Origin: Clostridium sp. CAG:914
GTDB lineage: Bacteria; Bacillota_I; Bacilli_A; RF39; UBA660
NCBI GenBank assembly: GCA_000437895.1
Contig: FR902135.1
Span: 25,925-89,924 of the forward strand
Length of the DNA: 64,000 bases
Direction of reading: 5' to 3'
In this document: positions 1 to 64,000 of the stretch, piece by piece
Position numbering within the stretch: the first letter of the stretch is position 1
Layout of the letters: every line of letters begins with the position of its first letter
Notes under the pieces: generated by a model
Seen by the model: only the letters and a program-made list of their open reading frames with translations
Databases searched by the model: none
Told to the model about the DNA's origin: nothing
Program-made: the position numbers and the translations under genes

Positions 1-21
1 TAAGAAAAGGAGGCGACTTGA

Positions 22-2061
22 ATGAGTAATAAAAAATATTTGATTATTATAGTTTTTCTATTTTTAATGCTATTACCTTTTAAATGTGTTTTGGGATATG
101 AATTTGGTGGAAGTCCATTTGATCCTCCTTCTGATCCAGGTGGTTCTAATCCTGGTGGAGGAGGTGGTGGCGGCGGTACACCAACTCCTACTAAATGTCC
201 TTTTAGTCCTGGTGATGCTGATGTTTATGATCCAGGTGATGGTTATGTTTACAAATATATAGTTAATTTTTCGATTAAATCGGCAAAAGAGAGCTTTAAA
301 ATTAATATTTCGGCTTATGATCAAGAAAATAATCTTATAACTTCTTCTATGGACAATGGAAATTATAATCATCCAGATATAAATATAACTGCTGGAATGT
401 CAATTGGTATGCAGATTTTTGAAGAAAATTATTATAGACGTAATTTGGGGATGTCAATAGTAGAGGAAAAATGTAAAAAAGTAGAGGTTGTTAAAACTAA
501 GTGTTCTTGTACTTGGTCTTCTGGTTCTTTTGGAGATAATACTACTGTTTCTTCTATTAATGGTAATTATGTAGTAAGTAATTTAAATAATTATTTTAAT
601 AATAATGAAGCTAGTTTGATGCGTTTTGATTGTCCGTTTGAAGTTGAAAAAAAATGTTCTGTTATACCAAAACCGTCAGGTTGTGATTCCTGTACAGAAA
701 AAACAGAGACAACTGTTACATATAAATATGATTCTAAGGGATATGTTTATTTAAATTATTGTTTAAGAAAAACTGGTAAGAGTGGATGTAGAAATAAAAT
801 TGGTGAAGCTTACAATAGTTTTGCCCAGAATAAAGAATTAAAAAATATAGGTAATTCAGCAAAAAGTGTAATAATATTACCAAATTCTAATAGTTCTGGT
901 AATGATTATATTATATATCCTGAAGGTAAGGAAAGTGAAATTATAAATTTTAATAATTATGAACCAATAGGATATGCTATTTCTTATTATGAACAAAGAA
1001 GCGAAGATGATACTAGAACTTGTTTAAATAAAGTTCAAGATTTTATTGATGGATCTGGTAATCCTAATAATCTTACTAATTTCTTTGGTAATAATTCTAC
1101 TGCTTTGGTTTATGAGTGCTTTAAAAAATATGAGTATGCTTCTGATAAAACATGTATAGATAGAAGAAATGGAGAAGTGTATTATGGGAACAAATGTAAC
1201 GATTCTGTTAATGATATTGTGGTTGATAGAGTGACTTATGAAGATGATAATAATAATTTTCATTGGCATTATTTCTTTCCACTAAATTGGCATACTACTG
1301 ATGAATATGGTAATTTTCAAAATATTAATTATAGTGTTGATATTCAAACATTAGGAGATTTTGTTTATTCGGCTAAATTATGTCATGGTGTTATGAATGA
1401 ATATTATTTTCCAGATGATCCAAATAAGCCATCGTATTGGAATATGATAAAACCTGTATCTGGTGAACCATATACACATAATAGAGATATTGATATATAT
1501 GATAATAGGGAGTGTATTGTTAGTTCACAATTTAATTTTTTAGTAGATCAAAAATTTTATAAAGAAAATGATGATAAATTTTTAGGATATAATTTTTATT
1601 ATCGACAAATAGATCCTAGTAATCCTTTTCCTAATGGTAGAGATATATGGGTAAAAAGGAAAAAATACGATAGTGATCCTACGGCGTTTACTGAGGAAGA
1701 AGCTTTAGAAATTGTAGAGAAAACAGATAATAGTATCTGGTATAATAAATGGAAAGATAATAATGATCTTAATTTTGTGGGAAGTTATAATACTATTGGA
1801 TATGCATCACTTAAGAATATTAATGAAATTAGGAAACTTAAAAATAGTTCTGGTACACAATGTTATAGTGATAATGGTACTATATATGGTGATTATCTTG
1901 GATGGTGTAATATGAGAGCAAATGGTATTAGTAATTTTGTTACGGAATATTTTGATTATGTTGGTGCACGTAATTATAGTACTATGAAGAGTAGTTACTT
2001 TTTGGGATGCGGAAGTGCTAATGAAGGTGAATCTTACTGTAAGAGTGGTGGTAGTTCATGA
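22..2061 (+). CDS. Secreted Cys-rich protein of unknown function, first gene of the pilus cluster in this window (candidate adhesin/minor subunit)
   Basis: 679-aa ORF with RBS aaggagg at 7-13. Hydrophobic signal-like N-terminus, then a Pro/Gly linker containing GGGGGGGG, and about 21 Cys. Its stop overlaps the next start (atga at 2058-2061). Confidence 0.6.
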   Translation: MSNKKYLIIIVFLFLMLLPFKCVLGYEFGGSPFDPPSDPGGSNPGGGGGGGGTPTPTKCPFSPGDADVYDPGDGYVYKYIVNFSIKSAKESFKINISAYDQENNLITSSMDNGNYNHPDINITAGMSIGMQIFEENYYRRNLGMSIVEEKCKKVEVVKTKCSCTWSSGSFGDNTTVSSINGNYVVSNLNNYFNNNEASLMRFDCPFEVEKKCSVIPKPSGCDSCTEKTETTVTYKYDSKGYVYLNYCLRKTGKSGCRNKIGEAYNSFAQNKELKNIGNSAKSVIILPNSNSSGNDYIIYPEGKESEIINFNNYEPIGYAISYYEQRSEDDTRTCLNKVQDFIDGSGNPNNLTNFFGNNSTALVYECFKKYEYASDKTCIDRRNGEVYYGNKCNDSVNDIVVDRVTYEDDNNNFHWHYFFPLNWHTTDEYGNFQNINYSVDIQTLGDFVYSAKLCHGVMNEYYFPDDPNKPSYWNMIKPVSGEPYTHNRDIDIYDNRECIVSSQFNFLVDQKFYKENDDKFLGYNFYYRQIDPSNPFPNGRDIWVKRKKYDSDPTAFTEEEALEIVEKTDNSIWYNKWKDNNDLNFVGSYNTIGYASLKNINEIRKLKNSSGTQCYSDNGTIYGDYLGWCNMRANGISNFVTEYFDYVGARNYSTMKSSYFLGCGSANEGESYCKSGGSS

Positions 2062-2474
2062 AATGGTCTTTTAGTGCACTTGGTCTTATAGTTATGGGGT
2101 TATTTGGATTTATGATTTTAATGCTATTTAGTGAAATAACTATTAGTAACGAACAAGATTATTATAGTATAAAAGAAGTTACTGAATCTGCTATGATAGA
2201 GTCTATTGATATTGCATATTATAGACTTACTGGTAAGATTAAAATTTCTAGAGAAAAATTTGTAGAAAACTTTTCTAAAAGATTTGTAAAAAATTCTACT
2301 TATGGTGATGGAAATTATGATATAATATTTTATAGTATAAGGGAGGATCCACCAAAGGTAAGCATTGGGATAATTGATAGTACACAAACTTATAATATTT
2401 ATACAGAGACTTTGGATCCGACAAGAATAGATGTAGTTAATAAAATTACAGCTATATTAGATAGTTATGAATAA
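2058..2474 (+). CDS. Small N-terminally membrane-anchored protein, pseudopilin-like (TadF-like?)
   Basis: 138 aa with a single N-terminal hydrophobic helix (ALGLIVMGLFGFMILMLF). Translationally coupled to the upstream ORF and located in the pilus cluster. Confidence 0.4.
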   Translation: MKWSFSALGLIVMGLFGFMILMLFSEITISNEQDYYSIKEVTESAMIESIDIAYYRLTGKIKISREKFVENFSKRFVKNSTYGDGNYDIIFYSIREDPPKVSIGIIDSTQTYNIYTETLDPTRIDVVNKITAILDSYE

Positions 2475-2502
2475 ATAAAAAGAAAGAAAGGAAGGAAAAA
2501 TA

Positions 2503-3351
2503 ATGAGTAATTTATCTAAATCTGCAAGTAAATTTTTAAAAAATAAAAATACTGTTACTGTATTGGGGGTAATTATATGTTTTATAGTTTTGATTATTGG
2601 TTATAATGTTAGAATTAATCAAAAGACAGAATTAGTTAAAGTATATTATGCTAATCAAACTATACAACCTAAAACAAAAATAACAGATGATATGATTTCT
2701 AGTGCTAATGTGCCAACATCATTTTTAGTAGGTAGTTATTATACTAATTATAACGATATAGTTGGAAAATATAGTAATTATAATACTGTTATTGCTTCTG
2801 GTAGTTTGTTTTATAATGAATTATTAATAGAAGAAGAAAATCTACCTGATTCTGTATTTTATAATGTTCCAGAAGGTGAGGTAGTAGTTAGTTTTCCTGT
2901 TAATACAGTTTCTACTTATGGTAATTCTATAATGCCAAATAATCTTATTAATGTTTATGTAAAAATGATAGATGATAGTGGTAAGATTATATATGGTAGA
3001 TTTATTGATAATATTAATGTACTTGCTGTTAAAGATTCTTCTGGTAAGAATGTATTTGAGTCAACTGAAGAAGAGAGAACTCCTGCATTTATATATTTCT
3101 CTTTGGTTGAACCTAAATATTTATTATTTTCTAGTATGAATTATATTGAAACTAATGATATAGAAGTAATTATAGTTCCTAATACTATTAAATATACTCC
3201 AGAGGATAAAACTGCTGTAGAAGTTACTAGTGATTATATAACTAACTTTATTATTGATAAGATAAAAATGATAGATGATCAAAAAGATTTATATAATGAG
3301 TTATTAAATGAAATGGCTACACAAACTAAAGATAATACAAATAATGAATAA
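2503..3351 (+). CDS. CpaB/RcpC-like Flp pilus assembly protein
   Basis: 282 aa with an N-terminal TM segment. SAF-like segment, then PEGEVVVSFPVNTVSTYGNSIMPNNLINVYV, which resembles the CpaB beta-clip block (P.G.raVsi.V....gG.i.PGd.VdV). Lies immediately upstream of the ATPase. Confidence 0.55.
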   Translation: MSNLSKSASKFLKNKNTVTVLGVIICFIVLIIGYNVRINQKTELVKVYYANQTIQPKTKITDDMISSANVPTSFLVGSYYTNYNDIVGKYSNYNTVIASGSLFYNELLIEEENLPDSVFYNVPEGEVVVSFPVNTVSTYGNSIMPNNLINVYVKMIDDSGKIIYGRFIDNINVLAVKDSSGKNVFESTEEERTPAFIYFSLVEPKYLLFSSMNYIETNDIEVIIVPNTIKYTPEDKTAVEVTSDYITNFIIDKIKMIDDQKDLYNELLNEMATQTKDNTNNE

Positions 3352-3380
3352 ATAAGAATAAAAGAATAGGGTGAATAGTT

Positions 3381-4859
3381 ATGGATATGCAATTTTCTCA
3401 AGTGGATTTTGGTCCTTTAAGACAATTTCTTGATAACGATGATGTTACAGATATTTCTTATAGTAATAATGGACAAGTTTGGGTAAAAACATTGTCTAAA
3501 GGTGTTTTTAGAGTAGAAAATACTGGAATAGATAATACTCTTATGGAAAAGATTGCTTTTCAATGTGCTAATACAATGGGTAAATCCTTTAATATGGCTA
3601 ATCCTTTTTTGGATGCTGAGAGTGCTGAGTTGAGACTTAATTTTGTTCATGATTCTATTGCAAGAAATGGAATTGCTGTTTTGATTCGTAAAACTCCTGC
3701 TAAAATTAGACTTGAAAAGAATAAGATTATTGCTGAGGATTATGTAAGAATTGATGTTCATGACTTTTTACTTAAATGTGTTGAAGGACATTGTAATATA
3801 TTAGTTAGTGGTGAAACTGGTAGTGGTAAAACAGAATTTATTAAGTATTTGGCTGCTCATACTAAAGAAGATGAAAAAATTATTACTATTGAAGATACTT
3901 TGGAATTACACTTAGATAAGATATTTCCTAAGAGGGATATAGTAGCTATGAAAACTAATAATATTGCTTCATATTCTGATGTTTTGGTTACATGTATGAG
4001 ACAGAATCCTAGGTGGATATTATTGTCTGAGGTTAGAAGCGCAGAAGCAGTTATGGCTGTTCGTAATTCTATTTCTTCTGGCCATAATATTTTATCTACA
4101 ATACATGCTGATAAAGCATCTTCTATTCCAAATAGACTATATAGTTTACTTGAAACTAATCAGGATTTAGAACAATTTTTAAGAAGTATTCATAGATATG
4201 TACAATTAGGTGTTCATATTAAAGGGTATTATAGTAAGGAAAGAGGTAGGTTTCATAGGGAGATTGCTGAGGTGTGTGAATTTTATGTTACTGAAGATAA
4301 TGAACCTAAAACTAATTTGATTTATAAGAAGACTCCTGATGGAAGGGTTACTCTTCATAATCCTACGAAGTATTTACTTGGTTATTTAGAAAGTCAAGGA
4401 ATGATTATGCCACCGGATATATTAGTAAAAGAGGAGTTTAAGGAACAAACAGATAGTCCATTAGATGAGACCATATCAACAAAAACTGTTGATAATGTTA
4501 ATGATTTAAAAAAACAAACTTCTTTTGGTCAAATTAATGGTGGATATGTAAATGGTAATCAAGGTTCGTTTGCTAACATTAATAGTATGAATTCTTCTAC
4601 TATAAAAAATGTTAATTCAAGTAATATTAATCCAAATACTATAAGTACTACAAATAATAATGTGAATGCACGTGCTGTTTATCCGCAACAACAATATATT
4701 AATCAGCAAGGAGTGGGTCAATATAACAGAAAATTTGTGCAAAATGGAAATAATATTCCTAATGTAGGACAAGTTCAAGGTACTAATCAACAAATTGTTG
4801 GCCAAAATCCTCAATATATACAGCCTAATGGTTTACCTGTTTGGCCTAATGCTAGTTAA
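3381..4859 (+). CDS. tadA: TadA/CpaF-family secretion ATPase with an Asn/Gln-rich C-terminal tail
   Basis: Walker A VSGETGSGKTEF, Asp box ITIEDTLEL, Walker B-like RWILLSEVRSAEA and His box GHNILSTIHA. The last ~130 aa are N/Q-rich low complexity. Confidence 0.85.
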   Translation: MDMQFSQVDFGPLRQFLDNDDVTDISYSNNGQVWVKTLSKGVFRVENTGIDNTLMEKIAFQCANTMGKSFNMANPFLDAESAELRLNFVHDSIARNGIAVLIRKTPAKIRLEKNKIIAEDYVRIDVHDFLLKCVEGHCNILVSGETGSGKTEFIKYLAAHTKEDEKIITIEDTLELHLDKIFPKRDIVAMKTNNIASYSDVLVTCMRQNPRWILLSEVRSAEAVMAVRNSISSGHNILSTIHADKASSIPNRLYSLLETNQDLEQFLRSIHRYVQLGVHIKGYYSKERGRFHREIAEVCEFYVTEDNEPKTNLIYKKTPDGRVTLHNPTKYLLGYLESQGMIMPPDILVKEEFKEQTDSPLDETISTKTVDNVNDLKKQTSFGQINGGYVNGNQGSFANINSMNSSTIKNVNSSNINPNTISTTNNNVNARAVYPQQQYINQQGVGQYNRKFVQNGNNIPNVGQVQGTNQQIVGQNPQYIQPNGLPVWPNAS

Positions 4860-4874
4860 GAAGGTAGGTGAAAT

Positions 4875-5771
4875 ATGTTAGAATTTATTATTATAGGTGT
4901 AATATTAATATTTATTATGGCTTATAGATCTAGTAATGGTGAAGGTGTTTACAATTTTGCCAAGAAGCAAGCTACAGTTGTATATGATAAATATGCTCCA
5001 TATACTTATAAAGTTATGCGAGAAAAAATTAAAGATTTAGGTCTTGAATTTACACCGAGACAATATGCTATTCAAATAGTTATTTTTGCTAGTCTTGCTG
5101 GGGCTATAGGTTATTTATATTTTTATAATTTAGTAGTTGCAATAATTTATGCTGTTATTGCGGTATCTACAATACCTTATATAACCTATTTAAGATGTAA
5201 GAGACAATATAGTGAATTTATATTTGAACAGGTACAAGTATATACTACGAATACTATTATGGAATTTAATACTACTAAGGCATTTGTTAAATCCTTAGAG
5301 GGTGTTGTGGAATCTGGTGTTTTAGAAGATCCTGTTTTGTCTGATGTAAAAACAATGATATCTTTATCTTATGAAAATGGTGATGTAACTGATTCGATTA
5401 GATATATGGATTCTAAATATCCATATTATATGGTTAAGAATATGCATCAATTATTTTTGCAAGTTACTAAAGAGGGCTCTAAGAATACAGATGAAACTTT
5501 TGAAAATATGTTATCTGATATAGATATTCTTGTAGAAGGGGTGTATAGAGATAGATCTGATAGAAGAAGATTTCATAAACAATTTTTAATATTTGGTGTG
5601 TCTTTATATAGCCTTATTATGTTAATACAATTAATTCTTGGAGTAGATTCTTATGTTGAAATGATAGATGGATTACTTATGAAAATATTAGTTCATGGAG
5701 TTGTATTGATTAATAGTATTTTCCTTTTAAAGGGAGAAAAATATTATAATGAGAATGTGGGGGCTGAATAA
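4875..5771 (+). CDS. tadB: TadB-like (T2SS-F family) pilus platform membrane protein
   Basis: 298 aa with N-terminal TM helices, a central soluble domain and two C-terminal TM helices. Lies directly after the ATPase. Confidence 0.55.
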   Translation: MLEFIIIGVILIFIMAYRSSNGEGVYNFAKKQATVVYDKYAPYTYKVMREKIKDLGLEFTPRQYAIQIVIFASLAGAIGYLYFYNLVVAIIYAVIAVSTIPYITYLRCKRQYSEFIFEQVQVYTTNTIMEFNTTKAFVKSLEGVVESGVLEDPVLSDVKTMISLSYENGDVTDSIRYMDSKYPYYMVKNMHQLFLQVTKEGSKNTDETFENMLSDIDILVEGVYRDRSDRRRFHKQFLIFGVSLYSLIMLIQLILGVDSYVEMIDGLLMKILVHGVVLINSIFLLKGEKYYNENVGAE

Positions 5772-6562
5772 TGTATATAGAGATTTTAATTATTGCAATA
5801 ATTGTTTTTGGATTACTTATTTTAAATACTAGAATTGATACGACTAGACTTTATAAAGAAAATCAGGGATTGTTTGATTTACTTAAAGAAAAAGATTATG
5901 AATTTCTTTTAAGAGCTAAATATGGTGATAATGTTATAGATCCTGATTCTGTTTTTAGAAAAAGAGTTTTTAAAGGATTAGCAGTTTCTTTAGTAATAAT
6001 ATTTATCTTTATTACTAAGTTATCTTTGATATACATTATAATTGCTTTAGTAGTTGGTTATTTGGTATTTAAGTCACAGTATATTGATTTGAAAAAATTT
6101 TATAAGAAACATTTAAATACTATAGATTCATTACTTCCATATTATTTAAAAAGCTTGGAGGTATTAGTGCAACATTATACTGTTCCAGTTGCTTTAGCAA
6201 GATCTATTGATGACGCACCAGAAGTATTTAAACCTGGTTTAAAAGAATTAGTTTCTAAGATAGATGCAGGTGACTCTTCAATTGAACCATATATGGATTT
6301 TGCTAGACAGTATCCGGTGAGAGATTCTATGCGTATGATGAGACTTTTATATAGACTTGGATTGGGAGAACAAGATAAAAAACATGAGCAGATGTTATCT
6401 TTTTCTAAAACAGTTTCAGCATTGCAACTTAAAGCAAGGGAACAAAAATATCAAGATAGGTTAAATCATATGGAAAGGCAAACTATGACGATGCTTGTTT
6501 GTACTGGTGGTTCTGCTTTAATTATCATGTTAATTGCATCATTTAGTATGATGGGGTTATAG
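5771..6562 (+). CDS. tadC: TadC-like (T2SS-F family) pilus platform membrane protein
   Basis: 263 aa with the same TM/soluble/TM layout as the preceding ORF. Its start overlaps the upstream stop (taatg). Confidence 0.55.
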   Translation: MYIEILIIAIIVFGLLILNTRIDTTRLYKENQGLFDLLKEKDYEFLLRAKYGDNVIDPDSVFRKRVFKGLAVSLVIIFIFITKLSLIYIIIALVVGYLVFKSQYIDLKKFYKKHLNTIDSLLPYYLKSLEVLVQHYTVPVALARSIDDAPEVFKPGLKELVSKIDAGDSSIEPYMDFARQYPVRDSMRMMRLLYRLGLGEQDKKHEQMLSFSKTVSALQLKAREQKYQDRLNHMERQTMTMLVCTGGSALIIMLIASFSMMGL

Positions 6563-6583
6563 TGTAAAATTCAATCAAAATAA

Positions 6584-6613
6584 CTAGATATTTACATGTA
6601 TGTGTGTTATAAT
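6584..6613 (+). promoter_or_regulatory. Internal sigma-A-type promoter with extended -10 ahead of the pilin gene
   Basis: tgttataat (TGnTATAAT) at 6605-6613, weak -35 tagata 17 nt upstream, and RBS aggagg at 6627-6632. Confidence 0.45.
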
Positions 6614-6640
6614 TTGTTTAAATGATAGGAGGTGAAGTTA

Positions 6641-6829
6641 ATGAAAGAAGCAACAGGTGAGGTTTCAATGACTGTAGTAACTTTAATAGCTATAGCTGTT
6701 ATAGGTGGAATATTAGCTATTTTCTGGGGACCTATTACAAATAAAATTGGTAGTTTATGGGGTAAAGATGCAACATGCCCATCAGGATATACTATGGTAA
6801 ATGGTACATGTAAGCCAAATGGTAAATAA
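6641..6829 (+). CDS. Short Flp-like prepilin (candidate major pilin), non-canonical N-terminus
   Basis: 62 aa from the ATG at 6641 (the track start 6632 is a GTG inside the RBS). Sequence MKEATG-EVSMTVVTLIAIAVIGGILAIF, with a C-terminal CPSGYTMVNGTC Cys pair. Sits between tadC and the TadE-like genes. Confidence 0.5.
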   Translation: MKEATGEVSMTVVTLIAIAVIGGILAIFWGPITNKIGSLWGKDATCPSGYTMVNGTCKPNGK

Positions 6830-6856
6830 GTATATAGGAAAGTTGGTGTTTTACGT

Positions 6857-7315
6857 ATGAGAGACGCTTTTGGTGGAGTATTTTCTACTCAACTTATTTT
6901 AGTATTTATATTTTTGTATGTTGGGTTTATGGCTATTTCTTTTACTTATGCTAAAGCTTTTAAGTATAAGAATTCAATCATAAATTACATAGAACAGAAT
7001 GAAGGTATAACTTTGAATGAAGATAAAATTGTGGGAGCAGGTTCAGTTGATTTATATCGTGTATTGAATGATTTTACATGTGAAGAGGCAGCTGTATCAA
7101 ATGAGATGGCTTCTAATGTTATTGCTAATTATTCTTGTTCTAGAGGTATTATGATTTCTGAATCAGAGGGTAAGAGTCCTGAATATATTACTTATTCTGT
7201 TTCTGTTCCAGCCAATTGGTCTCTCGGTTTCTTTGATATTTTAAAAAGTGGTACTAATAATGAAAGTGGGACTTGGTTTATTCGAGGAGAAACAAATATT
7301 TTAGTTCATGAGTAA
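6857..7315 (+). CDS. TadE-like pseudopilin, paralog 1
   Basis: 152 aa. N-terminus MRDAFGGVFSTQLILVFIFLYVGFMAISFTYAKAFKYK has the TadE-like layout: short leader, hydrophobic helix, then A.AF. Confidence 0.5.
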   Translation: MRDAFGGVFSTQLILVFIFLYVGFMAISFTYAKAFKYKNSIINYIEQNEGITLNEDKIVGAGSVDLYRVLNDFTCEEAAVSNEMASNVIANYSCSRGIMISESEGKSPEYITYSVSVPANWSLGFFDILKSGTNNESGTWFIRGETNILVHE

Positions 7316-7327
7316 TGAGGTGATAAT

Positions 7328-7816
7328 ATGAGAGATGCTTTTGGTGGAGCTTTTTCAATTCAAATATTTTTAATATTTATTTTAATATATGTTAGTTTTA
7401 TTGCTGTTTCTTTGAATTATGCTAAGGCTTTTAAGGTAAAGAGTGCTATTATAGATTATATTGAAGATAATGAAGGTATATTAAATGCTAATGATACTTT
7501 TGATGCATATTTAGATGAGAAGTTAGAAGCTGTTATTGGACAGTATAATTATCATGTTAGTGGTGTTTGTACTCCTGGTAATATGTATGATACTGATAGT
7601 GGTGAGTTAATTGGTTATTGTCATCCTAGGGGTGTTATTATTACTCTTGGAGATAAGAAAGATATTCAATCTTATTATAAAGTTGATACTTATATGGGAT
7701 GGTCACTACCTACTTTAAATTTACTTTCAGGTTTTGGAGGTAATAATGAGAATGATACTCCTATGGGGATTTGGAAAATAAGTGGTGAAACTAGATTAGT
7801 TGTTAATAGTGAATAA
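7328..7816 (+). CDS. TadE-like pseudopilin, paralog 2 (tandem duplicate)
   Basis: 162 aa. N-terminus MRDAFGGAFSIQIFLIFILIYVSFIAVSLNYAKAFKVK is nearly identical to the preceding ORF, and the two share the C-terminal W.I.GET..V. Confidence 0.5.
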   Translation: MRDAFGGAFSIQIFLIFILIYVSFIAVSLNYAKAFKVKSAIIDYIEDNEGILNANDTFDAYLDEKLEAVIGQYNYHVSGVCTPGNMYDTDSGELIGYCHPRGVIITLGDKKDIQSYYKVDTYMGWSLPTLNLLSGFGGNNENDTPMGIWKISGETRLVVNSE

Positions 7817-7827
7817 GGAGGTTAGTT

Positions 7828-8760
7828 ATGAATGTTATTGTAGCTAATGAAAATAAGAGCTTATTAAGTAGTTTAGATATAGATGTTATTAAATCTATTG
7901 ATGGTGTTTTTTCTGTTGATGAGATTATTAATACATTTGATGGTTTTTTCTTTAATAAGATGTTTCTTGATATAACGGCTATTAAAGATAATACTAATTA
8001 TTCTAATATTCAAAAACTTTCTATTGGGCTTGATATGAGTAAAGTTATTTTGCTATTGACTACACAGCTTTATAATAATAAGGGTTTTATTTCTAAGTTA
8101 ATTAGTTTTGGTATTTATAATTTTGCTAGAGATAAGGATTCTCTTATGTATTTATATATGAATCCTAATAGTTATAAAGATGTGGCTAATTATCAAATAT
8201 TAGATGATAATTTTTCTGATTCTATTGGTAGTTCTGAAAATACTTCTTCACCTAATTTAGTTACAGCTAAAGTTATAGGGTTTAGAAATGTTACTAAGTC
8301 GGCTGGTGCTACGACACTTATTTACTTATTAAAAAGAGAACTATCAAAGAGACATTATTGTGTTGCTCTTGAAGTTAATAAAAATGATTTTGGTTATTTT
8401 CATGAATCTGATATGTTTTCAGTTAATCAATCTAACTTGCAGGGAGCATTAGATAAATTTGGAAATGCGGATATTATATTAGTAGATTTGAATGGGGTTT
8501 CTTTTGATAAGTGTGATGAAATTATTTATTTGATAGAACCTTCAATAATAAAACTTAATAAAATGGTGTCATTAAATAGTGATATATTTACAAAACTTAC
8601 TGATTGTAAGATTGTTTTAAATAAAAGTTTACTTACAGAAGAAGATATTAAGAACTTTGAATTTGAATCTAATTCTTCGGTATATTTTAATATTCCACCT
8701 TTAAATGATAGAATTGATAATGGTGAAATATTAAATGGTTTTTTAGATAAGTTGTTATAA
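7828..8760 (+). CDS. TadZ/CpaE-like protein (receiver-like N-domain plus ParA/MinD-like domain with a degenerate P-loop)
   Basis: 310 aa. VIGFRNVTKSAGATTLIYLL occupies the place of the deviant Walker A KGGxGKTT. Lies in the pilus cluster. Confidence 0.4.
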   Translation: MNVIVANENKSLLSSLDIDVIKSIDGVFSVDEIINTFDGFFFNKMFLDITAIKDNTNYSNIQKLSIGLDMSKVILLLTTQLYNNKGFISKLISFGIYNFARDKDSLMYLYMNPNSYKDVANYQILDDNFSDSIGSSENTSSPNLVTAKVIGFRNVTKSAGATTLIYLLKRELSKRHYCVALEVNKNDFGYFHESDMFSVNQSNLQGALDKFGNADIILVDLNGVSFDKCDEIIYLIEPSIIKLNKMVSLNSDIFTKLTDCKIVLNKSLLTEEDIKNFEFESNSSVYFNIPPLNDRIDNGEILNGFLDKLL

Positions 8761-8810
8761 AAGAATAGAAAGGGCTATTATATGTGGCTCATTTTTCTTT
8801 TGGAGGTAAT

Positions 8811-10112
8811 ATGAAGAATAATAATAATTATATTTTAGAGTTAATATTAATATTTATAGTTACTATTTTATTTAATTTATTTATTAATGGTTTAACTAAT
8901 GATGAAGTTTGGAATTATGGATTTGCTTATAATATTTCTAATGGGTTAATTCCTTATAAAGATTTTAATATGATAATCACACCTTTGTTTCCACTTATTA
9001 TGTCTATATTTGGTAGAAATATAGTTGTTTATCATATACTAAATGGTTTTATATGTGTAGGTATATTTTATTATATGAAGAAGAACAATTCTAGAAGTTA
9101 TTACGTTACTTATGCTATTTTATTGTTTTTTGCTTTACCTAATTATTCTTTGGCTTGTTTACTTTTATTATATATAATTTTAGATTTGGAAAATAGAAAG
9201 GCTAATGATTATTTAATTGGTATTATTCTTGGTGTTACTTTTTTAACTAAGCAAAATATTGGAGTGTATTTATTTATTGCTTCCTTATTTTGTAATGATT
9301 TTAAGAAAATTTTTAAGAGAGGAATTGGTTTTATAATTCCTTGTGTAAGTATATTTATATATTTGGTTTATAATAATTCTTTATATGAGTTTATTGATTA
9401 TTGTTTTTTAGGTATAAGTGATTTTACAGGTAATTTTAATTATTATTATTCTTGTTTATTAATTTTTATTTTCTCTTTTATATATTTATTATATAAGTAT
9501 ATAAAAACTAGAAACATAAAGTTTATTTATTTACTTTCTTTTCAATTAATGGCTTATCCTTTGTTTGATGCATATCATGTTATAATTCCTTTTATACCTG
9601 CTTTTGGTTATTTTTTAGATGAACTAAAACTTTCTAAAAAGATTATACAAGTGTCTTTTGTTATCTTTATTATTTGCATTTTTAGTTATAATTTTTATTT
9701 ATATTCTGGTAAAGAATATAGTTACCCTAATGATAGTCGTGAATTTAAGTATAGAAAGCTTGATAATAATAGTATTAAATCATTAAAAAATATTAATTAT
9801 ATAATTAATAAATTAGATGGTAGAATATTTTTAATTAGTGGTTATTCTTATTTGATTAAATTAGAATTAGGATATTCAATAGATAAGTATGATTTGTTAT
9901 GTGATGGTAATCTTGGTCATGGTGGATATATGAGGATTATATCTGAATTTGATGATATCTGTTATAATAATAAATGTAGTTTTGTTGTTGATATGGATGA
10001 ATTTTATAAATCTAATGTTTCACAATATAATATTGGTATTTTGAAATATATTAGTAGTAATTATAATTTTGTTAATAATTTTGATAGTATTTATATATAT
10101 ACTAATTATTAA
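8811..10112 (+). CDS. Polytopic membrane protein, GT-C (GT39/ArnT/PMT)-like glycosyltransferase candidate
   Basis: About 433 aa from the ATG at 8811 (RBS ggagg at 8801-8805). At least 10 predicted TM helices, an early loop with NDEVWNYG (acidic DE motif), and a soluble C-terminal domain. Confidence 0.4.
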   Translation: MKNNNNYILELILIFIVTILFNLFINGLTNDEVWNYGFAYNISNGLIPYKDFNMIITPLFPLIMSIFGRNIVVYHILNGFICVGIFYYMKKNNSRSYYVTYAILLFFALPNYSLACLLLLYIILDLENRKANDYLIGIILGVTFLTKQNIGVYLFIASLFCNDFKKIFKRGIGFIIPCVSIFIYLVYNNSLYEFIDYCFLGISDFTGNFNYYYSCLLIFIFSFIYLLYKYIKTRNIKFIYLLSFQLMAYPLFDAYHVIIPFIPAFGYFLDELKLSKKIIQVSFVIFIICIFSYNFYLYSGKEYSYPNDSREFKYRKLDNNSIKSLKNINYIINKLDGRIFLISGYSYLIKLELGYSIDKYDLLCDGNLGHGGYMRIISEFDDICYNNKCSFVVDMDEFYKSNVSQYNIGILKYISSNYNFVNNFDSIYIYTNY

Positions 10113-10164
10113 GACAATAGTCTTTTTTTTCTTTTTGTGTTAAAATTATGAAGAGGGAAATGTT

Positions 10165-10599
10165 ATGATAAAGATTATTTGTGTTGGTAAATTGAAGGAA
10201 GATTATTTAAAGAGTGGGGTAAGTGATTATGTTAAGAGGATTAGTAAATATCATAAGATTAATGTTATTGAGGTAAGTGATTCTAATATTGATAATGAAG
10301 AGAAGGAAATAATTAAGCATATTGATAGTAAAGATTATGTTATTTCTTTATGTGTTGAAGGGGAAATGTTATCATCTTTGGAATTATCTAGGAAGATAGA
10401 CAATATTTTTATAGGGTATTCAACGATTACTTTTGTGATAGGGGGATCTTATGGTATTTCTTCTAAGATAAAGGAAAGAAGTAATATGAGGTTATCTTTT
10501 TCTAAAATGACTTTTCCACATGGTTTGTTTAGAATTGTGTTATTAGAACAAATATATAGGTCTTTTAAGATAAATAATAATGAATCTTATCATAAGTAA
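10165..10599 (+). CDS. rlmH: 23S rRNA (pseudouridine1915-N3)-methyltransferase RlmH (SPOUT)
   Basis: 144 aa. MIKIICVGKLKEDYL... and the C-terminal FPHGLFRIVLLEQIYRS are typical of RlmH. Confidence 0.8.
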   Translation: MIKIICVGKLKEDYLKSGVSDYVKRISKYHKINVIEVSDSNIDNEEKEIIKHIDSKDYVISLCVEGEMLSSLELSRKIDNIFIGYSTITFVIGGSYGISSKIKERSNMRLSFSKMTFPHGLFRIVLLEQIYRSFKINNNESYHK

Positions 10600-10652
10600 T
10601 TTATTGTTTTTTTTAGAATAATAATGTATAATTTTTTTATGAGGTGATGTGT

Positions 10653-11093
10653 ATGTCTAGGGCATTAAGTATTATAATTGAATATTTAATAGTATTTATA
10701 ATTTTATTTCTTTTGATGTATTTTGTGTTTACTACTAGTGGTATGAAAAATAAAAAGGTTAAGAAAAATAATACGAAGAATGGTAAGAAAAAAAATAAGA
10801 ATAGTGAAGATGATGTTCCTCTTGAACTTGTTTATTTAACTGGTATTTATGGTATAGATCCTAAGAATATTAATAAGAAGGTATTTAGGTTTATTTATAG
10901 TGTTATTAATTCTTTTGTTATATCTACGACATATATTATTAGTGTTTATTTGGTTAAGAATGTTATTTTAAAGGTATGTATAGCTATTGTTGTTTTGATA
11001 CTTTTAATAATTGTTTGTTATGGATTGTTAGGAAGATATTATATATATAAAGAAGATAATTTAATTAATAAGGAGGATGAAAAAGATGTATAA
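10653..11093 (+). CDS. Membrane protein of unknown function
   Basis: Two TM regions flank a Lys-rich loop. ATG at 10653 lies 8 nt after gagg. The 3' end overlaps the leuS start. Confidence 0.45.
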
Positions 11094-13476
11094 TTATACG
11101 AAAATAGAGAAGAAGTGGCAAAAATATTGGGAAGAGAATAAGACTTTTAAAACGGATATTTATGATTTTTCTCGTCCTAAATACTATGTATTGGATATGT
11201 TTCCTTATCCTTCTGGTGTTGGATTACATGCTGGTCATCCTGAAGGGTATACGGCTACGGATATTATGGCTCGTATGAAGAGAATGCAGGGATATAATGT
11301 TTTACATCCGATGGGGTATGATTCTTTTGGGTTGCCTGCTGAACAGTATGCTATTCAAACTGGTAATCATCCAAAGGAGTTTACGGAGAAGAATATTGCT
11401 CATTTTAGAGAACAATTAAAGAGACTTGGTTTTTCTTATGATTGGGATAGGGAAATATCTACAAGTGATCCAAAGTTTTATAAGTGGACACAATGGATAT
11501 TTAAAGAACTTTATAAGGATGGTTATGCTAAATATGTAGATATGCCTGTTAATTGGTGTGAAGAACTTGGTACTGTTCTTGCTAATGATGAAGTTATTGA
11601 TGGTAAAAGCGAACGTGGTGGTTATCCGGTTATTAGAAAAAATATGCGTCAATGGGTTATTGATATACCTAGTTATGCTGAGAAATTGTTAAGTGGTTTA
11701 GATGAGGTTGATTGGCCTGAGTCTACAAAAGAAGTACAGAGAAATTGGATAGGGAAAAGTAATGGAGCAGAGGTTACTTTTAAGGTTAAAGGTAGTGATA
11801 AGGATTTTATAGTTTATACGACTAGACCTGATACTTTATTTGGGGCTACTTATTGTGTATTGTCTCCTGAACATCCTTTAGTAGATAGTATTGTTATAGA
11901 TAGTCAAAAAGAAGAAATCAATAGATATAAAATGGTTTGTCAAAGTAAGAGTGAACTTGAGAGAACAGAATTAAATAAAGATAAGACTGGAGTATTTACT
12001 GGTAGTTATGCTATTAATCCTGTTAATAATAAAGAGATACCTATATGGATATCTGATTATGTTTTGATGAGTTATGGAACTGGAGCCATTATGGCTGTTC
12101 CTGCACATGATGAACGTGATTATGAATTTGCTTGTAAGTTTGGTATTCCAATTATTCCTGTAATTGATGGTGGTCAAGAAGGTGTGGCATATACTGGTGA
12201 TGGTATACATATTAATTCTGAATTTTTAAATGGATTAAATAAGAAAGATGCTATTATAAGAATTATATCTTGGTTAGAAGAACATAATTGTGGTAAGAAA
12301 AAGGTTAATTATAAACTTAGAGATTGGATTTTTGCTCGTCAAAGATATTGGGGGGAACCTATTCCTGTTATACATATGGAAGATGGTACTATTAAAGTTC
12401 TTACTGATGTTGAACTTCCTTTGGAACTTCCTGTATTGGATGATTATGTTGGTAAAAATGGTAGAGCACCACTTGAGAATGCTCCTGATTGGGTAAATGT
12501 TATTGTTGATGGTAAGAGTGGAAAGAGAGAAACTTCTACGATGCCTGGTAGTGCTGGGTCTAGTTGGTATTATTTAAGATATATAGATCCAAATAATGAT
12601 ACATTTTTGGCTGATAAGGAATTACTTTCGCATTGGATGCCTGTAGATTTATATATTGGAGGTCCAGAACATTCGGTTGGTCATTTGTTGTATGCTAGAA
12701 TGTGGAATAATTATTTATATGATAAGGGGATTGTTCCATGTGCTGAACCTTTTAAGAAATTAGTTCATCAGGGAATGATACTTGGATCAAATGGAATAAA
12801 AATGGGAAAGAGATATCCTGAATTTGTTATTGATCCAGATGATATTGTTACTAATTATGGTGCTGATACTTTAAGACTTTATGAAATGTTTATGGGTCCA
12901 CTTGAAGCTGATAAGCCATGGAATATGGATAGTGTTAATGGAGCTTTTAAATTTTTAGATAGGATATATAGATTATATACTGAGCTAGATGTTATTAGAG
13001 ATGAAGAAAATAAAAACTTGGAGAAAATTTATCATCAAACGGTTAAGAAAGTAACTAATGATTATGAGACTTTGAATTTTAATACGGCAATTAGTCAAAT
13101 GATGATATTTGTTAATGCTGTATATAAAGAGAAAGTATTTCCTCTTGAATATGCAAATAATTTTGTAAAATTGATTAGTCCTATTGTTCCTCATTTGGGT
13201 GAAGAATTATGGAGTATATTGGGTCATACTGATACGATTGCTTATGAATCTTGGCCTACTTATGTTGATGAATTGACTTATGAGAGCGAAAGAGATATTG
13301 CAGTTCAGGTTAATGGTAAGGTTAGAGCTATAATTAAAGTTAGTGATAATGATACGGAAGATGATGTTAAAAATAAGGCTTTAAGAGAGGAAAATGTTAT
13401 TAAATATACAGAAGGTAAAGAAATAATAAAAATAATTGTTGTTAAGAATAAAATTGTAAATGTTTTAGTAAAATAA
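11086..13476 (+). CDS. leuS: Leucine--tRNA ligase
   Basis: [25 protein letters not shown] (HIGH-type) and a KMGKR-type KMSKS region. Start moved to the ATG at 11086, 9 nt after aggagg (11071-11076). Confidence 0.95.
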
Positions 13477-13480
13477 AAAT

Positions 13481-13510
13481 AAAATGCTATGTTATGGCAT
13501 TTTATTTTTT
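13481..13510. terminator. Bidirectional hairpin terminator between convergent leuS and the RluA-family gene
   Basis: Stem aaaatgc/gcatttt with flanking A/T runs. Confidence 0.5.
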
Positions 13511-14182
13511 AAATAATGTGAATGGATAATTATTGGGTAATTCAATGTTGAAATTAAGTAGTTCATCTGTTATTGGGTCATGTATAGTTAGTTCTTTAGC
13601 AAATAGGGCAATGTTTCCTAATTCATTTTTATTGCCATATTTTATATCTCCATATAGGGGAAATCCTCTGCTTGAAAATTGTACTCTTATTTGGTGAGGT
13701 CTTCCTGTTTCTAAGTTTATTTTAACTAGGTTTAAATTGTCTACTTTGTCTGTTATAGTGTAATCTAATTTGGAATATTTTCCTTTGTCTTTGGTTGTTA
13801 CAAAGGAAATATTTTTTTTGTTATCTTTTGCTAAATAGTCTATTAGTGTATCTTTTTCTTTTAAATTACCTTTAATAACTGCATAATATGTTTTTTTAAA
13901 TTCTTTATCTGCTATTTGTTTAGATAGTCTAGAAGCTGATTTACTAGTTTTGGCAAATACCATAATACCTCCGACTGGTCTATCTAATCTGTGTACGAGT
14001 CCTAAGTATACATTACCTTGTTTATGATATTTTTCTTTTAGATATTGTTTTAATATAGTTAGGAGATCTAAGTCTTTGCTTTCGTCACTACATACAGGCA
14101 TATTTATTGGTTTTTCTACGACTAGTAAGTGGTTTGTTTCATAAATTATGTTAATATTTTGATACTTTTCCATATATGCCAC
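13502..14182 (-). CDS. RluA-family pseudouridine synthase
   Basis: HRLDRPVGGIMVFAKT catalytic Asp motif and GRPHQIRVQ. The start is uncertain (GTG at 14182 or ATG at 14173) and overlaps the upstream gene. Confidence 0.8.
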   Translation of the reverse strand: MAYMEKYQNINIIYETNHLLVVEKPINMPVCSDESKDLDLLTILKQYLKEKYHKQGNVYLGLVHRLDRPVGGIMVFAKTSKSASRLSKQIADKEFKKTYYAVIKGNLKEKDTLIDYLAKDNKKNISFVTTKDKGKYSKLDYTITDKVDNLNLVKINLETGRPHQIRVQFSSRGFPLYGDIKYGNKNELGNIALFAKELTIHDPITDELLNFNIELPNNYPFTLFKK

Positions 14183-15011
14183 AAGGAAGTACTAAGTTAT
14201 TTTCGGTAACTGGTAATCCTATTTCTCCTGTTAATATTTTATTGTTTTTGAAAGTTAATGATAAGATATTATATAGTGATGTAGGGGAAAAGCCTGTTGT
14301 ATAGCAATTTATTAATAGAAAGGAAAAATCTTTGTCTAATATATCTTTTGTTTTATTTAATAATTCTTGCAAGTTATCTTCTAGTTTCCATACTTCTTTA
14401 TTAGGACCTCTTCCATAACTAGGGGGATCCATAATAATGGCATGATAAGTTCTTCCTCGTCTTTTTTCTTTTTCAAGAAATTTTAGTACATCATCTTGTA
14501 TAAATCTTATTCTGTTGTTTTCTAATCCTGATAGTTTCATATTTTCTTTGGCCCAATCAATCATTCCTTTAGAAGAGTCGACATGAACGACTTCACTAGC
14601 TCCTGCACTTGATGCGGCCATGGTAGCACAACCTGTATAGGCAAATAGATTTAGTACTCTGAATTCTTTTTGATTGCTTTCTTTTATTTTGTCTATAATG
14701 TAGTCCCAATTGGTTGCTTGTTCTGGAAATATTCCGGTGTGTTTGAAATTAGTGGGACTTACTTTGAATTTTAAATCTTTATATTTTATTGTCCAATAAT
14801 CTTTTAATTTATGTTTGAAGTGCCATGAACCTCCACCTGTTTTGCTTCTTTCGTAGTAGCCATCCCAAGTATTCCATACTGGGTTATTGGTTTTATTCCA
14901 TATTATTTGTGGGTCAGGTCTATTTAATATTACATTTCCCCATCTTTCTAGTTTTTCTCCATCACCTGTAGCTATACATTCATAATCAGTCCAGCTGTTA
15001 CTTATATTCAT
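14151..15011 (-). CDS. Class I SAM-dependent (rRNA-type) methyltransferase
   Basis: 286 aa. VLNLFAYTGCATMAASSAGA (motif I) and IIMDPPSYGRG (motif IV DPP.). Confidence 0.7.
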   Translation of the reverse strand: MNISNSWTDYECIATGDGEKLERWGNVILNRPDPQIIWNKTNNPVWNTWDGYYERSKTGGGSWHFKHKLKDYWTIKYKDLKFKVSPTNFKHTGIFPEQATNWDYIIDKIKESNQKEFRVLNLFAYTGCATMAASSAGASEVVHVDSSKGMIDWAKENMKLSGLENNRIRFIQDDVLKFLEKEKRRGRTYHAIIMDPPSYGRGPNKEVWKLEDNLQELLNKTKDILDKDFSFLLINCYTTGFSPTSLYNILSLTFKNNKILTGEIGLPVTENNLVLPCGIYGKVSKY

Positions 15012-15123
15012 AATTACCTCTTTTCTTTATAAATATAACAAATAGTCATTAAAAAGTCTAGAAAAATTATTGTAAATAGATTTAATCTTTGATATTATAT
15101 TTTATAGAAAGTGAGATGACAAA

Positions 15124-15651
15124 ATGAATAATAGAGGTTTTACTTTAGTGGAGTTATTGGCTACGATAATAATTCTTGCTTTAGTTAGTGGTATATCTAT
15201 TGTAGGAGTCATGGCTAGTCAGGAAAATGCTAAAAAAAAGTTAGAAAATAATTTTATGAATGATGTTGGTAATGCTATTGATATGTATATAAGTATGAAT
15301 ACGGATAGTTTAAAATTTGGTAGTAATAGTGTTGGTAAAATAAATAAGGGACATGGAGTTGTTAATGTATATGTTACTATTAAGTCTTTTGATGATATAG
15401 TAGGAAGTGGTATTATATCAAGAAATGATTTGATTAATCCGGTAAATAATAATAGATGTGATGGTAATATTAAAATATATAGGGATGATGATTATGTTTA
15501 TTATTATTCTGTTTCTTTGGATGATTGTATTAAATATGATGTGAATAAGAAAACTTTAACTAATTTACCTCTTACATATTCTGAGGATTCTGGTAGTGGT
15601 TCTTCTTCTAAGGTTTCTTCTTCATCAAGTGTTATTAATGGTAAGGTTTAA
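15124..15651 (+). CDS. Prepilin-type N-terminal cleavage/methylation domain protein (type IV pilin/Com pseudopilin-like)
   Basis: MNNRG-FTLVELLATIIILALVSG is the canonical G/FTLxE motif. Ser-rich C-terminus. Confidence 0.8.
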   Translation: MNNRGFTLVELLATIIILALVSGISIVGVMASQENAKKKLENNFMNDVGNAIDMYISMNTDSLKFGSNSVGKINKGHGVVNVYVTIKSFDDIVGSGIISRNDLINPVNNNRCDGNIKIYRDDDYVYYYSVSLDDCIKYDVNKKTLTNLPLTYSEDSGSGSSSKVSSSSSVINGKV

Positions 15652-15660
15652 TTAAATAAT

Positions 15661-16122
15661 ATGGGTGATATGATGATAATTATTTTTACAATTGTGTTTT
15701 TTATGATAGATAGAATTACTAAAATATTTGCTTTAAAGATAGAGTCTTCTATTGATATTATTCCTAATTTGTTTAGACTTACTTTAGCTAAGAATACGGG
15801 GATAGCTTGGAGTTTATTTAGTAATGATACGGTAATTATTACAATTGTTACTATGGTTATTATTTTCTTTTTTATTAAATATGTAATAGATAATAAGAAT
15901 GGAAGTAAGTTATATAATGTGTGTTATGCAATGATATTGGGTGGTGCTTTTGGTAATTTATTTGATAGAGTTTTTTTGGGATATGTTATTGATTTTTTAG
16001 ATTTTAATATTTTTGGATATGATTATCCAATATTTAATTTGGCTGATACCTTTATTGTGTGTGGTATAATAATAATTTTAGTGGGAGGTATTCGTGATGA
16101 ATGTAATAAACGTCATAGATAA
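15661..16122 (+). CDS. lspA: Lipoprotein signal peptidase II
   Basis: NTGIAWSLF, FGNLFDR, VIDFLDF and FNLADTFI blocks. Confidence 0.85.
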   Translation: MGDMMIIIFTIVFFMIDRITKIFALKIESSIDIIPNLFRLTLAKNTGIAWSLFSNDTVIITIVTMVIIFFFIKYVIDNKNGSKLYNVCYAMILGGAFGNLFDRVFLGYVIDFLDFNIFGYDYPIFNLADTFIVCGIIIILVGGIRDECNKRHR

Positions 16123-16999
16123 TGATGGGATTAGAATAGATAAATATTTACTTGATAAGTTAGATATTAGTAGGAATAAGATACAGAAATTAATTAATGA
16201 TAATAATATTTTAGTTAATGGGAAGAGTGTTAAAGCTAGTTATATTGTTAGAGTGGATGATTTGATAGAATGTGATTTTGAATATAAAGAGAAAATAGAT
16301 ATTTTGCCTGAAGATATTCCTTTAGATATAGTATATGAGGATGATGATTTGCTTGTGGTTAATAAACCTAGTGGTATGGTAGTTCATCCTGCTGTAGGTA
16401 ATTATTCACATACGTTAGTTAATGCTTTAATGTATCATTGTAATAATTTGAGTCAAGTTAATGGTGTTATTAGACCTGGTATTGTTCATAGAATTGATGC
16501 TGATACTTCGGGATTGCTTCTTGTGGCTAAAAATGATATGGCTCATGTCGATTTGGCTAAACAAATAAGTGAGAAAAGTGTAAAGAGGGAATATATTACT
16601 TTGGTAGATGGAGTGATTAAAGAAGATACGGCAACGATTGATGCTCCAATTGGAAGAGATGTTAAGAATAGAAAAAAAATGTGTGTTACAGCTGATAATT
16701 CTAAGGATGCTATTACTAATATTAGGGTAATAGAGAGGTATAAAAATTCTACTTTGATTACTTGTTCATTGCTTACTGGTAGAACACATCAGATAAGGGT
16801 TCATATGAATTATATAGGACATTCTGTTATAAATGATCCGGTATATGGCTCTAAAAAGTTAATAGATCCTTTATTTGGACAGATGTTACATGCTAGGAAA
16901 ATTGGATTTGTTCATCCTAGAACACATGAATATATGGAGTTTTCTTGTGAACCACCAGAGAAATTTTTAGACATTTTGGAAATGTATAAAAATAAATAA
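16094..16999 (+). CDS. rluD: 23S rRNA pseudouridine synthase RluD-type (S4 domain plus RluA catalytic domain)
   Basis: HRIDADTSGLLLVAKN and GRTHQIRVH, with an N-terminal S4-like segment. Confidence 0.85.
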   Translation: MMNVINVIDNDGIRIDKYLLDKLDISRNKIQKLINDNNILVNGKSVKASYIVRVDDLIECDFEYKEKIDILPEDIPLDIVYEDDDLLVVNKPSGMVVHPAVGNYSHTLVNALMYHCNNLSQVNGVIRPGIVHRIDADTSGLLLVAKNDMAHVDLAKQISEKSVKREYITLVDGVIKEDTATIDAPIGRDVKNRKKMCVTADNSKDAITNIRVIERYKNSTLITCSLLTGRTHQIRVHMNYIGHSVINDPVYGSKKLIDPLFGQMLHARKIGFVHPRTHEYMEFSCEPPEKFLDILEMYKNK

Positions 17000-17128
17000 T
17001 GAGATTAGTTTTGAGTGCTAGTCTTTTGTCTTTCTACTATGATGTTATTATATTGACAATTGTCTTTAGATGTGATAGATTAAAATTAAGAGTTTAATAG
17101 GTGTTATACTAACAAAAGTGGGTGTTTT

Positions 17129-17764
17129 ATGCAGAAAAATAATTGGCTTTTATTGTTTGTGATCTTTTTACTTACTGGGTGTGTTAAAATAGATAACAGT
17201 AGTGTTGATATAATAATTGATAACACTTTAAATGATAAAAATTATGTAATGAATACGGTTTCTAGTGGATATAAATTCTATTTACCTTTTGGTGTTAGAC
17301 AAATTGTTGATAATGATAATAATCAAGTTTTTATGATTGGTGATACGAAGGTATATCTTTATGTTGATGTGGTTAGTTTTTATTATAAAAATAAATTAAA
17401 TTATAAAGATAGTGAAAACTATAATTATTATTATAAGAATATTATTAATGGAACTAAAGAGGGATATATTGGTATTGATAAGAAAAATAGTGACTATTTT
17501 GTTAAAATAGTGTATAATTATTCTAAAGTAGAGTTTTATGTTGATGAGTATAATTTGAATAATGTTATAGCTAATTCTCTAGTGATTTTAAACAATATTA
17601 ATTATAATGATGATTTAATTGAAAAAATATTGAGTTATAGTTCTGATTTGTCTGGAGAAGTTACTTATGAACTTGATAAACCTAATGATAGTGAAAGTAC
17701 TTTCTTGAAATATTTAGAGGAGTATACTAGTGAAGAAGAAGATATTCTTCCTGATGGTGAATAA
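17129..17764 (+). CDS. Lipoprotein, unknown function
   Basis: Signal peptide with lipobox LLTGC. Confidence 0.6.
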   Translation: MQKNNWLLLFVIFLLTGCVKIDNSSVDIIIDNTLNDKNYVMNTVSSGYKFYLPFGVRQIVDNDNNQVFMIGDTKVYLYVDVVSFYYKNKLNYKDSENYNYYYKNIINGTKEGYIGIDKKNSDYFVKIVYNYSKVEFYVDEYNLNNVIANSLVILNNINYNDDLIEKILSYSSDLSGEVTYELDKPNDSESTFLKYLEEYTSEEEDILPDGE

Positions 17765-17781
17765 AAGAAAGAGGTATAATA

Positions 17782-18726
17782 ATGAAATTATTTGATAAAA
17801 TTAAAGATTTATTTAGTGACTACGAGGAAGTAGAAGAAGAGGTTTTTCTTGAAGAAGAAAAAAAGGAAGAATATAAGTTACCTAAGGTTATGAGAGATGT
17901 TATTGAGAAAGAAGAGGTTATACTACCTAAGAAAAAAGAGGTTGAAGAAGTTAAGGTAGAAGAAAAAAAGTTTTCTATTCCTATAGATTTTGAAAAAGAA
18001 TTTGAAATGACACCTTCTAGGAGAAATAACACTAATAATCAAAATGTTATAAAGGAAATTAAGAGTGTGCAGAATACATCATATTCTAGACAGGAACCTG
18101 TTAAAAATGTTTATATGGAACCTAAACCTATTAAAATAGAAAAAGAGCAGAAACCTAAGTTTAAGGCTTCACCAGTTATTTCTCCTGTATATGGTATATT
18201 AGATAAGAATTATACTAAGGAAGAGGTTAAGGAGAAAAAAGAAGATAAAAGAGATATTAAAAGGTCTTCTAAGAAAGTTGATTTTGAGACGGTTAGAAAG
18301 AAGGCTTTTGGTAATTTAGTTGATGATATTAAAGATAATTTGATGTGTGAGAATTGTGAATTATATAAGGAAGTTAAAAAGATATCTTCGTTGAATGAAG
18401 ATGATTTACTTTATGATTTAACATTAGATACTCCTTCTAAGGAAGAACTTACGATTGAAAAGTGTTATGATAATTATGAAGATTTTGGGGTTAGTTATGA
18501 GAAGGATGATGTTAAAGATATAATTGAGAGTGAAGAGAAGGAAGAAGTTAATATAATTAATAATAATGAAATAGATAGTGTTCCTGAGAAAATATCAACT
18601 AAGGAATTATATGAAGAAGAAGAAAAAATAGATGAACCTGTTGCTATAGAAAAACAAGAGGCTAAGATTGAAGATGATTTCTTTGATTTAGTAGATTCAA
18701 TGTATAAAGAAAGGAATGATGAATAA
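17782..18726 (+). CDS. Glu/Lys-rich acidic protein, unknown function
   Basis: 314 aa. Amphipathic N-terminus MKLFDKIKDLF, a highly charged body, and C-terminal DDFFDLVDSMY. Confidence 0.5.
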   Translation: MKLFDKIKDLFSDYEEVEEEVFLEEEKKEEYKLPKVMRDVIEKEEVILPKKKEVEEVKVEEKKFSIPIDFEKEFEMTPSRRNNTNNQNVIKEIKSVQNTSYSRQEPVKNVYMEPKPIKIEKEQKPKFKASPVISPVYGILDKNYTKEEVKEKKEDKRDIKRSSKKVDFETVRKKAFGNLVDDIKDNLMCENCELYKEVKKISSLNEDDLLYDLTLDTPSKEELTIEKCYDNYEDFGVSYEKDDVKDIIESEEKEEVNIINNNEIDSVPEKISTKELYEEEEKIDEPVAIEKQEAKIEDDFFDLVDSMYKERNDE

Positions 18727-19001
18727 TGAATGAGATATTATCAATGATTTTGTATATTTTGGGTTCTATATTAATTATAGTATTAATAGTATTAAGTATA
18801 AAGTTAATAATTACTATGAATAAAATTGAAAATGTTGTAGATGATATTAGTAATAAGGTTGATTCTTTAAATGGATTATTTTCTATAATTGATTTTACTA
18901 CTGATAAATTGGCTATGATTAGTGAAAAGGTTACAAATGGAATTACTTTATTTATTGATAAGATATTTAAAAAAGGAAAGGTAGATGATGAAGATGAGTA
19001 A
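18726..19001 (+). CDS. DUF948-like small membrane-anchored protein
   Basis: 91 aa. N-terminal TM segment followed by a coiled segment. Coupled to its neighbours. Confidence 0.5.
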   Translation: MNEILSMILYILGSILIIVLIVLSIKLIITMNKIENVVDDISNKVDSLNGLFSIIDFTTDKLAMISEKVTNGITLFIDKIFKKGKVDDEDE

Positions 19002-19419
19002 GAAAAAAGGAATGGGATTTATTTTTGGACTTGGTTTAGGAGCAGGTATAGGTATGCTTTTAGCTCCTAAAAAGGGTGAAGAATTAAGACGTGATTTATC
19101 TAAAAAGATTAGTGAATTACTAGATAAGGCTAAAAATATTGATACTGAAGAGGTTAAGGATAATATTGTTAAGAAAATAAATGAACTTAAGGATGAATTG
19201 ACTGATTTAGATAAAGAAAAGGCTTTAGATTTAGCTAAGGAAAAAGCTTTGTTATTAAAAGAAAAGGCTAATGATTTGTGGGAGTATACTAAAGAAAAGG
19301 GAACTCCGGTTTTAGAAAAAGTTGCTTCGGAAGTTAAGAATAAGTCTATTCAAGTAACTAAAGAAGTTTTAAAGAAATTAGAAGGAAATGAAACTAAAAA
19401 AGTAACTACTGAAAAATAG
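18985..19419 (+). CDS. YtxH-domain protein
   Basis: GMGFIFGLGLGAGIGMLLAPKKGEELRRDL is the typical YtxH N-terminus; the rest is a Lys/Glu coiled region. Confidence 0.7.
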   Translation: MMKMSKKKGMGFIFGLGLGAGIGMLLAPKKGEELRRDLSKKISELLDKAKNIDTEEVKDNIVKKINELKDELTDLDKEKALDLAKEKALLLKEKANDLWEYTKEKGTPVLEKVASEVKNKSIQVTKEVLKKLEGNETKKVTTEK

Positions 19420-19480
19420 TTATTTTTTTCTTGTTTCTTATTTGATTATGGTATATAATTTTTATAGATAGGAGTTATAT

Positions 19481-19858
19481 ATGAAGAAAAATGGTTTTAC
19501 TTTAATTGAGTTATTGGCTACATTAGCTTTGTTGGCAATTTTATCTATGGTTATAGTTCCTTCTATTATTGGTGTTATTAATAAGAATAAGGATAATAAA
19601 TTAAAAATGTTATGTAATAGTATTGAAGAAGCAGCTAGATTGTATGTATCTGATAATAGATATACTATGGGTAATGTTTCTTCGATTAAGATTAAGGAAT
19701 TAATGGAAAATAAATATTTAGCTAAGTCTTTTGCTAATCCATATGATTCTAATGATATTTATACTTGTGATAATAATAAGATTACGGATGATTTTGTAAT
19801 AATTATAAATAAGAATAAATATATAGTTAAATTACCTGGTATTGGTGAGTGTGAGTAG
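19481..19858 (+). CDS. Prepilin-type N-terminal cleavage/methylation domain protein
   Basis: MKKNG-FTLIELLATLALLAILSMVIVPS. Confidence 0.8.
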   Translation: MKKNGFTLIELLATLALLAILSMVIVPSIIGVINKNKDNKLKMLCNSIEEAARLYVSDNRYTMGNVSSIKIKELMENKYLAKSFANPYDSNDIYTCDNNKITDDFVIIINKNKYIVKLPGIGECE

Positions 19859-20094
19859 TGGTTATGAAAATGAATTTTGATAGTCAAATTCAATTATATA
19901 GGGAATTGAAACCTGTTTTTTTAGTTAAGAGAAGACTTAATAATTATTATAAATATGAAGTTAGTGATATTGATATTTGGAAATATTTGAGTTTAAATAA
20001 ATGGAGAGGTAGTTCTGATTTAACTTTGTCTATGATGGTTAATGATATAATTACTTTGGATATACGGAGGGTTTATGAACAAGAAAAAGTTTAG
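19858..20094 (+). CDS. ComN-like post-transcriptional regulator
   Basis: 78 aa. DIDIWKYLSLNKWRGSSDLTLSMMVNDIITLD resembles ComN/YrzD, which also precedes secDF in Bacillus. Confidence 0.55.
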   Translation: MVMKMNFDSQIQLYRELKPVFLVKRRLNNYYKYEVSDIDIWKYLSLNKWRGSSDLTLSMMVNDIITLDIRRVYEQEKV

Positions 20095-22315
20095 TATTAC
20101 TTTAATTATTAGTGTTATAGTTTTAGTTTTATGTTGTGTTTTTATATATCCACTTATAAATAAAACTAATTATGGTCTTGATTTGCAAGGTGGATTTGAA
20201 GTTTTATATGAGGTTAGGCCTTTAAATGAAGGGGATAATATTGATAGTGATATGATTTATTCTACTTATCAAGCTCTTCTTAAGAGAATAGATATATTGG
20301 GGGTAAGTGAGCCAGAAATTACTATAGAGGGTACTAATAGAATTAGAGTTAGATTGGCTGGAGTTACAAATATTGAAGAGGCTAGGAGGACTATATCTTC
20401 TACAGCTGTACTTTCTTTTAGGGATTATAATGATAATCTTTTGATGACTAGTGATGTTTTGGGTGGATCATGTAAACTTGTTTATGATAATAGTGGAAGG
20501 CCTGCTGTTAGTTTGAATATAAAAGATACGGATAAGTTTTATGATGTGACTAAAAAAGTTAAGAATATGACTAATAATGTTATTGTCATTTGGCTTGATT
20601 ATCAAGATGGTGATAGATATGTGGATGAAATATCAAATTGTGGAGAAGGTAATTCTAGATGTTTATCTGCTGCTAGGGTAGAACAGGCTTTTGCTAGTGA
20701 TGTTATTATACAGGGGAATTTTACTAAAGATGAAGCTAAAAAATTGACTGATTTAATTAATTCTGGGGCATTGCCTACACATATGGTAGAGTTGTCTTCT
20801 AGAACGGTAGAGGCTTCATTTGGAGAAAACTCTTTGAATAAAACGTTAATTTCTGGTCTTATAGGTATTATACTTGTTATTATATTAATTTGTTCTATAT
20901 ATAAGTTTTCTGGTTTTATAGCAAGTATAGGGTTGATTTTATATACTTTTATGTCATTTTTATTGTTTTATTTGATTGGAGGAGTATTAACTTTACCTGG
21001 TATTGCGGCAATGATACTTGGTATAGGAATGGCTGTTGATTCTTGTATTATTTGTTTTGAGAGAATTAAAGAAAATTTACGTATTGGTAAGAGTTCAGAT
21101 AAGGCTTTTGAAATTGGAAATAAGAATTCTTTATCTAGTATAATAGATGCTAATGTTACAACGATTATTGTAGCTATAATATTATTTATTTTAGGAGAAA
21201 GTTCTGTTAAGGGATTTGCTACGATGTTAATTATTAGTGTTGTTGTTACTATTTTGGTAATGGTATATCTTGTTAGATTGATTTTAAAGTTATTTGTATC
21301 TAGTAAAGTGTTTGATAATAATCCATATTTATTTATTGGTCTTAAGAAAAGTAAGATAGTAAAGAGTAAGGAGATTATTATTCCTTATGAAAAATTTAAT
21401 TTTTCTTTACATAATTTTAAGTTTATGATGATAGCTTTTGGTTTAATACTTGTAGGAACTTGTATTACTTTAGTTAGTAAGCCTAATTTTGGTATTGATT
21501 TTACTGGTGGTACTAGTATTACTATTAATAAATATTCTGATAATTTATATGATGATATTAAAAATATGATTGATGATAATTATACAATTAAGAGTGTTAA
21601 TAATGATGATGGTAATATTAATATTGTTATAGATGAGGTTTTGGGAGAAGATGAGATTAATAATCTTAGTAATATTATTAAAGAAGAATATGATTTAGAT
21701 AGTGATATATATGTTGTTAGTAAGGTTGTTAAGATAGAACTTACTAAGAATGCTATTAAATCTTTGATATTTGCTATTATTGGTATTGTTATATATGTTT
21801 CTATTAGATTTAAATTTAATTATGCTGTTTCGGCAATAGTAGCTTTACTTCATGATGTTATAATTACGTTTTTAATATTTGGTGTGTTTAAGATAGAAAT
21901 TACGTCTATATTTATAGCTGCTATACTTACTATTATAGGTTATTCTATTAATGATACGATAGTTACTTTTGATATGATAAGAGAGAATTATAAAAATAAA
22001 TATAATAATCATATTAGTAAGATAGATGATTTAAAAGATTTAGTTAATATTAGTATAAGAAGATGTTTATATAGAACTATGTTAACAACAATTACTACTT
22101 TATTGCCAGTAGTGGTATTAATGATTTTTGGTGCTAGAGAGATAATTAATTTTAATGTTGCTTTGTTTGTAGGATTTATAGCAGGGGTATATTCTAGTAT
22201 ATTTATATCTAATCAGATATGGTATTATTTAGAAAAAAGAAAAATAGAGAGACCTAAGAAGATAGATGATGATGATGAAATTAGTGAACTTAAGGTTAAG
22301 GGGATTAATTGTTAA
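20075..22315 (+). CDS. secDF: Protein translocase subunit SecDF (fusion)
   Basis: 746 aa. GLDLQGGFEV, two six-TM bundles, and GIDFTGGT at the start of the SecF part. Confidence 0.9.
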   Translation: MNKKKFSITLIISVIVLVLCCVFIYPLINKTNYGLDLQGGFEVLYEVRPLNEGDNIDSDMIYSTYQALLKRIDILGVSEPEITIEGTNRIRVRLAGVTNIEEARRTISSTAVLSFRDYNDNLLMTSDVLGGSCKLVYDNSGRPAVSLNIKDTDKFYDVTKKVKNMTNNVIVIWLDYQDGDRYVDEISNCGEGNSRCLSAARVEQAFASDVIIQGNFTKDEAKKLTDLINSGALPTHMVELSSRTVEASFGENSLNKTLISGLIGIILVIILICSIYKFSGFIASIGLILYTFMSFLLFYLIGGVLTLPGIAAMILGIGMAVDSCIICFERIKENLRIGKSSDKAFEIGNKNSLSSIIDANVTTIIVAIILFILGESSVKGFATMLIISVVVTILVMVYLVRLILKLFVSSKVFDNNPYLFIGLKKSKIVKSKEIIIPYEKFNFSLHNFKFMMIAFGLILVGTCITLVSKPNFGIDFTGGTSITINKYSDNLYDDIKNMIDDNYTIKSVNNDDGNINIVIDEVLGEDEINNLSNIIKEEYDLDSDIYVVSKVVKIELTKNAIKSLIFAIIGIVIYVSIRFKFNYAVSAIVALLHDVIITFLIFGVFKIEITSIFIAAILTIIGYSINDTIVTFDMIRENYKNKYNNHISKIDDLKDLVNISIRRCLYRTMLTTITTLLPVVVLMIFGAREIINFNVALFVGFIAGVYSSIFISNQIWYYLEKRKIERPKKIDDDDEISELKVKGINC

Positions 22316-22346
22316 TATTTAGTGAATAAGAAGGAAGTGAATATAT

Positions 22347-24491
22347 ATGCATGATGATATTACGTTTTATGATTTGATTGAAAAGGTTCGTAAATATAAT
22401 GATGATGAGGATGAACTTAGAATAATAGAGAAAGCTTATAATTATGCTAAGGAAAAACATTTTACTCAGAAGAGAATTACTGGTGATGATTATATTACAC
22501 ATCCTTTAAATGTTGCTTATATTCTTACCGATGTTAATGCTGATTATAAGGCTATTTGTGCGGCTTTACTTCATGATACGATAGAAGACTCTGATGGTAA
22601 CTTTCAAGAGATTGAGAATTTATTTGGATATGATATTGCAAATTTAGTAGAGTGTGTTACAAAGATAAATAGAATTAATTTTAATTCTGATTCTGAACAG
22701 ATGGCTGCTAATCAAAGAAAGATACTTGTTGGTCTTGCAAGTGATGTTAGAGTGTTAATTATTAAGCTTGCTGATAGACTTCATAATATGAGAACGTTGT
22801 ATGTTTTTTCTCCTGAGAAACAGCAAAGAAAAGCTCGTGAGACACTTGAAATTTTGACTCCGGTTGCACATAGATTAGGTATGTATAAAATTAAGAGTGA
22901 GTTAGAAGATTTGTGTTTGAGATATCTTAATCCTTCGGCTTATTTTGATATTTTGGAGAAACTTAATTATAAGAAAACGGAAATGGATGAAGCTGTTGGT
23001 AAAATGTTAGATGAGGTTAGTTCTCTTTTGAAAGAACATGGTATTAGGCATGAAATAAAGGGAAGAAGTAAGAGTGTTTATAGTATATATAATAAGCTTA
23101 GTAAGGGTAGATCTTTTAATGATATATATGATATATTAGCACTACGTGTTTTGGTTGATACCGAACAGGAATGTTATTTGGCTCTTGGTCTTATTCATTC
23201 TAAGTATAAGCCTGTTCCTAAGAGATTTAAGGATTATATTGCTATGCCTAAGAGTAATTTTTATCAATCATTACATACGACTGTTTTTGGGATTGATGGT
23301 ATGTTATTTGAAATACAAATTAGGACTTATGATATGGATAGGGTTGCAGAATATGGTATTGCTTCACATTGGTCATATAAAGAACATACTAGTGGTGATA
23401 GTAAGGATGCTATGGATCAAAAATTAGCTATATTTAGAAATATTATTGAATTAAATGAGGATTCTAGTACTCCTGAAGAGTTTATAAGTAGTGTTAAGAA
23501 AGATATTTTGTTTAATGATTCTATATTTGTTTATACTCCTAAGGGGGATGTTATTGAATTACCAAATGGTTCTACAACGGTTGATTTTGCTTATAAAGTA
23601 CACAGTGAAGTTGGTGATAAGATGGTTGGGGCTATTGTTAATGATAATATTGTACCGTTTGATTATGTTTTGAAAACGGGAGATATTATTAAGATAAATA
23701 CTAGTAGGTTATCTAATGGTCCTAATAAAGATTGGTTAAATTTTGTTGTTACTAGTCAGGCTAAAAATAAGATTAAGGGATTTTATTCTAAAATTGAGAA
23801 GGATGATAATATAAATAGGGGTATGGTTTTATTAGATGGGTATTTAAAAAAGAAAAATATTACTTTTGAAATGTTTCAGGATAAATATTTAAATAAATTG
23901 TTTGATAATTATAAGATAAAAGATATAGATGAATTTTATATGTCTTTAGGTATGGGAAAATATACTATTGATAATATGATTAAATCTATTGTTAAAGAAG
24001 AGGAAAAAAGGAAGAAGAGTATTAATTTAAAGGGGATTAGTAAAAAGAAACAGGAAGTAGATAGTGATATTTTGGTTGAGAATATGTCTTCAATTAAAGT
24101 TACAATAAGTGGTTGTTGTAAGCCTATACCTGGTGATAATATTATTGGATATATTACAAAAGGAGCGGGTATTACTGTTCATAGAAGTAATTGTAAAAAT
24201 ATTATGGATTTGGATGAAAGGCTGATTAATGTTAAGTGGAATGATAATCTTAATAAGAAGTATCCTACGGATTTATTGATATATACAAATGAAGATGATA
24301 TTTTGTTAGATATTATTACTAAGGCTAGTTCTAATGATGTTGTTATTGATAGTATTTTTACTTTAAATAAGAGTAGTTTAAAAGTTCTTTCGGTTACGGT
24401 ATTAGTTAAAAATATAGATGTATTGGATAAGTTTTGTAAAGATTTATATAATATTGGTAGTGTGGTAAAGATTGAAAGGCAGATGTTTTAA
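22347..24491 (+). CDS. rel: Bifunctional (p)ppGpp synthetase/hydrolase (RelA/SpoT homolog)
   Basis: HD domain (HPLNVA...LLHDTIEDS), synthetase block (YQSLHTTV, FEIQIRT), and TGS and ACT-like C-terminal regions. Confidence 0.92.
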   Translation: MHDDITFYDLIEKVRKYNDDEDELRIIEKAYNYAKEKHFTQKRITGDDYITHPLNVAYILTDVNADYKAICAALLHDTIEDSDGNFQEIENLFGYDIANLVECVTKINRINFNSDSEQMAANQRKILVGLASDVRVLIIKLADRLHNMRTLYVFSPEKQQRKARETLEILTPVAHRLGMYKIKSELEDLCLRYLNPSAYFDILEKLNYKKTEMDEAVGKMLDEVSSLLKEHGIRHEIKGRSKSVYSIYNKLSKGRSFNDIYDILALRVLVDTEQECYLALGLIHSKYKPVPKRFKDYIAMPKSNFYQSLHTTVFGIDGMLFEIQIRTYDMDRVAEYGIASHWSYKEHTSGDSKDAMDQKLAIFRNIIELNEDSSTPEEFISSVKKDILFNDSIFVYTPKGDVIELPNGSTTVDFAYKVHSEVGDKMVGAIVNDNIVPFDYVLKTGDIIKINTSRLSNGPNKDWLNFVVTSQAKNKIKGFYSKIEKDDNINRGMVLLDGYLKKKNITFEMFQDKYLNKLFDNYKIKDIDEFYMSLGMGKYTIDNMIKSIVKEEEKRKKSINLKGISKKKQEVDSDILVENMSSIKVTISGCCKPIPGDNIIGYITKGAGITVHRSNCKNIMDLDERLINVKWNDNLNKKYPTDLLIYTNEDDILLDIITKASSNDVVIDSIFTLNKSSLKVLSVTVLVKNIDVLDKFCKDLYNIGSVVKIERQMF

Positions 24492-24928
24492 TGAGGGTTT
24501 TAGTACAAAGATGTGATAAGGCTAATGTTAAAGTTGATAGTAATATTGTTGGTAGTATTGATAAAGGATTAATGATTTTGGTTGGTTTTACTGAAGGAGA
24601 TAATTTTGATACAATTAAGTATATGGTAGATAAAATTGTTAATTTAAGAGTGTTTGATGATGAGAATGGTATAATGAATAAAAGTTTATTGGATAAGTCT
24701 TTTAGTATTTTATCTGTTAGTCAATTTACTTTGTATGGTGATGCTAGTAAAGGGAGAAGACCTAGTTATATTAATGCATTAAATGGAAGTCTAGCAAAAC
24801 CTTTATATGATAAATTTAATGAAGAATTAAGAAAATATGGTATTAAGGTGGAAACAGGTATTTTTGGGGGAGATATGAAGGTAGAACTTATTAATGATGG
24901 GCCTGTAACTATTATGTTAGAAAGGTAA
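24491..24928 (+). CDS. dtd: D-aminoacyl-tRNA deacylase
   Basis: MRVLVQR..., SQFTLYGD and NDGPVTIMLE. Confidence 0.88.
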   Translation: MRVLVQRCDKANVKVDSNIVGSIDKGLMILVGFTEGDNFDTIKYMVDKIVNLRVFDDENGIMNKSLLDKSFSILSVSQFTLYGDASKGRRPSYINALNGSLAKPLYDKFNEELRKYGIKVETGIFGGDMKVELINDGPVTIMLER

Positions 24929-24933
24929 TATTA

Positions 24934-24966
24934 AAAGACATTAATCTTTTGATTGATGTCTTTTTG
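24934..24966. terminator. Bidirectional rho-independent terminator
   Basis: Stem aaagacattaatc / gattgatgtcttt (one G.U pair) followed by a T-run. Confidence 0.6.
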
Positions 24967-25830
24967 TTAAATTAAGTTATTAAATTCTTTTGGGATATTT
25001 GTTTTAATTAAAATGTCTTTTTTAGTAATGGGATGAGTAAATTCTAATATGTTAGCGTGTAAGGCTAATCTTTTTATGGTGTTATCATTCGATTTATATT
25101 TTTTATCTCCTATGATAGGATGATTATTTTCAGATAAATGAACTCTTATTTGATTTCTTCTTCCGGTATCTATATATATTTGGAGTATACTATATTTATT
25201 ATTTCTTTTTATTACTTCATAGTGGGTTATAGCATATTTTCCGTCTTCCTTTTTACTTGAATAGACAAATCCTTGTTTATTTTCTTTTAAATATGAAGTG
25301 ATGGTACCTTTATCTTTGATCTTATTGTCAGTAATAGCTATATATCCTCTTTTTTTTACTAATTTATTCCAATTATCTTGCATGATTTTTTGTGTTTTTT
25401 GATCTTTGGCAAAGATAAGTATTCCTGATGTTTCTTCATCTAATCTATGAACTACAAAGATTTTATTTGTTTTCTTTTCTTTTTTTAAATAATCAGAAAC
25501 TATTCGATAGGCTGTTATGTTTTTTTCTTTATCATTGGAAATGGATAATAATTTACATGGTTTATTGATGGCTATTAGATAATTATCTTCATATAATATT
25601 TCTAATTTATAATCTTTTATCTCTGTTTTATTATAATTTATTTCTATAATGTCATTTTTATGTACTTGGTAATTGGTGTTAGTTATAACATTATTATTTA
25701 CCATTACCATTTTATGAGTAATATAGTTTTTGATTGTTTTTTTAGATAAATCTTTTTTAAAAGATAATATTGTGTTAATTAAAGTATCTTCTTCATTAAC
25801 TATAAATGTTTGTTTTTTCATATAAATCAC
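24967..25830 (-). CDS. RluA-family pseudouridine synthase with an S4-like N-terminus
   Basis: HRLDEETSGILIFAKD and GRRNQIRVH. Confidence 0.8.
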   Translation of the reverse strand: MIYMKKQTFIVNEEDTLINTILSFKKDLSKKTIKNYITHKMVMVNNNVITNTNYQVHKNDIIEINYNKTEIKDYKLEILYEDNYLIAINKPCKLLSISNDKEKNITAYRIVSDYLKKEKKTNKIFVVHRLDEETSGILIFAKDQKTQKIMQDNWNKLVKKRGYIAITDNKIKDKGTITSYLKENKQGFVYSSKKEDGKYAITHYEVIKRNNKYSILQIYIDTGRRNQIRVHLSENNHPIIGDKKYKSNDNTIKRLALHANILEFTHPITKKDILIKTNIPKEFNNLI

Positions 25831-25930
25831 TATTTAATTATAGCATTCTAAGTCTAGTAGGTAAAGATAAATGTGGTTGTTAGTTGAATTTATTTAACTT
25901 TTGTTCTATAATATTACTACGAGGTGAAAA

Positions 25931-27061
25931 ATGGAGAATATAAAAATGACGGGAAAAGATGTTGTTGTTATGAATTTAGTTCATTATTTTATAACTGAGA
26001 AAAATTATAATCCTGTGGTAGTAAGAGGGGTTAATGATGAAATATGGTTAGAAAATATGAAGAGTGATTATAAGTTAGTTAGAATTGTATCTCATTATAT
26101 TCATAATAATGAACAACTTAATTATGATTATTTTAGGACTAAACAGATTAGTAATAAATTAAAGAGAAAGACATTTTCTTTTAATATGAGTGTTTTAAAT
26201 ATATATGTTGATTTAGGTGATAATGTTAATATTTCTAATGATGATGAACATTTTATGAGTGTATTTATTAATAAAATGAAAGATATTAATAATAAGTATT
26301 TATTAGAAATATTTCCTGATATTGTAGAAAAAACTGGACATAAAGAAAAAGGAATGGAATTGTTATTTAAGATTACAGATGATATTAATAAGAGTAATGT
26401 TAAGAAAAATGCTAAGTTAGATAAATTATTTTCTAAGAAGACACCATATATTACTTATATAATTATGGGTATATGTTTTATTATGTTCTTGATTACTGGT
26501 ATGGGTAATGATACGGGTGTATTAATTGAATATGGTGCTAATTTAGATGTTCTTGTTAAGAATGGTGAATATTATAGATTATTGACTTCTATGTTTTTAC
26601 ATTCTGGGTTATTACATTTATTTTTTAACATGTATGCTTTATATATTATAGGACCACAAGTAGAGAGTTTTTTTGGTAAGACAAAGTATCTTATTATATA
26701 TTTGTTGAGTGGTATTTCTGGAAGCCTTTTGTCTGTAGCTTTTAATGTTAATACCGTATCTGTTGGTGCTAGTGGAGCTATATTTGGTTTATTTGGGGCT
26801 TTATTATATTTTGGATATAATTATAGGGGATATCTTGGTAATGTTATTAAGAGTCAAATATTGCCGGTTGTTATTATCAATTTAATATTTGGTTTTATTT
26901 CAACTGGTGTTGATGTTGCTGGACATATAGGTGGTCTTATTGGAGGAATTATAGTATCTTCTGTTTTGGGAAGCTCTGATGAAAAGGGTATAGATATTAA
27001 TAGAATAATTATTTGTTTAATATATTTTGTTTTTATAATTTATTTAGGTTTGTTTAGGTAG
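25931..27061 (+). CDS. Rhomboid family intramembrane serine protease (GluP-like)
   Basis: YRLLTSMFLHSGLLHLFFNM, GASGAIFGL (catalytic Ser) and AGHIGGL (catalytic His). Confidence 0.85.
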   Translation: MENIKMTGKDVVVMNLVHYFITEKNYNPVVVRGVNDEIWLENMKSDYKLVRIVSHYIHNNEQLNYDYFRTKQISNKLKRKTFSFNMSVLNIYVDLGDNVNISNDDEHFMSVFINKMKDINNKYLLEIFPDIVEKTGHKEKGMELLFKITDDINKSNVKKNAKLDKLFSKKTPYITYIIMGICFIMFLITGMGNDTGVLIEYGANLDVLVKNGEYYRLLTSMFLHSGLLHLFFNMYALYIIGPQVESFFGKTKYLIIYLLSGISGSLLSVAFNVNTVSVGASGAIFGLFGALLYFGYNYRGYLGNVIKSQILPVVIINLIFGFISTGVDVAGHIGGLIGGIIVSSVLGSSDEKGIDINRIIICLIYFVFIIYLGLFR

Positions 27062-27103
27062 GGTTGTTAAAACTAAATTTTTATAGTATAATTAACTAGA
27101 GAG

Positions 27104-27424
27104 GTGTTTATGCAAATATATCAATATGTAATAGTTATAGTAGTATTATTAATAATTGCTTTTGCTATTATGAAGAGTAATAAAAAAGATTTGAAATTGG
27201 AATTTAATAAATTAGTTGAATATCTTGGAGGTAAAGATAATATTGTTGAGACAGAAGTTGATATGTCTAGATTTAAAGTTACTTTAAAAGATATTACTAA
27301 GGCTAATAAAGAAGGAATTATAAAATTAGGGGCTAAGGGTGTTGTGGAAATAGATGATCAGTTGAAGATTATATATGGACAGAATGCTAAACAGTTAAAG
27401 AAATATATTGATGAATTAAAATAA
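27104..27424 (+). CDS. Membrane-anchored PTS EIIB-like domain protein lacking the phospho-Cys
   Basis: TM helix followed by LVEYLGGKDNIVETEVDMSRFKVTLKD. Compare the EIIB(Glc) signature ..GG..NI......C.TRLR..L.D. Confidence 0.5.
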   Translation: MFMQIYQYVIVIVVLLIIAFAIMKSNKKDLKLEFNKLVEYLGGKDNIVETEVDMSRFKVTLKDITKANKEGIIKLGAKGVVEIDDQLKIIYGQNAKQLKKYIDELK

Positions 27425-27478
27425 TATATTTCTTTTTTTTACAAAATTCGACAAAATATGCAAAAATAATGTAGTATT

Positions 27479-28723
27479 ATGTATTTGGTGATAGAAATGG
27501 TTAATAATATAATTTTGAATACGATACTTGTTACTTATCCGATGCTTATATATTTTGTTTTTAGTTGTTATAATATATCTAATAATAAAATTATTTCTAA
27601 AATTTTGTTGATAGTTACGTTGTTGTCTTCTTTATACTTGAGTATAGAATTTAATTATGGATTAGATAGTATTATTCTTTTATTTGCAAATATTCCTATT
27701 GTTATTGCATATTTAAAGAAGGAATATCATATTGGGATTGTTCTTTCTTTAATAATTATAGTTATTAGTTGTTATCAATATCAAATGAATTTGATTCTTT
27801 TTAGTATTAAGTTTTTTATATATTATGTAGCTTATTTTATACTTTGTAATAGAAAGGATTTTAAAAATTCATACTTAACCGTGGTAGCTACTGTGCAAGG
27901 TTTCTTTTTGTCTTTTGAGTATTTTTTTACACCTGTAGATGATATTAATAATGTAATTGAGATATTAGTAGTTGTGGTATTTTTATATATTATAACTTTT
28001 GCTAGTATATACTTGTTTACTTTGGCTGATAAGATAACTTCTTTATATAAGGAAGTTAGTGAAATGGAAAAACAGAAACAATTAAAAGATGGTCTTTTTA
28101 AATTAACACATGAGATAAAGAATCCTATTGCTGTATGTAAAGGATATTTGGATATGTTAGATGTTAATAATAAAGATAAATTACAGAGATATATTCCTAT
28201 AATATCTTCAGAGATAGATAGAAGTTTAAATATTATGAAAGATTTTATGGATTATAGTAAAATAAAGGTAGAGATGGAAGTTATTGATATGACTCTTTTG
28301 TTAGAAGATATATATGAATCATTTAAGATACTTTTTACTAGAAATAATATAGTTCTTAATTATGATAATAATTATGATGATATTTTAATTAAAGGGGATT
28401 ATAATAGACTTAAACAAGTTTTTATAAATATACTTAAAAATAGTATGGAATCTATTGTAAATGATGGTATAATAAGTATACGTACAATTAATGTTGATAA
28501 ATATGTTGAAATAGAAATAGAAGATAATGGTATGGGTATGACTAAGGAAGAATTGGGTATGATCAAGGATATGTTTTATACTACTAAGAAAAATGGTACT
28601 GGACTTGGAATTTGTCTTTCTAATGAGATAATTCAGTCACATTTTGGTACTATGAAATATAAGTCTCAAAAGAATGTTGGTACTATATGTACAATTAGTC
28701 TTCCTATATATAAAGGAGAGTAA
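27479..28723 (+). CDS. Polytopic sensor histidine kinase (orphan in this window)
   Basis: About 6 TM helices, H-box LTHEIKNPIAV, N-box INILKNSMES, and G-boxes EDNGMGM and GTGLGI. Confidence 0.85.
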   Translation: MYLVIEMVNNIILNTILVTYPMLIYFVFSCYNISNNKIISKILLIVTLLSSLYLSIEFNYGLDSIILLFANIPIVIAYLKKEYHIGIVLSLIIIVISCYQYQMNLILFSIKFFIYYVAYFILCNRKDFKNSYLTVVATVQGFFLSFEYFFTPVDDINNVIEILVVVVFLYIITFASIYLFTLADKITSLYKEVSEMEKQKQLKDGLFKLTHEIKNPIAVCKGYLDMLDVNNKDKLQRYIPIISSEIDRSLNIMKDFMDYSKIKVEMEVIDMTLLLEDIYESFKILFTRNNIVLNYDNNYDDILIKGDYNRLKQVFINILKNSMESIVNDGIISIRTINVDKYVEIEIEDNGMGMTKEELGMIKDMFYTTKKNGTGLGICLSNEIIQSHFGTMKYKSQKNVGTICTISLPIYKGE

Positions 28724-28986
28724 TGGAAGAAGATATATTTTTAAAGAATTATCCTAGATTAGATTTGCATGGATGTGATAGAGATTATGCTAGGATGCTT
28801 ACTAATGATTTTATTTTAGAAAATGTTTTTTTAAAGAATAAAACAATAGTTATTATACATGGACATGGGTTAGGTATTGTTAAACATGCTGTTTATGAAG
28901 CTCTTAAATATAATAAAAATGTTTTATCATTTAAGAGTGATATGTTTAATGATGGATTAACAGTAGTAACTCTTAAAACAGAATAA
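28723..28986 (+). CDS. Smr domain protein
   Basis: LDLHGCDRDYA ... IIHGHGLGIVK. Confidence 0.7.
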   Translation: MEEDIFLKNYPRLDLHGCDRDYARMLTNDFILENVFLKNKTIVIIHGHGLGIVKHAVYEALKYNKNVLSFKSDMFNDGLTVVTLKTE

Positions 28987-29124
28987 TTGCTATATGTAAA
29001 GTGATGTAAACTTGGGGTTGAACGTTTTTCCTTTAATATTAAGGGAAAATGTTTTTTTTGTTTGTTTTTTTAAGAAATGTTTTTTTAAAAAAATAAATAA
29101 GTTAAAAAAATAGTAAAAAAAACA

Positions 29125-29152
29125 TTGCTTTTTTGCGCTGGTATGTTATAAT
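29125..29152 (+). promoter_or_regulatory. Sigma-A-type promoter of the nrd operon
   Basis: -35 ttgctt (29125-29130), 16-nt spacer, and extended -10 tgttataat (29144-29152). Confidence 0.5.
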
Positions 29153-29174
29153 CAATACAGAGTAAAGAAAGTAG

Positions 29175-31094
29175 GTGATACTTATAGATAATCATTCTCT
29201 TGAAGATTTAGTTGTAGTTAAGAGAAGTGGCCAGAGAGTGGAATTTAATTCTTTAAAGATTGCTGTTGCAATAAAGAATGCTTTTGATAGTACACCTTCG
29301 GATTATTCTAATAATGATATTAACAAAGTTTATGAAGATACATTATCATATATATATAATAATTATAAAGATAGAAAAACAATTAATGTTGAAGATATTC
29401 AAGATGTTATAGAATTGATACTTAAAAGGGATAATTATAATGATATATATGATAGCTTTTCTGGGTATCGTTTAAGAAGAAGTGAATCTAGAAAATCATT
29501 TGCTGTAAAACAACAGCATAAGTTTGTTAAAGCTATTGAAAAAATTGGTTGTGTAGATACGAGTAATTATAAGACTGGTGAAAATTTAGAAAAATTTGGA
29601 AGTATTATTTCTACAGAATATACAAAAGCTTATATATTAGATAATAAATATGTAAGAGCGTTTGAAGAAGGTAAAATATATATACATAATTTTTCATATT
29701 TTCATTTAGGTTACTTTTCTAATACAAGTTTAGATATAAGAAAACTTGTAAATAGGGAAGAATGCTTGTTTGATATTCTTAATATTATGGAAAAATCTAA
29801 GGAAGAGATAAATGGAGAAGTTAGTATTAATAGTTTTGATGATATTCTTAGTAAATATTATATAGATAAGTTTAAAAAAATATTTATTAAAAAACTATTA
29901 GATAGTTTAAATTTATTTGGATTTATAGATTTAGTTAATATAAAGAAGATTGAGGATAGGATAAATAAAGAAGGGTCTATAATAATTATTCTTGATAACT
30001 ATAGAGATATATTTGTTAATGATATGTTATTTAATATATTAAAAGTGGTGTATGATGAATCTATTAAGGATGTTTTTGATTATATGTCACTTAATATTAA
30101 AAAAATAGTTATGTTATTAAATGATAGTTATAAAGAGAATAGTCTTTATAGTATATCCATTGGTAATAATAAAACTTATGAAGGTAATATTATTAAGAAT
30201 ATTATTCTTGATTTAGTAGATGAATTTGATTATTTAGAAAATATATGTGTTGTATATAAAGTATGTGAATTATCTGATATAGATAAGATAGTTAAATTAA
30301 TATATGAAGGTAAGAATATAAAATTAAATATATTGAATAAAGAAAATAATAATAATTATGATGTAGAATATTTTAGTGATGGTTGTAGAATATATGAAAA
30401 TATTTATTCTGAAAGTATATCTATAGGGAGAATGAATGTTGCTAATACTTCTATAAATATAGCTAGATTGGGTTTTATGCATAAAGCACTTAATAAGGAT
30501 TTTTATAATGATTTGGATAATTTGATTGAATTTACTAAGAATGAATTGCTTGTTGTATATGAAGATATTGGTAATAAGATTAAGAATAATTATAATTATT
30601 TATTTGATGGGAATATATTTGACGATGAGAAATTAGATTATGGTCAGAAGATAAGAAAAGTTATTAAGAATGGTACTTTAAATATAAATTTGGTTGGTTT
30701 GTATGAATGTGCATTAATGATAGATAAGGATAAATACTTAGAAATTATGTTAAAAATAATAAAATATATAAATAAAAAGATTATATTATTGTCTATAGAT
30801 AATAAACTTAATTTTACGCTTAGTGCTATTGTTAATGATGCTAATTATGAACTTATGGATTTGGATAAGGCTATATATGGTGTTATAAAGGGAATTAATG
30901 ATAATGATTTTTATAGGAATGCTATGGTTGATTGTAGTATTGAAGAATTAAATTTATATCAGAAAATGTTTAATGGTGGATGTATATTAGAAATTAGATT
31001 GAAAGATAAATTTAGTTTAGAAAAAATAAGAGAAAGTATTATAGAACTAGTTGATAATTATGTAGGACTTGTTTATATTAAGGAGTATGTATGA
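29175..31094 (+). CDS. ATP-cone protein, degenerate NrdD paralog (no glycyl-radical or Zn-ribbon motifs)
   Basis: GTG start. ATP-cone VVVKRSGQRVEFNSLKIAVAIKNAF. GKIYIHNFSYFHLGYFSNTSL aligns with ASIHIHDLSMLTGYCAGWSL of the downstream NrdD. The C-terminus lacks R..GY and the CxxC pairs. An ATGA overlap couples it to nrdG. Confidence 0.6.
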   Translation: MILIDNHSLEDLVVVKRSGQRVEFNSLKIAVAIKNAFDSTPSDYSNNDINKVYEDTLSYIYNNYKDRKTINVEDIQDVIELILKRDNYNDIYDSFSGYRLRRSESRKSFAVKQQHKFVKAIEKIGCVDTSNYKTGENLEKFGSIISTEYTKAYILDNKYVRAFEEGKIYIHNFSYFHLGYFSNTSLDIRKLVNREECLFDILNIMEKSKEEINGEVSINSFDDILSKYYIDKFKKIFIKKLLDSLNLFGFIDLVNIKKIEDRINKEGSIIIILDNYRDIFVNDMLFNILKVVYDESIKDVFDYMSLNIKKIVMLLNDSYKENSLYSISIGNNKTYEGNIIKNIILDLVDEFDYLENICVVYKVCELSDIDKIVKLIYEGKNIKLNILNKENNNNYDVEYFSDGCRIYENIYSESISIGRMNVANTSINIARLGFMHKALNKDFYNDLDNLIEFTKNELLVVYEDIGNKIKNNYNYLFDGNIFDDEKLDYGQKIRKVIKNGTLNINLVGLYECALMIDKDKYLEIMLKIIKYINKKIILLSIDNKLNFTLSAIVNDANYELMDLDKAIYGVIKGINDNDFYRNAMVDCSIEELNLYQKMFNGGCILEIRLKDKFSLEKIRESIIELVDNYVGLVYIKEYV

Positions 31095-31816
31095 ATATAG
31101 TAGGAATGCAAAAAGTAACATTATTAGATTATCCTGATAAGGTGGCAGCAATAATATTTACGGAGGGGTGTAATTTTAGATGTCCTTTTTGTCAGAATTC
31201 TAGTTTGATAGATAAGAATGTTGGAAATGAATATATTTCTTCGGAGGAAGTTTTGAAATATTTAGAGAAGAGAAAAGGAGTAATTGATGGTCTTGTTATA
31301 TCTGGTGGTGAACCTACTATGCAACATAATTTGAAGGATTTTATTAAAAAAGTTAAAGATATTGGTATGTTAGTTAAATTGGATACGAATGGTTTTAACT
31401 CAAAGATATTAAAAGAATTAATTGATGAGAATTTAGTTGATTATGTTGCAATGGATATAAAGAATGAGATGTGTAAATATAGTGTTACTTGTGGACTTAA
31501 TCAAATAAAAATAGATAATATTAAAGAAAGTATTCAATTGTTAGAGAATTCTTCAATTGATTATGAATTTAGGACTACTATTATGAAAGAATATCATGAT
31601 ATTGAGTCTATAAAAATGATTTTAAAATTGATAGGAGATAAACCTAAGTATTTTTTACAGAATTTTAGATTAAGTGAAAATGTTCTTGATAAAAATATTC
31701 ATGGTTTTACTATTGATGAACTTAAAAGTATTCAGAGAGATTTAAAGGAAAAATATCATAATGTTAAAATAAGAGATTTAATGAATGAAAATGAAGGAGA
31801 TAAAGTATATGTATAA
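31091..31816 (+). CDS. nrdG: Anaerobic ribonucleoside-triphosphate reductase activating protein (radical SAM)
   Basis: CNFRCPFCQN cluster motif and GLVISGGEP. Confidence 0.88.
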   Translation: MNIVGMQKVTLLDYPDKVAAIIFTEGCNFRCPFCQNSSLIDKNVGNEYISSEEVLKYLEKRKGVIDGLVISGGEPTMQHNLKDFIKKVKDIGMLVKLDTNGFNSKILKELIDENLVDYVAMDIKNEMCKYSVTCGLNQIKIDNIKESIQLLENSSIDYEFRTTIMKEYHDIESIKMILKLIGDKPKYFLQNFRLSENVLDKNIHGFTIDELKSIQRDLKEKYHNVKIRDLMNENEGDKVYV

Positions 31817-34145
31817 AGTAAGAAAAAGAGATGGCAAGATAGTAGCCTTTGATATTAAAAAAATATCTGAAGCTATCACTAAGGCTTTTGAGGCTGAAGA
31901 TAAAAATTATGATGAGAATATTATTGATTTTTTGGCTTTAAAAGTTACAGCAGAATTTGAATCTAAAGTTGTTGATAATATTGTAAACGTTGAAGATATT
32001 CAAGATGCTGTTGAATCTACACTTATTAAAGGGGGATATGCTGAAGTTGCTAAGGCGTATATCTTATATCGTAAATTACATGAGAAAATGCGTAATATGC
32101 AATCTACGGTATTAGATTATAAAGATGTTGTAAATAGTTATATAAATGTAACTGATTGGCGTGTTAAAGAAAATTCTACTGTTACTTATTCTGTAGGTGG
32201 CTTAATATTATCTAATTCTGGAGCTATTACAGCAAATTATTGGTTAAGTGAAGTTTATGATGAAGAAATTGCTAATGCTCATCGTGATGCAAGTATTCAT
32301 ATTCATGATTTATCTATGTTAACTGGATATTGTGCTGGTTGGAGTTTAAAACAATTAATTCAAGAGGGTTTAGGGGGGGTTCCTGGAAAAATAACTTCTA
32401 GTCCTGCTAAACATCTATCAACTTTATGTAATCAAATGGTAAACTTTTTAGGAATTATGCAAAATGAATGGGCTGGTGCACAAGCGTTTTCATCATTTGA
32501 TACATATTTGGCACCATTTGTTAAAAATGATAAATTATCTTATCATGATACTAAGCAATGTATTCAATCTTTTGTATATGGAGTTAATACACCTAGTAGA
32601 TGGGGAACTCAAGCACCGTTTACTAATATAACTTTAGATTGGGTTGTTCCTAATGATTTAGCAGAGTTAAATTGTATTGTTGGTGGTAAAGAAGTAGGTT
32701 TTAAGTATAAAGATTGTCAAAAAGAAATGGATATGATTAATAAAGCATTTCTTGAAATAATGATAGAGGGAGATGCTAATGGTAGAGGATTTCAATATCC
32801 TATTCCAACATATTCTATTACTAGAAATTTTGATTGGTCAGAGACAGAAAATAATAAGTTGTTATTTGAAATGACTGCTAAGTATGGTACACCATATTTC
32901 TCAAATTATATTAATTCTGATATGGAACCTTCTGATGTTAGAAGTATGTGTTGCCGTTTGAGACTTGATTTAAGAGAGTTAAGAAAGAAATCTGGAGGTT
33001 ATTTTGGAAGTGGTGAATCAACAGGTTCTGTTGGTGTAGTAACAATTAATATGCCTAGAATTGCTTATTTAGCTAAAGATGAAAAAGATTTTTATGATAG
33101 ATTAACTAAAATGATGGATATTGCCGCAAGAAGTTTGAAAGTAAAAAGAAATGTTATTACAAAATTATTGGATGAAGGATTATATCCATATACGAAGAGA
33201 TACTTAGGTACATTTAATAATCATTTTTCTACGATAGGGTTAGTTGGTATGAATGAAGCTTGTTTGAATGCTAAATGGTTAAAGGATGATTTGACTCATG
33301 AAGATGCCCAAGTATTTACAAAGAATGTTCTTAATTTTATGAGAGAAAAATTATCAGATTATCAAGAAGAATATGGAGATTTATATAATCTTGAAGCAAC
33401 ACCTGCTGAATCTACTAGTTACAGATTGGCTAAGAAGGATAAAGAAAAATATCCTGATATTATAACTGCTTCTAATGATGATACGCCATATTATACGAAT
33501 AGTTCTCATTTACCAGTAGGATTTACTTCTGATATATTTGAAGCTTTGGATATTCAAGATGAACTTCAAACGTTATATACTTCTGGTACTGTATTTCATG
33601 CTTTCTTAGGAGAAAGATTAGATGGTTGGAAGTCAGCTGCTAATTTAGTTAGAAAGATTGCGGAAAATTATAAATTACCTTATTATACATTATCACCAAC
33701 ATATTCAGTATGTAAAAATCATGGATATATTACTGGTGAAGTGTATAAATGTCCAAAGTGTGGATGTGATACGGAAGTTTATAGTAGGATTACTGGATAT
33801 TATAGACCAGTTAGAAACTGGAATGATGGTAAATCAAAAGAATTTTCTATGCGTAAAGTATATGACTTAAATTGTTCACATTTGCCTAAAGATAAGAAAT
33901 GTGAAAATGAAAATAAGATAATGTTATTTGGTACAAAAACTTGTCCTAATTGTAAGATGGCTATAAAACTTTTAGATAAAGCTAAAGTTGATTATAAATA
34001 TATTGATGCTGAAGAAAATGTTGATTTAACAAAAGAATATGGTGTTAAACAAGCACCAACGTTAGTTATATTAACTGATGGTAAACCTGAAAAAATTGCT
34101 AATTTATCTAATATTAAAAAACATATTGAAGAATTTAAAATATAG
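31809..34145 (+). CDS. nrdD: Anaerobic (class III) ribonucleoside-triphosphate reductase with a C-terminal CxxC redoxin domain
   Basis: ATP-cone, IHIHDL..YC.GWSL, MCCRLRLD loop, Zn-ribbon CKNHGY...CPKCG, and glycyl-radical motif SRITGYYRPV. It ends with FGTKTCPNCKMAIKLL...APTLVI, a glutaredoxin/NrdH-like fold. Start set at the ATG at 31809 after ggag. Confidence 0.92.
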   Translation: MYKVRKRDGKIVAFDIKKISEAITKAFEAEDKNYDENIIDFLALKVTAEFESKVVDNIVNVEDIQDAVESTLIKGGYAEVAKAYILYRKLHEKMRNMQSTVLDYKDVVNSYINVTDWRVKENSTVTYSVGGLILSNSGAITANYWLSEVYDEEIANAHRDASIHIHDLSMLTGYCAGWSLKQLIQEGLGGVPGKITSSPAKHLSTLCNQMVNFLGIMQNEWAGAQAFSSFDTYLAPFVKNDKLSYHDTKQCIQSFVYGVNTPSRWGTQAPFTNITLDWVVPNDLAELNCIVGGKEVGFKYKDCQKEMDMINKAFLEIMIEGDANGRGFQYPIPTYSITRNFDWSETENNKLLFEMTAKYGTPYFSNYINSDMEPSDVRSMCCRLRLDLRELRKKSGGYFGSGESTGSVGVVTINMPRIAYLAKDEKDFYDRLTKMMDIAARSLKVKRNVITKLLDEGLYPYTKRYLGTFNNHFSTIGLVGMNEACLNAKWLKDDLTHEDAQVFTKNVLNFMREKLSDYQEEYGDLYNLEATPAESTSYRLAKKDKEKYPDIITASNDDTPYYTNSSHLPVGFTSDIFEALDIQDELQTLYTSGTVFHAFLGERLDGWKSAANLVRKIAENYKLPYYTLSPTYSVCKNHGYITGEVYKCPKCGCDTEVYSRITGYYRPVRNWNDGKSKEFSMRKVYDLNCSHLPKDKKCENENKIMLFGTKTCPNCKMAIKLLDKAKVDYKYIDAEENVDLTKEYGVKQAPTLVILTDGKPEKIANLSNIKKHIEEFKI

Positions 34146-34152
34146 GTGAATT

Positions 34153-35046
34153 TTGTACGATTCTATTATAATTGGAGCTGGGCCTGCGGGAATGACGGCT
34201 GCTATATATTTAGCTAGAGCTAATAAAAAAGTGTTAATTATAGAAAAAGAAACTATTGGGGGACAAATATCTTCGTCCCCTTTAGTTGAAAATTATCCAG
34301 GTTATGAAGGTATATCTGGTTCTGTACTTGCTAATAATATGTATAATCAAGTTGATAAACTTGGTGTGGATATTGAATTAGATGAAGTTACTGATATAAT
34401 ACCCGGAGAATTACATACGGTTAAAACACTAGATAATGAATTTAAAGCACGAACAGTAATTATTGCTACTGGAGTAAAATATAGATTGTTAGGCTTAGAA
34501 AATGAAATTGAACTAATAGGAAATGGTATTCATTTTTGTGTTTCGTGTGATGGTGCATTTTATAAAGGTAAACATGTTGCTGTTGTTGGTGGTGGTAATA
34601 CAGGAATTATTAATGCCATTGCTTTAGCTGATATGTGTGAAAAAGTATATTTAATTCAAGATAAAGATAAATTAACAGGTGAAAAAATATTACAAGATAA
34701 GTTAAAACAAAAAGTTAATGTTGAAGTTATTACAAATAGTGTTGTTAGTAAAATTATTGGTGATGATAAATTAGAAAAAATTATTATCAAAAATGGTAAG
34801 AAAGAGAATGAAATTATAGTAGATGGAATGTTTATTTCTATTGGTCTTATGCCACAAAGTGATTTCTTGAAGGGAATAATAGATTTAGATAAATTTAACT
34901 ATGCTGTTTCTTTTGATACGAAAACTAAGATAGATGGAATATTTGTAGCTGGAGATATTAGAACTAAACCGTTTAGACAGATAACAACAGCTGTAAATGA
35001 TGGTACAACGTCAGCTTTATATGCTTTAGAATATTTAGATAATTAA
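34153..35046 (+). CDS. trxB: Thioredoxin-disulfide reductase
   Basis: TTG start. GAGPAGMTAAIY (FAD), CVSCDGAF redox-active CxxC, and GGGNTG (NADPH). Confidence 0.85.
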   Translation: MYDSIIIGAGPAGMTAAIYLARANKKVLIIEKETIGGQISSSPLVENYPGYEGISGSVLANNMYNQVDKLGVDIELDEVTDIIPGELHTVKTLDNEFKARTVIIATGVKYRLLGLENEIELIGNGIHFCVSCDGAFYKGKHVAVVGGGNTGIINAIALADMCEKVYLIQDKDKLTGEKILQDKLKQKVNVEVITNSVVSKIIGDDKLEKIIIKNGKKENEIIVDGMFISIGLMPQSDFLKGIIDLDKFNYAVSFDTKTKIDGIFVAGDIRTKPFRQITTAVNDGTTSALYALEYLDN

Positions 35047-35047
35047 A

Positions 35048-35109
35048 ACAGGAAAAGTCCTGTTTTTGTTAAGAAAAACTATTAACAAGTAATCTTGTTA
35101 ATAGTTTTT
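35048..35109. terminator. Two hairpin terminators between convergent trxB and prsA
   Basis: acagga-aaag-tcctgt followed by tttt (35048-35067). Perfect 16-bp stem aaaaactattaacaag/cttgttaatagttttt (35074-35109). Confidence 0.7.
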
Positions 35110-35112
35110 AGA

Positions 35113-36234
35113 TTATTTATAATTACTGATATATTTATTATATTTTTCACCAAGATCTGTATCTTTAAATTCTAATTTTGCTTCTTTACGTAGATTAATT
35201 AATGCCTTTTGATATAGGTTACTATCATCATTTTTCTTTTCTTCTACAAGAATATTTATTATATCTTCTTTAACATCTTTTAATTCTGGTTTATCTTTTT
35301 GATCAATTTTATAAACAATATGGTAACCATATGAAGATAAGATAGGTGTTTTACTATATGTGTTTACTTCAAGGTTTTTCATTTCTTTTAAATATGCCGC
35401 ATCTAATGAAGCATTGAAAGCACGATATCCTAATTCTTCAGCAGTTATTTTGTCTTTATATTCTGTAATAACATCATCCCAAGAAGTACCTTTATTTAGT
35501 TTATCAATTATTTCATTTGCTAATTTTTTGGCATCTTCATCTGATAGTTCTTTTTCATTTTCTGATGTATCATCACTAGATACAGAAACTAAAATATGTT
35601 TACTGTTAACATCACCAAAAACTTCATTTTTATAATACTTTTCAATATCTTTATCACTAATTAAACTTTCAACATATTCATCATAATAAAGATTTCTTCT
35701 GTAGTCTAATTTTAGGTATTCAAGAAATTCTTTTTCACTCTTAAATCCATTATTTTCTAAGAATTGTTCTTTTGTAATATTTTGATATTGTTCATACATT
35801 GAATAGTAGTATTCAGCTGTTTGTTTAACACTATCATTCATTTCATTATCTTCTTTATATTTTTCATCTAGTATCATTTTATCTAAACTATTAATTAGAA
35901 TATTGATTGAGTAAGCATCTTTCATATCGTTATATAAATCATCAGCAGTATAAGTTTTATTGTTAACTGTTAAAATAGGTTGTGTACCATCTTTTAAAGT
36001 AGCAATTCTCTTTGGCCATATTATAATTACTACAATTACAGTAATAATTACACCAATTAGGAAGGCATAACATATTTTTCTGTTTGTATCATTGTCGTGA
36101 TTCAAATGTTTTATATCTGTAACCTTCTTTTTTGTTTCTTTTAAAGAAACTTCTTTTTTATTAATATTTTTTTCTTCTTTTTCTACTTTCTTTTTAGAAT
36201 TAGTAGTCTTGTCTTTCTTTGTGTTTTTTTCCAT
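35113..36234 (-). CDS. prsA: PrsA/SurA-like membrane-anchored parvulin peptidyl-prolyl isomerase
   Basis: N-terminal Lys-rich region plus a TM helix. Rotamase block SKHILVSV...SSYGYHIVYK. Confidence 0.75.
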   Translation of the reverse strand: MEKNTKKDKTTNSKKKVEKEEKNINKKEVSLKETKKKVTDIKHLNHDNDTNRKICYAFLIGVIITVIVVIIIWPKRIATLKDGTQPILTVNNKTYTADDLYNDMKDAYSINILINSLDKMILDEKYKEDNEMNDSVKQTAEYYYSMYEQYQNITKEQFLENNGFKSEKEFLEYLKLDYRRNLYYDEYVESLISDKDIEKYYKNEVFGDVNSKHILVSVSSDDTSENEKELSDEDAKKLANEIIDKLNKGTSWDDVITEYKDKITAEELGYRAFNASLDAAYLKEMKNLEVNTYSKTPILSSYGYHIVYKIDQKDKPELKDVKEDIINILVEEKKNDDSNLYQKALINLRKEAKLEFKDTDLGEKYNKYISNYK

Positions 36235-36364
36235 TATATCTTCCTTTCTAAAAATTACATTAATATTCTAGCAAAAAATAGACTAAAAAACAATACATTA
36301 TACAAAAAATAGACAATAATCATAACTCTATAAATTAAATTAAATTAATTATTTATAAAGAAGA

Positions 36365-36392
36365 ACCTTTTAAATAATATTGCCATACAATA
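36365..36392 (+). promoter_or_regulatory. Possible mother-cell-type (sigma-K/E-like) promoter
   Basis: AC (36365-36366), 17 nt, then CATACAATA (36384-36392). This matches AC-N16/17-CATAnnnTA and lies ~35 nt upstream of the tiny ORFs. Confidence 0.25.
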
Positions 36393-36426
36393 ATTTAGAA
36401 AAGAATAAAAAGGAGGAGTGTTTAAT

Positions 36427-36507
36427 ATGGGAAATTGTGGTTCTTCTGCTGCTATTGTTTTAGTGCTATTTATCTTATTAATAATCATACTTGGTGCTTG
36501 GATATAG
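36427..36507 (+). CDS. Tiny TM protein, YjcZ-like (not in the ORF track)
   Basis: 26 aa, MGNCGSSAAIVLVLFILLIIILGAWI, with RBS aaaggagg at 36409-36416. Resembles the tiny Gly/Ser-head plus ALIVVLFILLIIVGA family of Bacillus sporulation peptides. Confidence 0.55.
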   Translation: MGNCGSSAAIVLVLFILLIIILGAWI

Positions 36508-36524
36508 AATAGGAGGTTTTAAAT

Positions 36525-36629
36525 ATGTCATCTTGTAATAATAGATGTAGTAGTGGTAACGGGTTTTTAATTGTAATTGTTCTTTATATATTATTAGCTA
36601 TTATAATTGGATCTTGTTGCTTTTTTTAA
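36525..36629 (+). CDS. Tiny TM protein, YjcZ-like paralog (not in the ORF track)
   Basis: 34 aa, MSSCNNRCSSGNGFLIVIVLYILLAIIIGSCCFF, with RBS aggagg at 36511-36516. Confidence 0.5.
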   Translation: MSSCNNRCSSGNGFLIVIVLYILLAIIIGSCCFF

Positions 36630-36631
36630 AA

Positions 36632-36662
36632 AGAGGTTTCACCGTTGGTGAACTCTTTTTTC
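36632..36662 (+). terminator. Rho-independent terminator after the tiny ORF pair
   Basis: Imperfect stem agaggtttcacc/ggtgaactct followed by tttttt. Confidence 0.45.
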
Positions 36663-36748
36663 TTTACTTTTTGTTTGTTGTATGTTATTATATTTCATCG
36701 ATTAGTGAGACATTATATTTTGTCTTAATTTTGAGAGGAATTATAATT

Positions 36749-37357
36749 ATGAAAGATATCTTTGACTTTATTAATGATGAAGATGTAGAAAAGAAATTAA
36801 AAGAATTAATGTATCGTGAAATACCTATAGAAGTTATTATAGAAGAAAATTTTATAAATGGAAGACGTTTGCCTGGATATGGTATATATTATAGTTTTTT
36901 TGATTATATGATAAATAAGGGATTTTCTTTTGATGGTAATGTTATAGAAGTTGGGACTGGGTATTTTCCTATATTTTCTAGATATATTGAGCAATATCAA
37001 AATGAAAGGGGTTTAAGTGGTGCTATTTCTGTATATGATCCTAAGTTAATAGAAACTCTACCTTCTAGGATAGAATATCATAAAGAACAATTTACAGAAG
37101 AAACTGATGTTTCTAGATGTAGTCTTCTTGTTGGAGTTTATCCTTGTAGTTGTACTATGACTGTTGTTAAGAGTGCTTTAAAAAATGATATACCATTTGG
37201 GATTATTATATGTAGATGTAATAATTATAAAGAAATAGATGAAATAAAGAAATTAACAGAATCTATGTCTGGAACGTGTGATGTTTTTGGATTGGGAAGT
37301 GATTATGTTCCTGTAGTTACGTATAATCCATATGTTAAAAAAAGAGTAAGAATATAA
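36749..37357 (+). CDS. Hypothetical Cys-containing cytoplasmic protein
   Basis: 202 aa from the ATG at 36749 (RBS gagagga). The track's N-terminal extension from 36614 runs through the terminator. Contains VIEVGTGYFP, a Rossmann-like motif. Confidence 0.5.
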   Translation: MKDIFDFINDEDVEKKLKELMYREIPIEVIIEENFINGRRLPGYGIYYSFFDYMINKGFSFDGNVIEVGTGYFPIFSRYIEQYQNERGLSGAISVYDPKLIETLPSRIEYHKEQFTEETDVSRCSLLVGVYPCSCTMTVVKSALKNDIPFGIIICRCNNYKEIDEIKKLTESMSGTCDVFGLGSDYVPVVTYNPYVKKRVRI

Positions 37358-37394
37358 CAATTATTTAGAAATATATTTATAGTAGGGTGATACT

Positions 37395-38144
37395 ATGAAA
37401 TGGAAAAAAGAGAATAAAATATTAAGTTTATTTATTATTCTCTTTTTATTTTGTCAAGTATTTTTTGGGATAAAAAATGGTAATGTTGATGATGTTATAT
37501 TATATGATGAGGTATTTCCTTTGGATAGTAAAATTATATATTTGACTTTTGATGATGGACCTGGAATGTATACAAAGAGGATATTGGATGTTTTAGAAGA
37601 ATATAATGTAAAGGCAACATTTTTTGTGACTAATCAATTTCCTAAATATGAATATCTAATAAAAAATGAATATGAGATGGGGCATGTTATAGGAGTACAT
37701 ACATATAGTCATAATTATAAAAAAATATATTCTTCTTTTGAAAATTATATTGATGATGTTAATAAAATGAATGAAATTATTAAAAAATATACGGGTAATT
37801 TTTCTAATATACTTAGATTTCCTGGTGGTAGTTCAAATACGATAAGTAGAAAGTATAAAAGGGGAATTATGACGGAGTTAACTCGTGAAGTGTCTAATTT
37901 GGGTTATACATATTTTGATTGGAATGTGGCTTCAGGAGATGTTAATGGTTATGGTAAAAATAGGATATATAAAAGAATAATTAAATCTTTAAATGATAAA
38001 CCTACAATTATTCTTATGCATGATACTAAATATAATACTTTGAAGGTTTTACCTGAAATAATTACATATGCTAAACAAAATGGTTATAGATTTGAAGTGC
38101 TTAGTGAGAATAGTTATAATATTCATTTTAAGCTAAGAAATTAA
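37395..38144 (+). CDS. Polysaccharide deacetylase (NodB homology domain)
   Basis: [20 protein letters not shown] and ILMHD. Confidence 0.85.
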
Positions 38145-38719
38145 TTATTTGTAGTTATAATTTTATCAATGATACCATATTCTAAGGCTTCTTGACTATT
38201 CATATAATAATCCCTATCTGTATCTTTTTCTATTTCAGATAGTTTTTTATTAGTTTTTTCTGATAGTATTTGATTTAATTTGTTTTTTAATTTTATAATT
38301 CTTTCAGCTACTATTTTTATTTCTGTTGCTTGTCCTTGTACTCCTCCTAGAGGTTGATGAATCATTACTTCACTATTTGGTAGGCAATATCTTTTTCCAC
38401 TTTTTCCACACGCAAGTAAAAATGCAGCCATAGATGCAGCCATTCCTATACATATGGTAGAAACATCACTTTTAATATAGTTCATAGTGTCAAATATTGC
38501 CATTCCTGCAGAAACACTACCACCAGGAGAGTTGATATATAGACTAATATCATCATTGTTAATGCTATCTAGATAGAGAAGTTCTGCTATAACAATATTG
38601 GCTGTATTATCATCAATTTCTCCACTTAATAAAATAATTCTATTTTTTAAAATTCTAGAGAATATATCATAGGCTCTTTCTCCTTGATTACTTTTTTCAA
38701 TTACTGTTGGAATTAACAT
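38141..38719 (-). CDS. clpP: ATP-dependent Clp protease proteolytic subunit
   Basis: [22 protein letters not shown] and [11 protein letters not shown] (catalytic Ser); His in MIHQPLGG. Confidence 0.95.
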
Positions 38720-38840
38720 TATATCACCTATAAATATTATATATTGTTTTTTTAATATGATATTATTTATTGACCGACAAAAAATTTAATATGGTGTAGA
38801 TTAATAATATTATTTTTGATATAATTATAAAGAGGTAAAT

Positions 38841-39365
38841 ATGAAAATAGATGTTATTAATGTTGGTTTTTTGAATGAGAATTGTTATGTTTTAACAATT
38901 AATGATAAAGTTCTTGTTATTGATCCAGGTGATGATTTTGATAATATTGATAAGTTTTTAATTGGTAAGAAAGTGTGTGGAGTATTAATTACACATAGAC
39001 ATTTTGATCATATTGGGGTTTTAGATATGATAATTGATAAATATAATACAAAATATTATGATAAATCTAATTTAGAGGAAAGTGAATATAATATAGATGG
39101 ATTTTGTTTTGAAGTTATATATACTCCTGGACATAAAGAAGATTCTTTAACTTTTTATTTTCCTTTATATAATGTTATGTTTACTGGGGATTTTATATTT
39201 AAAAATGCCATAGGTAGATGTGACTTAAAGGGTGGAAATATAACTGATATGAGAAATTCTTTAATTAAAATGAAAAAATATGATAGAGATATTTTAGTGT
39301 ATCCTGGTCATGGAGATAAAACTTTTTTAGGAGTGGAATTAGATAATAATATAGATTATATTTAA
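38841..39365 (+). CDS. MBL-fold metallo-hydrolase (glyoxalase II-like)
   Basis: THRHFDHIG (HxHxDH), TPGHKEDS and GDFIF. Confidence 0.75.
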   Translation: MKIDVINVGFLNENCYVLTINDKVLVIDPGDDFDNIDKFLIGKKVCGVLITHRHFDHIGVLDMIIDKYNTKYYDKSNLEESEYNIDGFCFEVIYTPGHKEDSLTFYFPLYNVMFTGDFIFKNAIGRCDLKGGNITDMRNSLIKMKKYDRDILVYPGHGDKTFLGVELDNNIDYI

Positions 39366-39383
39366 TTTTGGGAGTTGTTTTAT

Positions 39384-39920
39384 ATGAAAAAAGATAATTG
39401 TAAAATATATATAATTCAGATGCATACTTATACGATACCTAGTAGATTAATAAAAAGAATAACTAATTATGAATATAGTCATATTGCTATATCTTTAGAT
39501 AGAAATTGTAATACTATTTATAGTTTTGGAAGAAAAAAATATACTTCTTTTATTAATGGGGGATTTTCTGTGGAACATAAGAGAGGAGAATTTTTTTCTA
39601 AGTTTAAGGATACGATATGTAGAATATATGAATTAGATGTTACTATAGAGCAGTATAATGCTTTAAAAAAGATAATTAATTATATGAAGAAGAATAGAGA
39701 AATTTATAAGTATGATTATATTGGTGTTTTTTTAAGATATATAAAAGTACCTGTTAGGTTTAAAGATAAGTATGTATGTAGTTTTTTTGTAGCTGATATT
39801 TTAGAAAAAGCAAATATATATAAATTTGATAAGAAAACTTGTTTTATTAAGCCTAAAGATTTTGAAAATATACCTAATTTAAATTTAATATATGTTGGAA
39901 ATTATTTGAAGTGTGTATGA
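39384..39920 (+). CDS. Hypothetical protein, possibly a permuted papain-like (His...Cys) hydrolase
   Basis: YSHIAISLD followed by YVCSFFVADIL. The assignment is weak. Confidence 0.35.
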   Translation: MKKDNCKIYIIQMHTYTIPSRLIKRITNYEYSHIAISLDRNCNTIYSFGRKKYTSFINGGFSVEHKRGEFFSKFKDTICRIYELDVTIEQYNALKKIINYMKKNREIYKYDYIGVFLRYIKVPVRFKDKYVCSFFVADILEKANIYKFDKKTCFIKPKDFENIPNLNLIYVGNYLKCV

Positions 39921-39977
39921 TATTAAATAATAGTTAATTTATTTAAATATTTGACATATAATTTATTGGGTGAAAAA

Positions 39978-40604
39978 ATGAAAAAAATTTATTTGTTACT
40001 ATTATTCTTTTTAATTCCTCTTAATGTATCTGCAGATGAGCTTAATTTGGCTGAGAATGCTAAATCTGCTATTATGATTGAAGCTACTACGGGAGAAATA
40101 CTTTATAAAAAGAATGAAAAAGAGAGACTTGCTCCAGCATCAATGACAAAAATTATGTCATTAATTCTTATTATGGAAAATATTGAAAGTGGTAAACTTA
40201 AATGGAATGATATTGTAGTAACGTCTAATTATGCTTCTAGTATGGGTGGAAGTCAAGTTTTTTTAAAGCCTAATGAAATTATGAGTGTTGAAGATTTAAT
40301 TAAGGCTATTTGTGTTGCTTCTGCTAATGATGCTACGGTGGCTATGGCTGAGAAAATTGCTGGTACAGAAAAAGCTTTTGTTAAATTAATGAATGATAAG
40401 GCAAAGGAACTTGGAGCTGTAAATACTAATTTTGTTAATTCTACTGGATTACCTGCTAAAGATCATTATTCGACAGCTTATGATATGTCTATTATGGCAA
40501 AGGAACTTATTAGACATGAAAAAATTTTGAGTTTTACAAAGATATATGAAGATTATTTGAGAAAGAATACATCTAATAGTTTTTGGCTTGTAAATACTAA
40601 TAAA
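39978..40604 (+). pseudogene. D-alanyl-D-alanine carboxypeptidase (PBP5/DacB-DacF-like), 5' segment, split by a mobile element
   Basis: Signal peptide, SMTK (SxxK) and SAND (SxN). The homologous sequence ends at ...FWLVNTNK, after which the frame runs 13 codons into element DNA and stops at 40643. Confidence 0.85.
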
Positions 40605-40613
40605 GTCGTATAT

Positions 40614-40651
40614 AAAAATTACTATAGTGAAAAATTGCTATAGTAATTTTT
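40614..40651. repeat. Perfect 14-bp inverted repeat at the element's left end
   Basis: aaaaattactatag (40614-40627) and ctatagtaattttt (40638-40651) with a 10-nt spacer. Related palindrome aatactatagtatt at 40714-40727. Confidence 0.8.
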
Positions 40652-40794
40652 CTTTATATTTAGATTGTTTTTTGAAATGTTAATATACCAATAAAAAATA
40701 ATTGTGTGTGAATAATACTATAGTATTTTGGAATAATTTGGAAGTTTATTCGTATAATTAGATGAATCAAAGTAGAGAAAAAGGAGGTAGATAT

Positions 40795-40899
40795 ATGATT
40801 CAGTTATGCGAAGAGTTGGAATTAGAAATAATGAAGTTTTTCTTGAAAACTAGTATTCCAAAAATTATTAATGAAAGGAAAGGTATTACTTCTAAATAG
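40795..40899 (+). CDS. Small ORF upstream of the recombinase (34 aa, not in the track)
   Basis: MIQLCEELELEIMKFFLKTSIPKIINERKGITSK with a strong RBS aaaggagg at 40779-40786. Function unknown. Confidence 0.35.
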   Translation: MIQLCEELELEIMKFFLKTSIPKIINERKGITSK

Positions 40900-40919
40900 A
40901 AAAAGGAGTGATATTAACT

Positions 40920-42353
40920 ATGCTTATAAATACAGCGATCTATGTTAGAGTGTCTACGGAAGAGCAAGCTACGGAAGGGTTTAGTATTCATGCGCAAAAA
41001 GATAAGCTTACTAAATATGCAGAAGTAAGTGATTATAACATCGTAGACTATTATATTGATGATGGTATAAGTGGTAAGAATTTAAATGAAAGGCCTGAAG
41101 TTACAAGATTAATTAACGATGTAAAATCAGGTAAAATTAATAATGTTTTAGTATATAAGTTAGATAGATTAACTAGAAGTGTTAAAGATCTAATTTATTT
41201 AATAGAACTATTTGATAAATATAATTGTACTTTCAATTCTCAAACAGAGAAAATTGATACTTCAAATGCAGTAGGTAGAATGTTTGTTAAAATTATAGGG
41301 ATATTTGCTGAATTTGAAAGAGAGAATTTAGCTGAGAGAGTAACTTTTGGATATGAACAAAAAACTAAAGAAGGTAATTATACAAATTGTAATGGGGTAT
41401 TTGGTTATGATTATTTAGTTGGTAAAGGTAAATTAATTGTTAATAAAGAAGAATCTTACTATGTAAAAAAAATATATGAGTGGTATTTAGAAGGGGATTC
41501 AATGTTAAAAATTGCTAAGAAATTAAAAGATTTAAATGTTCCTACTAAAAGAGGGGGACATTGGAATCAATCTACAATCAATTCAATTTTAAATAATCCT
41601 CTTTATATTGGAAATATTAGATATGGTGTTAATAAGAAAAATAACTTTGAAGTAGTTGGTAAAGACATAACAGGAATTATTGATAAGGATATGTTTTATG
41701 GTGTTCAAGAATTAATGAAGAGGCGAAAGAAATTTCATAATAAGAAATATTCTTCAGACGATACCTATTATTTTAGGGTACTTAGATGTAGTTATTGTAA
41801 TGGAAAATATCATGTTAGACAACAAGTTCAAAGTGGTAAGAAATATATTACTTATAGATGTAATGGACATCATAATAATAGCTGTAATGCTCCAGGATTT
41901 TCCCATTATAAATTAGAGGATTCTTTCTTAAAATACTTAGATAATATTAAAGACTTCAAATTTAATAGGAAAATATTAAAGAAAGAAGATAAATTAAACG
42001 AAGAAGAAGTTAATAAGATAAAACAAGAAATAGATAAATTGAATAGAAAAAAGATAGATGCAACAGAATTATTTTCTATAGACGAAATAGATTATGAAAC
42101 ATTAAAAAATATTAAAGAGGTAGTTGATTCAAAAATAAGTGTATTAAGTAAAGAGTTAGAGTTAATAGATACTAAGGAAGAAGATATAATAGAAACAAAT
42201 GAAGAGTTAATAAAAGAAATAATTGTTAATTTAAAGAGTAATTTTATTAAGTTAAATAATCATGAGAAAAAGATGTTTTTAGAAAGATTTGTTAAAGAGA
42301 TAAGAGTTAAAAAGGAAGGAGATGAAGTTATGATAGAAAGTGTTGTATTTTGA
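40920..42353 (+). CDS. Large serine recombinase (SpoIVCA/phage-integrase type)
   Basis: AIYVRVSTEEQ (catalytic Ser), resolvase domain LVYKLDRLTRS, recombinase domain, Zn-ribbon CSYCNGKY...YRCNGHHNNSC, and a coiled-coil tail. ATG at 40920 preferred over the GTG at 40908, which lies inside the RBS. Confidence 0.9.
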   Translation: MLINTAIYVRVSTEEQATEGFSIHAQKDKLTKYAEVSDYNIVDYYIDDGISGKNLNERPEVTRLINDVKSGKINNVLVYKLDRLTRSVKDLIYLIELFDKYNCTFNSQTEKIDTSNAVGRMFVKIIGIFAEFERENLAERVTFGYEQKTKEGNYTNCNGVFGYDYLVGKGKLIVNKEESYYVKKIYEWYLEGDSMLKIAKKLKDLNVPTKRGGHWNQSTINSILNNPLYIGNIRYGVNKKNNFEVVGKDITGIIDKDMFYGVQELMKRRKKFHNKKYSSDDTYYFRVLRCSYCNGKYHVRQQVQSGKKYITYRCNGHHNNSCNAPGFSHYKLEDSFLKYLDNIKDFKFNRKILKKEDKLNEEEVNKIKQEIDKLNRKKIDATELFSIDEIDYETLKNIKEVVDSKISVLSKELELIDTKEEDIIETNEELIKEIIVNLKSNFIKLNNHEKKMFLERFVKEIRVKKEGDEVMIESVVF

Positions 42354-42382
42354 TTGATTTAAGAACAAATGTTTGATATAAT
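42354..42382 (+). promoter_or_regulatory. Near-consensus sigma-A promoter inside the element
   Basis: ttgatt, 17 nt, tataat. It would give a ~165-nt leader before the Bro-N gene. Confidence 0.5.
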
Positions 42383-42555
42383 TAAATTGATATTAGAGCC
42401 TAACCTCACTTAGTACGGGGAATATTAGTTTTTGATTTTAATTTAAGTGTCGGGCAAAATAAATTCGAAAGGAGAAGACTTGTAGTAATACGAGTAAGCT
42501 AGGGTAACAACACATAACGCCTTAGTATAAAAAACAACAAGAAGGAGGTAAAATT

Positions 42556-43413
42556 TTGAAAGAAAATAAAATAGATACTATTACAAATTTATTTGAGGGT
42601 AGCGAAATAAGAAGTATTTGGGATAGTGAAAAAGAAGATTATTATTTTAGTGTAGTTGATGTTATTAGTGCATTAACTAATGCTAATATTCCAAGAAATT
42701 ATTGGAGTGATTTAAAAAGAAAATTAAAAGAGGAAGGAAGTGAGTTGCACGAAAAAATCGTGCAACTGAAATTGTTGTCAAAAAAAGATAATAAAAACTA
42801 TCTAACTGATGTATTGGATACTGAAGGGATATTTAGACTTATTGAATCAGTTCCTAGTCCTAAAGCAGAACCTTTTAAAATGTGGTTAGCATCTTTAGGA
42901 AAAGAAAGAATAGATGAAGTATTTGATCCTGAAAAAGCAATTGATAGAGCAATTGATTATTATCGTAAGAAAGGTTATTCAGATAGTTGGATTGAAGTAA
43001 GATTAAAAGGAATTCTTAATCGTAAGAAGTTAACAGATGTGTGGAAAGAAAATGGCATTACTGAAAATTATGAATATGCAATGTTAACAAATGAGATTTA
43101 TAAAACTTGGTCTGGTATGAAGGCTACTGAATATAAAGAATTTAAAGGTATTAGAAAAGAATCCTTAAGAGATAATATGACGGATATAGAAGTAATACTT
43201 ACTGACTTAGGAGAGGTAACAGCAAGAGATATAGCTAAACAAGAAAGACCTCAAGGTTTAAAAGATAATTTAAAAGTTGCTAAAAGAGGTGGAGATGTAT
43301 CTAAAATAGCAAGAGAATCTTATGAAATACAAACAGGTAGAAGTGCTATAACTAGTGAAAATGCAATTGGTGGAAGATATGTTGATACTAATAAGCAATT
43401 AAAAGAAAAATAA
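42556..43413 (+). CDS. Bro-N domain protein (DinD/antirepressor-like)
   Basis: TTG start after aaggagg. FEGSEIRSIWDSEKEDYYFSVVDVISALT is Bro-N-like, and the C-terminal half is conserved in the family. Confidence 0.7.
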   Translation: MKENKIDTITNLFEGSEIRSIWDSEKEDYYFSVVDVISALTNANIPRNYWSDLKRKLKEEGSELHEKIVQLKLLSKKDNKNYLTDVLDTEGIFRLIESVPSPKAEPFKMWLASLGKERIDEVFDPEKAIDRAIDYYRKKGYSDSWIEVRLKGILNRKKLTDVWKENGITENYEYAMLTNEIYKTWSGMKATEYKEFKGIRKESLRDNMTDIEVILTDLGEVTARDIAKQERPQGLKDNLKVAKRGGDVSKIARESYEIQTGRSAITSENAIGGRYVDTNKQLKEK

Positions 43414-43528
43414 TATTAAAGATGCAAACAGTGTAGAAAAAACTACATTGTTTTTTAGTTGTACGATTTTTTCGTACAACTAAATTAGAAAGGAAGATGA
43501 TATATGAGAAAAATAAAATTAGAAAGAA

Positions 43529-44056
43529 GTGAATTATATAGATAAATATGTTATGGTATACGCATATGTACCAGAACATTTTTTATCTTGTAAGGAGTTA
43601 TCTTATTTAGATAAATTAGTTTACATTAGAATAGTTGGTTTCTGTAGAAATGAAGAATACAATTATAGTTGTTTTGCAAGTAATAAATATTTTGCTAAAT
43701 TATTTGGAGTATCTCCAAAATCTATATCAGTAACAATTGGTAAATTAAAAAGATTAGGTTATATAAATGTTACATATTTAAGAAACGATACTTTAATTAG
43801 GGAAAGAAGTATTACTTTAACAAGTAATGTGTGGTGTAATTTAAGTAACAGTGATACTTTAATTGAGGAACCTACTATTCCTCAAAAGATGGAATATAAT
43901 AATAAGTTTAATAATAATAAAATATTAAATAATATTATATCTTACGATACTGATGGAGTTATGTTATGGCACGGAAAAAGATGTGAAGCTACACCAGCAA
44001 GTCCAGAAGAACAAAAAGAAATGGAAGAGTTATTAAGTAGATTTGACATTTTATAA
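43529..44056 (+). CDS. Winged-helix/HTH protein (replication-initiator or regulator-like)
   Basis: SNKYFAKLFGVSPKSISVTIGKLKRLGYI. The start is uncertain (GTG at 43529 or ATG at 43553). Confidence 0.5.
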   Translation: MNYIDKYVMVYAYVPEHFLSCKELSYLDKLVYIRIVGFCRNEEYNYSCFASNKYFAKLFGVSPKSISVTIGKLKRLGYINVTYLRNDTLIRERSITLTSNVWCNLSNSDTLIEEPTIPQKMEYNNKFNNNKILNNIISYDTDGVMLWHGKRCEATPASPEEQKEMEELLSRFDIL

Positions 44057-44088
44057 AAATTTATTTATTATTTAAGTATAGAGTAGAG

Positions 44089-44127
44089 CGCTAGTACATG
44101 CTTAATGGTTTTGTGCTGGCGTTTTTT
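44089..44127 (+). terminator. Rho-independent terminator
   Basis: 10-bp stem cgctagtaca/tgtgctggcg (two G.U pairs) followed by tttttt. Confidence 0.6.
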
Positions 44128-44549
44128 CTTTAGAATGTGAGGTGATTAATAAAAAAATAAAACATCCATAAATCATCCATAATTTATTTTTAAAATATAA
44201 GTTTATGGAAAAAACAATGGTTTATAAAAGTACTTATAAAATAAGGACTTGTTATATACTGGCTCTATAAAGTTACCATAATTTAGTAATTTTTATGGAG
44301 GATTTTGCAAGTGCAAAATAAGATTTGATATCATTATAAATACATATAGAATAAGGATTTAATATATTAAATGATATCAATTCCCTTATCCTACTTTTAT
44401 AAACTAATTGAAAAATACAAAAAAATATGAAAGAGAGGTAGATGTGTATCGGGTTATTCCCTATAAAAGAAAGGAAAGTTTTTATTGTTTAGAATTAGAT
44501 TAAATTTATTATGTAAGGAGTTATTTGTTATTTAAGATAGAGGATTATT

Positions 44550-45056
44550 TTGAGAGAAGATAACATCTTAGGATACAAAAACTTAATATATAAAATTTTA
44601 TCTCACTATAGAATTGTTTATAATTATAATAGAGACTTTGAAGAAGATTATTTTCATGAAGGGATGGTAGCTCTTATTCAGGCACATGATAGTTACAAAG
44701 AAGACAATAATGTTAAATTTATAACTTATGCTTCAAGATGTATTCATAATAGATATAGAGATATCTTTAAAAGAAAATATTTTAATGAGGAACCATTAGA
44801 TGTAGAAATTAAGGAAGATTTATATTTATTAGACATTATTCCTTCTAAAGAAGAAAAAATGCTTGATAAGTTAATAAGAGAAGAAACTAAAGAAGAATTA
44901 GAAAAATCTATTAAGAATTTATCTGTAGAAGATAATATTATTATATGTGGTTTATATGGTATTAAAACAAAGAAAATAACTCAAAAGAGATTAGCAAAAC
45001 AATTAGGTTGTACTCAAAGTTGTATTGCTAAAAAACATAATAAAATATTAATCTAA
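44550..45056 (+). CDS. Small sigma-70 family sigma factor (regions 2 and 4 only)
   Basis: 168 aa, TTG start. EGMVALIQAHDSYK..FITYASRCIHNRY (region 2) and C-terminal HTH QKRLAKQLGCTQSCIAKKHNK (region 4). Confidence 0.7.
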   Translation: MREDNILGYKNLIYKILSHYRIVYNYNRDFEEDYFHEGMVALIQAHDSYKEDNNVKFITYASRCIHNRYRDIFKRKYFNEEPLDVEIKEDLYLLDIIPSKEEKMLDKLIREETKEELEKSIKNLSVEDNIIICGLYGIKTKKITQKRLAKQLGCTQSCIAKKHNKILI

Positions 45057-45063
45057 TTAAAGG

Positions 45064-45095
45064 GAATCTAAAATATTAAAATTTAGATTCTTTTT
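45064..45095 (+). terminator. Rho-independent terminator
   Basis: Perfect stem gaatctaaa/tttagattc followed by ttttt. Confidence 0.7.
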
Positions 45096-45141
45096 ATTTA
45101 TAATATGCTATAATAAAATAAATGAGGAGTGATGTAATATT

Positions 45142-45624
45142 ATGATACAGGGTAAAAAAAATAAAGGTGTTGAAAATATAATAGGATTATTATTAATAGT
45201 TCCAATTTATTTAATTTGTTTTTTTATTAGTAGATTTATTGATTTATCGTTTTTATCTTATAATATGAGTATGCTATTACCAGGGATTTTAATGTATTTA
45301 CCTATAGGTATTGGTTTGATATTAGTATATAAGTTTTATAATGACAAAATAAATAAGTTAGTTTTTAATATTAATTTGATTTTTTTAGGAATTACTTTTT
45401 ATTATTATTATAGTTTTAATTTGGTTGAACATGATGGTTGGGATGGACTTGGATTTGGTATTTTATGGTATTTAAATTCTTTTGTTTGTAGAGTTTTATC
45501 TGTTATTCTATATAAAAATATCGTTGGTTGGAAAAAAGCGTTATCTTTTGTTGCTATTTTTATATTATTATTTATAGTCATGTATGCGATAGGTTTTTTA
45601 TTATATGAATTTTCGGGTATTTAA
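45142..45624 (+). CDS. Polytopic membrane protein, unknown function (last gene of the element)
   Basis: 160 aa with 4-5 predicted TM helices. Confidence 0.5.
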   Translation: MIQGKKNKGVENIIGLLLIVPIYLICFFISRFIDLSFLSYNMSMLLPGILMYLPIGIGLILVYKFYNDKINKLVFNINLIFLGITFYYYYSFNLVEHDGWDGLGFGILWYLNSFVCRVLSVILYKNIVGWKKALSFVAIFILLFIVMYAIGFLLYEFSGI

Positions 45625-45708
45625 TTATTTGATTAAATAAAAAAATTATTGTATCATTTCATTAGAAGTGATACCTTTTTACTATAGCAATATTCACATA
45701 CAATCAAA

Positions 45709-46224
45709 TTAGTAAGATTTTATGATTATATAGATGGATTAAAGACAGGATTTACTGATGATGCAGGGTATTGTTTAACGGCTACGGGTAAAAAGGGGAA
45801 TATGAGACTTATTACTGTTGTTATGAAAGAAGATAATACTGATAATAGGACAAAAGATACGATTGCTATGATGGATTATGGTTTTAATATGTATAGTGTT
45901 AAGAATATTATTTCAAAAGGTAATAAGATTGGTAATATATATATAAATTTAGGTAAGGAAGAATATGCTGATATTTCTTCTTTAGAGGATATTAATATTG
46001 TTAATAGTAATCAAGATAATGAAGCTAAATTTACTTATGAAATAGAAACTGATAATGTTACAGCACCTTTAAGTAAGGGGAGTGTTGTTGGTAAAATAAC
46101 AGTGTATAAGGATGGAAAATATTTTAATTCAAGTGATTTAATTATAACTAAGAATATAAAGAAAGCAAATATTGTTAAAGTTTTTTTTAGAAATATAAAA
46201 GATGTTTTAGTAGGATCTATGTAA
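45709..46224 (+). pseudogene. D-alanyl-D-alanine carboxypeptidase, 3' segment (KTG motif plus PBP5 C-terminal domain)
   Basis: The frame opens at tta 45709 as LVRFYDYIDGLKTGFTDDAGYCLTATGKKGNMRLITVVM... This is the same frame as track ORF 45802-46224. Joined to 40604 it gives ~380 aa. Confidence 0.85.
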
Positions 46225-46251
46225 TATAGATCTTTTCTTTTCATAATATTT
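46208..46251. repeat. 44-bp perfect direct repeat, copy A (dac 3' end plus its terminator)
   Basis: tagtaggatctatgtaatatagatcttttcttttcataatattt is identical to 48501-48544. It contains the hairpin gatctat/atagatc plus a T-run. Confidence 0.95.
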
Positions 46252-46449
46252 GTAAAACAAAAATGTTTTTTGAGTAATAAAGATTTGTCATATTAGATAA
46301 ATTATTAATAGATTTTTGTTTGAAAGAATATGTATATATTAATGAAAGTATATTGAAACTGATAATTTTGTTAAGCAATTGTTTTATTATTTAATTTCAA
46401 ATTGTAGATTTTTTGTTAGAATTTTTATACAATATAATTATCTTATTAA

Positions 46450-46999
46450 ATGGAGTTAATTCTTTATGGAACAAGATATTGTAAATACTTTAATGGAGAT
46501 AGTATTACTTATGGACTAGAAAATAATGAATATTTTGGTTTGTATAATAGATTAAGAATAATGATATGCTCAAACAATTTTATTTTTATCTAAGTATTTT
46601 TGGACAAAGTTCATGTGAAATTGAAATGGAACTTAAGAATAGAATTAATAATACTGATATATTTAATATATTCTTTGCTTTTGAAATAAAAGATGTTTTG
46701 AAATTAAAAAATAATAAAGAATATATCAAAGTTTTCAGAAAAATGTTGTTAAATTAATTAATATTGCAAAGAAATATACTGATAGAATTTACTTTTTGGG
46801 ATTACTTAATGTTGATATAAAAATTAAAATTGAGTATAATCAAGACGTTATTAACCAAATTACTGAATTATTAAAATTTCTTTGTAAATATAAAGATGTT
46901 GTTTTTTTGAGTATGTCAGGGGTAGTAAATCAAAATAATTTATTTGATGGATTACATCCAAATCAAGTTGTTCATGAAAAAATAAGTAAATATATATAA
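46450..46999 (+). pseudogene. SGNH/GDSL hydrolase pseudogene (frameshifted)
   Basis: Block I FNGDSITYG (46489-46515) in one frame and the catalytic block DGLHPN in track ORF 46796-46999. The gene is split across three frames by stops. Confidence 0.6.
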
Positions 47000-47078
47000 T
47001 ATCCTTTTTAGCAAGTAAAGTCCTAAATATGTCACTTTTAAAAAATGCACATTTGTAAAAAAATGTATATTTGTAAAA

Positions 47079-47515
47079 AAAGGTATTGACTTTGAATTCC
47101 AAGTATATTGGGGATGCGATTTAAAAAGTGAACATGAAAGATATTTGACAGATGTAATCTATAAAAAACCTTTATTCATAATAAATTACCCAAAAGAATT
47201 GAAATCATTTTATATGAAGCAAATCCAGACGGAAGAACTGTTGCTTCAACTGATTTATTAGTTCCTGGGATTGGTGAACTTATAGGAGCAAGCCAAAGGG
47301 AAGATAATTTTGAGTTATTGAAAAAGAGAATTGAAGAATTAAATATGACGGAAGAAGATTATTATTGGTATTTAGATTTAAGAAAATATGGGACAGTTCC
47401 TCATAGCGGTTTTGGTATCGGTTTCGAAAGATTAATAATGTATACTACTGGAATGACAAATATTAGGAATGTCAGTGCTTTTCCGAGAACAAAGTGTAAA
47501 AAACTTAAATTGTAA
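47079..47515 (+). pseudogene. asnS: Asparagine--tRNA ligase 3' fragment (truncated, frameshifted)
   Basis: [21 protein letters not shown]...[12 protein letters not shown], a 1-nt frameshift near 47222, then [26 protein letters not shown]...[15 protein letters not shown]...FPRT. There is no N-terminal or catalytic core upstream. Confidence 0.75.
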
Positions 47516-47553
47516 TTAAGGTTAATAATGAAAGGAGAACTTAAGATATTTAT

Positions 47554-48366
47554 ATGAAAAAAATAGTAGCAATTGGTGGTGGCGAAAATGGAAGATTTCT
47601 TGAGGATGGAAGTCAAACTATGTATGAAACAGAAATAATGGATGAAGAAATTATCAAATTAACTAACAAGAAGAATCCTAATTATTTGTTTCTTGCTCAT
47701 GCAATGTGTTTTTCCGATAAAATACAAGATAGTTATTATGAAACTATGAAGAAAATATATGGTGATAAATATGGATGTAGTTGTAAATGTTTAAAAGCAA
47801 GTGACCTGTATAATAAGAAATTTGTAAAAGAATTAGTAGATTGGGCAGATATTATTTACGAAGGCGGTGGCGATACAAAAGCCATGATAAAGCTTTGGAA
47901 AAAAACAGAATTTGATATTATATTAAGAGAAGCATGGAATAGTGGAAAGGTTATATGTGGTATTTCAGCAGGTGCAGTTTGTTGGTTTAATTCTTGTAAC
48001 TCAGATAATGAAGAGATGCAATTTGAATCTATAGAATGTTTAAATTGGTTTGATGTTTTTGTTACTCCACATTGTGATGAAGAGGGAAGATATGAGTCAA
48101 CTAAAAGTCAACTGAAAGAAAATAAAATGTTGGGGCTTATGTTATCTAATTGTTCGGCAATTGAAATTGTTGACGACAAATATAAAATAATTTCTTGTAA
48201 TGGTATTGGTAGAAATTTTGAAAAAGGGTATGTTTTAAAATGTTACTGGAAAAATAATAAATATTATGAAGAAAGGTTAGAAGAAAGTGATAAATATAAA
48301 ATGCTAAATGAATTATTTAGTACAAATATAATGAATTTAGAAAGTGAAGAAAGTAGTATAGATTAA
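47554..48366 (+). CDS. Peptidase S51 (dipeptidase E-like) family protein
   Basis: IVAIGGGENG, IYEGGGDTKAM and CGISAGAVCW (nucleophile Ser). Confidence 0.6.
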   Translation: MKKIVAIGGGENGRFLEDGSQTMYETEIMDEEIIKLTNKKNPNYLFLAHAMCFSDKIQDSYYETMKKIYGDKYGCSCKCLKASDLYNKKFVKELVDWADIIYEGGGDTKAMIKLWKKTEFDIILREAWNSGKVICGISAGAVCWFNSCNSDNEEMQFESIECLNWFDVFVTPHCDEEGRYESTKSQLKENKMLGLMLSNCSAIEIVDDKYKIISCNGIGRNFEKGYVLKCYWKNNKYYEERLEESDKYKMLNELFSTNIMNLESEESSID

Positions 48367-48439
48367 CATTTTATTAGAGAAATAATTTATTGTATTTCTA
48401 TATTGAGTATAATAATCAAATTAAAAAAGATTTAATTTA

Positions 48440-48500
48440 TAAATTTCTATGGTATTATTTCATTTATAAGTGATATCTTTTACTATAACAATATTTATAT
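48440..48500. repeat. Second, diverged copy of the element's right arm (attR-like)
   Basis: ggtattatttcatttataagtgatatcttttactataacaatatttatatataattaaac aligns at roughly 80% identity (by eye) with 45650-45708. Confidence 0.75.
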
Positions 48501-48544
48501 ATAATTAAACTAGTAGGATCTATGTAATATAGATCTTTTCTTTT
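48501..48544. repeat. 44-bp perfect direct repeat, copy B
   Basis: Identical to 46208-46251. Read with the preceding aaac it encodes K-L-V-G-S-M-stop, i.e. the last codons of dac. Confidence 0.95.
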
Positions 48545-48569
48545 CATAATATTTATTAAAGGAGATGTT

Positions 48570-49067
48570 ATGGAATTTAAAAGTGATTTACCTTATCCAA
48601 AGATAAGGGTAGAGAGACAAAATATTAATTATGCTACGAAATTATTAAATGATTATGCAGGGTATGTCTCTGAACTTAGTGCTATTCATTTGTATTCTTA
48701 TCAATCTTTTGTTAGTGATAAGTATAGGGAATACAAGGATATAATAATGAAAATTGCTGAGGTAGAAATGATACATCTTAGATTGCTTGGAGAAACAATT
48801 TATTTACTTGGTGGTGTTCCTGTTTTTGGTAGTGTTTCTGAAGATAAAATATTAAGATTATGGAATAGTGGTGAAATAATATATAATAGGGATTTAAAAA
48901 CAATGTTAAAAAGTGATATTGAGTCTGAAGAAATGGCTATTAAAAATTATAATGATAATCTTAGAGAAATAGACGATAAATATGTAAAAGAACTTATTGA
49001 AAGAATATTGATAGATGAAGAAATACATTTAGCTATTTTTAAAAGTTTATATAAAAAATATTTTTAA
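48570..49067 (+). CDS. Ferritin-like (rubrerythrin/Mn-catalase superfamily) protein
   Basis: 165 aa. LSAIHLYSYQ ... EVEMIHLRLLGE ... ESEEMAIKNY ... DEEIHLAIF, i.e. paired E..H motifs. Confidence 0.6.
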   Translation: MEFKSDLPYPKIRVERQNINYATKLLNDYAGYVSELSAIHLYSYQSFVSDKYREYKDIIMKIAEVEMIHLRLLGETIYLLGGVPVFGSVSEDKILRLWNSGEIIYNRDLKTMLKSDIESEEMAIKNYNDNLREIDDKYVKELIERILIDEEIHLAIFKSLYKKYF

Positions 49068-49152
49068 TGAATTTTTCTTGTTGATAATACTTTGTTTTAA
49101 TAGTATAATTTTATTTAGGAAATATATACTAAAATAAAGTAGGTGTGTTATT

Positions 49153-50304
49153 GTGAAATTTAGAGAATTAACTTGTGAAGAATTTAAAAAAATAGAAAAA
49201 AAACAAAAGAAATATAATTTTTATCAAACTGTATCGTGGGCTAATGTAAAGAAAACTACTGGATGGGAAAGTTATTATGTTGGTGTTTTTGATGGTAAAA
49301 AGAATTTGGGTATTGCACTTCTTTTGGCAAAAAAAATATTAAATAAAAAAATGTTTTATATTCCAAGAGGACCTTTATTAGATTATGATGATTTTTCTTT
49401 ATTAGAGTTCTTTTTTAATAATTTGAAATTATTTGTTAGAAGTAAGGGTGGTTTTACTATTAAGATAGATCCATATATTCTTTATCAAGAACATGATAGG
49501 GATGGTAATTCGATAGGGGAATCTAATGATATAATTATATCTCAATTAAAGTCTTTAGGTTTTGTTCATAGAGGGTTTACAATAGGATATACTGATGAGG
49601 CACAGTTTAGGTGGTCGTATGTTTTAAATATTAAAGATAAGAAATTTGATGATTTAAAAAAAGATATGAATCAAAGATGTAGAAGATGTTTGAAAATGTG
49701 TTATAAATATCCTTTGGTAGTTAGAGAGGTAAATGAGGATAATTTTATAGAATTTAAAAAAATTATGGAACATACTGCTAATAGACAAAATCATTTTGAT
49801 AGGTCAATGGATTATTATAAAAATTTGGCTAAATATCTTGGTGATGACGTTGTTATGGTTATAGTTTATTTGGATAAGGAAAAATACTTAGAGGAATTTA
49901 AGGATGATAAACTTTATGAAGAAATAAAAAAAGAGCAGTCAGAATTTGTGCCTATTACGGCAGGAGTATTTATGTATGATTGGGATAGGTTAAATTATGC
50001 TTATGGTGGTACATATTCTAAATATATGCATTTTATGGCTCAATATAGGATGCAATTTGAGATGATAAAAAGAGCAATGGAAAAGAAATTACCTCTATAT
50101 GACTTTGGTGGTATATCTGGTGACTTTAATCCTGATAGTGATAATTATGGTGTATATGAATTTAAAAGAGGCTTTGGTGGTAATGTTGTTGAATATATAG
50201 GGGAGTTTGATTTAGTTGTTGATAAATTATTTAACTCTTTTTATAAATTTATGTTTAAAACTTATAGAGGAATTAAAAAAATTAGGGCTTCAATAAAAAA
50301 ATAG
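49153..50304 (+). CDS. FemAB-family peptidoglycan interpeptide-bridge aminoacyltransferase
   Basis: 383 aa, GTG start. FYQTVSWANVK, YIPRGP, and the C-terminal YDFGGISG...GVYEFKRGFGG. Confidence 0.7.
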   Translation: MKFRELTCEEFKKIEKKQKKYNFYQTVSWANVKKTTGWESYYVGVFDGKKNLGIALLLAKKILNKKMFYIPRGPLLDYDDFSLLEFFFNNLKLFVRSKGGFTIKIDPYILYQEHDRDGNSIGESNDIIISQLKSLGFVHRGFTIGYTDEAQFRWSYVLNIKDKKFDDLKKDMNQRCRRCLKMCYKYPLVVREVNEDNFIEFKKIMEHTANRQNHFDRSMDYYKNLAKYLGDDVVMVIVYLDKEKYLEEFKDDKLYEEIKKEQSEFVPITAGVFMYDWDRLNYAYGGTYSKYMHFMAQYRMQFEMIKRAMEKKLPLYDFGGISGDFNPDSDNYGVYEFKRGFGGNVVEYIGEFDLVVDKLFNSFYKFMFKTYRGIKKIRASIKK

Positions 50305-50317
50305 GATATTTGTTATC

Positions 50318-50518
50318 CTATTTTTCGTCTAAGTCTTTAGTAAGTATGCCTATATTTATTAGGCCTGAAGCCATGACTAATACATAGACTATTCTAGTTA
50401 GTAGTGATCCATCTCCTAGAAGATATTCTACTAAATTGAAATTGAATAATCCTACTAAACCCCAGTTGATACATCCAATTATACTTAAGACTAATGTTGT
50501 TTTAAATAGTGCATTCAT
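50318..50518 (-). CDS. DUF378-type small membrane protein
   Basis: 66 aa. IGCINWGLVGLFNFNLVEYLLG. Confidence 0.6.
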   Translation of the reverse strand: MNALFKTTLVLSIIGCINWGLVGLFNFNLVEYLLGDGSLLTRIVYVLVMASGLINIGILTKDLDEK

Positions 50519-50629
50519 ATATTCCTCCTTATATAATTATATTTTGGACAAAAAAGATAAAATTATTCATCATAATAGTAAAATAATTCCATATACTTCA
50601 ATAGAAAAGATTAAATAAGAGGTGAAATA

Positions 50630-51655
50630 ATGAAAAAAATCTTTTTGGGTATATTTTTATGTTTAATATTTTTGACTGGATGTGGTAAGAAAAGTGAGGG
50701 AGATGTACTTAAGTCATATACTTCTGCTGTTGAAAAAGCTAAATCGTATTATTTAAATGGTAAGATGGAATTAGTTAATAATGAAGATGTATATACATAT
50801 GATATTTCTGTTTCTTATGAAGCTGATGATAATTATAAGATAGAACTTGTAAATACTGTTAATAATCATGAACAAGTTATTTTGAGAAATTCAGAAGGTG
50901 TCTATGTTGTTACTCCGTCATTAAATAAAAGTTTTAAGTTTCAAAGTGATTGGCCTTATAATAATTCACAGGTATATTTGTTATCTAGCTTGTTAGATGA
51001 TATTAATAATGATGAAGAAAGAGTTTTTGAAACTAAAGATAATGAATATGTTTTTACTACTAGGGTTAATTATCCAAATAGTCCAAAATTAGAAAAACAA
51101 AAAATATATTTTAATGCAAATAATTTGCCTACTAGGGTAGAAGTTTTAGACAAAGATGGTAATGTGGAAATTAAGATGGTATTTAATAAAATAGATTTAA
51201 AAGCAGATTTTAATGATACATATTTTGATTTAAGTTCAATTTTAGATACGGAAGTTAAAGAAGAGAAGAATGAAGAACAACAAAATACAGAAACTGAAAC
51301 AAAAGAGACAGCTACAATCGATGATATAATTTATCCAATGTATTTACCTACTAATACTTATTTGGCTAATCAGGAAAAAGTAAAGGTAGATAATGGAGAG
51401 AGACTTATATTGACATTTGCTGGTGATAGTTCTTTCGTTTTGGTAGAGGAAACGGTTTCTATAACTAATAGTCCTGAAATAATACCAACATATGGAGAAG
51501 TTGAACTTATTGGTGCTTCACTTGCAGTTATAAATGATAATTCAGCTAATTGGTTTAGTAATGGTATAGAATATTATGTGGTTAGTGATACAATGGATTC
51601 TTCTGAAATTTTAGAAGTAGCCAAGTCAATAAGTGTTTTACCTGTTGGTAAGTAG
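50630..51655 (+). CDS. Lipoprotein (LolA-fold/DUF4367-like?)
   Basis: Lipobox FLTGC; 341 aa. Confidence 0.45.
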   Translation: MKKIFLGIFLCLIFLTGCGKKSEGDVLKSYTSAVEKAKSYYLNGKMELVNNEDVYTYDISVSYEADDNYKIELVNTVNNHEQVILRNSEGVYVVTPSLNKSFKFQSDWPYNNSQVYLLSSLLDDINNDEERVFETKDNEYVFTTRVNYPNSPKLEKQKIYFNANNLPTRVEVLDKDGNVEIKMVFNKIDLKADFNDTYFDLSSILDTEVKEEKNEEQQNTETETKETATIDDIIYPMYLPTNTYLANQEKVKVDNGERLILTFAGDSSFVLVEETVSITNSPEIIPTYGEVELIGASLAVINDNSANWFSNGIEYYVVSDTMDSSEILEVAKSISVLPVGK

Positions 51656-51774
51656 TTGTTTAAAGAGCTAAATTAATTTTTAGCTTTTTTTTATTATAAT
51701 TATTATAAAAAAATTATTTCATTAATTTACTTCTTTTTGTATAAATGGTAAAATTATATAGTAAGGTGAATTAT

Positions 51775-52686
51775 ATGAATAAGAATATTGTATATAATAA
51801 GACTGATAGTATAGAAATGGATATTTTTTATGAAACGAATGGAAGTAATCTTTCTTTGAAAAGCGTTGCAAAAAAGAAGAAAAAATGGAAAAAATGGGTT
51901 TTGATATTTTTAACTTTGGTGTTTATTGTTGTTTTGGTTTATTCTCTTTTAAAGATATTATTTTGGTTTAAAGATAATATGGATATGTCTTCTGTAATTA
52001 AAGAAATTTCTGAAAATATAGAAGTAGAAGAGGTTATTGATGATGAGAATACTGAACTAGTTAATGAAGAGGAAGATGAGTTAAGTGATTATTGGTATTA
52101 TATTACTTTTCCTTTAATTAATGTTGACATAGGAAATTTAAAGGTTAAAAATAAAGATACTGTTGGTTGGATAAATGTTAATAATACTAATATTAATTAT
52201 CCTTTTGTACAGGCTAATGATAATTATTATTATTTAAATCATTCATTTGATAATAGTGTAAATAAGGCTGGATGGGTATTTTTAGATTATCGTAATGATA
52301 ATGATTTATCTGATAAGAATAATATTATTTATGCTCATAGTAGACTTGATAAAACTATGTTTGGTTCACTTAATGATACATTAAAATATAGTTGGTATAG
52401 TAATAAAGATAATCATATTATTAAAATATCTACAGAAAAAGAAAATACTTTATGGCAAATATTTTCAGTTTACAAAATACCTGTTGAAAGTTATTATATT
52501 ACAACTGATTTTTTAAATGATAGTGCATTTGAAGATTTTCTTGATGTAATAAAGAAAAGAAGTGTATTTGATTTTAATACTAATTTGACTAAAGATGATA
52601 GGATTCTTACGTTAAGTACGTGTTATTCTGATAAGGAGAGAACGGTAATACATGCTAAGTTAATTAAAAGAAGTTTATCAAATTAG
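51775..52686 (+). CDS. Class B-type sortase
   Basis: N-terminal TM helix, INYPFVQANDNYYYLNHSF, IIYAHS (His), LTLSTC (Cys) and ERTVIHAKL (Arg). ATG at 51775 follows aaggtg. Confidence 0.75.
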   Translation: MNKNIVYNKTDSIEMDIFYETNGSNLSLKSVAKKKKKWKKWVLIFLTLVFIVVLVYSLLKILFWFKDNMDMSSVIKEISENIEVEEVIDDENTELVNEEEDELSDYWYYITFPLINVDIGNLKVKNKDTVGWINVNNTNINYPFVQANDNYYYLNHSFDNSVNKAGWVFLDYRNDNDLSDKNNIIYAHSRLDKTMFGSLNDTLKYSWYSNKDNHIIKISTEKENTLWQIFSVYKIPVESYYITTDFLNDSAFEDFLDVIKKRSVFDFNTNLTKDDRILTLSTCYSDKERTVIHAKLIKRSLSN

Positions 52687-52769
52687 AAGAATTTAAAAAA
52701 AATACTATAAAAAAATAGAAAAATATGATACACTATATAAAGAATAGGTAATAAGAAGGAAGTGATAGT

Positions 52770-54470
52770 ATGGATAAAAAAATGATTTTTATTGTTATTT
52801 CTTTGTTGCTTTTTATCGTGCTTATTATTTCTTTTGCTATATATAAAAAGAAGAAAAAAGAGAAGTATAAATCTATTATAGAGAAATTAGAGTATGAGAA
52901 AAATCAGTTGGTTGGTGTACCTATATTGACTGAATTATCTAAGGTTCGTGAATTGGTTAAGACAGATATTTTAAAAGAAAAATTAAAAGAATGGGATAAT
53001 ACTTTTAAGGAAATTAAAGAAAATAAAATAGATGGTTTAACAGATTTTATTACAGAAACTGATTTTTTGATTGATAGAAAAGAGTATGATAAAGCATTAA
53101 AAAATATTGCTTTGATTGAGATGAATATAGAGATTATTAGAAGTCAAACTAATGAACTTATTGAAGAAATTAGGGTTATAACCAAGTCTGAAGAAAGAAA
53201 TAGAAATATTGTTACTAAGCTTAAAGTTTCATATAGGGAAATAGAAAATAAGTTTGAGAGAAATATTAAAGATTATGGCCCTTTACAAGATAATATTAAG
53301 GAAAAACTTTCTTATATTGATAAATTGTTTAGAAAGTTTGAAACATTTATGGATAGGAATGATTATATTGGTGTTGAAGAAGTGGTTATATCTTTAGAAA
53401 CTGAAGTAAAAAATATGAAAGTTTATATTGATGAGACACCATATTTAGTACTTATGGCTACGGTTCTTATTCCTGGTAAAATTGAGGAATTAAATACTAT
53501 GTATTATAGAATGACTAGGGATGGGTATTCTTTGGATTATTTAAATATTGAGTATAATATTAAAGAAATAAAAACTAAGGTATCTGAGATAGTTGATAAT
53601 TTAATTAAGTTTGAAATAGGGGATGCTCATATTGAATTAAAGACAATGTTAGATTATTTTAATACTTTGTTTTCTAATTTTGATAAAGAAAGGGAAGCTA
53701 AGGATTTATTTAAAGAGAATATTAAGAAATTTAAATATAAATTAGATTCTATTAATAAGATAGTATATGATATTTACATTCAGATAGATGATATAAAGAA
53801 TACTTATGATTTATCTGATGATGAAATAAATAAATTTGGTGTTATTAATAAGTCTTTAGAAAAGATAAGTGAGGATTATAAAACTTTGTATGAACATGGT
53901 AAGGGTAGAACTTTTGCTTATTCTAAACTTGTTGTTGAGTTAGAAGGACTTACTAATAAGTTAAATAGATTACAAGATGATTTGGATTATAGGCTTAAGT
54001 CAATTACTAGTATGAAAGATGATGAGTATAGGGCTAAAGAACAGTATGTTATGATACAGAAATTGTTGTTGCAGGCTAAGGCTAAATTAAAAGAATATAA
54101 GATTCCAATTATTCCTAATAGTTATTTTATTGAATTTAAGGAAGCAGATGAAGCTATTAGGGAGATAGTTAAAGAAATTAATAAGAAACCTATTGTTATT
54201 AAAATATTAAATATTAGGGTAGATACAGCAAGAGATTTGGTTTTTAAAATATATAATAAGACTAATGATATGGTAAAAACAGTTATGTTGTGTGAAAGAT
54301 TAATAGTATATGGTAATAGGTATAGAAGTAGTTATCAAGAAGTTGATGTTAATATTGATGAAGCTACTGATTTATTTAATAGGGGACAATATAAAAAATC
54401 TTTGGATATATTAGTTAGTACTTTATCTGAAATTGATACTTCTATTAAAGATAGATTTGAAATTAATTAG
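52770..54470 (+). CDS. ezrA: Septation ring formation regulator EzrA
   Basis: 566 aa. N-terminal TM helix, long coiled coils, and a typical EzrA layout (..GVPILTEL..K.W...). Confidence 0.8.
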   Translation: MDKKMIFIVISLLLFIVLIISFAIYKKKKKEKYKSIIEKLEYEKNQLVGVPILTELSKVRELVKTDILKEKLKEWDNTFKEIKENKIDGLTDFITETDFLIDRKEYDKALKNIALIEMNIEIIRSQTNELIEEIRVITKSEERNRNIVTKLKVSYREIENKFERNIKDYGPLQDNIKEKLSYIDKLFRKFETFMDRNDYIGVEEVVISLETEVKNMKVYIDETPYLVLMATVLIPGKIEELNTMYYRMTRDGYSLDYLNIEYNIKEIKTKVSEIVDNLIKFEIGDAHIELKTMLDYFNTLFSNFDKEREAKDLFKENIKKFKYKLDSINKIVYDIYIQIDDIKNTYDLSDDEINKFGVINKSLEKISEDYKTLYEHGKGRTFAYSKLVVELEGLTNKLNRLQDDLDYRLKSITSMKDDEYRAKEQYVMIQKLLLQAKAKLKEYKIPIIPNSYFIEFKEADEAIREIVKEINKKPIVIKILNIRVDTARDLVFKIYNKTNDMVKTVMLCERLIVYGNRYRSSYQEVDVNIDEATDLFNRGQYKKSLDILVSTLSEIDTSIKDRFEIN

Positions 54471-54536
54471 AATGTTTATTTACAAAGTGATAGTTTTATG
54501 ATATTATTTTATTAGAATATGAGGGTGATTAAAAAG

Positions 54537-55589
54537 ATGAATATAGTTGAATTTATAAAAGATAATTATATATGGTTTTTGGTAATAATACTTATTGCAA
54601 TTATTACTGTAATTGGTTTTTTAGCTGATAAAAATAATGGTAAGAAAAAAGGAAAAAATATAAAAGAAGAGAGTAATAATCCTGTTAACAAAGGAAATCT
54701 TTCTATGCAAGTTCAACCTAATAATATTAATAATTCTTTAAATACTATGGCTCCTCCTAGTAATTTAGAAATTAATAATATTCCAAGTAATTCTAATTTA
54801 CAAGGAAATACTGTGCCACAACCTTTAAATGTTCAACCGATTAATACTATGGTTTCTAACCAAGAGCCTATGGTTAATAATATGACTATGCCTAGTTATG
54901 ATAATTCTAAATCTAATAATGTTAATGTAAGTACAAATTTTAATCAATTAGATAAAACGGTTAATCCGATACCTAATTTTGAAAATATAAATCAACCGGT
55001 AAGTTCAATACCAAACTTTGGATCGACAAATCAATCAGTAAGTCCTATACCAAATTTTGGACAGGCTGTAGTTCAAGAACCAGTTTCTAATTTAGGTAGT
55101 GTAACTCCTATAATGAATCAAGTTCCAAATTTTGAGCAACCAGTACAACAGGTAAATCCAATTCCAAATTTTGGTCAAGTAAACCAATCCGTAGTTCAGG
55201 AGCCAGTACCAAATTTAAGTAGTGTAACTCCTATAATGAATCAGGTTCCAAATTTTGAACAACCTATGCAGCAAATAAATCCAGTACCTAATTTTAATCA
55301 GGTAAACCAATCTGGCGTTCAGGAACCAGTCTCTAATTTAGGTAATGTAACTCCTATAGTGAATCAAGTTCCAAATTTTGAACAACCTATGCAGCAAGTA
55401 AATCCAGTACCTAATTTTTCTTATCAAACTGTAAATAATAATAGTTCTTTAGATGCTCAGTCAATTACGCAGCCAAATAATCAAAATATTGGTGTTCCTA
55501 ATGCTGTTAATCAAGATATGGTAAATCCTACTATGAATAGTGGTGGTTTTGTCTATAGTCCACAACAAAATAATAATGGTGGTGTATAA
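54537..55589 (+). CDS. Membrane-anchored Asn/Pro/Gln-rich repeat protein (PNF repeats)
   Basis: TM helix near the N-terminus followed by at least nine (I/V)PNF motifs. ATG at 54537 follows gagggtg. Confidence 0.6.
   Translation: MNIVEFIKDNYIWFLVIILIAIITVIGFLADKNNGKKKGKNIKEESNNPVNKGNLSMQVQPNNINNSLNTMAPPSNLEINNIPSNSNLQGNTVPQPLNVQPINTMVSNQEPMVNNMTMPSYDNSKSNNVNVSTNFNQLDKTVNPIPNFENINQPVSSIPNFGSTNQSVSPIPNFGQAVVQEPVSNLGSVTPIMNQVPNFEQPVQQVNPIPNFGQVNQSVVQEPVPNLSSVTPIMNQVPNFEQPMQQINPVPNFNQVNQSGVQEPVSNLGNVTPIVNQVPNFEQPMQQVNPVPNFSYQTVNNNSSLDAQSITQPNNQNIGVPNAVNQDMVNPTMNSGGFVYSPQQNNNGGV
55071..55425 (+). repeat. Tandem 123-bp (41-aa) coding repeat, about 2.9 copies
   Basis: Units start at 55071, 55194 and 55317, each beginning VQEPV.NL..VTPI.NQVPNFEQP.QQ.NP.PNF. 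Confidence 0.85.
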
Positions 55590-55590
55590 A

Positions 55591-55905
55591 ATGAATGAAT
55601 CGGCAAATAATAATCAATTTAACGGTATGAATACTAATAATGGTACATACAACAATCAAAACTTTAGTGTTCAAGATAATAATACTTCTCAAAATACAAA
55701 TGTTACTACTAATGTGTATTCTGATAATGGAACTAATATTATAAATGATAGTACAGTGTATAATAAACCTGTTACAAATAAAAAGAAGACAGTTAGGATA
55801 TCTTCAGAAATGAAAGTTTTTATGGTAATTATTGTAATATTATTTGTTGCTATAATGTTTTTGCCATCTATTTACGATTTATTTAGTAAGTTGTTTAATC
55901 ATTAA
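55591..55905 (+). CDS. Asn-rich tail-anchored membrane protein
   Basis: ATG at 55591, directly after the upstream stop. The single TM helix is at the C-terminus (VFMVIIVILFVAIMFL). Confidence 0.5.
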   Translation: MNESANNNQFNGMNTNNGTYNNQNFSVQDNNTSQNTNVTTNVYSDNGTNIINDSTVYNKPVTNKKKTVRISSEMKVFMVIIVILFVAIMFLPSIYDLFSKLFNH

Positions 55906-56200
55906 TCACAGATAGTTTTACTATTAAATCGTAGTTGTCATCATTTGCTATAATATTTTTATGTATTTTATTACAAGATGTACACTTATAAATTATTTTA
56001 TAAGTGTTTTTAAATTTTTCTATTCCTATGGGTTCTAGTAATCCTTTACATGTATTTTTTCTATCTCCTGGTAAAATATCAACGTGTTTTGAGTATAAGC
56101 AATATGGACAATGATCTCTTGCTGTATAGTTTAATTTATTTACTTTTTGGTGGCAATTTTCACATATAAATTCTTCATCTATCATATTAAATCTTTTCAT
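55895..56200 (-). CDS. RNHCP domain protein (Zn-ribbon)
   Basis: FICENCHQKV...ARDHCPYCLYSKHVD...YKCTSCNK. Confidence 0.7.
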   Translation of the reverse strand: MKRFNMIDEEFICENCHQKVNKLNYTARDHCPYCLYSKHVDILPGDRKNTCKGLLEPIGIEKFKNTYKIIYKCTSCNKIHKNIIANDDNYDLIVKLSVIND

Positions 56201-56326
56201 ACTTTTACTCCTTTTAATTAAATGATATCAATCATAATTTTTTTTGTCAATAAAAATAAAAAATAATATAATTTGGTATTGTCAAAGATAAATAAATGTG
56301 TTATATTTATATTGCACTTGATTTAT

Positions 56327-56403
56327 GGCGAGATAGCTCAGTTGGCTAGAGCATACGGTTCATACCCGTAGGGTCGAGGGTTCGAATCCCCCTCTCGCTA
56401 CCA
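56327..56403 (+). tRNA. tRNA with CAT anticodon, elongator tRNA-Met-like (tRNA-Ile2 not excluded)
   Basis: Cloverleaf: D arm gctc/gagc, anticodon arm tacgg-ttCATac-ccgta, T arm with gttcgaatc, encoded CCA end. No GGG/CCC initiator signature. Confidence 0.9.
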
Positions 56404-56415
56404 ATTATGTTATTT

Positions 56416-56442
56416 ACTAGATATAGAATATCTAGTTTTTTT
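56416..56442 (+). terminator. Rho-independent terminator after the tRNA
   Basis: Stem actagata/tatctagt followed by ttttttt. Confidence 0.7.
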
Positions 56443-56614
56443 ATTAAAAAAAGTTATTGTAGATTATTTTAAAAGTATATGTTAATATATAAATAGAATT
56501 AAGTTATTATCTGATTTAATTTAAGTTTAGGAATATCTATTATGTTCGTACTGATATAGAATATACTTGGATATTATGTTCAAGTTTTTATTTAAAAAAG
56601 GGTGGAGTATAAAT

Positions 56615-57085
56615 ATGAATGAAAAGTTAGTTGTAGAAAAATTAATACAAAGAGGGGAAACTATTTCTTCTATGGAATCATGTACAGGTGGTTATTTTGC
56701 AAGTACTATTACTTGTGTGAGTGGTTCATCTAAGGTTCTTGAATTTTCAGCTGTTACTTATTCTAATGAATACAAAATTAAGATGGGTGTTAATAGAACT
56801 ACAATAGATATGTATTCTGTCTATAGTAGTGAAGTGGCTGGGGAAATGGCTAAGTGCATTAGTGAATTTTCTAAGAGTAGTTATGGAGTAGGGATTACTG
56901 GTAAAATAAATGAGGTTGATCCTAATAACTTAGTTGGTGCTAATAATATAGTATATGTTTCGATTTATTGTGCTAAGGATAATAATTTTATTGATATGGA
57001 GTTAGTTGTTCCTTCAGATAGTAGGAAAAAAGTTAAGGAATTTATTGTAGATAATATATTAAAAAAATTATTAGAAATATTATAA
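56615..57085 (+). CDS. CinA C-terminal domain protein (nicotinamide-nucleotide amidase PncC-like)
   Basis: ISSMESCTGGYFAS and VGITG. ATG at 56615 follows gggtggag. Confidence 0.8.
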   Translation: MNEKLVVEKLIQRGETISSMESCTGGYFASTITCVSGSSKVLEFSAVTYSNEYKIKMGVNRTTIDMYSVYSSEVAGEMAKCISEFSKSSYGVGITGKINEVDPNNLVGANNIVYVSIYCAKDNNFIDMELVVPSDSRKKVKEFIVDNILKKLLEIL

Positions 57086-57090
57086 AAATA

Positions 57091-57116
57091 AAAAAGAATA
57101 TTGTGTATTCTTTTTT
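57091..57116. terminator. Bidirectional terminator
   Basis: aaaaagaata-ttgtg-tattcttttt. Confidence 0.6.
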
Positions 57117-57119
57117 ATT

Positions 57120-58154
57120 TTATGGTAATAGTCCAAATCCTGATACTACGCTTCTTCCACCAATAACTCTTTCTCCAAAGACATTAAGTGGGTTATTTAT
57201 TAATTTATTATTAATAACTAGTTGTGAAGATGTTCCACCATCTAAATTTGCTGCGTTGTAAGCGCCATATTTTTCTAGTGTATCAGCTATTTCTATTAGG
57301 GTAGGTCCTCTACTGTGAACACCATCTGTAACTAAGAATAGTATTATGCCATCTTTTCTTTGAGCAATGGCTACACGAGCTGCTCTATCATATCCGCCTG
57401 CTCCAGAACTGTTAGTGATTTTTTGTCCATTTACAATTAAGAAAGGTCCAAATTCTAATCCATCACGTATTCCTGATGCTACTGCTTCTTCACCTGTTGC
57501 ATTAATTAGTGATAGTTTATTTTCGTATGTAATTCCTATTATGTTACCGCGTTTTTCACTATCAGACCATATAACTTCACCATCTTTGATTATATATCCA
57601 ATAGGTATATCAGAGCCCATTCCATAGTCAACAAATCCACCACCATTTATGCATACAAGTCCATTATATCTTTTGCACATCTTTAGAACAGATTCTTGTC
57701 CATTACCTGTATTAAATGATTTAGATGTTATGGCAGTTACTTTTGATGGGTCGTATATAGCTACTAGGTATGCATCATACTTAGAAATTTTAATATTAAT
57801 TAGTTTATAGTCTTCATTTCCTTCATTTCTTACTAATATAGCTTTATCATATTCATCTTTATATATTTTTTTATCACTAGTATCAATAATTATGTCATCA
57901 AGATTTATTTCTTCAGATGGAACTATATATGAGTTAAGTGCTACAACTTTACTTACTTCTTCTTCACTATAGAAGGTATAAGCAATATACTGATGTGTTT
58001 TAGTAACCATTGCTGTAGATATTATCATATTTTTGAAATCTGTATATGGTCCATAGAATAGAAAGAAACAACCAGCTACAAAGATATCAATAATGATCAT
58101 AACAATGGTAAACCAATTTAATTTTCTTTTCTTTTTTTTGTTAACTTTTTTCAT
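57120..58154 (-). CDS. Phosphodiester glycosidase (DUF2233/NAGPA-like) family protein
   Basis: N-terminal TM helix, CINGGGF, RVAIAQRKDG and ANLDGGTSS. Confidence 0.65.
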   Translation of the reverse strand: MKKVNKKKKRKLNWFTIVMIIIDIFVAGCFFLFYGPYTDFKNMIISTAMVTKTHQYIAYTFYSEEEVSKVVALNSYIVPSEEINLDDIIIDTSDKKIYKDEYDKAILVRNEGNEDYKLINIKISKYDAYLVAIYDPSKVTAITSKSFNTGNGQESVLKMCKRYNGLVCINGGGFVDYGMGSDIPIGYIIKDGEVIWSDSEKRGNIIGITYENKLSLINATGEEAVASGIRDGLEFGPFLIVNGQKITNSSGAGGYDRAARVAIAQRKDGIILFLVTDGVHSRGPTLIEIADTLEKYGAYNAANLDGGTSSQLVINNKLINNPLNVFGERVIGGRSVVSGFGLLP

Positions 58155-58156
58155 AT

Positions 58157-59458
58157 TTAATCCTCCAATATAAATGGATCATTTAAAGTACCATTTCCTT
58201 TAAATTTGTTTTCTTTACTGATACTGATGGTTGGTCTTATATGTCTTTTTACGCCAATTCTTGATTTTGCAAGAATTGAATTATAAATATATACTCCATC
58301 ATCAATTGGTGTTGTTAAGTAATAGTTTGCTAAGTCGCTATTAAATTTTAAATCACTAATATTAAGTAATCCTATGTAACATTCAGTATATTTACTTAAA
58401 ACGTCTTTATAACTATTTTCATATTTGCCAATATAATATTTTCCTTTAACTAGTTTATCTTTGTATGGTAATTCTTCATAGTAAGTATTATTTAGATAAT
58501 ATGCAAGAGAGTAAGTATCATTTTCATCATATATATTTGAATTGTTACTAAAATATCTACTTGTAGTAACTAACTTTGTTGATTCTAGTTTTATAACATC
58601 TTTTTCTATGTCATATACTTGATATAAGTCGTTATCTAGTTTTACATAAGAACTAACTCTTACATCTTTTATATCCTCTTTTACAATATATGGATTTTCT
58701 TTTGTGCCTGTTCCACTTAATAAAACATTATTGTTGGCTAAAGTTACGACAGGTTTAACTAAATAGTTAATATTAGGTTTTGATAATGTTATGGTATTAC
58801 TTGAGGTGTGCCAAGCTTTATTTGCAGCACTACTTGAATTTGCTAGCCATATTTTTTCATCTTCTTTAGATAAGAATGTTTTATCATCAATAATACTGTT
58901 TACATAGTCAGAAATATCTAGTAGAGATATATAATTATCTAGATTCATTTTGCTACATGAAATAGTTGTCATACTGTTGATATCGTCTTCACAAATAGTT
59001 GTTTTGGCTAATTTTTCGGTATTAAAAGATTTTATAAAAATGTCATTTAGATAATTAAAAATATCTGATTTTGTAAATGCGGTATATTCTTCATTCCATG
59101 GTAAGATATTTATATGGTCATCTAGCATCATAACAATAGTATTATCACTTTTAATCTTAATAATACGCCATAACATATTAGAGAAACTAACATAGTTATC
59201 TACATTTTCACCTTTATATATGGTATTACCATTTATTCTATATGCACCATTTCCTTCATATACTAATGAAGTATTTGCTAGAATATCTGTTGCCATATAA
59301 ACTGTTGATTCTCCATCTATTTTTGGATTATATATTTTATAATATTTTATTAATCTTTTTCCATAAAAAATAAAACATCCTATAATAAATAATATACTAA
59401 TAATACAGAATATTTTTTGGATACTTATTTTTCTTTTAATTTTACACTTCTTTTTCAT
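58157..59458 (-). CDS. Membrane-anchored extracellular protein, unknown function
   Basis: 433 aa with an N-terminal TM helix. Repeated G(T/N)G(T)..(N/D)P(Y/F)I(V/L) motifs. Directly upstream of the glycosidase gene. Confidence 0.5.
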   Translation of the reverse strand: MKKKCKIKRKISIQKIFCIISILFIIGCFIFYGKRLIKYYKIYNPKIDGESTVYMATDILANTSLVYEGNGAYRINGNTIYKGENVDNYVSFSNMLWRIIKIKSDNTIVMMLDDHINILPWNEEYTAFTKSDIFNYLNDIFIKSFNTEKLAKTTICEDDINSMTTISCSKMNLDNYISLLDISDYVNSIIDDKTFLSKEDEKIWLANSSSAANKAWHTSSNTITLSKPNINYLVKPVVTLANNNVLLSGTGTKENPYIVKEDIKDVRVSSYVKLDNDLYQVYDIEKDVIKLESTKLVTTSRYFSNNSNIYDENDTYSLAYYLNNTYYEELPYKDKLVKGKYYIGKYENSYKDVLSKYTECYIGLLNISDLKFNSDLANYYLTTPIDDGVYIYNSILAKSRIGVKRHIRPTISISKENKFKGNGTLNDPFILED

Positions 59459-59578
59459 ACTTTTACCTCGTTTCTTATTATATCATCTATGTTATTTTTA
59501 GACAATATTTTTTAATTATTTAATTTATCTTTACATATTAATATATTGTTATTAGATAATGGGGTATAGAAAAAAAGA

Positions 59579-61285
59579 TTACTTATTGGTAATCTCAGTT
59601 TTTCTATTTTCATAAAATCCCTTTATATCCATAATTACTGGTAATATAATTGGAACTCTACCAATTTTTTCGTTTAGGATAGGAACAAGTTCATTAATTA
59701 ATTCTTGTTTGATTTCAGAAAAATTAATGGTTTTATTTTTTAACATTTTATTAATTATTTTTTCACTAATTTTTTGTAATTCTTTGATTAAATCTAAATT
59801 GTCATTTACTAATATATATCCGCGGGTAGTAATTAATGGTGGACTTAATAATTGTTTGTTTTTAGAGTCTATATTTATAATTATTGATAAGATACCGTTA
59901 TTTGACATTAATACTCTATCTTTTATAACAACGTTACTAACATCTCCAACTCTTGAACCATCTACATATACTGAAGTTGCTTGAATATGTCCTTTTTTTA
60001 CAATTGAGGTATTGGAAATATTTAAAATGTCTCCATTTTCTAATATAAAGGTGTTTTTCTTTGGTATACCACAGTCAATAGCTAAGTCGGCATGTTCTTT
60101 TAACATTCTGTATTCTCCATGATATGGTGCAAAATATTCGGGATTAAATAGTCTTATCATTAATTTTAATTCTTCCTGATTAGCATGTCCTGATGAATGT
60201 ATTTCTTGATTAATGCTATTGGTAAATACTTTTACTCCTTTTAGGTATAATTTATTGATTGTTTTTGATACGGAAGAGGAGTTACCTGGTATTGGTGAAG
60301 ATGAGAAAATAACAATATCATTAGGTATAAGTTTAATGTGTTTATGAGTTCCATTGGCAATTCTTGATAAAGCGGCAAGTGGTTCACCTTGACTACCTGT
60401 ACATAATAGGCATACTTTGCTAGGATTTAATTGGTTAGCTTCTTCTGCTGATATAAATATACTTTTATCTTTTATATATCCACATTTTATAGCTATTTCG
60501 ATAGATGTTTCCATACTTCTACCAAATAGAGCTATTTTTCTTTTATTAATTTTACAAGTTTCTACAATGTGTTTAAGTCTATATATATTTGAAGCAAATG
60601 TTGCTAAGATTATTCTGTTATTTTGGTAGTTAGAAAATATTTCTCCAAGATTTTCATCTACTTTGGATTCGCTAACAGAAATGCCACTTACTAATGCATT
60701 AGTAGAATCACTCATTAATAGTTTTACTCCCTTTTTACCAATTTCTGCCATTTTATGTAAATTAGCCATTGGTCCTATTGGTGTAAAATCAAATTTAAAA
60801 TCTCCAGTCATTACTATAACTCCATTAGGAGAAGTAATAGCTAGACCATGAGAGTCTGGTATAGAGTGTGTTGTTCTAAAAAATTCAATATTAAAGTATT
60901 TTGTTTTAACGGTTGTATTTTCATCATAAATTTTAATATTTTTATATTTTATATTTCTTTCTTCTAATTTTTTTAAGATAAGTTCTTTAGCTTGAACTGG
61001 AGCATATATTTTTGGAATATTTATTTGGTTAAGTAAAAATGGTATTCCTCCAATGTGGTCTTCATGACCATGTGTTATAAATAGTCCTTTTATCATATTT
61101 TCATGTTCTTTTAAATAACTAAAGTCTGGTATAACATAGTCAATACCTAATAAATCGTCTTCTGGAAACATTACTCCTGCATCAACGATAATAATTTCAT
61201 TATTGTGTTTAACACAATACATATTTTTTCCTACTTCTCCAAGGCCTCCTAGGGCAAATACTTGGGTTGTTTTTTCTTTATTCAT
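59579..61285 (-). CDS. rnjA: Ribonuclease J (J1-type, intact metal-binding motif)
   Basis: VFALGGLGEVGKNMY, THGHEDHIGG, and beta-CASP and C-terminal domains. ATG at 61285 preferred over the upstream GTG. Confidence 0.9.
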   Translation of the reverse strand: MNKEKTTQVFALGGLGEVGKNMYCVKHNNEIIIVDAGVMFPEDDLLGIDYVIPDFSYLKEHENMIKGLFITHGHEDHIGGIPFLLNQINIPKIYAPVQAKELILKKLEERNIKYKNIKIYDENTTVKTKYFNIEFFRTTHSIPDSHGLAITSPNGVIVMTGDFKFDFTPIGPMANLHKMAEIGKKGVKLLMSDSTNALVSGISVSESKVDENLGEIFSNYQNNRIILATFASNIYRLKHIVETCKINKRKIALFGRSMETSIEIAIKCGYIKDKSIFISAEEANQLNPSKVCLLCTGSQGEPLAALSRIANGTHKHIKLIPNDIVIFSSSPIPGNSSSVSKTINKLYLKGVKVFTNSINQEIHSSGHANQEELKLMIRLFNPEYFAPYHGEYRMLKEHADLAIDCGIPKKNTFILENGDILNISNTSIVKKGHIQATSVYVDGSRVGDVSNVVIKDRVLMSNNGILSIIINIDSKNKQLLSPPLITTRGYILVNDNLDLIKELQKISEKIINKMLKNKTINFSEIKQELINELVPILNEKIGRVPIILPVIMDIKGFYENRKTEITNK

Positions 61286-61474
61286 AATCCTCACTTTCTT
61301 GTAAAATTTTGACCGATATAAAATAAATAATATAAATTTTAAAGATTAACACGTTACAAATTATATCATAATTAAAAAGTAAAATCAACTGTTATCTTTT
61401 GATGACGTTTGACAATAGTAATTTTTTTTGTTATAATTTTTTAGTCTTTTATACTTTATTTGGAAAGGAGAAAA

Positions 61475-63121
61475 ATGAGTAAAATTAATATATTTAGTTT
61501 AGGTGGACTAAATGAAAATGGAAAAAACATGTATGTTGTCTGTGTTGATGATGATATACTTGTTCTTGAAGCTGGACTTCAGTATGCTGATGAACAGACA
61601 TTGGGAATAGATTATATGATTCCTAATATTGATTATTTGAAACAGAACAAAGAAAGAATTAGAGGAATATTTTTAACACATGGTCATGATGAGAATGTGG
61701 GAGCAATTACAGATATTATAGATTATTTACCTAATATACCTATATATGCTTCTCCATTTACATATAATATTGTTAAACAGGAATTATTAGAATATGATAA
61801 GAGTATTTCTTCTTTGGTAAAAATTGAGGCTAATAAACCAGTAGATGTTGGTAATTTAAAGGTTTATCCTGTTTCTTTATCACATTCTATTCCAGATAAT
61901 TTTGGGTATGCTATTTATACTCCTGATGGAATAATATTTTATGCTTCTGATTTTGTATTTGATTCAACGATGAGGGGAGCATATAAAACAGATTTAGGTA
62001 AGTTAGCATATATTGGTAAACAAGGGGTATTGTGTTTAATGTCTGAGTCTTTGTATGCTAATAAAGAAGGATATACGGCTCCAAATCATAGGATACAATC
62101 ATTAATTAGGGAAACTTTAGTAAAAAGTAATGGAAGAATTATATTTAATGTCTTAAATTCTCATTTATATAGAATACAAGAATTATTTAATGAAGTAGAA
62201 AAGACAGATAGAAAAATAGTTGTTATGGGAAAAAGACTACAAAATATAATAGATAATGCTATTAAAGAAGATTATTTACATATTGATAGTAAATATATTG
62301 GAGATTTATCTAATATTAATGATGAAAATGTTGTTATATTAAATTCTAATGAGAGATATAAACCTTATTATAATATTTTGAAAATAGTAGATGGTTATGA
62401 TAAATATGTTACTTTAACAAGTAGTGATACGGTATTTTTAGCTACACCTGTGTATGAGGGTAGAGAAAAGACTTTTTATAAGTTATTAGATAAGATTGCT
62501 AAGATAGGGTGTGAAGCGGTTGTTTTATCTCCGAAGAAATATTTATCATATCATGCTTCTAAAGAGGATCTTATGATGATGATAGAACTTATGAATCCTA
62601 AGTATTATTTTCCAATTAAAGGTGAATATTCAGAACAAGTCGCTAATGGAGATTTGGCTTGTATGGTTGGGGTAGATAAGGATAATATTATTTTGAAAGA
62701 AAATGGAAGTGTTGCTACTATTGTTGATGGTAAATTAATGGATGAATTTAAAGAGGTAAGGGTAGGTAATATATCTATTGATGGAGATTCTTCTAATGAT
62801 ATTGGGGAATTGGTACTTAAAGATAGAGAATTGTTATCTAATAATGGTATAGTTATAGTGTCTGCAACGATTGATAAGAAAAGTAAACAAATAATAGCTG
62901 GACCAGAAATACTTACTAGGGGATTTATTTATGTAAAAGATTCTGTTCAACTTATAGATGATATGAAAAATATTTGTTCTAGTATTATTTTGGATAATAC
63001 TCATAATGGTTATGTTGATTATACAAAAATAAAGAATACTATTAGAGATGAATTATCAAAATTTTTATTTGAACAAGCTGGTAATAAACCTATGATTATA
63101 AATGTTATACAAGAAATATAA
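61475..63121 (+). CDS. rnjB: Ribonuclease J paralog (J2-type, degenerate HxHxDH)
   Basis: IFSLGGLNENGKNMY. THGHDENVGA replaces HGHEDHIGG. ATG at 61475 follows ggaaaggag. Confidence 0.85.
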   Translation: MSKINIFSLGGLNENGKNMYVVCVDDDILVLEAGLQYADEQTLGIDYMIPNIDYLKQNKERIRGIFLTHGHDENVGAITDIIDYLPNIPIYASPFTYNIVKQELLEYDKSISSLVKIEANKPVDVGNLKVYPVSLSHSIPDNFGYAIYTPDGIIFYASDFVFDSTMRGAYKTDLGKLAYIGKQGVLCLMSESLYANKEGYTAPNHRIQSLIRETLVKSNGRIIFNVLNSHLYRIQELFNEVEKTDRKIVVMGKRLQNIIDNAIKEDYLHIDSKYIGDLSNINDENVVILNSNERYKPYYNILKIVDGYDKYVTLTSSDTVFLATPVYEGREKTFYKLLDKIAKIGCEAVVLSPKKYLSYHASKEDLMMMIELMNPKYYFPIKGEYSEQVANGDLACMVGVDKDNIILKENGSVATIVDGKLMDEFKEVRVGNISIDGDSSNDIGELVLKDRELLSNNGIVIVSATIDKKSKQIIAGPEILTRGFIYVKDSVQLIDDMKNICSSIILDNTHNGYVDYTKIKNTIRDELSKFLFEQAGNKPMIINVIQEI

Positions 63122-63125
63122 TATT

Positions 63126-63179
63126 AAAAGTGTAAATAATAATTAAATAAATAAAAGTGTAAATAATAATTAAATAAAT
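63126..63179. repeat. Perfect 27-bp tandem duplication
   Basis: aaaagtgtaaataataattaaataaat occurs twice (63126-63152 and 63153-63179). Confidence 0.95.
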
Positions 63180-63207
63180 TGACATTATATAAAAAGTATT
63201 ATATAAT
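63179..63207 (+). promoter_or_regulatory. Consensus sigma-A promoter
   Basis: TTGACA (63179-63184), 17 nt, TATAAT (63202-63207). Confidence 0.65.
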
Positions 63208-63232
63208 ATGTATGTATTGAGGGAGGAAAATT

Positions 63233-63559
63233 ATGTTATTTTTAGATACGTGTAGTGATTTAGCACCATTAATTAGACTTATTAAATTTGGTATAATTCC
63301 AATTATTCAAATAGGTGTTCCTATATTACTTATTTTATATGGAATGTTTGATTTGTCAAAAGCAGTTATTGCTTCAAAAGAGGATGAAATAAAAAATGCT
63401 ACTAAGTTATTAACTAAGAGAGCAATATATGCTGTTGCAGTATTTTTAGTTGTTACTTTAGTAACTGCTGTATTTGGTTTACTTTCAAGTACAGGTGATA
63501 ATAACATTGAAAATCAATCAAAAAGTGGTATACAATGTTGGAATAAAATAAAAAAATAA
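63233..63559 (+). CDS. Small membrane protein, unknown function
   Basis: 108 aa with 2-3 TM helices and RBS gggagg upstream. Confidence 0.5.
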   Translation: MLFLDTCSDLAPLIRLIKFGIIPIIQIGVPILLILYGMFDLSKAVIASKEDEIKNATKLLTKRAIYAVAVFLVVTLVTAVFGLLSSTGDNNIENQSKSGIQCWNKIKK

Positions 63560-63864
63560 AAGTTGATGTTAGAAGCATTAGCTTTTTTTGTGTGACTTTT
63601 TTTAAATTTTGTCTATATATTCTATATATATTTAAGTTATTAAACTTAGTTAATATGTTGGATGTGTAGGGGAATAACTATAGAAATGTAACAATCTTTT
63701 TTAAATCTTTATTGTTATAAAAAAACTAGACGGTATTTCTAGTTAATATTTATTTTTACTTGAAATGTTCAAGTGTTAATTAAAAATGATGCCAGTAAGG
63801 AACATGTCTAACAACTCCGAGGCCAAAAGATGATAGTAAGTAATAAAATTACAAACCAGTTACA

Positions 63865-64000
63865 TTATATATCATTTTTTTCAACAAAAACATCATATAT
63901 TGCTTTATATCGGTATCCTAGTTTTGTATATGTTGAATCAGGAACAAGTATTCCTAATTCTATTAATTGATCTATTAAAGTAGACACAGTATTTCTTGAT
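63865..64000 (-). CDS. 3' end of a gene running off the window (winged-helix-like C-terminus)
   Basis: The reverse frame reads ...SRNTVSTLIDQLIELGILVPDSTYTKLGYRYKAIYDVFVEKNDI-stop (stop at 63865-63867). Confidence 0.35.
   Translation of the reverse strand, partial: SRNTVSTLIDQLIELGILVPDSTYTKLGYRYKAIYDVFVEKNDI

Follow-up and report, generated by a model that had tools for sequence, protein, structure and literature searches.

Why should an anaerobic ribonucleotide-reductase operon begin with a gene for an NrdD-like protein that appears to have lost the means of catalysis? We refer to this protein as psi. Its gene, psi-NrdD, occupies positions 29175..31094 of the window (the whole stretch of 64,000 nucleotides that was analyzed) and, like all features given below unless stated otherwise, lies on the forward strand. 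Read from a GTG start to a TGA stop, it encodes a catalytically dead homologue of the class III RNR alpha subunit, 639 amino acids long, which has an ATP-cone, a linker helix and an alpha/beta barrel that is complete though degenerate, but no glycyl-radical domain. A preliminary description of the locus had recognized a degenerate NrdD paralog with a good ATP-cone, encoded by a long, intact ORF and probably maintained by selection. In DNA of ~24% GC the probability of a 639-codon ORF arising by chance is ~1e-26 (our own estimate from composition), and the E-values for homology are far below chance: a chance origin of psi is thus excluded.

The view of psi as a degenerate NrdD homologue is borne out by three kinds of comparison. 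The Pfam NRDD model (PF13597) matches residues 201-628 with an E-value of 6.4e-29 (101.5 bits, cut-off 26.2). BLASTP against the neighboring NrdD reproduces the core alignment of the preliminary description, IYIHNFSYFHLGYFSNTSL against IHIHDLSML-TGYCAGWSL, with an identity of ~24%. Structure prediction with AlphaFold (AF2) gave a confident model (pLDDT 90.4, pTM 0.89), and all top Foldseek matches to that model are NrdD proteins (P. copri, S. thermophilus and T4; E 1e-30 to 1e-18, TM 0.62-0.77), the best fold match being NrdD from Prevotella copri at E 1e-30. Model, Foldseek and Pfam all point to the presence of the 10-stranded alpha/beta barrel with finger loop that is typical of the RNR/GRE fold. 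The degenerate barrel core spans residues 127-639 (29553..31091, delimited from the model and the family alignment), and the chain stops with the last barrel strand (residues 632-637 of the model), which is the equivalent of P. copri NrdD residue ~676. Together these data indicate that psi folds like NrdD, and that homology spans the whole barrel and not the cone alone. At the same time psi scores far below every NCBIfam NrdD equivalog cut-off: the best model is PRK07111, with 161.6 bits against a cut-off of 764, and TIGR02487 reaches 91.5 against 326.

To locate what has been lost, residues were mapped onto P. copri (Pc) NrdD, using the numbering of PMC11226230, and followed through a family alignment of 102 members. 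The conserved Cys of the aligned block, said earlier to be missing, is replaced: in the betaA remnant LGYFSNTSL (29706..29732, placed by alignment to NrdD) Pc Cys171 corresponds to N183, and across the family the column is mostly S (45/102), with N, K and H found 11 times each. Just before betaA the HxHD triphosphate motif reads YIHN (Y-I-H-N), and it is degenerate in the family too. The NxN substrate flap is deleted in psi and in 97 of the 102 family members; the Arg column of loop 2 is a gap in 63 of the 102, residues that read out the s-site being lost or deleted; and the phosphate loop (P-loop, Pc 577-581) is degenerate in the family. Losses at the C-terminus are likewise as first described. 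The glycyl-radical motif R-x-x-G-Y/F is absent from psi and from all 102 members, and psi has no C-terminal CxxC pairs for a Zn site (CxxC...CxxC), the columns of which are gapped in all psi sequences. Genetic code 4 and read-through of the stop codon were both dismissed as causes of the short C-terminus: relatives have a TAG stop at this same point, and the other genes of the window read normally with code 11.

The finger loop calls for closer attention. What remains of it is EYFSDGCRI (30366..30392), with YFS[ND]G as the motif of the family; where MGCR has its Cys, the aligned column is mainly N, D, S or T among the 102 members. The psi of this strain has a Cys in the remnant, C404, which HMMER aligns with the GC of MGCR, though the alignment is offset or ambiguous; the same position is T or S in all 120 close relatives listed, including two clusters 99% identical to psi. 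C404 as a preserved thiyl cysteine was therefore rejected. Since the substitution is private to this strain, the loss of the thiyl loop, which the preliminary description had claimed, stands at the level of the family and needs refinement only for this one sequence. As judged from these residues, everything needed for catalysis has been lost and psi is catalytically dead.

In the nearest active relatives of psi (group B) the glycyl-radical domain is encoded by a separate ORF of ~50 aa in 44 of 47 loci. Spare-part glycyl-radical proteins are known only for formate lyases, according to a 2026 review (PMC13450708); free-standing glycyl-radical mini-proteins beside truncated NrdDs would extend the concept beyond these enzymes. 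A lineage in which the domain is detachable invites the idea that psi is still a ribonucleotide reductase, or a radical enzyme, with the domain supplied in trans. However, no free-standing mini-ORF of this kind was found in the window or between psi and nrdG in 31 operons, the betaA and MGCR Cys columns hold other residues across the 102 members, and NxN flap, HxHD, P-loop, loop 2 and Zn ribbon have all gone. We give this idea almost no credence; it is essentially refuted by sequence.

A different picture emerges from the N-terminus. The ATP-cone (residues 13-103; 29211..29483) is recognized by Pfam PF03477 with an E-value of 3e-12 (47.3 bits against a gathering score of 25.8). In P. copri NrdD the nucleotide-contacting cone residues are K7, R8, Y83, R87 and R91 (PMC11226230); their counterparts K16, R17, Y98, R102 and R106 are present in every one of the 102 psi members, so that the cone is as good as had been supposed. 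The linker helix that follows (29484..29552, from the family alignment) carries the motif KQQHKFVKAIEK, in which H115 and K116 are invariant. This motif is common to psi and the active group-B NrdDs; the deleted NxN flap would be expected next.

Conservation is concentrated in this N-terminal part. Mean identity within the family is 60% for cone plus linker vs 31% for the core, and 53 of the 88 columns that are at least 85% conserved lie within the first 125 residues. In 79 of these 88 columns psi and its active relatives agree on the residue, and just 4 positions of the core are specific to psi, which argues that psi has not acquired a new active site. Conserved residues specific to psi include F400, G403, K495 and K565. 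Within the core, the best-conserved segment is the helix-strand block right before betaA (residues 134-175). Comparison with conspecific strains gave dN/dS values of 0.15-0.20 for psi overall, 0.03-0.09 for cone plus linker (residues 4-125) and 0.18-0.25 for the core. Values so far below 1, together with intact orthologs, support the earlier suggestion of maintenance by selection: psi is under purifying selection, which is strongest on the cone, and we infer that the selected activity would be binding of ATP/dATP there. With catalytic residues lost and the ORF retained by purifying selection, psi has the properties of a pseudoenzyme.

The genes downstream are those of a working reductase. The stop codon of psi and the ATG of nrdG overlap as ATGA, in agreement with the coupling first described. 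The product of nrdG (31091..31816) is an NrdG2-type radical-SAM activase, which scores 218 bits with TIGR02495 (cut-off 131). Next is a bona fide nrdD (31785..34145; 1142 bits with the PRK08270 equivalog, cut-off 548), the true start of which is likely ATG 31809, as called in relatives, giving a protein of 778 aa. This NrdD has an MCCR finger loop, the glycyl-radical motif RITGY and a C-terminal glutaredoxin/thioredoxin-like domain (residues 708-778). The last gene of the operon is trxB-like (34153..35046) and encodes a thioredoxin-reductase-like flavoprotein (Pfam Pyr_redox_2). A hairpin scan placed a terminator-like palindromic hairpin at 35074..35109, which closes the operon and may also serve the convergent minus-strand gene at 35113-36234.

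The 5' boundary of the operon is another terminator-like hairpin with a 14-pair stem and a T-run (29020..29054), which ends the upstream smr transcription unit. Between this hairpin and psi a putative promoter (29125..29152) can be read from the sequence: a -35-like TTGCTT (29125-29130) is separated by 16 nt from an extended -10, TGTTATAAT (29144-29152). It was missed by a generic promoter scan because the -35 matches at only 3/6 positions; both hexamers are kept in conspecific strains, while the rest of the intergenic region is only ~76% identical. The ribosome-binding region (29166..29186), delimited from the sequence and from ortholog comparison, contains two candidate starts. GTG 29175 sits within the Shine-Dalgarno-like AGAAAGTAGGTGAT (29166-29179); the second candidate, in-frame ATA 29184, is ATG in several inspected orthologs, after the same GGTGA element. 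The start codon is thus uncertain. An Rfam search over the whole window returned one tRNA only, and no riboswitch upstream of psi. A search for NrdR boxes gave no site-like match in 28986-29175, with a total number of matches at chance level. Taken together, these signals predict that psi shares its transcript with, and is coupled in translation to, a working class III RNR module of the thioredoxin type (NrdG2, an MCCR-NrdD fused to a Grx-like domain, and TrxB).

The order psi-nrdG-nrdD-trxB was found in 31 species-level genomes, and in all 31 orthologous loci psi and nrdG either overlap or are separated by no more than 7 nt. In conspecific strains the two genes do not overlap, and nrdG has its own AAGGAG Shine-Dalgarno sequence. 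More distant psi-like genes (loci L085, L086/L087 and L091) are transcribed divergently from an MCCR-type nrdD; nrdG follows nrdD at L085 and L086/L087 where the flank extends far enough, and the flank at L091 holds only the N-terminal part of nrdD. Being divergent, these psi-like genes would have their own promoters, and their link to RNR is therefore independent of translational coupling. At two loci, L089 and L092, a psi-like gene has no RNR gene within the flanks examined. Another degenerate family, at locus L090, adjoins lplA/gcv.

As to ancestry, psi appears to derive from an NrdD of the MGCR/formate type (PRK07111-like), the neighboring NrdD being of the MCCR/PRK08270 type. The term "paralog" does not make psi a duplicate of the adjacent gene: it belongs to a different lineage. 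In a crude neighbor-joining tree 102 psi sequences and 2 longer forms make up a single clade that groups with the active group-B NrdDs, but bootstrap values are low (0.42 and 0.24) and some distances are saturated; given this weak support, the MGCR-type origin rests mainly on best hits and on the shared cone and linker motifs. Root-to-tip distance for psi, in the same crude and weakly supported tree, is ~2.8 times that of the active relatives.

Psi is not a pseudogene in decay: more than 100 clusters at 50% identity keep an intact psi ORF of 560-700 aa, mainly from uncultured low-GC gut and rumen Bacilli. Psi thus belongs to a large family, and the literature searched – in which most papers of subscription journals are not covered – yielded no prior description of it, nor of any dead NrdD. 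Within the same genomes psi evolves much faster than its partners (37-49% identity vs 76-88% for NrdD).

One explanation for such a protein is that it does nothing. Psi could be the relic of a resident NrdD displaced by an incoming nrdG-nrdD-trxB, the ORF being kept open only for the sake of the genes downstream, which need its promoter and the translational coupling. The ATGA overlap and tight junctions at 31/31 loci, the single promoter/terminator frame, the poor or atypical start codon and the fast evolution of psi are all in keeping with this, as is the finding that no genome represented in the 80 loci retrieved has both psi and an active group-B NrdD. Yet coupling would not conserve specific residues, and the cone ligands are conserved in 102/102 members; dN/dS of the cone is as low as in housekeeping genes, and the core is constrained as well. 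Moreover, homologues that are divergent or stand alone, with their own promoters, are also intact, and conspecific strains manage without the overlap, nrdG having its own Shine-Dalgarno sequence. We consider a functionless relic very unlikely.

Comparison of conspecific strains shows in addition that psi is a hot spot of divergence: dS is 0.27-0.29 vs 0.04-0.08 in most flanking genes, and nucleotide identity 83-95% vs 98-100% in the flanks. Apparently the psi allele has been swapped between strains with nrdG and nrdD unchanged, which argues against tight residue-level co-adaptation. Patterns of this kind often accompany frequent allelic exchange, and they bear on the suggestion that psi was recruited outside ribonucleotide reduction, with the cone as a sensor of adenine nucleotides or of the dNTP pool (in a stress, replication or phage-related checkpoint, for example) and with adjacency to nrd genes reflecting ancestry only. 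The distant members away from RNR genes (L089 and L092, and the other degenerate family at L090) fit this suggestion too. Against it, 31 species strictly preserve the four-gene operon, and nrdD is also the neighbor, in another orientation, of three more subfamilies. Furthermore, the defense-system models of PADLOC gave no match, viral contigs contained no psi (the sole match being an unrelated ATP-cone), and psi carries no additional domain. An outside function seems to us improbable.

What, then, might psi do? On balance we think it probable that psi is an ATP/dATP-sensing pseudoenzyme, or accessory protein, acting on or with the class III reductase. According to this hypothesis the cone of psi would bind ATP/dATP and psi would act in trans as a nucleotide sensor or regulatory partner of the RNR system. 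A plausible route is nucleotide-dependent cone-cone or cone-core association, as within the dimers and tetramers of P. copri NrdD, where association is cone-mediated and depends on nucleotide (PMC11226230); the dead barrel could serve as an oligomerization scaffold. Of the roles first proposed, all of them hypotheses, the data favor that of a nucleotide-sensor element, and a scaffold for NrdG gains no support. Several observations speak against a regulatory role: the two loci without an RNR gene in the flanks examined, the fast evolution of psi, and the swapping of its allele. A second sensor is also not obviously needed, since the neighboring NrdD has an ATP-cone of its own (Pfam, 81 bits) with nucleotide ligands mostly intact, although the equivalent of R87 is His in 21 of 24 orthologs. 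Finally, because psi stems from a different NrdD subclass, any psi:NrdD interface would need to evolve anew.

There is also a purely structural alternative, in which psi, in the manner of Rnr4, forms a heterodimer or hetero-oligomer with the active NrdD through the barrel, stabilizing it or supporting half-of-sites activity, and the cone retains only its usual role in cis. The barrel is complete and confidently folded in the model, residues 134-175 before betaA are the best-conserved segment of the core, psi and NrdD are predicted to be co-expressed from one operon, and a dimer of P. copri NrdD functions with a single active monomer (PMC11226230). But the two proteins belong to different subclasses and are only ~24% identical, psi no longer has loop 2 or the residues that read out the s-site, its core changes quickly and shows weak conservation (31%), and some members of the family adjoin no nrdD. 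A structural partner is, in our judgment, unlikely.

Dead members of the RNR family have been kept elsewhere. Yeast Rnr4 is a catalytically inactive R2 paralog – a class I beta protein – that pairs with Rnr2 in a heterodimer needed for cofactor assembly. Like psi, it is a paralog within the RNR family whose catalytic or cofactor residues have gone but which persists beside an active enzyme; unlike Rnr4, psi is of the alpha type, comes from a subclass other than that of the adjacent enzyme, and has a partner that is only putative. The R1 homologues of beta-herpesviruses (such as M45/UL45) are large RNR subunits that have lost catalysis and been put to other uses. They share with psi a dead large-subunit scaffold under selection, but are viral, derived from class I and without conserved ATP-cone function, whereas psi is bacterial, class III-derived and constrained mostly in its cone. 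NrdR, the Zn-ribbon and ATP-cone repressor of nrd operons, provides the logic proposed for psi, namely a non-catalytic cone that reads ATP/dATP; it binds DNA through an N-terminal Zn-ribbon domain and lacks a barrel, while psi has neither Zn ribbon nor DNA-binding domain.

The closest comparison is with the MGCR/formate-type NrdDs themselves (P. copri, PDB 8P23; PRK07111). Psi shares with these the cone with the same nucleotide-contacting residues, the linker helix, the 10-stranded barrel with finger loop and many structural core residues; it differs in having no glycyl-radical domain, Zn ribbon or family-conserved radical-relay cysteines, and no NxN flap, HxHD, phosphate loop or loop 2. When P. 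copri NrdD has dATP bound, disorder affects the NxN flap and all of the glycyl-radical domain beyond residue 676 (PMC11226230). Psi is without exactly those two elements and ends at the equivalent of ~676. O2-cleaved and dATP-inhibited NrdDs are nevertheless damaged or reversible states of an active enzyme, whereas in psi the state is genetically fixed and the active site is lost as well.

These findings have a practical side. JGI labels at least one psi member as an active 'ribonucleoside-triphosphate reductase (formate)', and metabolic reconstructions that trust labels of this type could credit genomes with a formate-dependent RNR that is absent. Of wider significance is what psi may reveal about the cone. 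The structural mechanism by which cones control class III reductases was worked out only in 2024-2025, and it relies on communication of the cone with two parts of its own polypeptide, the NxN flap and the glycyl-radical domain (PMC11226230, PMC12662201). As psi keeps a constrained cone and linker with these downstream elements deleted, it is a natural test of what else a cone can do: act in trans, drive oligomerization, or buffer nucleotides. In its most specific form, which we put forward tentatively and hold to be possible but doubtful, the hypothesis is that psi founds a family of bacterial regulators in which an ATP-cone, carried on a dead reductase barrel, acts in trans. As a free-standing allosteric activity subunit, psi would read the dATP/ATP ratio and, through nucleotide-bridged cone contacts, switch on and off either a class III reductase of the unrelated MCCR/thioredoxin type or the activation of that enzyme by NrdG. 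If true, psi would be the first bacterial pseudo-RNR with a regulatory role, and would provide a natural system in which the overall-activity site of a class III RNR is separate from the catalytic polypeptide.

The first gene of the operon, which encodes the NrdD homologue psi, occupies positions 29175-31094 of the forward strand (639 aa; listed start GTG, stop TGA) and is coupled to nrdG as in the preliminary description: its stop codon and the ATG of nrdG overlap as ATGA. Downstream lie nrdG (31091-31816), for an NrdG2-type radical-SAM activase (218 bits for TIGR02495, cut-off 131); nrdD (31785 or 31809 to 34145), whose product is a genuine class III reductase (1142 bits for NCBIfam PRK08270, cut-off 548); and trxB (34153-35046), for a thioredoxin-reductase-like flavoprotein. 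One terminator-like hairpin (29020-29054) ends the upstream smr gene, a second (35074-35109) ends the psi-nrdG-nrdD-trxB operon, and a putative promoter (TTGCTT, a 16-nt spacer and the extended -10 TGTTATAAT) lies between the first hairpin and psi: the four genes therefore look like a single transcription unit. GC content is 22-30% throughout the window, and no NrdR-box-like site was found upstream of the operon. The start codon of psi is atypical. The annotated GTG (29175) is embedded in a long Shine-Dalgarno-like element (AGAAAGTAGGTGAT, within 29166-29186), and an in-frame ATA (29184) stands where several orthologs, after the same GGTGA element, have ATG; a non-canonical ATA start or poor initiation may be involved.

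In the neighbouring NrdD the finger loop is MCCRL and the radical motif RITGY, and a glutaredoxin/thioredoxin-like domain is fused at the C-terminus (aa ~708-778); the thioredoxin-reductase-like gene comes directly after it: 31785-35046 looks like a self-contained class III RNR module that depends on thiols, not formate. The NxN flap of this MCCR-type NrdD is N-S-T, the second Asn being Thr in 24 of 24 orthologs. The nrdG product (241 aa) extends ~45 aa beyond the length of the TIGR02495 model, and its gene overlaps the longest nrdD ORF by 32 nt (31785-31816); relatives have nrdD called from ATG 31809 (778 aa), leaving an overlap of only 8 nt.

The homology of psi to NrdD holds past the cone, as had been claimed. 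Pfam assigns an ATP-cone to aa 13-103 (E 3e-12) and NRDD to aa 201-628 (E 6.4e-29); the top curated model is a PRK07111-type NrdD (161.6 bits against a cut-off of 764), and, by sequence, the solved structure nearest to psi is that of Prevotella copri NrdD (8P23, E 1e-20). An AlphaFold2 model computed from an alignment of 74 family sequences is confident (pLDDT 90.4, pTM 0.89), and all of its top structural matches are class III reductases – from P. copri (E 1e-30, TM 0.65-0.77), S. thermophilus and phage T4. The final strand of the model (632-637) is the last barrel strand of NrdD: psi ends where the Zn-ribbon and glycyl-radical domain would start.

Searching representatives at 50% identity with psi gave 110 proteins at E <1e-30, and every catalytic motif is absent from all ~85 full-length (560-714 aa) representatives of the family. 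Residue roles were those published for P. copri NrdD (PMC11226230), and a P. copri sequence reconstructed from an alignment served as the reference onto which 102 sequences of the psi family and 25 of active relatives were mapped. The glycyl-radical domain is missing from all 102, and the NxN flap is deleted in 97. HxHD has become Y/F-x-H/N-N/D (YIHN in the window psi), the betaA Cys171 column (P. copri numbering) holds mainly S, N, K or H (N183 in the window psi), the MGCR finger position reads F-S-[N/D]-G and the betaF Asn435 column is mostly I or V; the phosphate loop is degenerate across the family, and the Arg305 column of loop 2 is a gap in 63 of the 102. The losses first read from the window are thus correct at the level of the family. 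One cysteine, C404, does lie two residues past the MGCR Cys position, and that column is T or S in all 120 listed close relatives (including two clusters 99% identical to the window psi): C404 is therefore a private change. Residual radical chemistry, with the radical domain supplied in trans, is essentially ruled out by the sequence. We consider psi best called a pseudoenzyme derived from a class III RNR, having the NrdD fold and the cone and lacking every catalytic feature by which membership is judged. At least one source labels a family member an active formate-dependent reductase; no paper describing a protein of this type was found in the literature searched.

The nucleotide contacts of the P. 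copri cone (K7, R8, Y83, R87 and R91) correspond to K16, R17, Y98, R102 and R106 of psi, kept in 102 of 102 family sequences. Mean pairwise identity in the family is 60% over cone and linker and 31% over the barrel, and residues 1-125 hold 53 of the 88 columns conserved at ≥85%. Psi and active relatives share the linker motif KQQHKFVKAIE, in which H115 and K116 are invariant; the flap normally reached from it is gone in psi. The residue is that of active relatives at 79 of the 88 columns, and psi-specific residues occupy just four core positions (F400, G403, K495 and K565), so that no sign of a new active site is apparent. The selected activity would be ATP/dATP binding, and psi probably does bind adenine nucleotides. 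That psi is a relic retained for operon architecture is hard to reconcile with such conservation of the cone.

The order psi, nrdG, nrdD recurs in 31 genomes (one per species) of uncultured Bacilli, 'Tenericutes' or Erysipelotrichaceae; trxB is next wherever the contig extends that far, and psi and nrdG overlap or lie ≤7 nt apart. Identity to the window proteins is 37-49% for psi, 50-66% for NrdG, 47-64% for TrxB and 76-88% for NrdD: psi is the operon's fastest-evolving member, yet it is broken in none of the 31. Against two syntenic contigs from conspecific strains (L081 and L082), dN/dS (NG86) is 0.15-0.20 for psi (cone 0.03-0.09, barrel 0.18-0.25) and 0.04 for NrdD. Intact frames and these ratios bear out the supposed maintenance by selection, and psi is almost certainly a selected, catalytically dead NrdD derivative. 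Between the same strains, psi and the intergenic region upstream (28975-30770) form a divergence hot spot: nucleotide identity is 76-95%, compared with 98-100% in the flanks, and psi has a dS of 0.27-0.29 where most of the genes around it, nrdG, nrdD and trxB among them, have 0.04-0.08; within psi, divergence peaks at codons ~130-330. The pattern points to recombination having brought in a divergent psi allele, and not to relaxed constraint alone. Lesser patches lie at the dtd start (~24376) and at the histidine kinase (~27775).

With about 24% identity to it, psi is not a duplicate of the adjacent NrdD. Nearest to it among catalytically intact proteins, at about 32% identity, are MGCR-type NrdDs (~757 aa) of related MAGs (group B, loci L031-L080), with cone and linker motifs near-identical to those of psi and a small 189-aa NrdG alongside. 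No assembly among the 80 loci has both psi and a group-B NrdD, which fits psi as a displaced resident enzyme. A crude NJ tree groups psi with group B, with weak bootstrap support and psi root-to-tip distances about 2.8x longer. More distant psi-like proteins show intermediate decay: the one at L085 shares 42% identity with group B and retains a segment of flap length as well as the beta-hairpin; both cysteines are already gone, and its C-terminus falls at the barrel strand where psi also stops. In L085, L086/L087 and L091 such genes stand in divergent orientation to an MCCR-type nrdD (nrdG follows in L085 and L086; in L087 and L091 nrdD is partial, at the contig end). No RNR gene was found in the available flanks of those in L089 and L092.

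The group-B genes have a peculiarity of their own. In 44 of 47 loci nrdD stops just past the Zn ribbon, its tail degenerate (EGV.MEKIN..D.C..C), and a separate, highly conserved ORF of ~50 aa carries the glycyl-radical motif (M...VGEGVKFDRIRRITGYLVGTLDRFNNAKK.EV.DRVTHG..); it has its own ATG, stands in any of the three relative frames and precedes the 189-aa nrdG (for example L031 ~3015-3170 and L045 ~8290-8445; also L044 and L036). Two loci, L034 and L072, have the unsplit form. The closest active relatives of psi appear to be split class III reductases. The small ORF resembles free-standing radical domains of the GrcA/YfiD kind; according to a 2026 review (PMC13450708), spare-part radical proteins are known for formate lyases only. 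In one MAG (L044) two class III RNR gene sets stand side by side (2493-5197 and 5980-8994): a 731-aa NrdD and 169-aa NrdG lie directly upstream of a split group-B NrdD, its mini ORF and NrdG.

Outside the psi clade, other NrdD-like proteins in unrelated contexts (P0244, P0250, P0255, P0257 and P0268) are also without MGCR and glycyl-radical motifs. P0244 (L090 6001-8091, GCA_045600465.1) is encoded between a PadR regulator and a lipoate-protein ligase with glycine-cleavage genes; P0268 has RRVNTY in place of the expected RRxxGY (Gly to Asn). Catalytic death may thus have befallen NrdD lineages on more than one occasion.

Genes for psi and psi-like proteins repeatedly adjoin MCCR-type nrdD/nrdG in two gene orders, one of them with its own promoter, which argues against retention merely for translational coupling. 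Psi could act in trans on the class III RNR system. Against this, a cone is already present in the active NrdD itself (with His at the P. copri R87 equivalent in 21 of 24 orthologs), and the sharp difference between strains in the psi allele has no counterpart in nrdG or nrdD. NrdR is a known case of a cone serving purely as a sensor, but psi is without a DNA-binding domain. Yeast Rnr4 and the catalytically dead R1 homologues of herpesviruses are analogues of psi; rival readings are an Rnr4-like structural partnership and a function outside RNR. Depending on the nucleotide bound, the cones of P. copri NrdD form pairs between monomers and dock onto adjacent cores, and dATP disorders flap and radical domain (PMC11226230) – exactly the elements that psi is without. 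Carried on a dead barrel, the psi cone could join or mimic such assemblies; that psi regulates NrdD or NrdG is a tentative proposal.

Follow-up and report, generated by a model that had tools for sequence, protein, structure and literature searches.

A 5,104-bp cassette carrying a large serine recombinase (LSR) sits exactly inside a gene for a PBP5-type D,D-carboxypeptidase (dac) in the window, that is, the whole 64-kb stretch of DNA analyzed here, which comes from an uncultured bacterium of the human gut. We are highly confident that the cassette splits dac by attP x attB recombination, that it is one of a family inserted at this same site, and that the reversal of the reaction restores the gene. 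As a whole, the locus is very likely best explained by an LSR cassette that uses a mother-cell gene as a harbour and is probably excised from it; that the excision occurs at a set developmental time, during sporulation, is a more tentative proposal, which we rate slightly short of probable. The features of the locus are the following (window coordinates):

39935..39962, + strand: putative dac promoter element TAATTTA-N13-CATATAAT, a sigma-E-type two-block motif (cross-species comparison)
39978..40604, + strand: dac 5' part, residues 1-209, with signal peptide, SMTK and SAND (ORF list and Pfam)
40580..40630, + strand: attL, with host half ...GTAAATACTAATAA, crossover AA at 40602-40603 and element arm AGTCGTATATAAAAATTACTATAGTG (alignment with the empty site)
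40701..40725, + strand: second attP-arm-like copy ATTGTGTGTGAATAATACTATAGTA, inverted repeat I7, 88% complementary to the attR arm
40731..40758, + strand: putative promoter of the orf34-LSR operon, GAATAAT-N13-CGTATAAT (comparison of element variants)
40795..40899, + strand: orf34, a 34-aa protein with the core LEIMKFFLxTSVPKIL, shared by all members of the family down to the minimal one
40920..42353, + strand: LSR, 477 aa (Pfam, PHROG, TP901-1 Int match)
42556..43413, + strand: Bro-N domain protein, 285 aa (Pfam Bro-N, 1.1e-11)
43529..44056, + strand: winged-helix HTH_36 protein (Pfam HTH_36, 6.3e-09)
44057..44549, no strand: non-coding region of 0.5 kb with direct repeat pairs 44165/44264 (D3) and 44225/44335 (D14)
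44550..45056, + strand: small sigma-70-family factor, 168 aa (Sigma70_r2, Pfam; TIGR02937, 64.9 bits)
45142..45624, + strand: predicted multi-pass membrane protein, 160 aa, no family
45651..45674, + strand: terminator-like hairpin and T-run just within attR (terminator scan)
45680..45735, + strand: attR, with element arm TACTATAGCAATATTCACATACAATC, crossover AA at 45706-45707 and host half ATTAGTAAGATTTTATG
45709..46224, + strand: dac 3' part, residues 210-380, with KTG and the PBP5 C-terminal domain (Pfam)

The dac coding sequence breaks after codon 209 of 380 (40604), at the end of a 5' part that terminates in ...FWLVNTNK and includes SMTK at residue 55 and SAND at residue 115, and picks up again at 45709 with LVRFYDYIDGLKTG, so that KTG becomes residue 221 of the rebuilt protein. 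ORFs, translation and Pfam all bear out these two halves, which an earlier note on this DNA had delineated. The Peptidase_S11 profile matches the 5' part over positions 10-196 (E 3.1e-60) and the 3' part, which also contains PBP5_C (3.6e-13), over positions 203-238; because these pieces adjoin, the halves are contiguous parts of one gene, and the reading of the locus as a PBP5-type dac split by a 5.1-kb serine-recombinase element holds. Precise excision was expected to yield an enzyme of about 380 aa, and the joined halves indeed form a 380-aa protein that is identical to the intact proteins P0001 and P0002, present in many gut metagenomes, and contains the SxxK, SxN and KTG motifs along with PF00768 and PF07943, as is characteristic of a PBP5-type D,D-carboxypeptidase (peptidase S11). 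In the comparison with uninterrupted relatives, the virtual excised DNA aligned with natural empty sites in a single HSP running through the junction (for the L011 empty site, 7,156 bp aligned with 0 gaps at 99.66% identity), and the predicted rejoined junction, AATACTAATAAATTAGTAAGATTT, proved to be the exact empty-site sequence. Exact reversal thus rebuilds an intact dac ORF, with a predicted enzyme function. The gene had been described as split in frame, which is correct only once the insert is excised, the sense originally intended, because the insert length of 5,104 bp is not divisible by 3. Unexcised, the 5' part continues as far as the stop at 40643 and yields a truncated product of 221 aa, and the insert keeps KTG apart from SMTK and SAND.

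The insert spans 40604-45707, with the crossover AA at 40602-40603 and 45706-45707. The anatomy of the att sites is conserved, the attL junction being alike in ~25 species and attR in ~15 junctions, and the base following AA varies among junctions, which fixes the crossover position at this dinucleotide. The attB site of ~40 bp contains a 7-bp dyad, TACTAAT-AA-ATTAGTA, and codes for the conserved WLVNTNK-LV motif, whereas attP comprises ~50 bp, with arms of ~25 bp that agree at 18 of 26 positions; short, imperfectly dyad-symmetric attB and attP with a shared central AA, seen across ~25 species, are the hallmark of LSR substrates. The second attP-arm-like copy abuts the recombinase promoter and, in the minimal elements L032, L036 and L042, is itself the attL arm. 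Near attR, the hairpin GTATCATTTCAT..GTGATACC is kept across the cassette family.

As the earlier note recognized, the recombinase adjoins the left end of the insert, with the catalytic Ser12 intact in YVRVSTEEQ. Its Resolvase domain (PF00239, 9.7e-42, profile positions 2-144 of 145) is followed, C-terminally, by Recombinase (PF07508, 9.6e-23) and Zn_ribbon_recom (PF13408, 5.3e-07), and it matches the PHROG 95 integrase (E 5e-126) and the TP901-1 Int catalytic domain (122.7 bits). By its domains and att sites, this is an integrase-type LSR, for which attP x attB catalysis is predicted. The earlier note suggested comparing it with SpoIVCA/SprA; sequence comparison makes the enzyme TP901-1-like, with only a distant relation to SPbeta SprA. 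The orf34 product, encoded directly upstream, is a candidate directionality or accessory factor.

Across species, the region upstream of dac follows the consensus kmATAww-N13-CATAnnnT, with CATAnnnT at a fixed distance from the dac Shine-Dalgarno sequence in 20 of 22 species and AT[AT] at -18 in 14 of the 22, compared with 1-5 at other offsets; the designation of such elements as sigma-E promoters derives from the consensus of B. subtilis and C. difficile, the host lineage being uncultured. The proposed -10 would place the transcript start inside the Shine-Dalgarno region. Two-block promoters of this type also lie ahead of the neighbouring genes for a ferritin-like protein and a YdcC/GerS-like lipoprotein. 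Upstream of orf34-LSR, GAATATT-N13-CGTATAAT retains both blocks and the 13-nt spacing in 18 of 20 variants while the spacer sequence varies, and it agrees with the sigma-E/K consensus of B. subtilis and C. difficile, transferred here to an uncultured lineage, at 7/7 positions of the -35 and 6/8 of the -10. This -10 has G where the consensus has A, and because it contains a perfect TATAAT, a sigma-A reading is possible. The sigma-E and sigma-K promoters of C. difficile have a common -10 and differ in the -35, ATA vs AC (PMC3789822), and B. subtilis dacB-spmAB is under sigma-E control (PMC517825).

The sporulation link drawn in the earlier note gains plausibility from these promoters and from related hosts: L033, with the same insertion, encodes spoVAC, AD and AEb, and L019 encodes SpoVAD (all with scores at or near the NCBIfam cut-offs), a SigG-like sigma factor is present in L041, and sporulation genes lie near dac in such hosts, the spoVA promoter of L033 being GAATA-N17-CATAATA. 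It does not extend to this species' own 64-kb window, in which none of the sporulation-specific families sought was recognized. Sporulation of these uncultured, reduced-genome gut Bacilli is only predicted (PMC10868615). A grouping with the sporulation paralogs dacB and dacF, which the earlier note mentioned, was not upheld. Its neighbours are an MBL-fold hydrolase, a 178-aa protein of no assigned function, a ferritin-like protein and FemAB, not the dacB-spmA-spmB or dacF-spoIIAA-spoIIAB-sigF context, and it scores higher against Gram-negative PBP5s than against B. subtilis DacB (3mfd, 138.5 bits, compared to 163 for E. coli PBP5 and 214 for 4k91), DacB being the sporulation paralog compared. 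Judging from promoters and related loci, dac is plausibly a mother-cell (sigma-E-type) sporulation gene, and the promoter signals suggest one that is rebuilt by excision.

The LSR very probably joined an attP of ~50 bp to an attB of ~40 bp within the dac coding sequence, with crossover at AA, and Dac is cut off before the KTG motif. In the mother cell, dac would be read from its sigma-E-type promoter, and orf34-LSR from one built alike; given the shared promoter type, the element appears to have found a safe harbour in a mother-cell gene. Excision would probably take place in the sporulating mother cell, making Dac available again to build the cortex, and the spore would retain the element, in the manner of SPbeta in spsM and skin in sigK. 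A mobile element must express its integrase also outside sporulation, for integration, which counts against a timing confined to sporulation.

The insert belongs to a family of non-phage integrative cassettes moved by the LSR. Members range from ~1.7 to >10 kb and share orf34 and the LSR in a fixed order (arm, 34-aa ORF, LSR, then terminator and arm), whereas the cargo differs; the minimal member, L034, contains only orf34 and the LSR. The same dac site is occupied in ~30 species of uncultured low-GC Bacilli from the gut, and in 33 loci from different species, an LSR of 70-97% identity directly follows residue 209 of the N-terminal Dac part (DacN). In L014 and L037, the LSR is 96-97% identical, yet DacN only 56-57%, and the cargo of such elements is 95-98% identical; such near-identical recombinases in hosts with divergent DacN indicate horizontal transfer between genera. 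Intact dac alleles were found on at least 727 contigs and the split 3' fragment on 550 contigs (955 blocks); ~40% of this species' contigs carry the split gene, and in a tree of the flanks, occupied and empty strains are interleaved. The site also holds tandem cassette arrays, other cargo and several different elements in one species.

The strongest competing explanation, to which we give the same standing as to the developmental timing, a serious possibility just below the probable, is a plain insertional knock-out: a selfish LSR element at a conserved stretch of dac, excised only sporadically, for transfer, in carriers that get by without the carboxypeptidase, either because cells can usually do without low-molecular-weight PBPs or because the cargo compensates. 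The mobility, polymorphism and cargo of the family fit this account, as do the perfect TATAAT within the LSR promoter and the broken recombinases of some copies (frameshift in L039, internal deletion in L042). LSR elements often disrupt conserved genes, and distant LSRs frequently converge on one target gene (PMC10083194). Exact and degenerate patterns for the circular attP junction, the search for which was part of the original proposal, gave no match in IMG/VR, the JGI metagenome contigs or the retrieved loci, and no empty site was found on a haplotype identical to the window. Against a mere knock-out, both dac halves are free of frameshifts and stops at all occupied loci, despite the large share of split contigs in this species; dac is targeted by two unrelated LSR families, the second cutting at the SxN motif; and dac and the recombinase operon share a two-block promoter architecture that appears distinct from the sigma-A type, whereas ordinary TTGACA-N17-TATAAT promoters occur elsewhere in the window.

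The cargo bears on a further alternative, namely, that the element is a phage satellite or mobilizable island, that a helper phage or a conjugative element sets off its excision, and that its position in dac is incidental; the Bro-N protein would then be an antirepressor, and the Rep-like protein and the sigma factor would take over helper functions. The HTH_36 protein resembles the N-termini of phage and plasmid replication initiators (PHROGs replication-initiation families), the non-coding repeat region, which has no Rfam match, is possibly an origin or regulatory region, and the sigma factor has SigK/SigE as its best named matches, although far under the cut-offs (SigK NF004471, 60 bits vs 252). 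Together with Bro-N and the absence of transfer or capsid genes in the element, this set resembles satellite/IME toolkits; the 160-aa membrane protein has no match in Pfam, NCBIfam, PHROGs or PADLOC. However, the cargo is not conserved in the family, L034 lacking it altogether, no helper was identified, and Bro-N matches the PADLOC candidate defence family PDC-S13 nearly full length (E 5.7e-112) rather than a characterized antirepressor. The only close IMG/VR match, L077 (96% LSR identity; the other match, 27%), is a chromosomal fragment with dac flanks. We consider the satellite account improbable. A prophage was rejected: virion, packaging and lysis genes are absent, PHROGs matches are limited to the integrase, regulators, the replication-initiator-like protein and the sigma factor, and the nearest phage integrase is 37% identical to the LSR. 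Finally, a domesticated, immobile, vertically inherited sequence kept as a developmental switch, a skin-like relic, would accord with the upstream 178-aa allele of the window, which occurs on 18 contigs, each with this element, and thus indicates stable inheritance inside one lineage, but it is contradicted by the near-identical copies across divergent hosts, the interleaved flank tree, the several elements and arrays at one site and the intact att arms and LSR, and is hardly credible.

Our preferred reading, an LSR cassette in a mother-cell gene, can be set against several known systems. In active lysogeny (A118-like phage in Listeria comK, Phi13 in S. aureus hlb), site-specific insertion into an ORF and precise excision similarly act as a switch, but these elements are complete phages, whereas the dac cassette is devoid of virion genes. 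The dusA-specific integrases, a family tied to one coding target in many species (PMC4482086), and the LSR target-gene clusters of Durrant et al. (PMC10083194) resemble the dac cassettes in that elements of differing cargo integrate, in many species, at an attB within a single conserved coding sequence; the dusA integrases, however, are tyrosine recombinases, and their elements restore the dusA 5' end, whereas dac is truly split. The staphylococcal SCC elements (ccrAB/ccrC, at rlmH) are likewise non-phage, non-conjugative LSR cassettes at one conserved chromosomal site, that vary in cargo, form composite tandem arrays and pass from one species to another. The best named NCBIfam match of the LSR is likewise CcrB, but its 184.8 bits are far under the cut-off of 900 (CcrC, 144 against 900), and the site is codon 209 of 380 in dac rather than the 3' end of rlmH (orfX), so that membership in SCC/ccr was rejected; moreover, SCC spares its target gene, whereas the dac cassette destroys it mid-ORF and uses a single recombinase with a 34-aa partner.

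The closest parallels are the sporulation interveners excised by LSRs, namely, skin in sigK (SpoIVCA), SPbeta in spsM (SprA/SprB), vfbin in spoVFB, gin in gerE (GirC/GirX) and yin in yabG. Like skin, SPbeta and gin, the last of which is also a non-phage intervening element (PMC5595907), the dac cassette is an LSR-bearing element inside an ORF, with the recombinase beside one end and exact excision rebuilding the gene; dac appears to have a mother-cell-type promoter, and that of the LSR operon seems sigma-E-like, as is the promoter of spoIVCA. We found no report in the literature of a PBP5-type dac as the target of such an element. The skin-like architecture put forward in the earlier note thus applies to the LSR-split, excision-restored ORF but not to a domesticated relic: the dac cassettes form a mobile, polymorphic family of very small elements that swap cargo, stack in tandem and cross genera, their TP901-1-like LSR sets them apart from SPbeta, and their excision in sporulation is only predicted. 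If the developmental reading is correct, dac would be a gene rebuilt by excision, as in the case of the classic skin element.

The PBP5-type D,D-carboxypeptidase gene of the window (dac, family S11) is divided into a 5' and a 3' piece (DacN and DacC) by 5,104 bp of inserted DNA that encodes a large serine recombinase (LSR), and we are highly confident that this split is a real and well-defined feature. The insertion truncates Dac ahead of the KTG motif.

Features of the split dac gene and its insert (window coordinates)
39978-40604: dac 5' part, 209 codons, with a signal peptide, SMTK at 55 and SAND at 115, ending in FWLVNTNK (ORF listing and translation)
Left end of the element: attP-derived arm
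40701-40725: second arm-like copy, inverted repeat I7 (repeat search)
40731-40758: promoter of the orf34-LSR operon
40795-40899: orf34, a 34-aa ORF
40920-42353: LSR, 477 aa, with Resolvase, Recombinase and Zn_ribbon_recom domains and Ser12
42556-43413: Bro-N protein, matching PDC-S13, a candidate defence family of PADLOC, over almost the entire length (E 5.7e-112)
3' of the Bro-N gene: winged-helix protein resembling the N-termini of replication initiators
Between the winged-helix and sigma-70-family genes: 0.5 kb of non-coding DNA with repeats
Following this DNA: sigma-70-family protein, 168 aa, best named matches SigK and SigE, far under their cut-offs
Between the sigma-70-family gene and the terminator hairpin: membrane protein of no family
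45651-45674: terminator hairpin (terminator scan)
Right end of the element, after the hairpin: right arm
45709-46224: dac 3' part, 171 codons, starting with LVRFYDYIDGLKTG, KTG at 221, then the PBP5 C-terminal domain (ORF listing and translation)

Positions 10-196 of the Peptidase_S11 profile fall in the 5' piece, and positions 203-238 together with PBP5_C in the 3' piece (Pfam); because the profile positions run on from one to the other, the pieces are contiguous parts of a single gene, which rules out their origin from two paralogues. Joined, they yield a 380-aa Dac identical to two intact proteins of gut metagenomes, P0001 and P0002; over 100 other intact variants of this origin are 99-100% identical to it. 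The sequence of natural empty sites is GTAAATACTAATAAATTAGTAAGATTT, an exact match to the rejoined junction predicted in the earlier note, and the window without the insert aligns to such sites in a single HSP spanning the junction (99.66% over 7,156 bp with 0 gaps for the empty-site locus L011). Thus, the architecture proposed from the sequence alone, a dac gene split by an LSR element, is borne out by the ORFs, the domain matches and the identity of the joined protein to intact alleles, and the comparison with uninterrupted alleles likewise indicates that precise excision would rebuild the ~380-aa enzyme. No frameshift or stop is present in either half of dac in any occupied locus that we looked at. 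An assembly artefact is ruled out by the recurrence of the same junctions in dozens of independent assemblies.

The window is very AT-rich (26% GC), and the GC content of the element (24.6%) is close to that of the host; comparison with PHROGs detected no virion, lysis or conjugation genes in it. The recombinase, for which the gene call begins at ATG 40920, matches phage integrases at 37% identity at best; its catalytic domain is nearest to the TP901-1 integrase (122.7 bits), with SPbeta SprA distant (43.6 bits). The exact sequence of the Bro-N protein occurs on 160 contigs. Rfam gave no match in the 39-48 kb region of the window, and a generic sigma-70 promoter/terminator scan was uninformative at 25% GC (71 sites vs 77 expected), so that two terminator hairpins alone were used from it.

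To delineate the att sites, junctions of different species were compared, ~25 on the left side and 15 on the right. The host side of the junctions is TGGCTTGTWAATACWAATAA|A...TTAGTAAGATTT, and the element sides are A-GTCGTRTAY..AAAWTRCTATAGT and TACTATAGCAATATTCAYATACAAWTAA. In three loci (L032, L039 and L041), the base following AA differs between the left and right ends, attL and attR; therefore, the crossover maps to the AA dinucleotide, at 40602-3 / 45706-7 of the window. The empty site, attB, is a perfect 7-bp dyad (TACTAAT-AA-ATTAGTA), and the two arms of attP, the circle junction predicted to read ATATTCACATACAATCAAAGTCGTATATAAAAATTAC, agree with each other at 18 of 26 positions, so that, judged by sequence, this is a canonical large-serine-recombinase site pair. 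Together, these alignments show site-specific insertion, assigned to the LSR, at AA within a dyad-symmetric attB that overlies the coding sequence of the conserved WLVNTNK|LV motif, 12 codons upstream of KTG, and they show the insertion to be exactly reversible in silico.

A scan of one genome per species identified 33 such loci, in MAGs labelled uncultured Bacilli, Tenericutes or Mycoplasmatota and in Clostridium sp. CAG:1193, Mycoplasma sp. CAG:611 and Candidatus Scybalousia sp. In every locus that includes the upstream flank, an LSR of 70-97% identity lies directly 3' of DacN, which ends at residue 209, and DacC follows 0.06-9 kb past the LSR. All family loci contain orf34, with the conserved core LEIMKFFLxTSVPKIL, and the cargo differs among the members without conservation. 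In L034, where DacC starts 63 bp after the LSR, the element nearest to DacC consists of little beyond orf34 and the LSR; in the same locus (L034:4744-9485), 3 kb without a recombinase precede this minimal unit between the dac halves, and a Bro-N gene is located just outside the split gene, after dac. The elements of L014 and L037 are 96-97% identical to that of the window, with host DacN sequences that are merely 56-57% identical, which indicates recent transfer across genus-level distances. These sequence comparisons show a modular, horizontally mobile family, and a domesticated, immobile relic is effectively excluded. In two loci, the LSR is broken, by a frameshift (L039:8001-9463) or by an internal deletion (L042:8001-9218), and the adjoining DacN frame is still intact. 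Two element contigs (L022 and L027) were assigned to MAGs that bear the names Bacteroides helcogenes and Vescimonas coprocola, probably through binning contamination.

Within the species, intact dac alleles occur on at least 727 contigs (summed counts). Split alleles were counted by the exact 3' fragment of 140 aa, for which a gene of its own is called solely where dac is interrupted; this fragment is present on 550 contigs (955 index blocks). Accordingly, ~40% of the contigs are occupied, these counts being of contigs rather than of de-replicated genomes. Strains with the element type of the window, the flanks of which differ by 0-0.7%, are interleaved among empty-site strains on the flank tree, so gain or loss of the element took place on more than one occasion. 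In a sister clade (~97.4% identity in the flanks), the site is occupied by other elements, the recombinase of which is 76% identical. Among the cargo of these elements are two class-Ib tRNA synthetases, a set of NUDIX / HhH-GPD / methyltransferase / UDG / deoxyribosyltransferase genes, and RelA/SpoT homologues together with radical-SAM, S66 peptidase and glycosyltransferase genes. Tandem arrays of 11 to >20 kb are also present in this clade; in them, a decayed internal attP-like junction lies between a recombinase-less segment and a complete element. At the same dac site in the same species, the cassettes of L050-L059 and L069-L076 contain housekeeping-like cargo (two class-Ib tRNA synthetases, RelA/SpoT homologues and an archaeal-type AdoMet synthase), with Gmk/Ham1/PRT/Vut_1 genes between two elements; these are either very large composite arrays or captured chromosomal genes.

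A second, unrelated LSR (557-563 aa, 24-27% identical) cuts dac at the SAN|D active-site motif (L021:2394-4067, L029:5345-7036 and L077:2451-4133; in the species of the window, as fragments P0125 and P0126). This recombinase is encoded at the right end of its element, and its ORF crosses its own junction into dac sequence; given this second element, dac is interrupted twice in some genomes. Downstream of dac in the window, a 47-bp direct repeat (46205-46251 / 48510-48556), comprising the last 7 dac codons, intergenic DNA and CATAATATTT, flanks a 2.26-kb segment (46252-48509) that is absent from other strains (L049, L004 and L079). Within the segment lie a fragment of a tRNA-synt_2 (Asn/Asp-RS-like) gene, at 47318-47515, and a gene for a Peptidase_S51, at 47554-48366. 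At the right end of the segment, TTACTATAACAATATTTATATATAATTAAA (48480-48509) is similar to the attR arm of the dac element; the segment may be a decayed cassette at a secondary site. The repeat also doubles the promoter-like motif of a ferritin-like gene.

The earlier note had pointed to the sporulation-specific PBP5 paralogues dacB and dacF. The genes of the window are housekeeping ones (NrdD, ClpP, SecDF, RelA, EzrA, sortase, FemAB, RNase J), summary scans of 24 window proteins with Pfam and NCBIfam recognised no sporulation-specific family, neither the dacB-spmAB nor the dacF-spoIIA context was found around dac, and the match of Dac to B. subtilis DacB has a lower score than those to Gram-negative PBP5s. 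On these grounds, the analogy with skin looked weak, but it was strengthened by three comparative results, namely, the sporulation genes of related hosts, the dac promoter and the orf34-LSR promoter. In related hosts with the same insertion, core sporulation genes are located no more than a few kb from dac: L033 has spoVAC, AD and AEb (TIGR02838, 172.9 bits vs the cut-off of 164; TIGR02839, 139.9 vs 131.1), L019 has SpoVAD (423 vs 402), and L041 has a full-length SigG-like sigma factor that scores 361.7 vs 372 and passes the SigB/F/G subfamily model. In agreement with this, Field et al. predict spore formation for RF39 and for parts of RFN20 and ML615J-28 (PMC10868615); the supplement of that study contains no dac entries. 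Upstream of the S11 dac in related species, six ORFs in the flanks match the VanY-type (M15) D,D-carboxypeptidase family, and the ORF immediately upstream of dac in L026 is a weak match to YtvI, a sporulation membrane protein (108 bits vs the cut-off of 198). Elsewhere in the window, genes for a secretion ATPase of the TadA/VirB11 type and for an N-methyl pilin-like protein, at ~16-20 kb, indicate, from their family matches (Pfam T2SSE and N_methyl; NCBIfam TadA/VirB11), a type IV pilus or Tad-like locus in a reduced genome.

In B. subtilis, the sigma-E consensus is kmATATT, a spacer of ~14 and CATACAhT, and that of sigma-K is AC-N17-CATAnnnTA. The dac upstream regions of 22 species, otherwise unalignable, contain CATAnnnT(TTA) directly 5' of the ribosome-binding site in 20 species and AT[AT] 18 nt upstream of CATAnnnT in 14 of the 22 (vs 1-5 at all other offsets). 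The resulting two-block motif, kmATAww-N13-CATAnnnT (for example, TCATAAA, GTATAAA or GTAATAA with CATACATT and CATACTAT), looks sigma-E-like against a consensus from B. subtilis and C. difficile, which are distant from the host. In C. difficile, sigma-E and sigma-K promoters have a common -10 and differ in the -35 (ATA vs AC), as reported by Saujet et al. (PMC3789822), and dacB-spmAB is under sigma-E control in B. subtilis (PMC517825). A sigma-K reading of the dac promoter is rejected because there is no AC at -35, and a sigma-G/sigma-F reading because there is no GnATR at 15-18 nt, unlike in the L033 spoVA promoter, which is of the textbook forespore type (GAATA-N17-CATAATA). The proposed -10 would place the transcript start inside the Shine-Dalgarno sequence.

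The same promoter type is found downstream of dac in the window, 5' of the ferritin-like 165-aa gene (48525-48552) and of a YdcC/GerS-like lipoprotein gene (50570-50597), which suggests that the three genes form a small co-regulated, possibly mother-cell, cluster. The lipoprotein scores under the family cut-offs, and identification of the ferritin-like protein as CotJC is unsupported, the sole matches being bacterioferritin-like structures and a weak Mn_catalase. Ordinary TTGATA-N17-TATAAT promoters are present elsewhere in the window, for example, upstream of FemAB. The loose two-block motif is not enriched window-wide (22 vs 29 in shuffles), so the weight rests on positional conservation 5' of orthologous genes alone. 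In the element, GAATATT (or GAATAAT) and CGTATAAT upstream of orf34-LSR are invariant in 18 of 20 variants, with a freely variable 13-nt spacer. Against the sigma-E consensus of distant model organisms, the -35 matches the heptamer at 7/7 positions and the -10 at 6/8; the latter has G where sigma-E/K promoters have A and contains TATAAT, and if the promoter is read as sigma-A, the spacer would be 19 nt.

We propose that dac would be a mother-cell gene, that the orf34-LSR module would be transcribed from the sigma-E-like promoter, and that excision in the terminally differentiating mother cell would restore Dac, with the forespore chromosome retaining the element. Such excision would explain why interrupted alleles are so common, why both halves of dac are free of frameshifts and stops in every occupied locus, and why two recombinase families favour dac. 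Of the developmental or conditional excision put forward in the earlier note, the comparative promoter and sporulation-gene data thus leave developmental timing plausible but unproven, with chances slightly short of even. The search for excision products came out empty: with exact and with degenerate patterns, the attP junction was absent from JGI metagenome contigs, from IMG/VR and from every fetched locus, which is a weak negative, since the assemblies that hold most of the carriers are those of ENA/Logan and circles that are rare fail to assemble, and no empty site was found on the same haplotype as the window. Both results fit a plain, tolerated knock-out with sporadic excision and no developmental programme, as does the consideration that a mobile element must express its integrase in vegetative recipients as well; this explanation is about as likely as timed excision. 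A satellite or mobilisable island, which may overlap with either, is improbable. More tentatively still than timed excision itself, we suggest that across a widespread clade of uncultured reduced-genome human-gut Bacilli a cortex dac could be a mother-cell gene routinely interrupted by up to two unrelated LSR families and tandem arrays; during sporulation, sigma-E-driven orf34 and LSR would excise all DNA enclosed by the outermost att sites in the mother cell.

If this clade-wide reading is true, dac is a new target, and the family provides a minimal portable "developmental excision module" that keeps mobile cargo in the germ line without cost to spore quality. Sporulation-timed excision would place a gene of peptidoglycan maturation among the few sporulation genes known to be rearranged during development and would carry the phenomenon over to uncultured gut lineages in which spore formation is only predicted; junction reads could then report sporulation in vivo with no need for culture. 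The site is of interest even if excision is not under developmental control, as a major hotspot of strain variation in a species abundant in the human gut. About 40% of contigs are occupied, and among the genes carried there are a candidate defence gene, additional tRNA synthetases, RelA/SpoT homologues and genes for DNA modification. In metagenome bins and gene catalogues, the split gene will often be mis-called as two dac fragments. The compact LSR module (~1.7 kb with a 34-aa partner, defined attB/attP and many natural variants) should be useful for studies of directionality control and for integrase tool development.

Disruption of conserved genes by LSR elements and convergence of distant LSRs on one target are known (PMC10083194); in open-access full text, we found no report of dac as a target or of such elements in these lineages. 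In its population biology, the dac element resembles the SCC cassettes at rlmH, although membership in that group is excluded by the Ccr cut-offs and by the insertion site. In its mode of action, it would, by analogy, correspond to the elements that interrupt genes in spore-forming bacteria, such as skin, SPbeta, vfbin, gin and yin (PMC5595907, PMC4191935, PMC5025042, PMC10747680), with the difference that sporulation-specific excision is the defining feature of the skin-type group and, for the dac element, a proposal.
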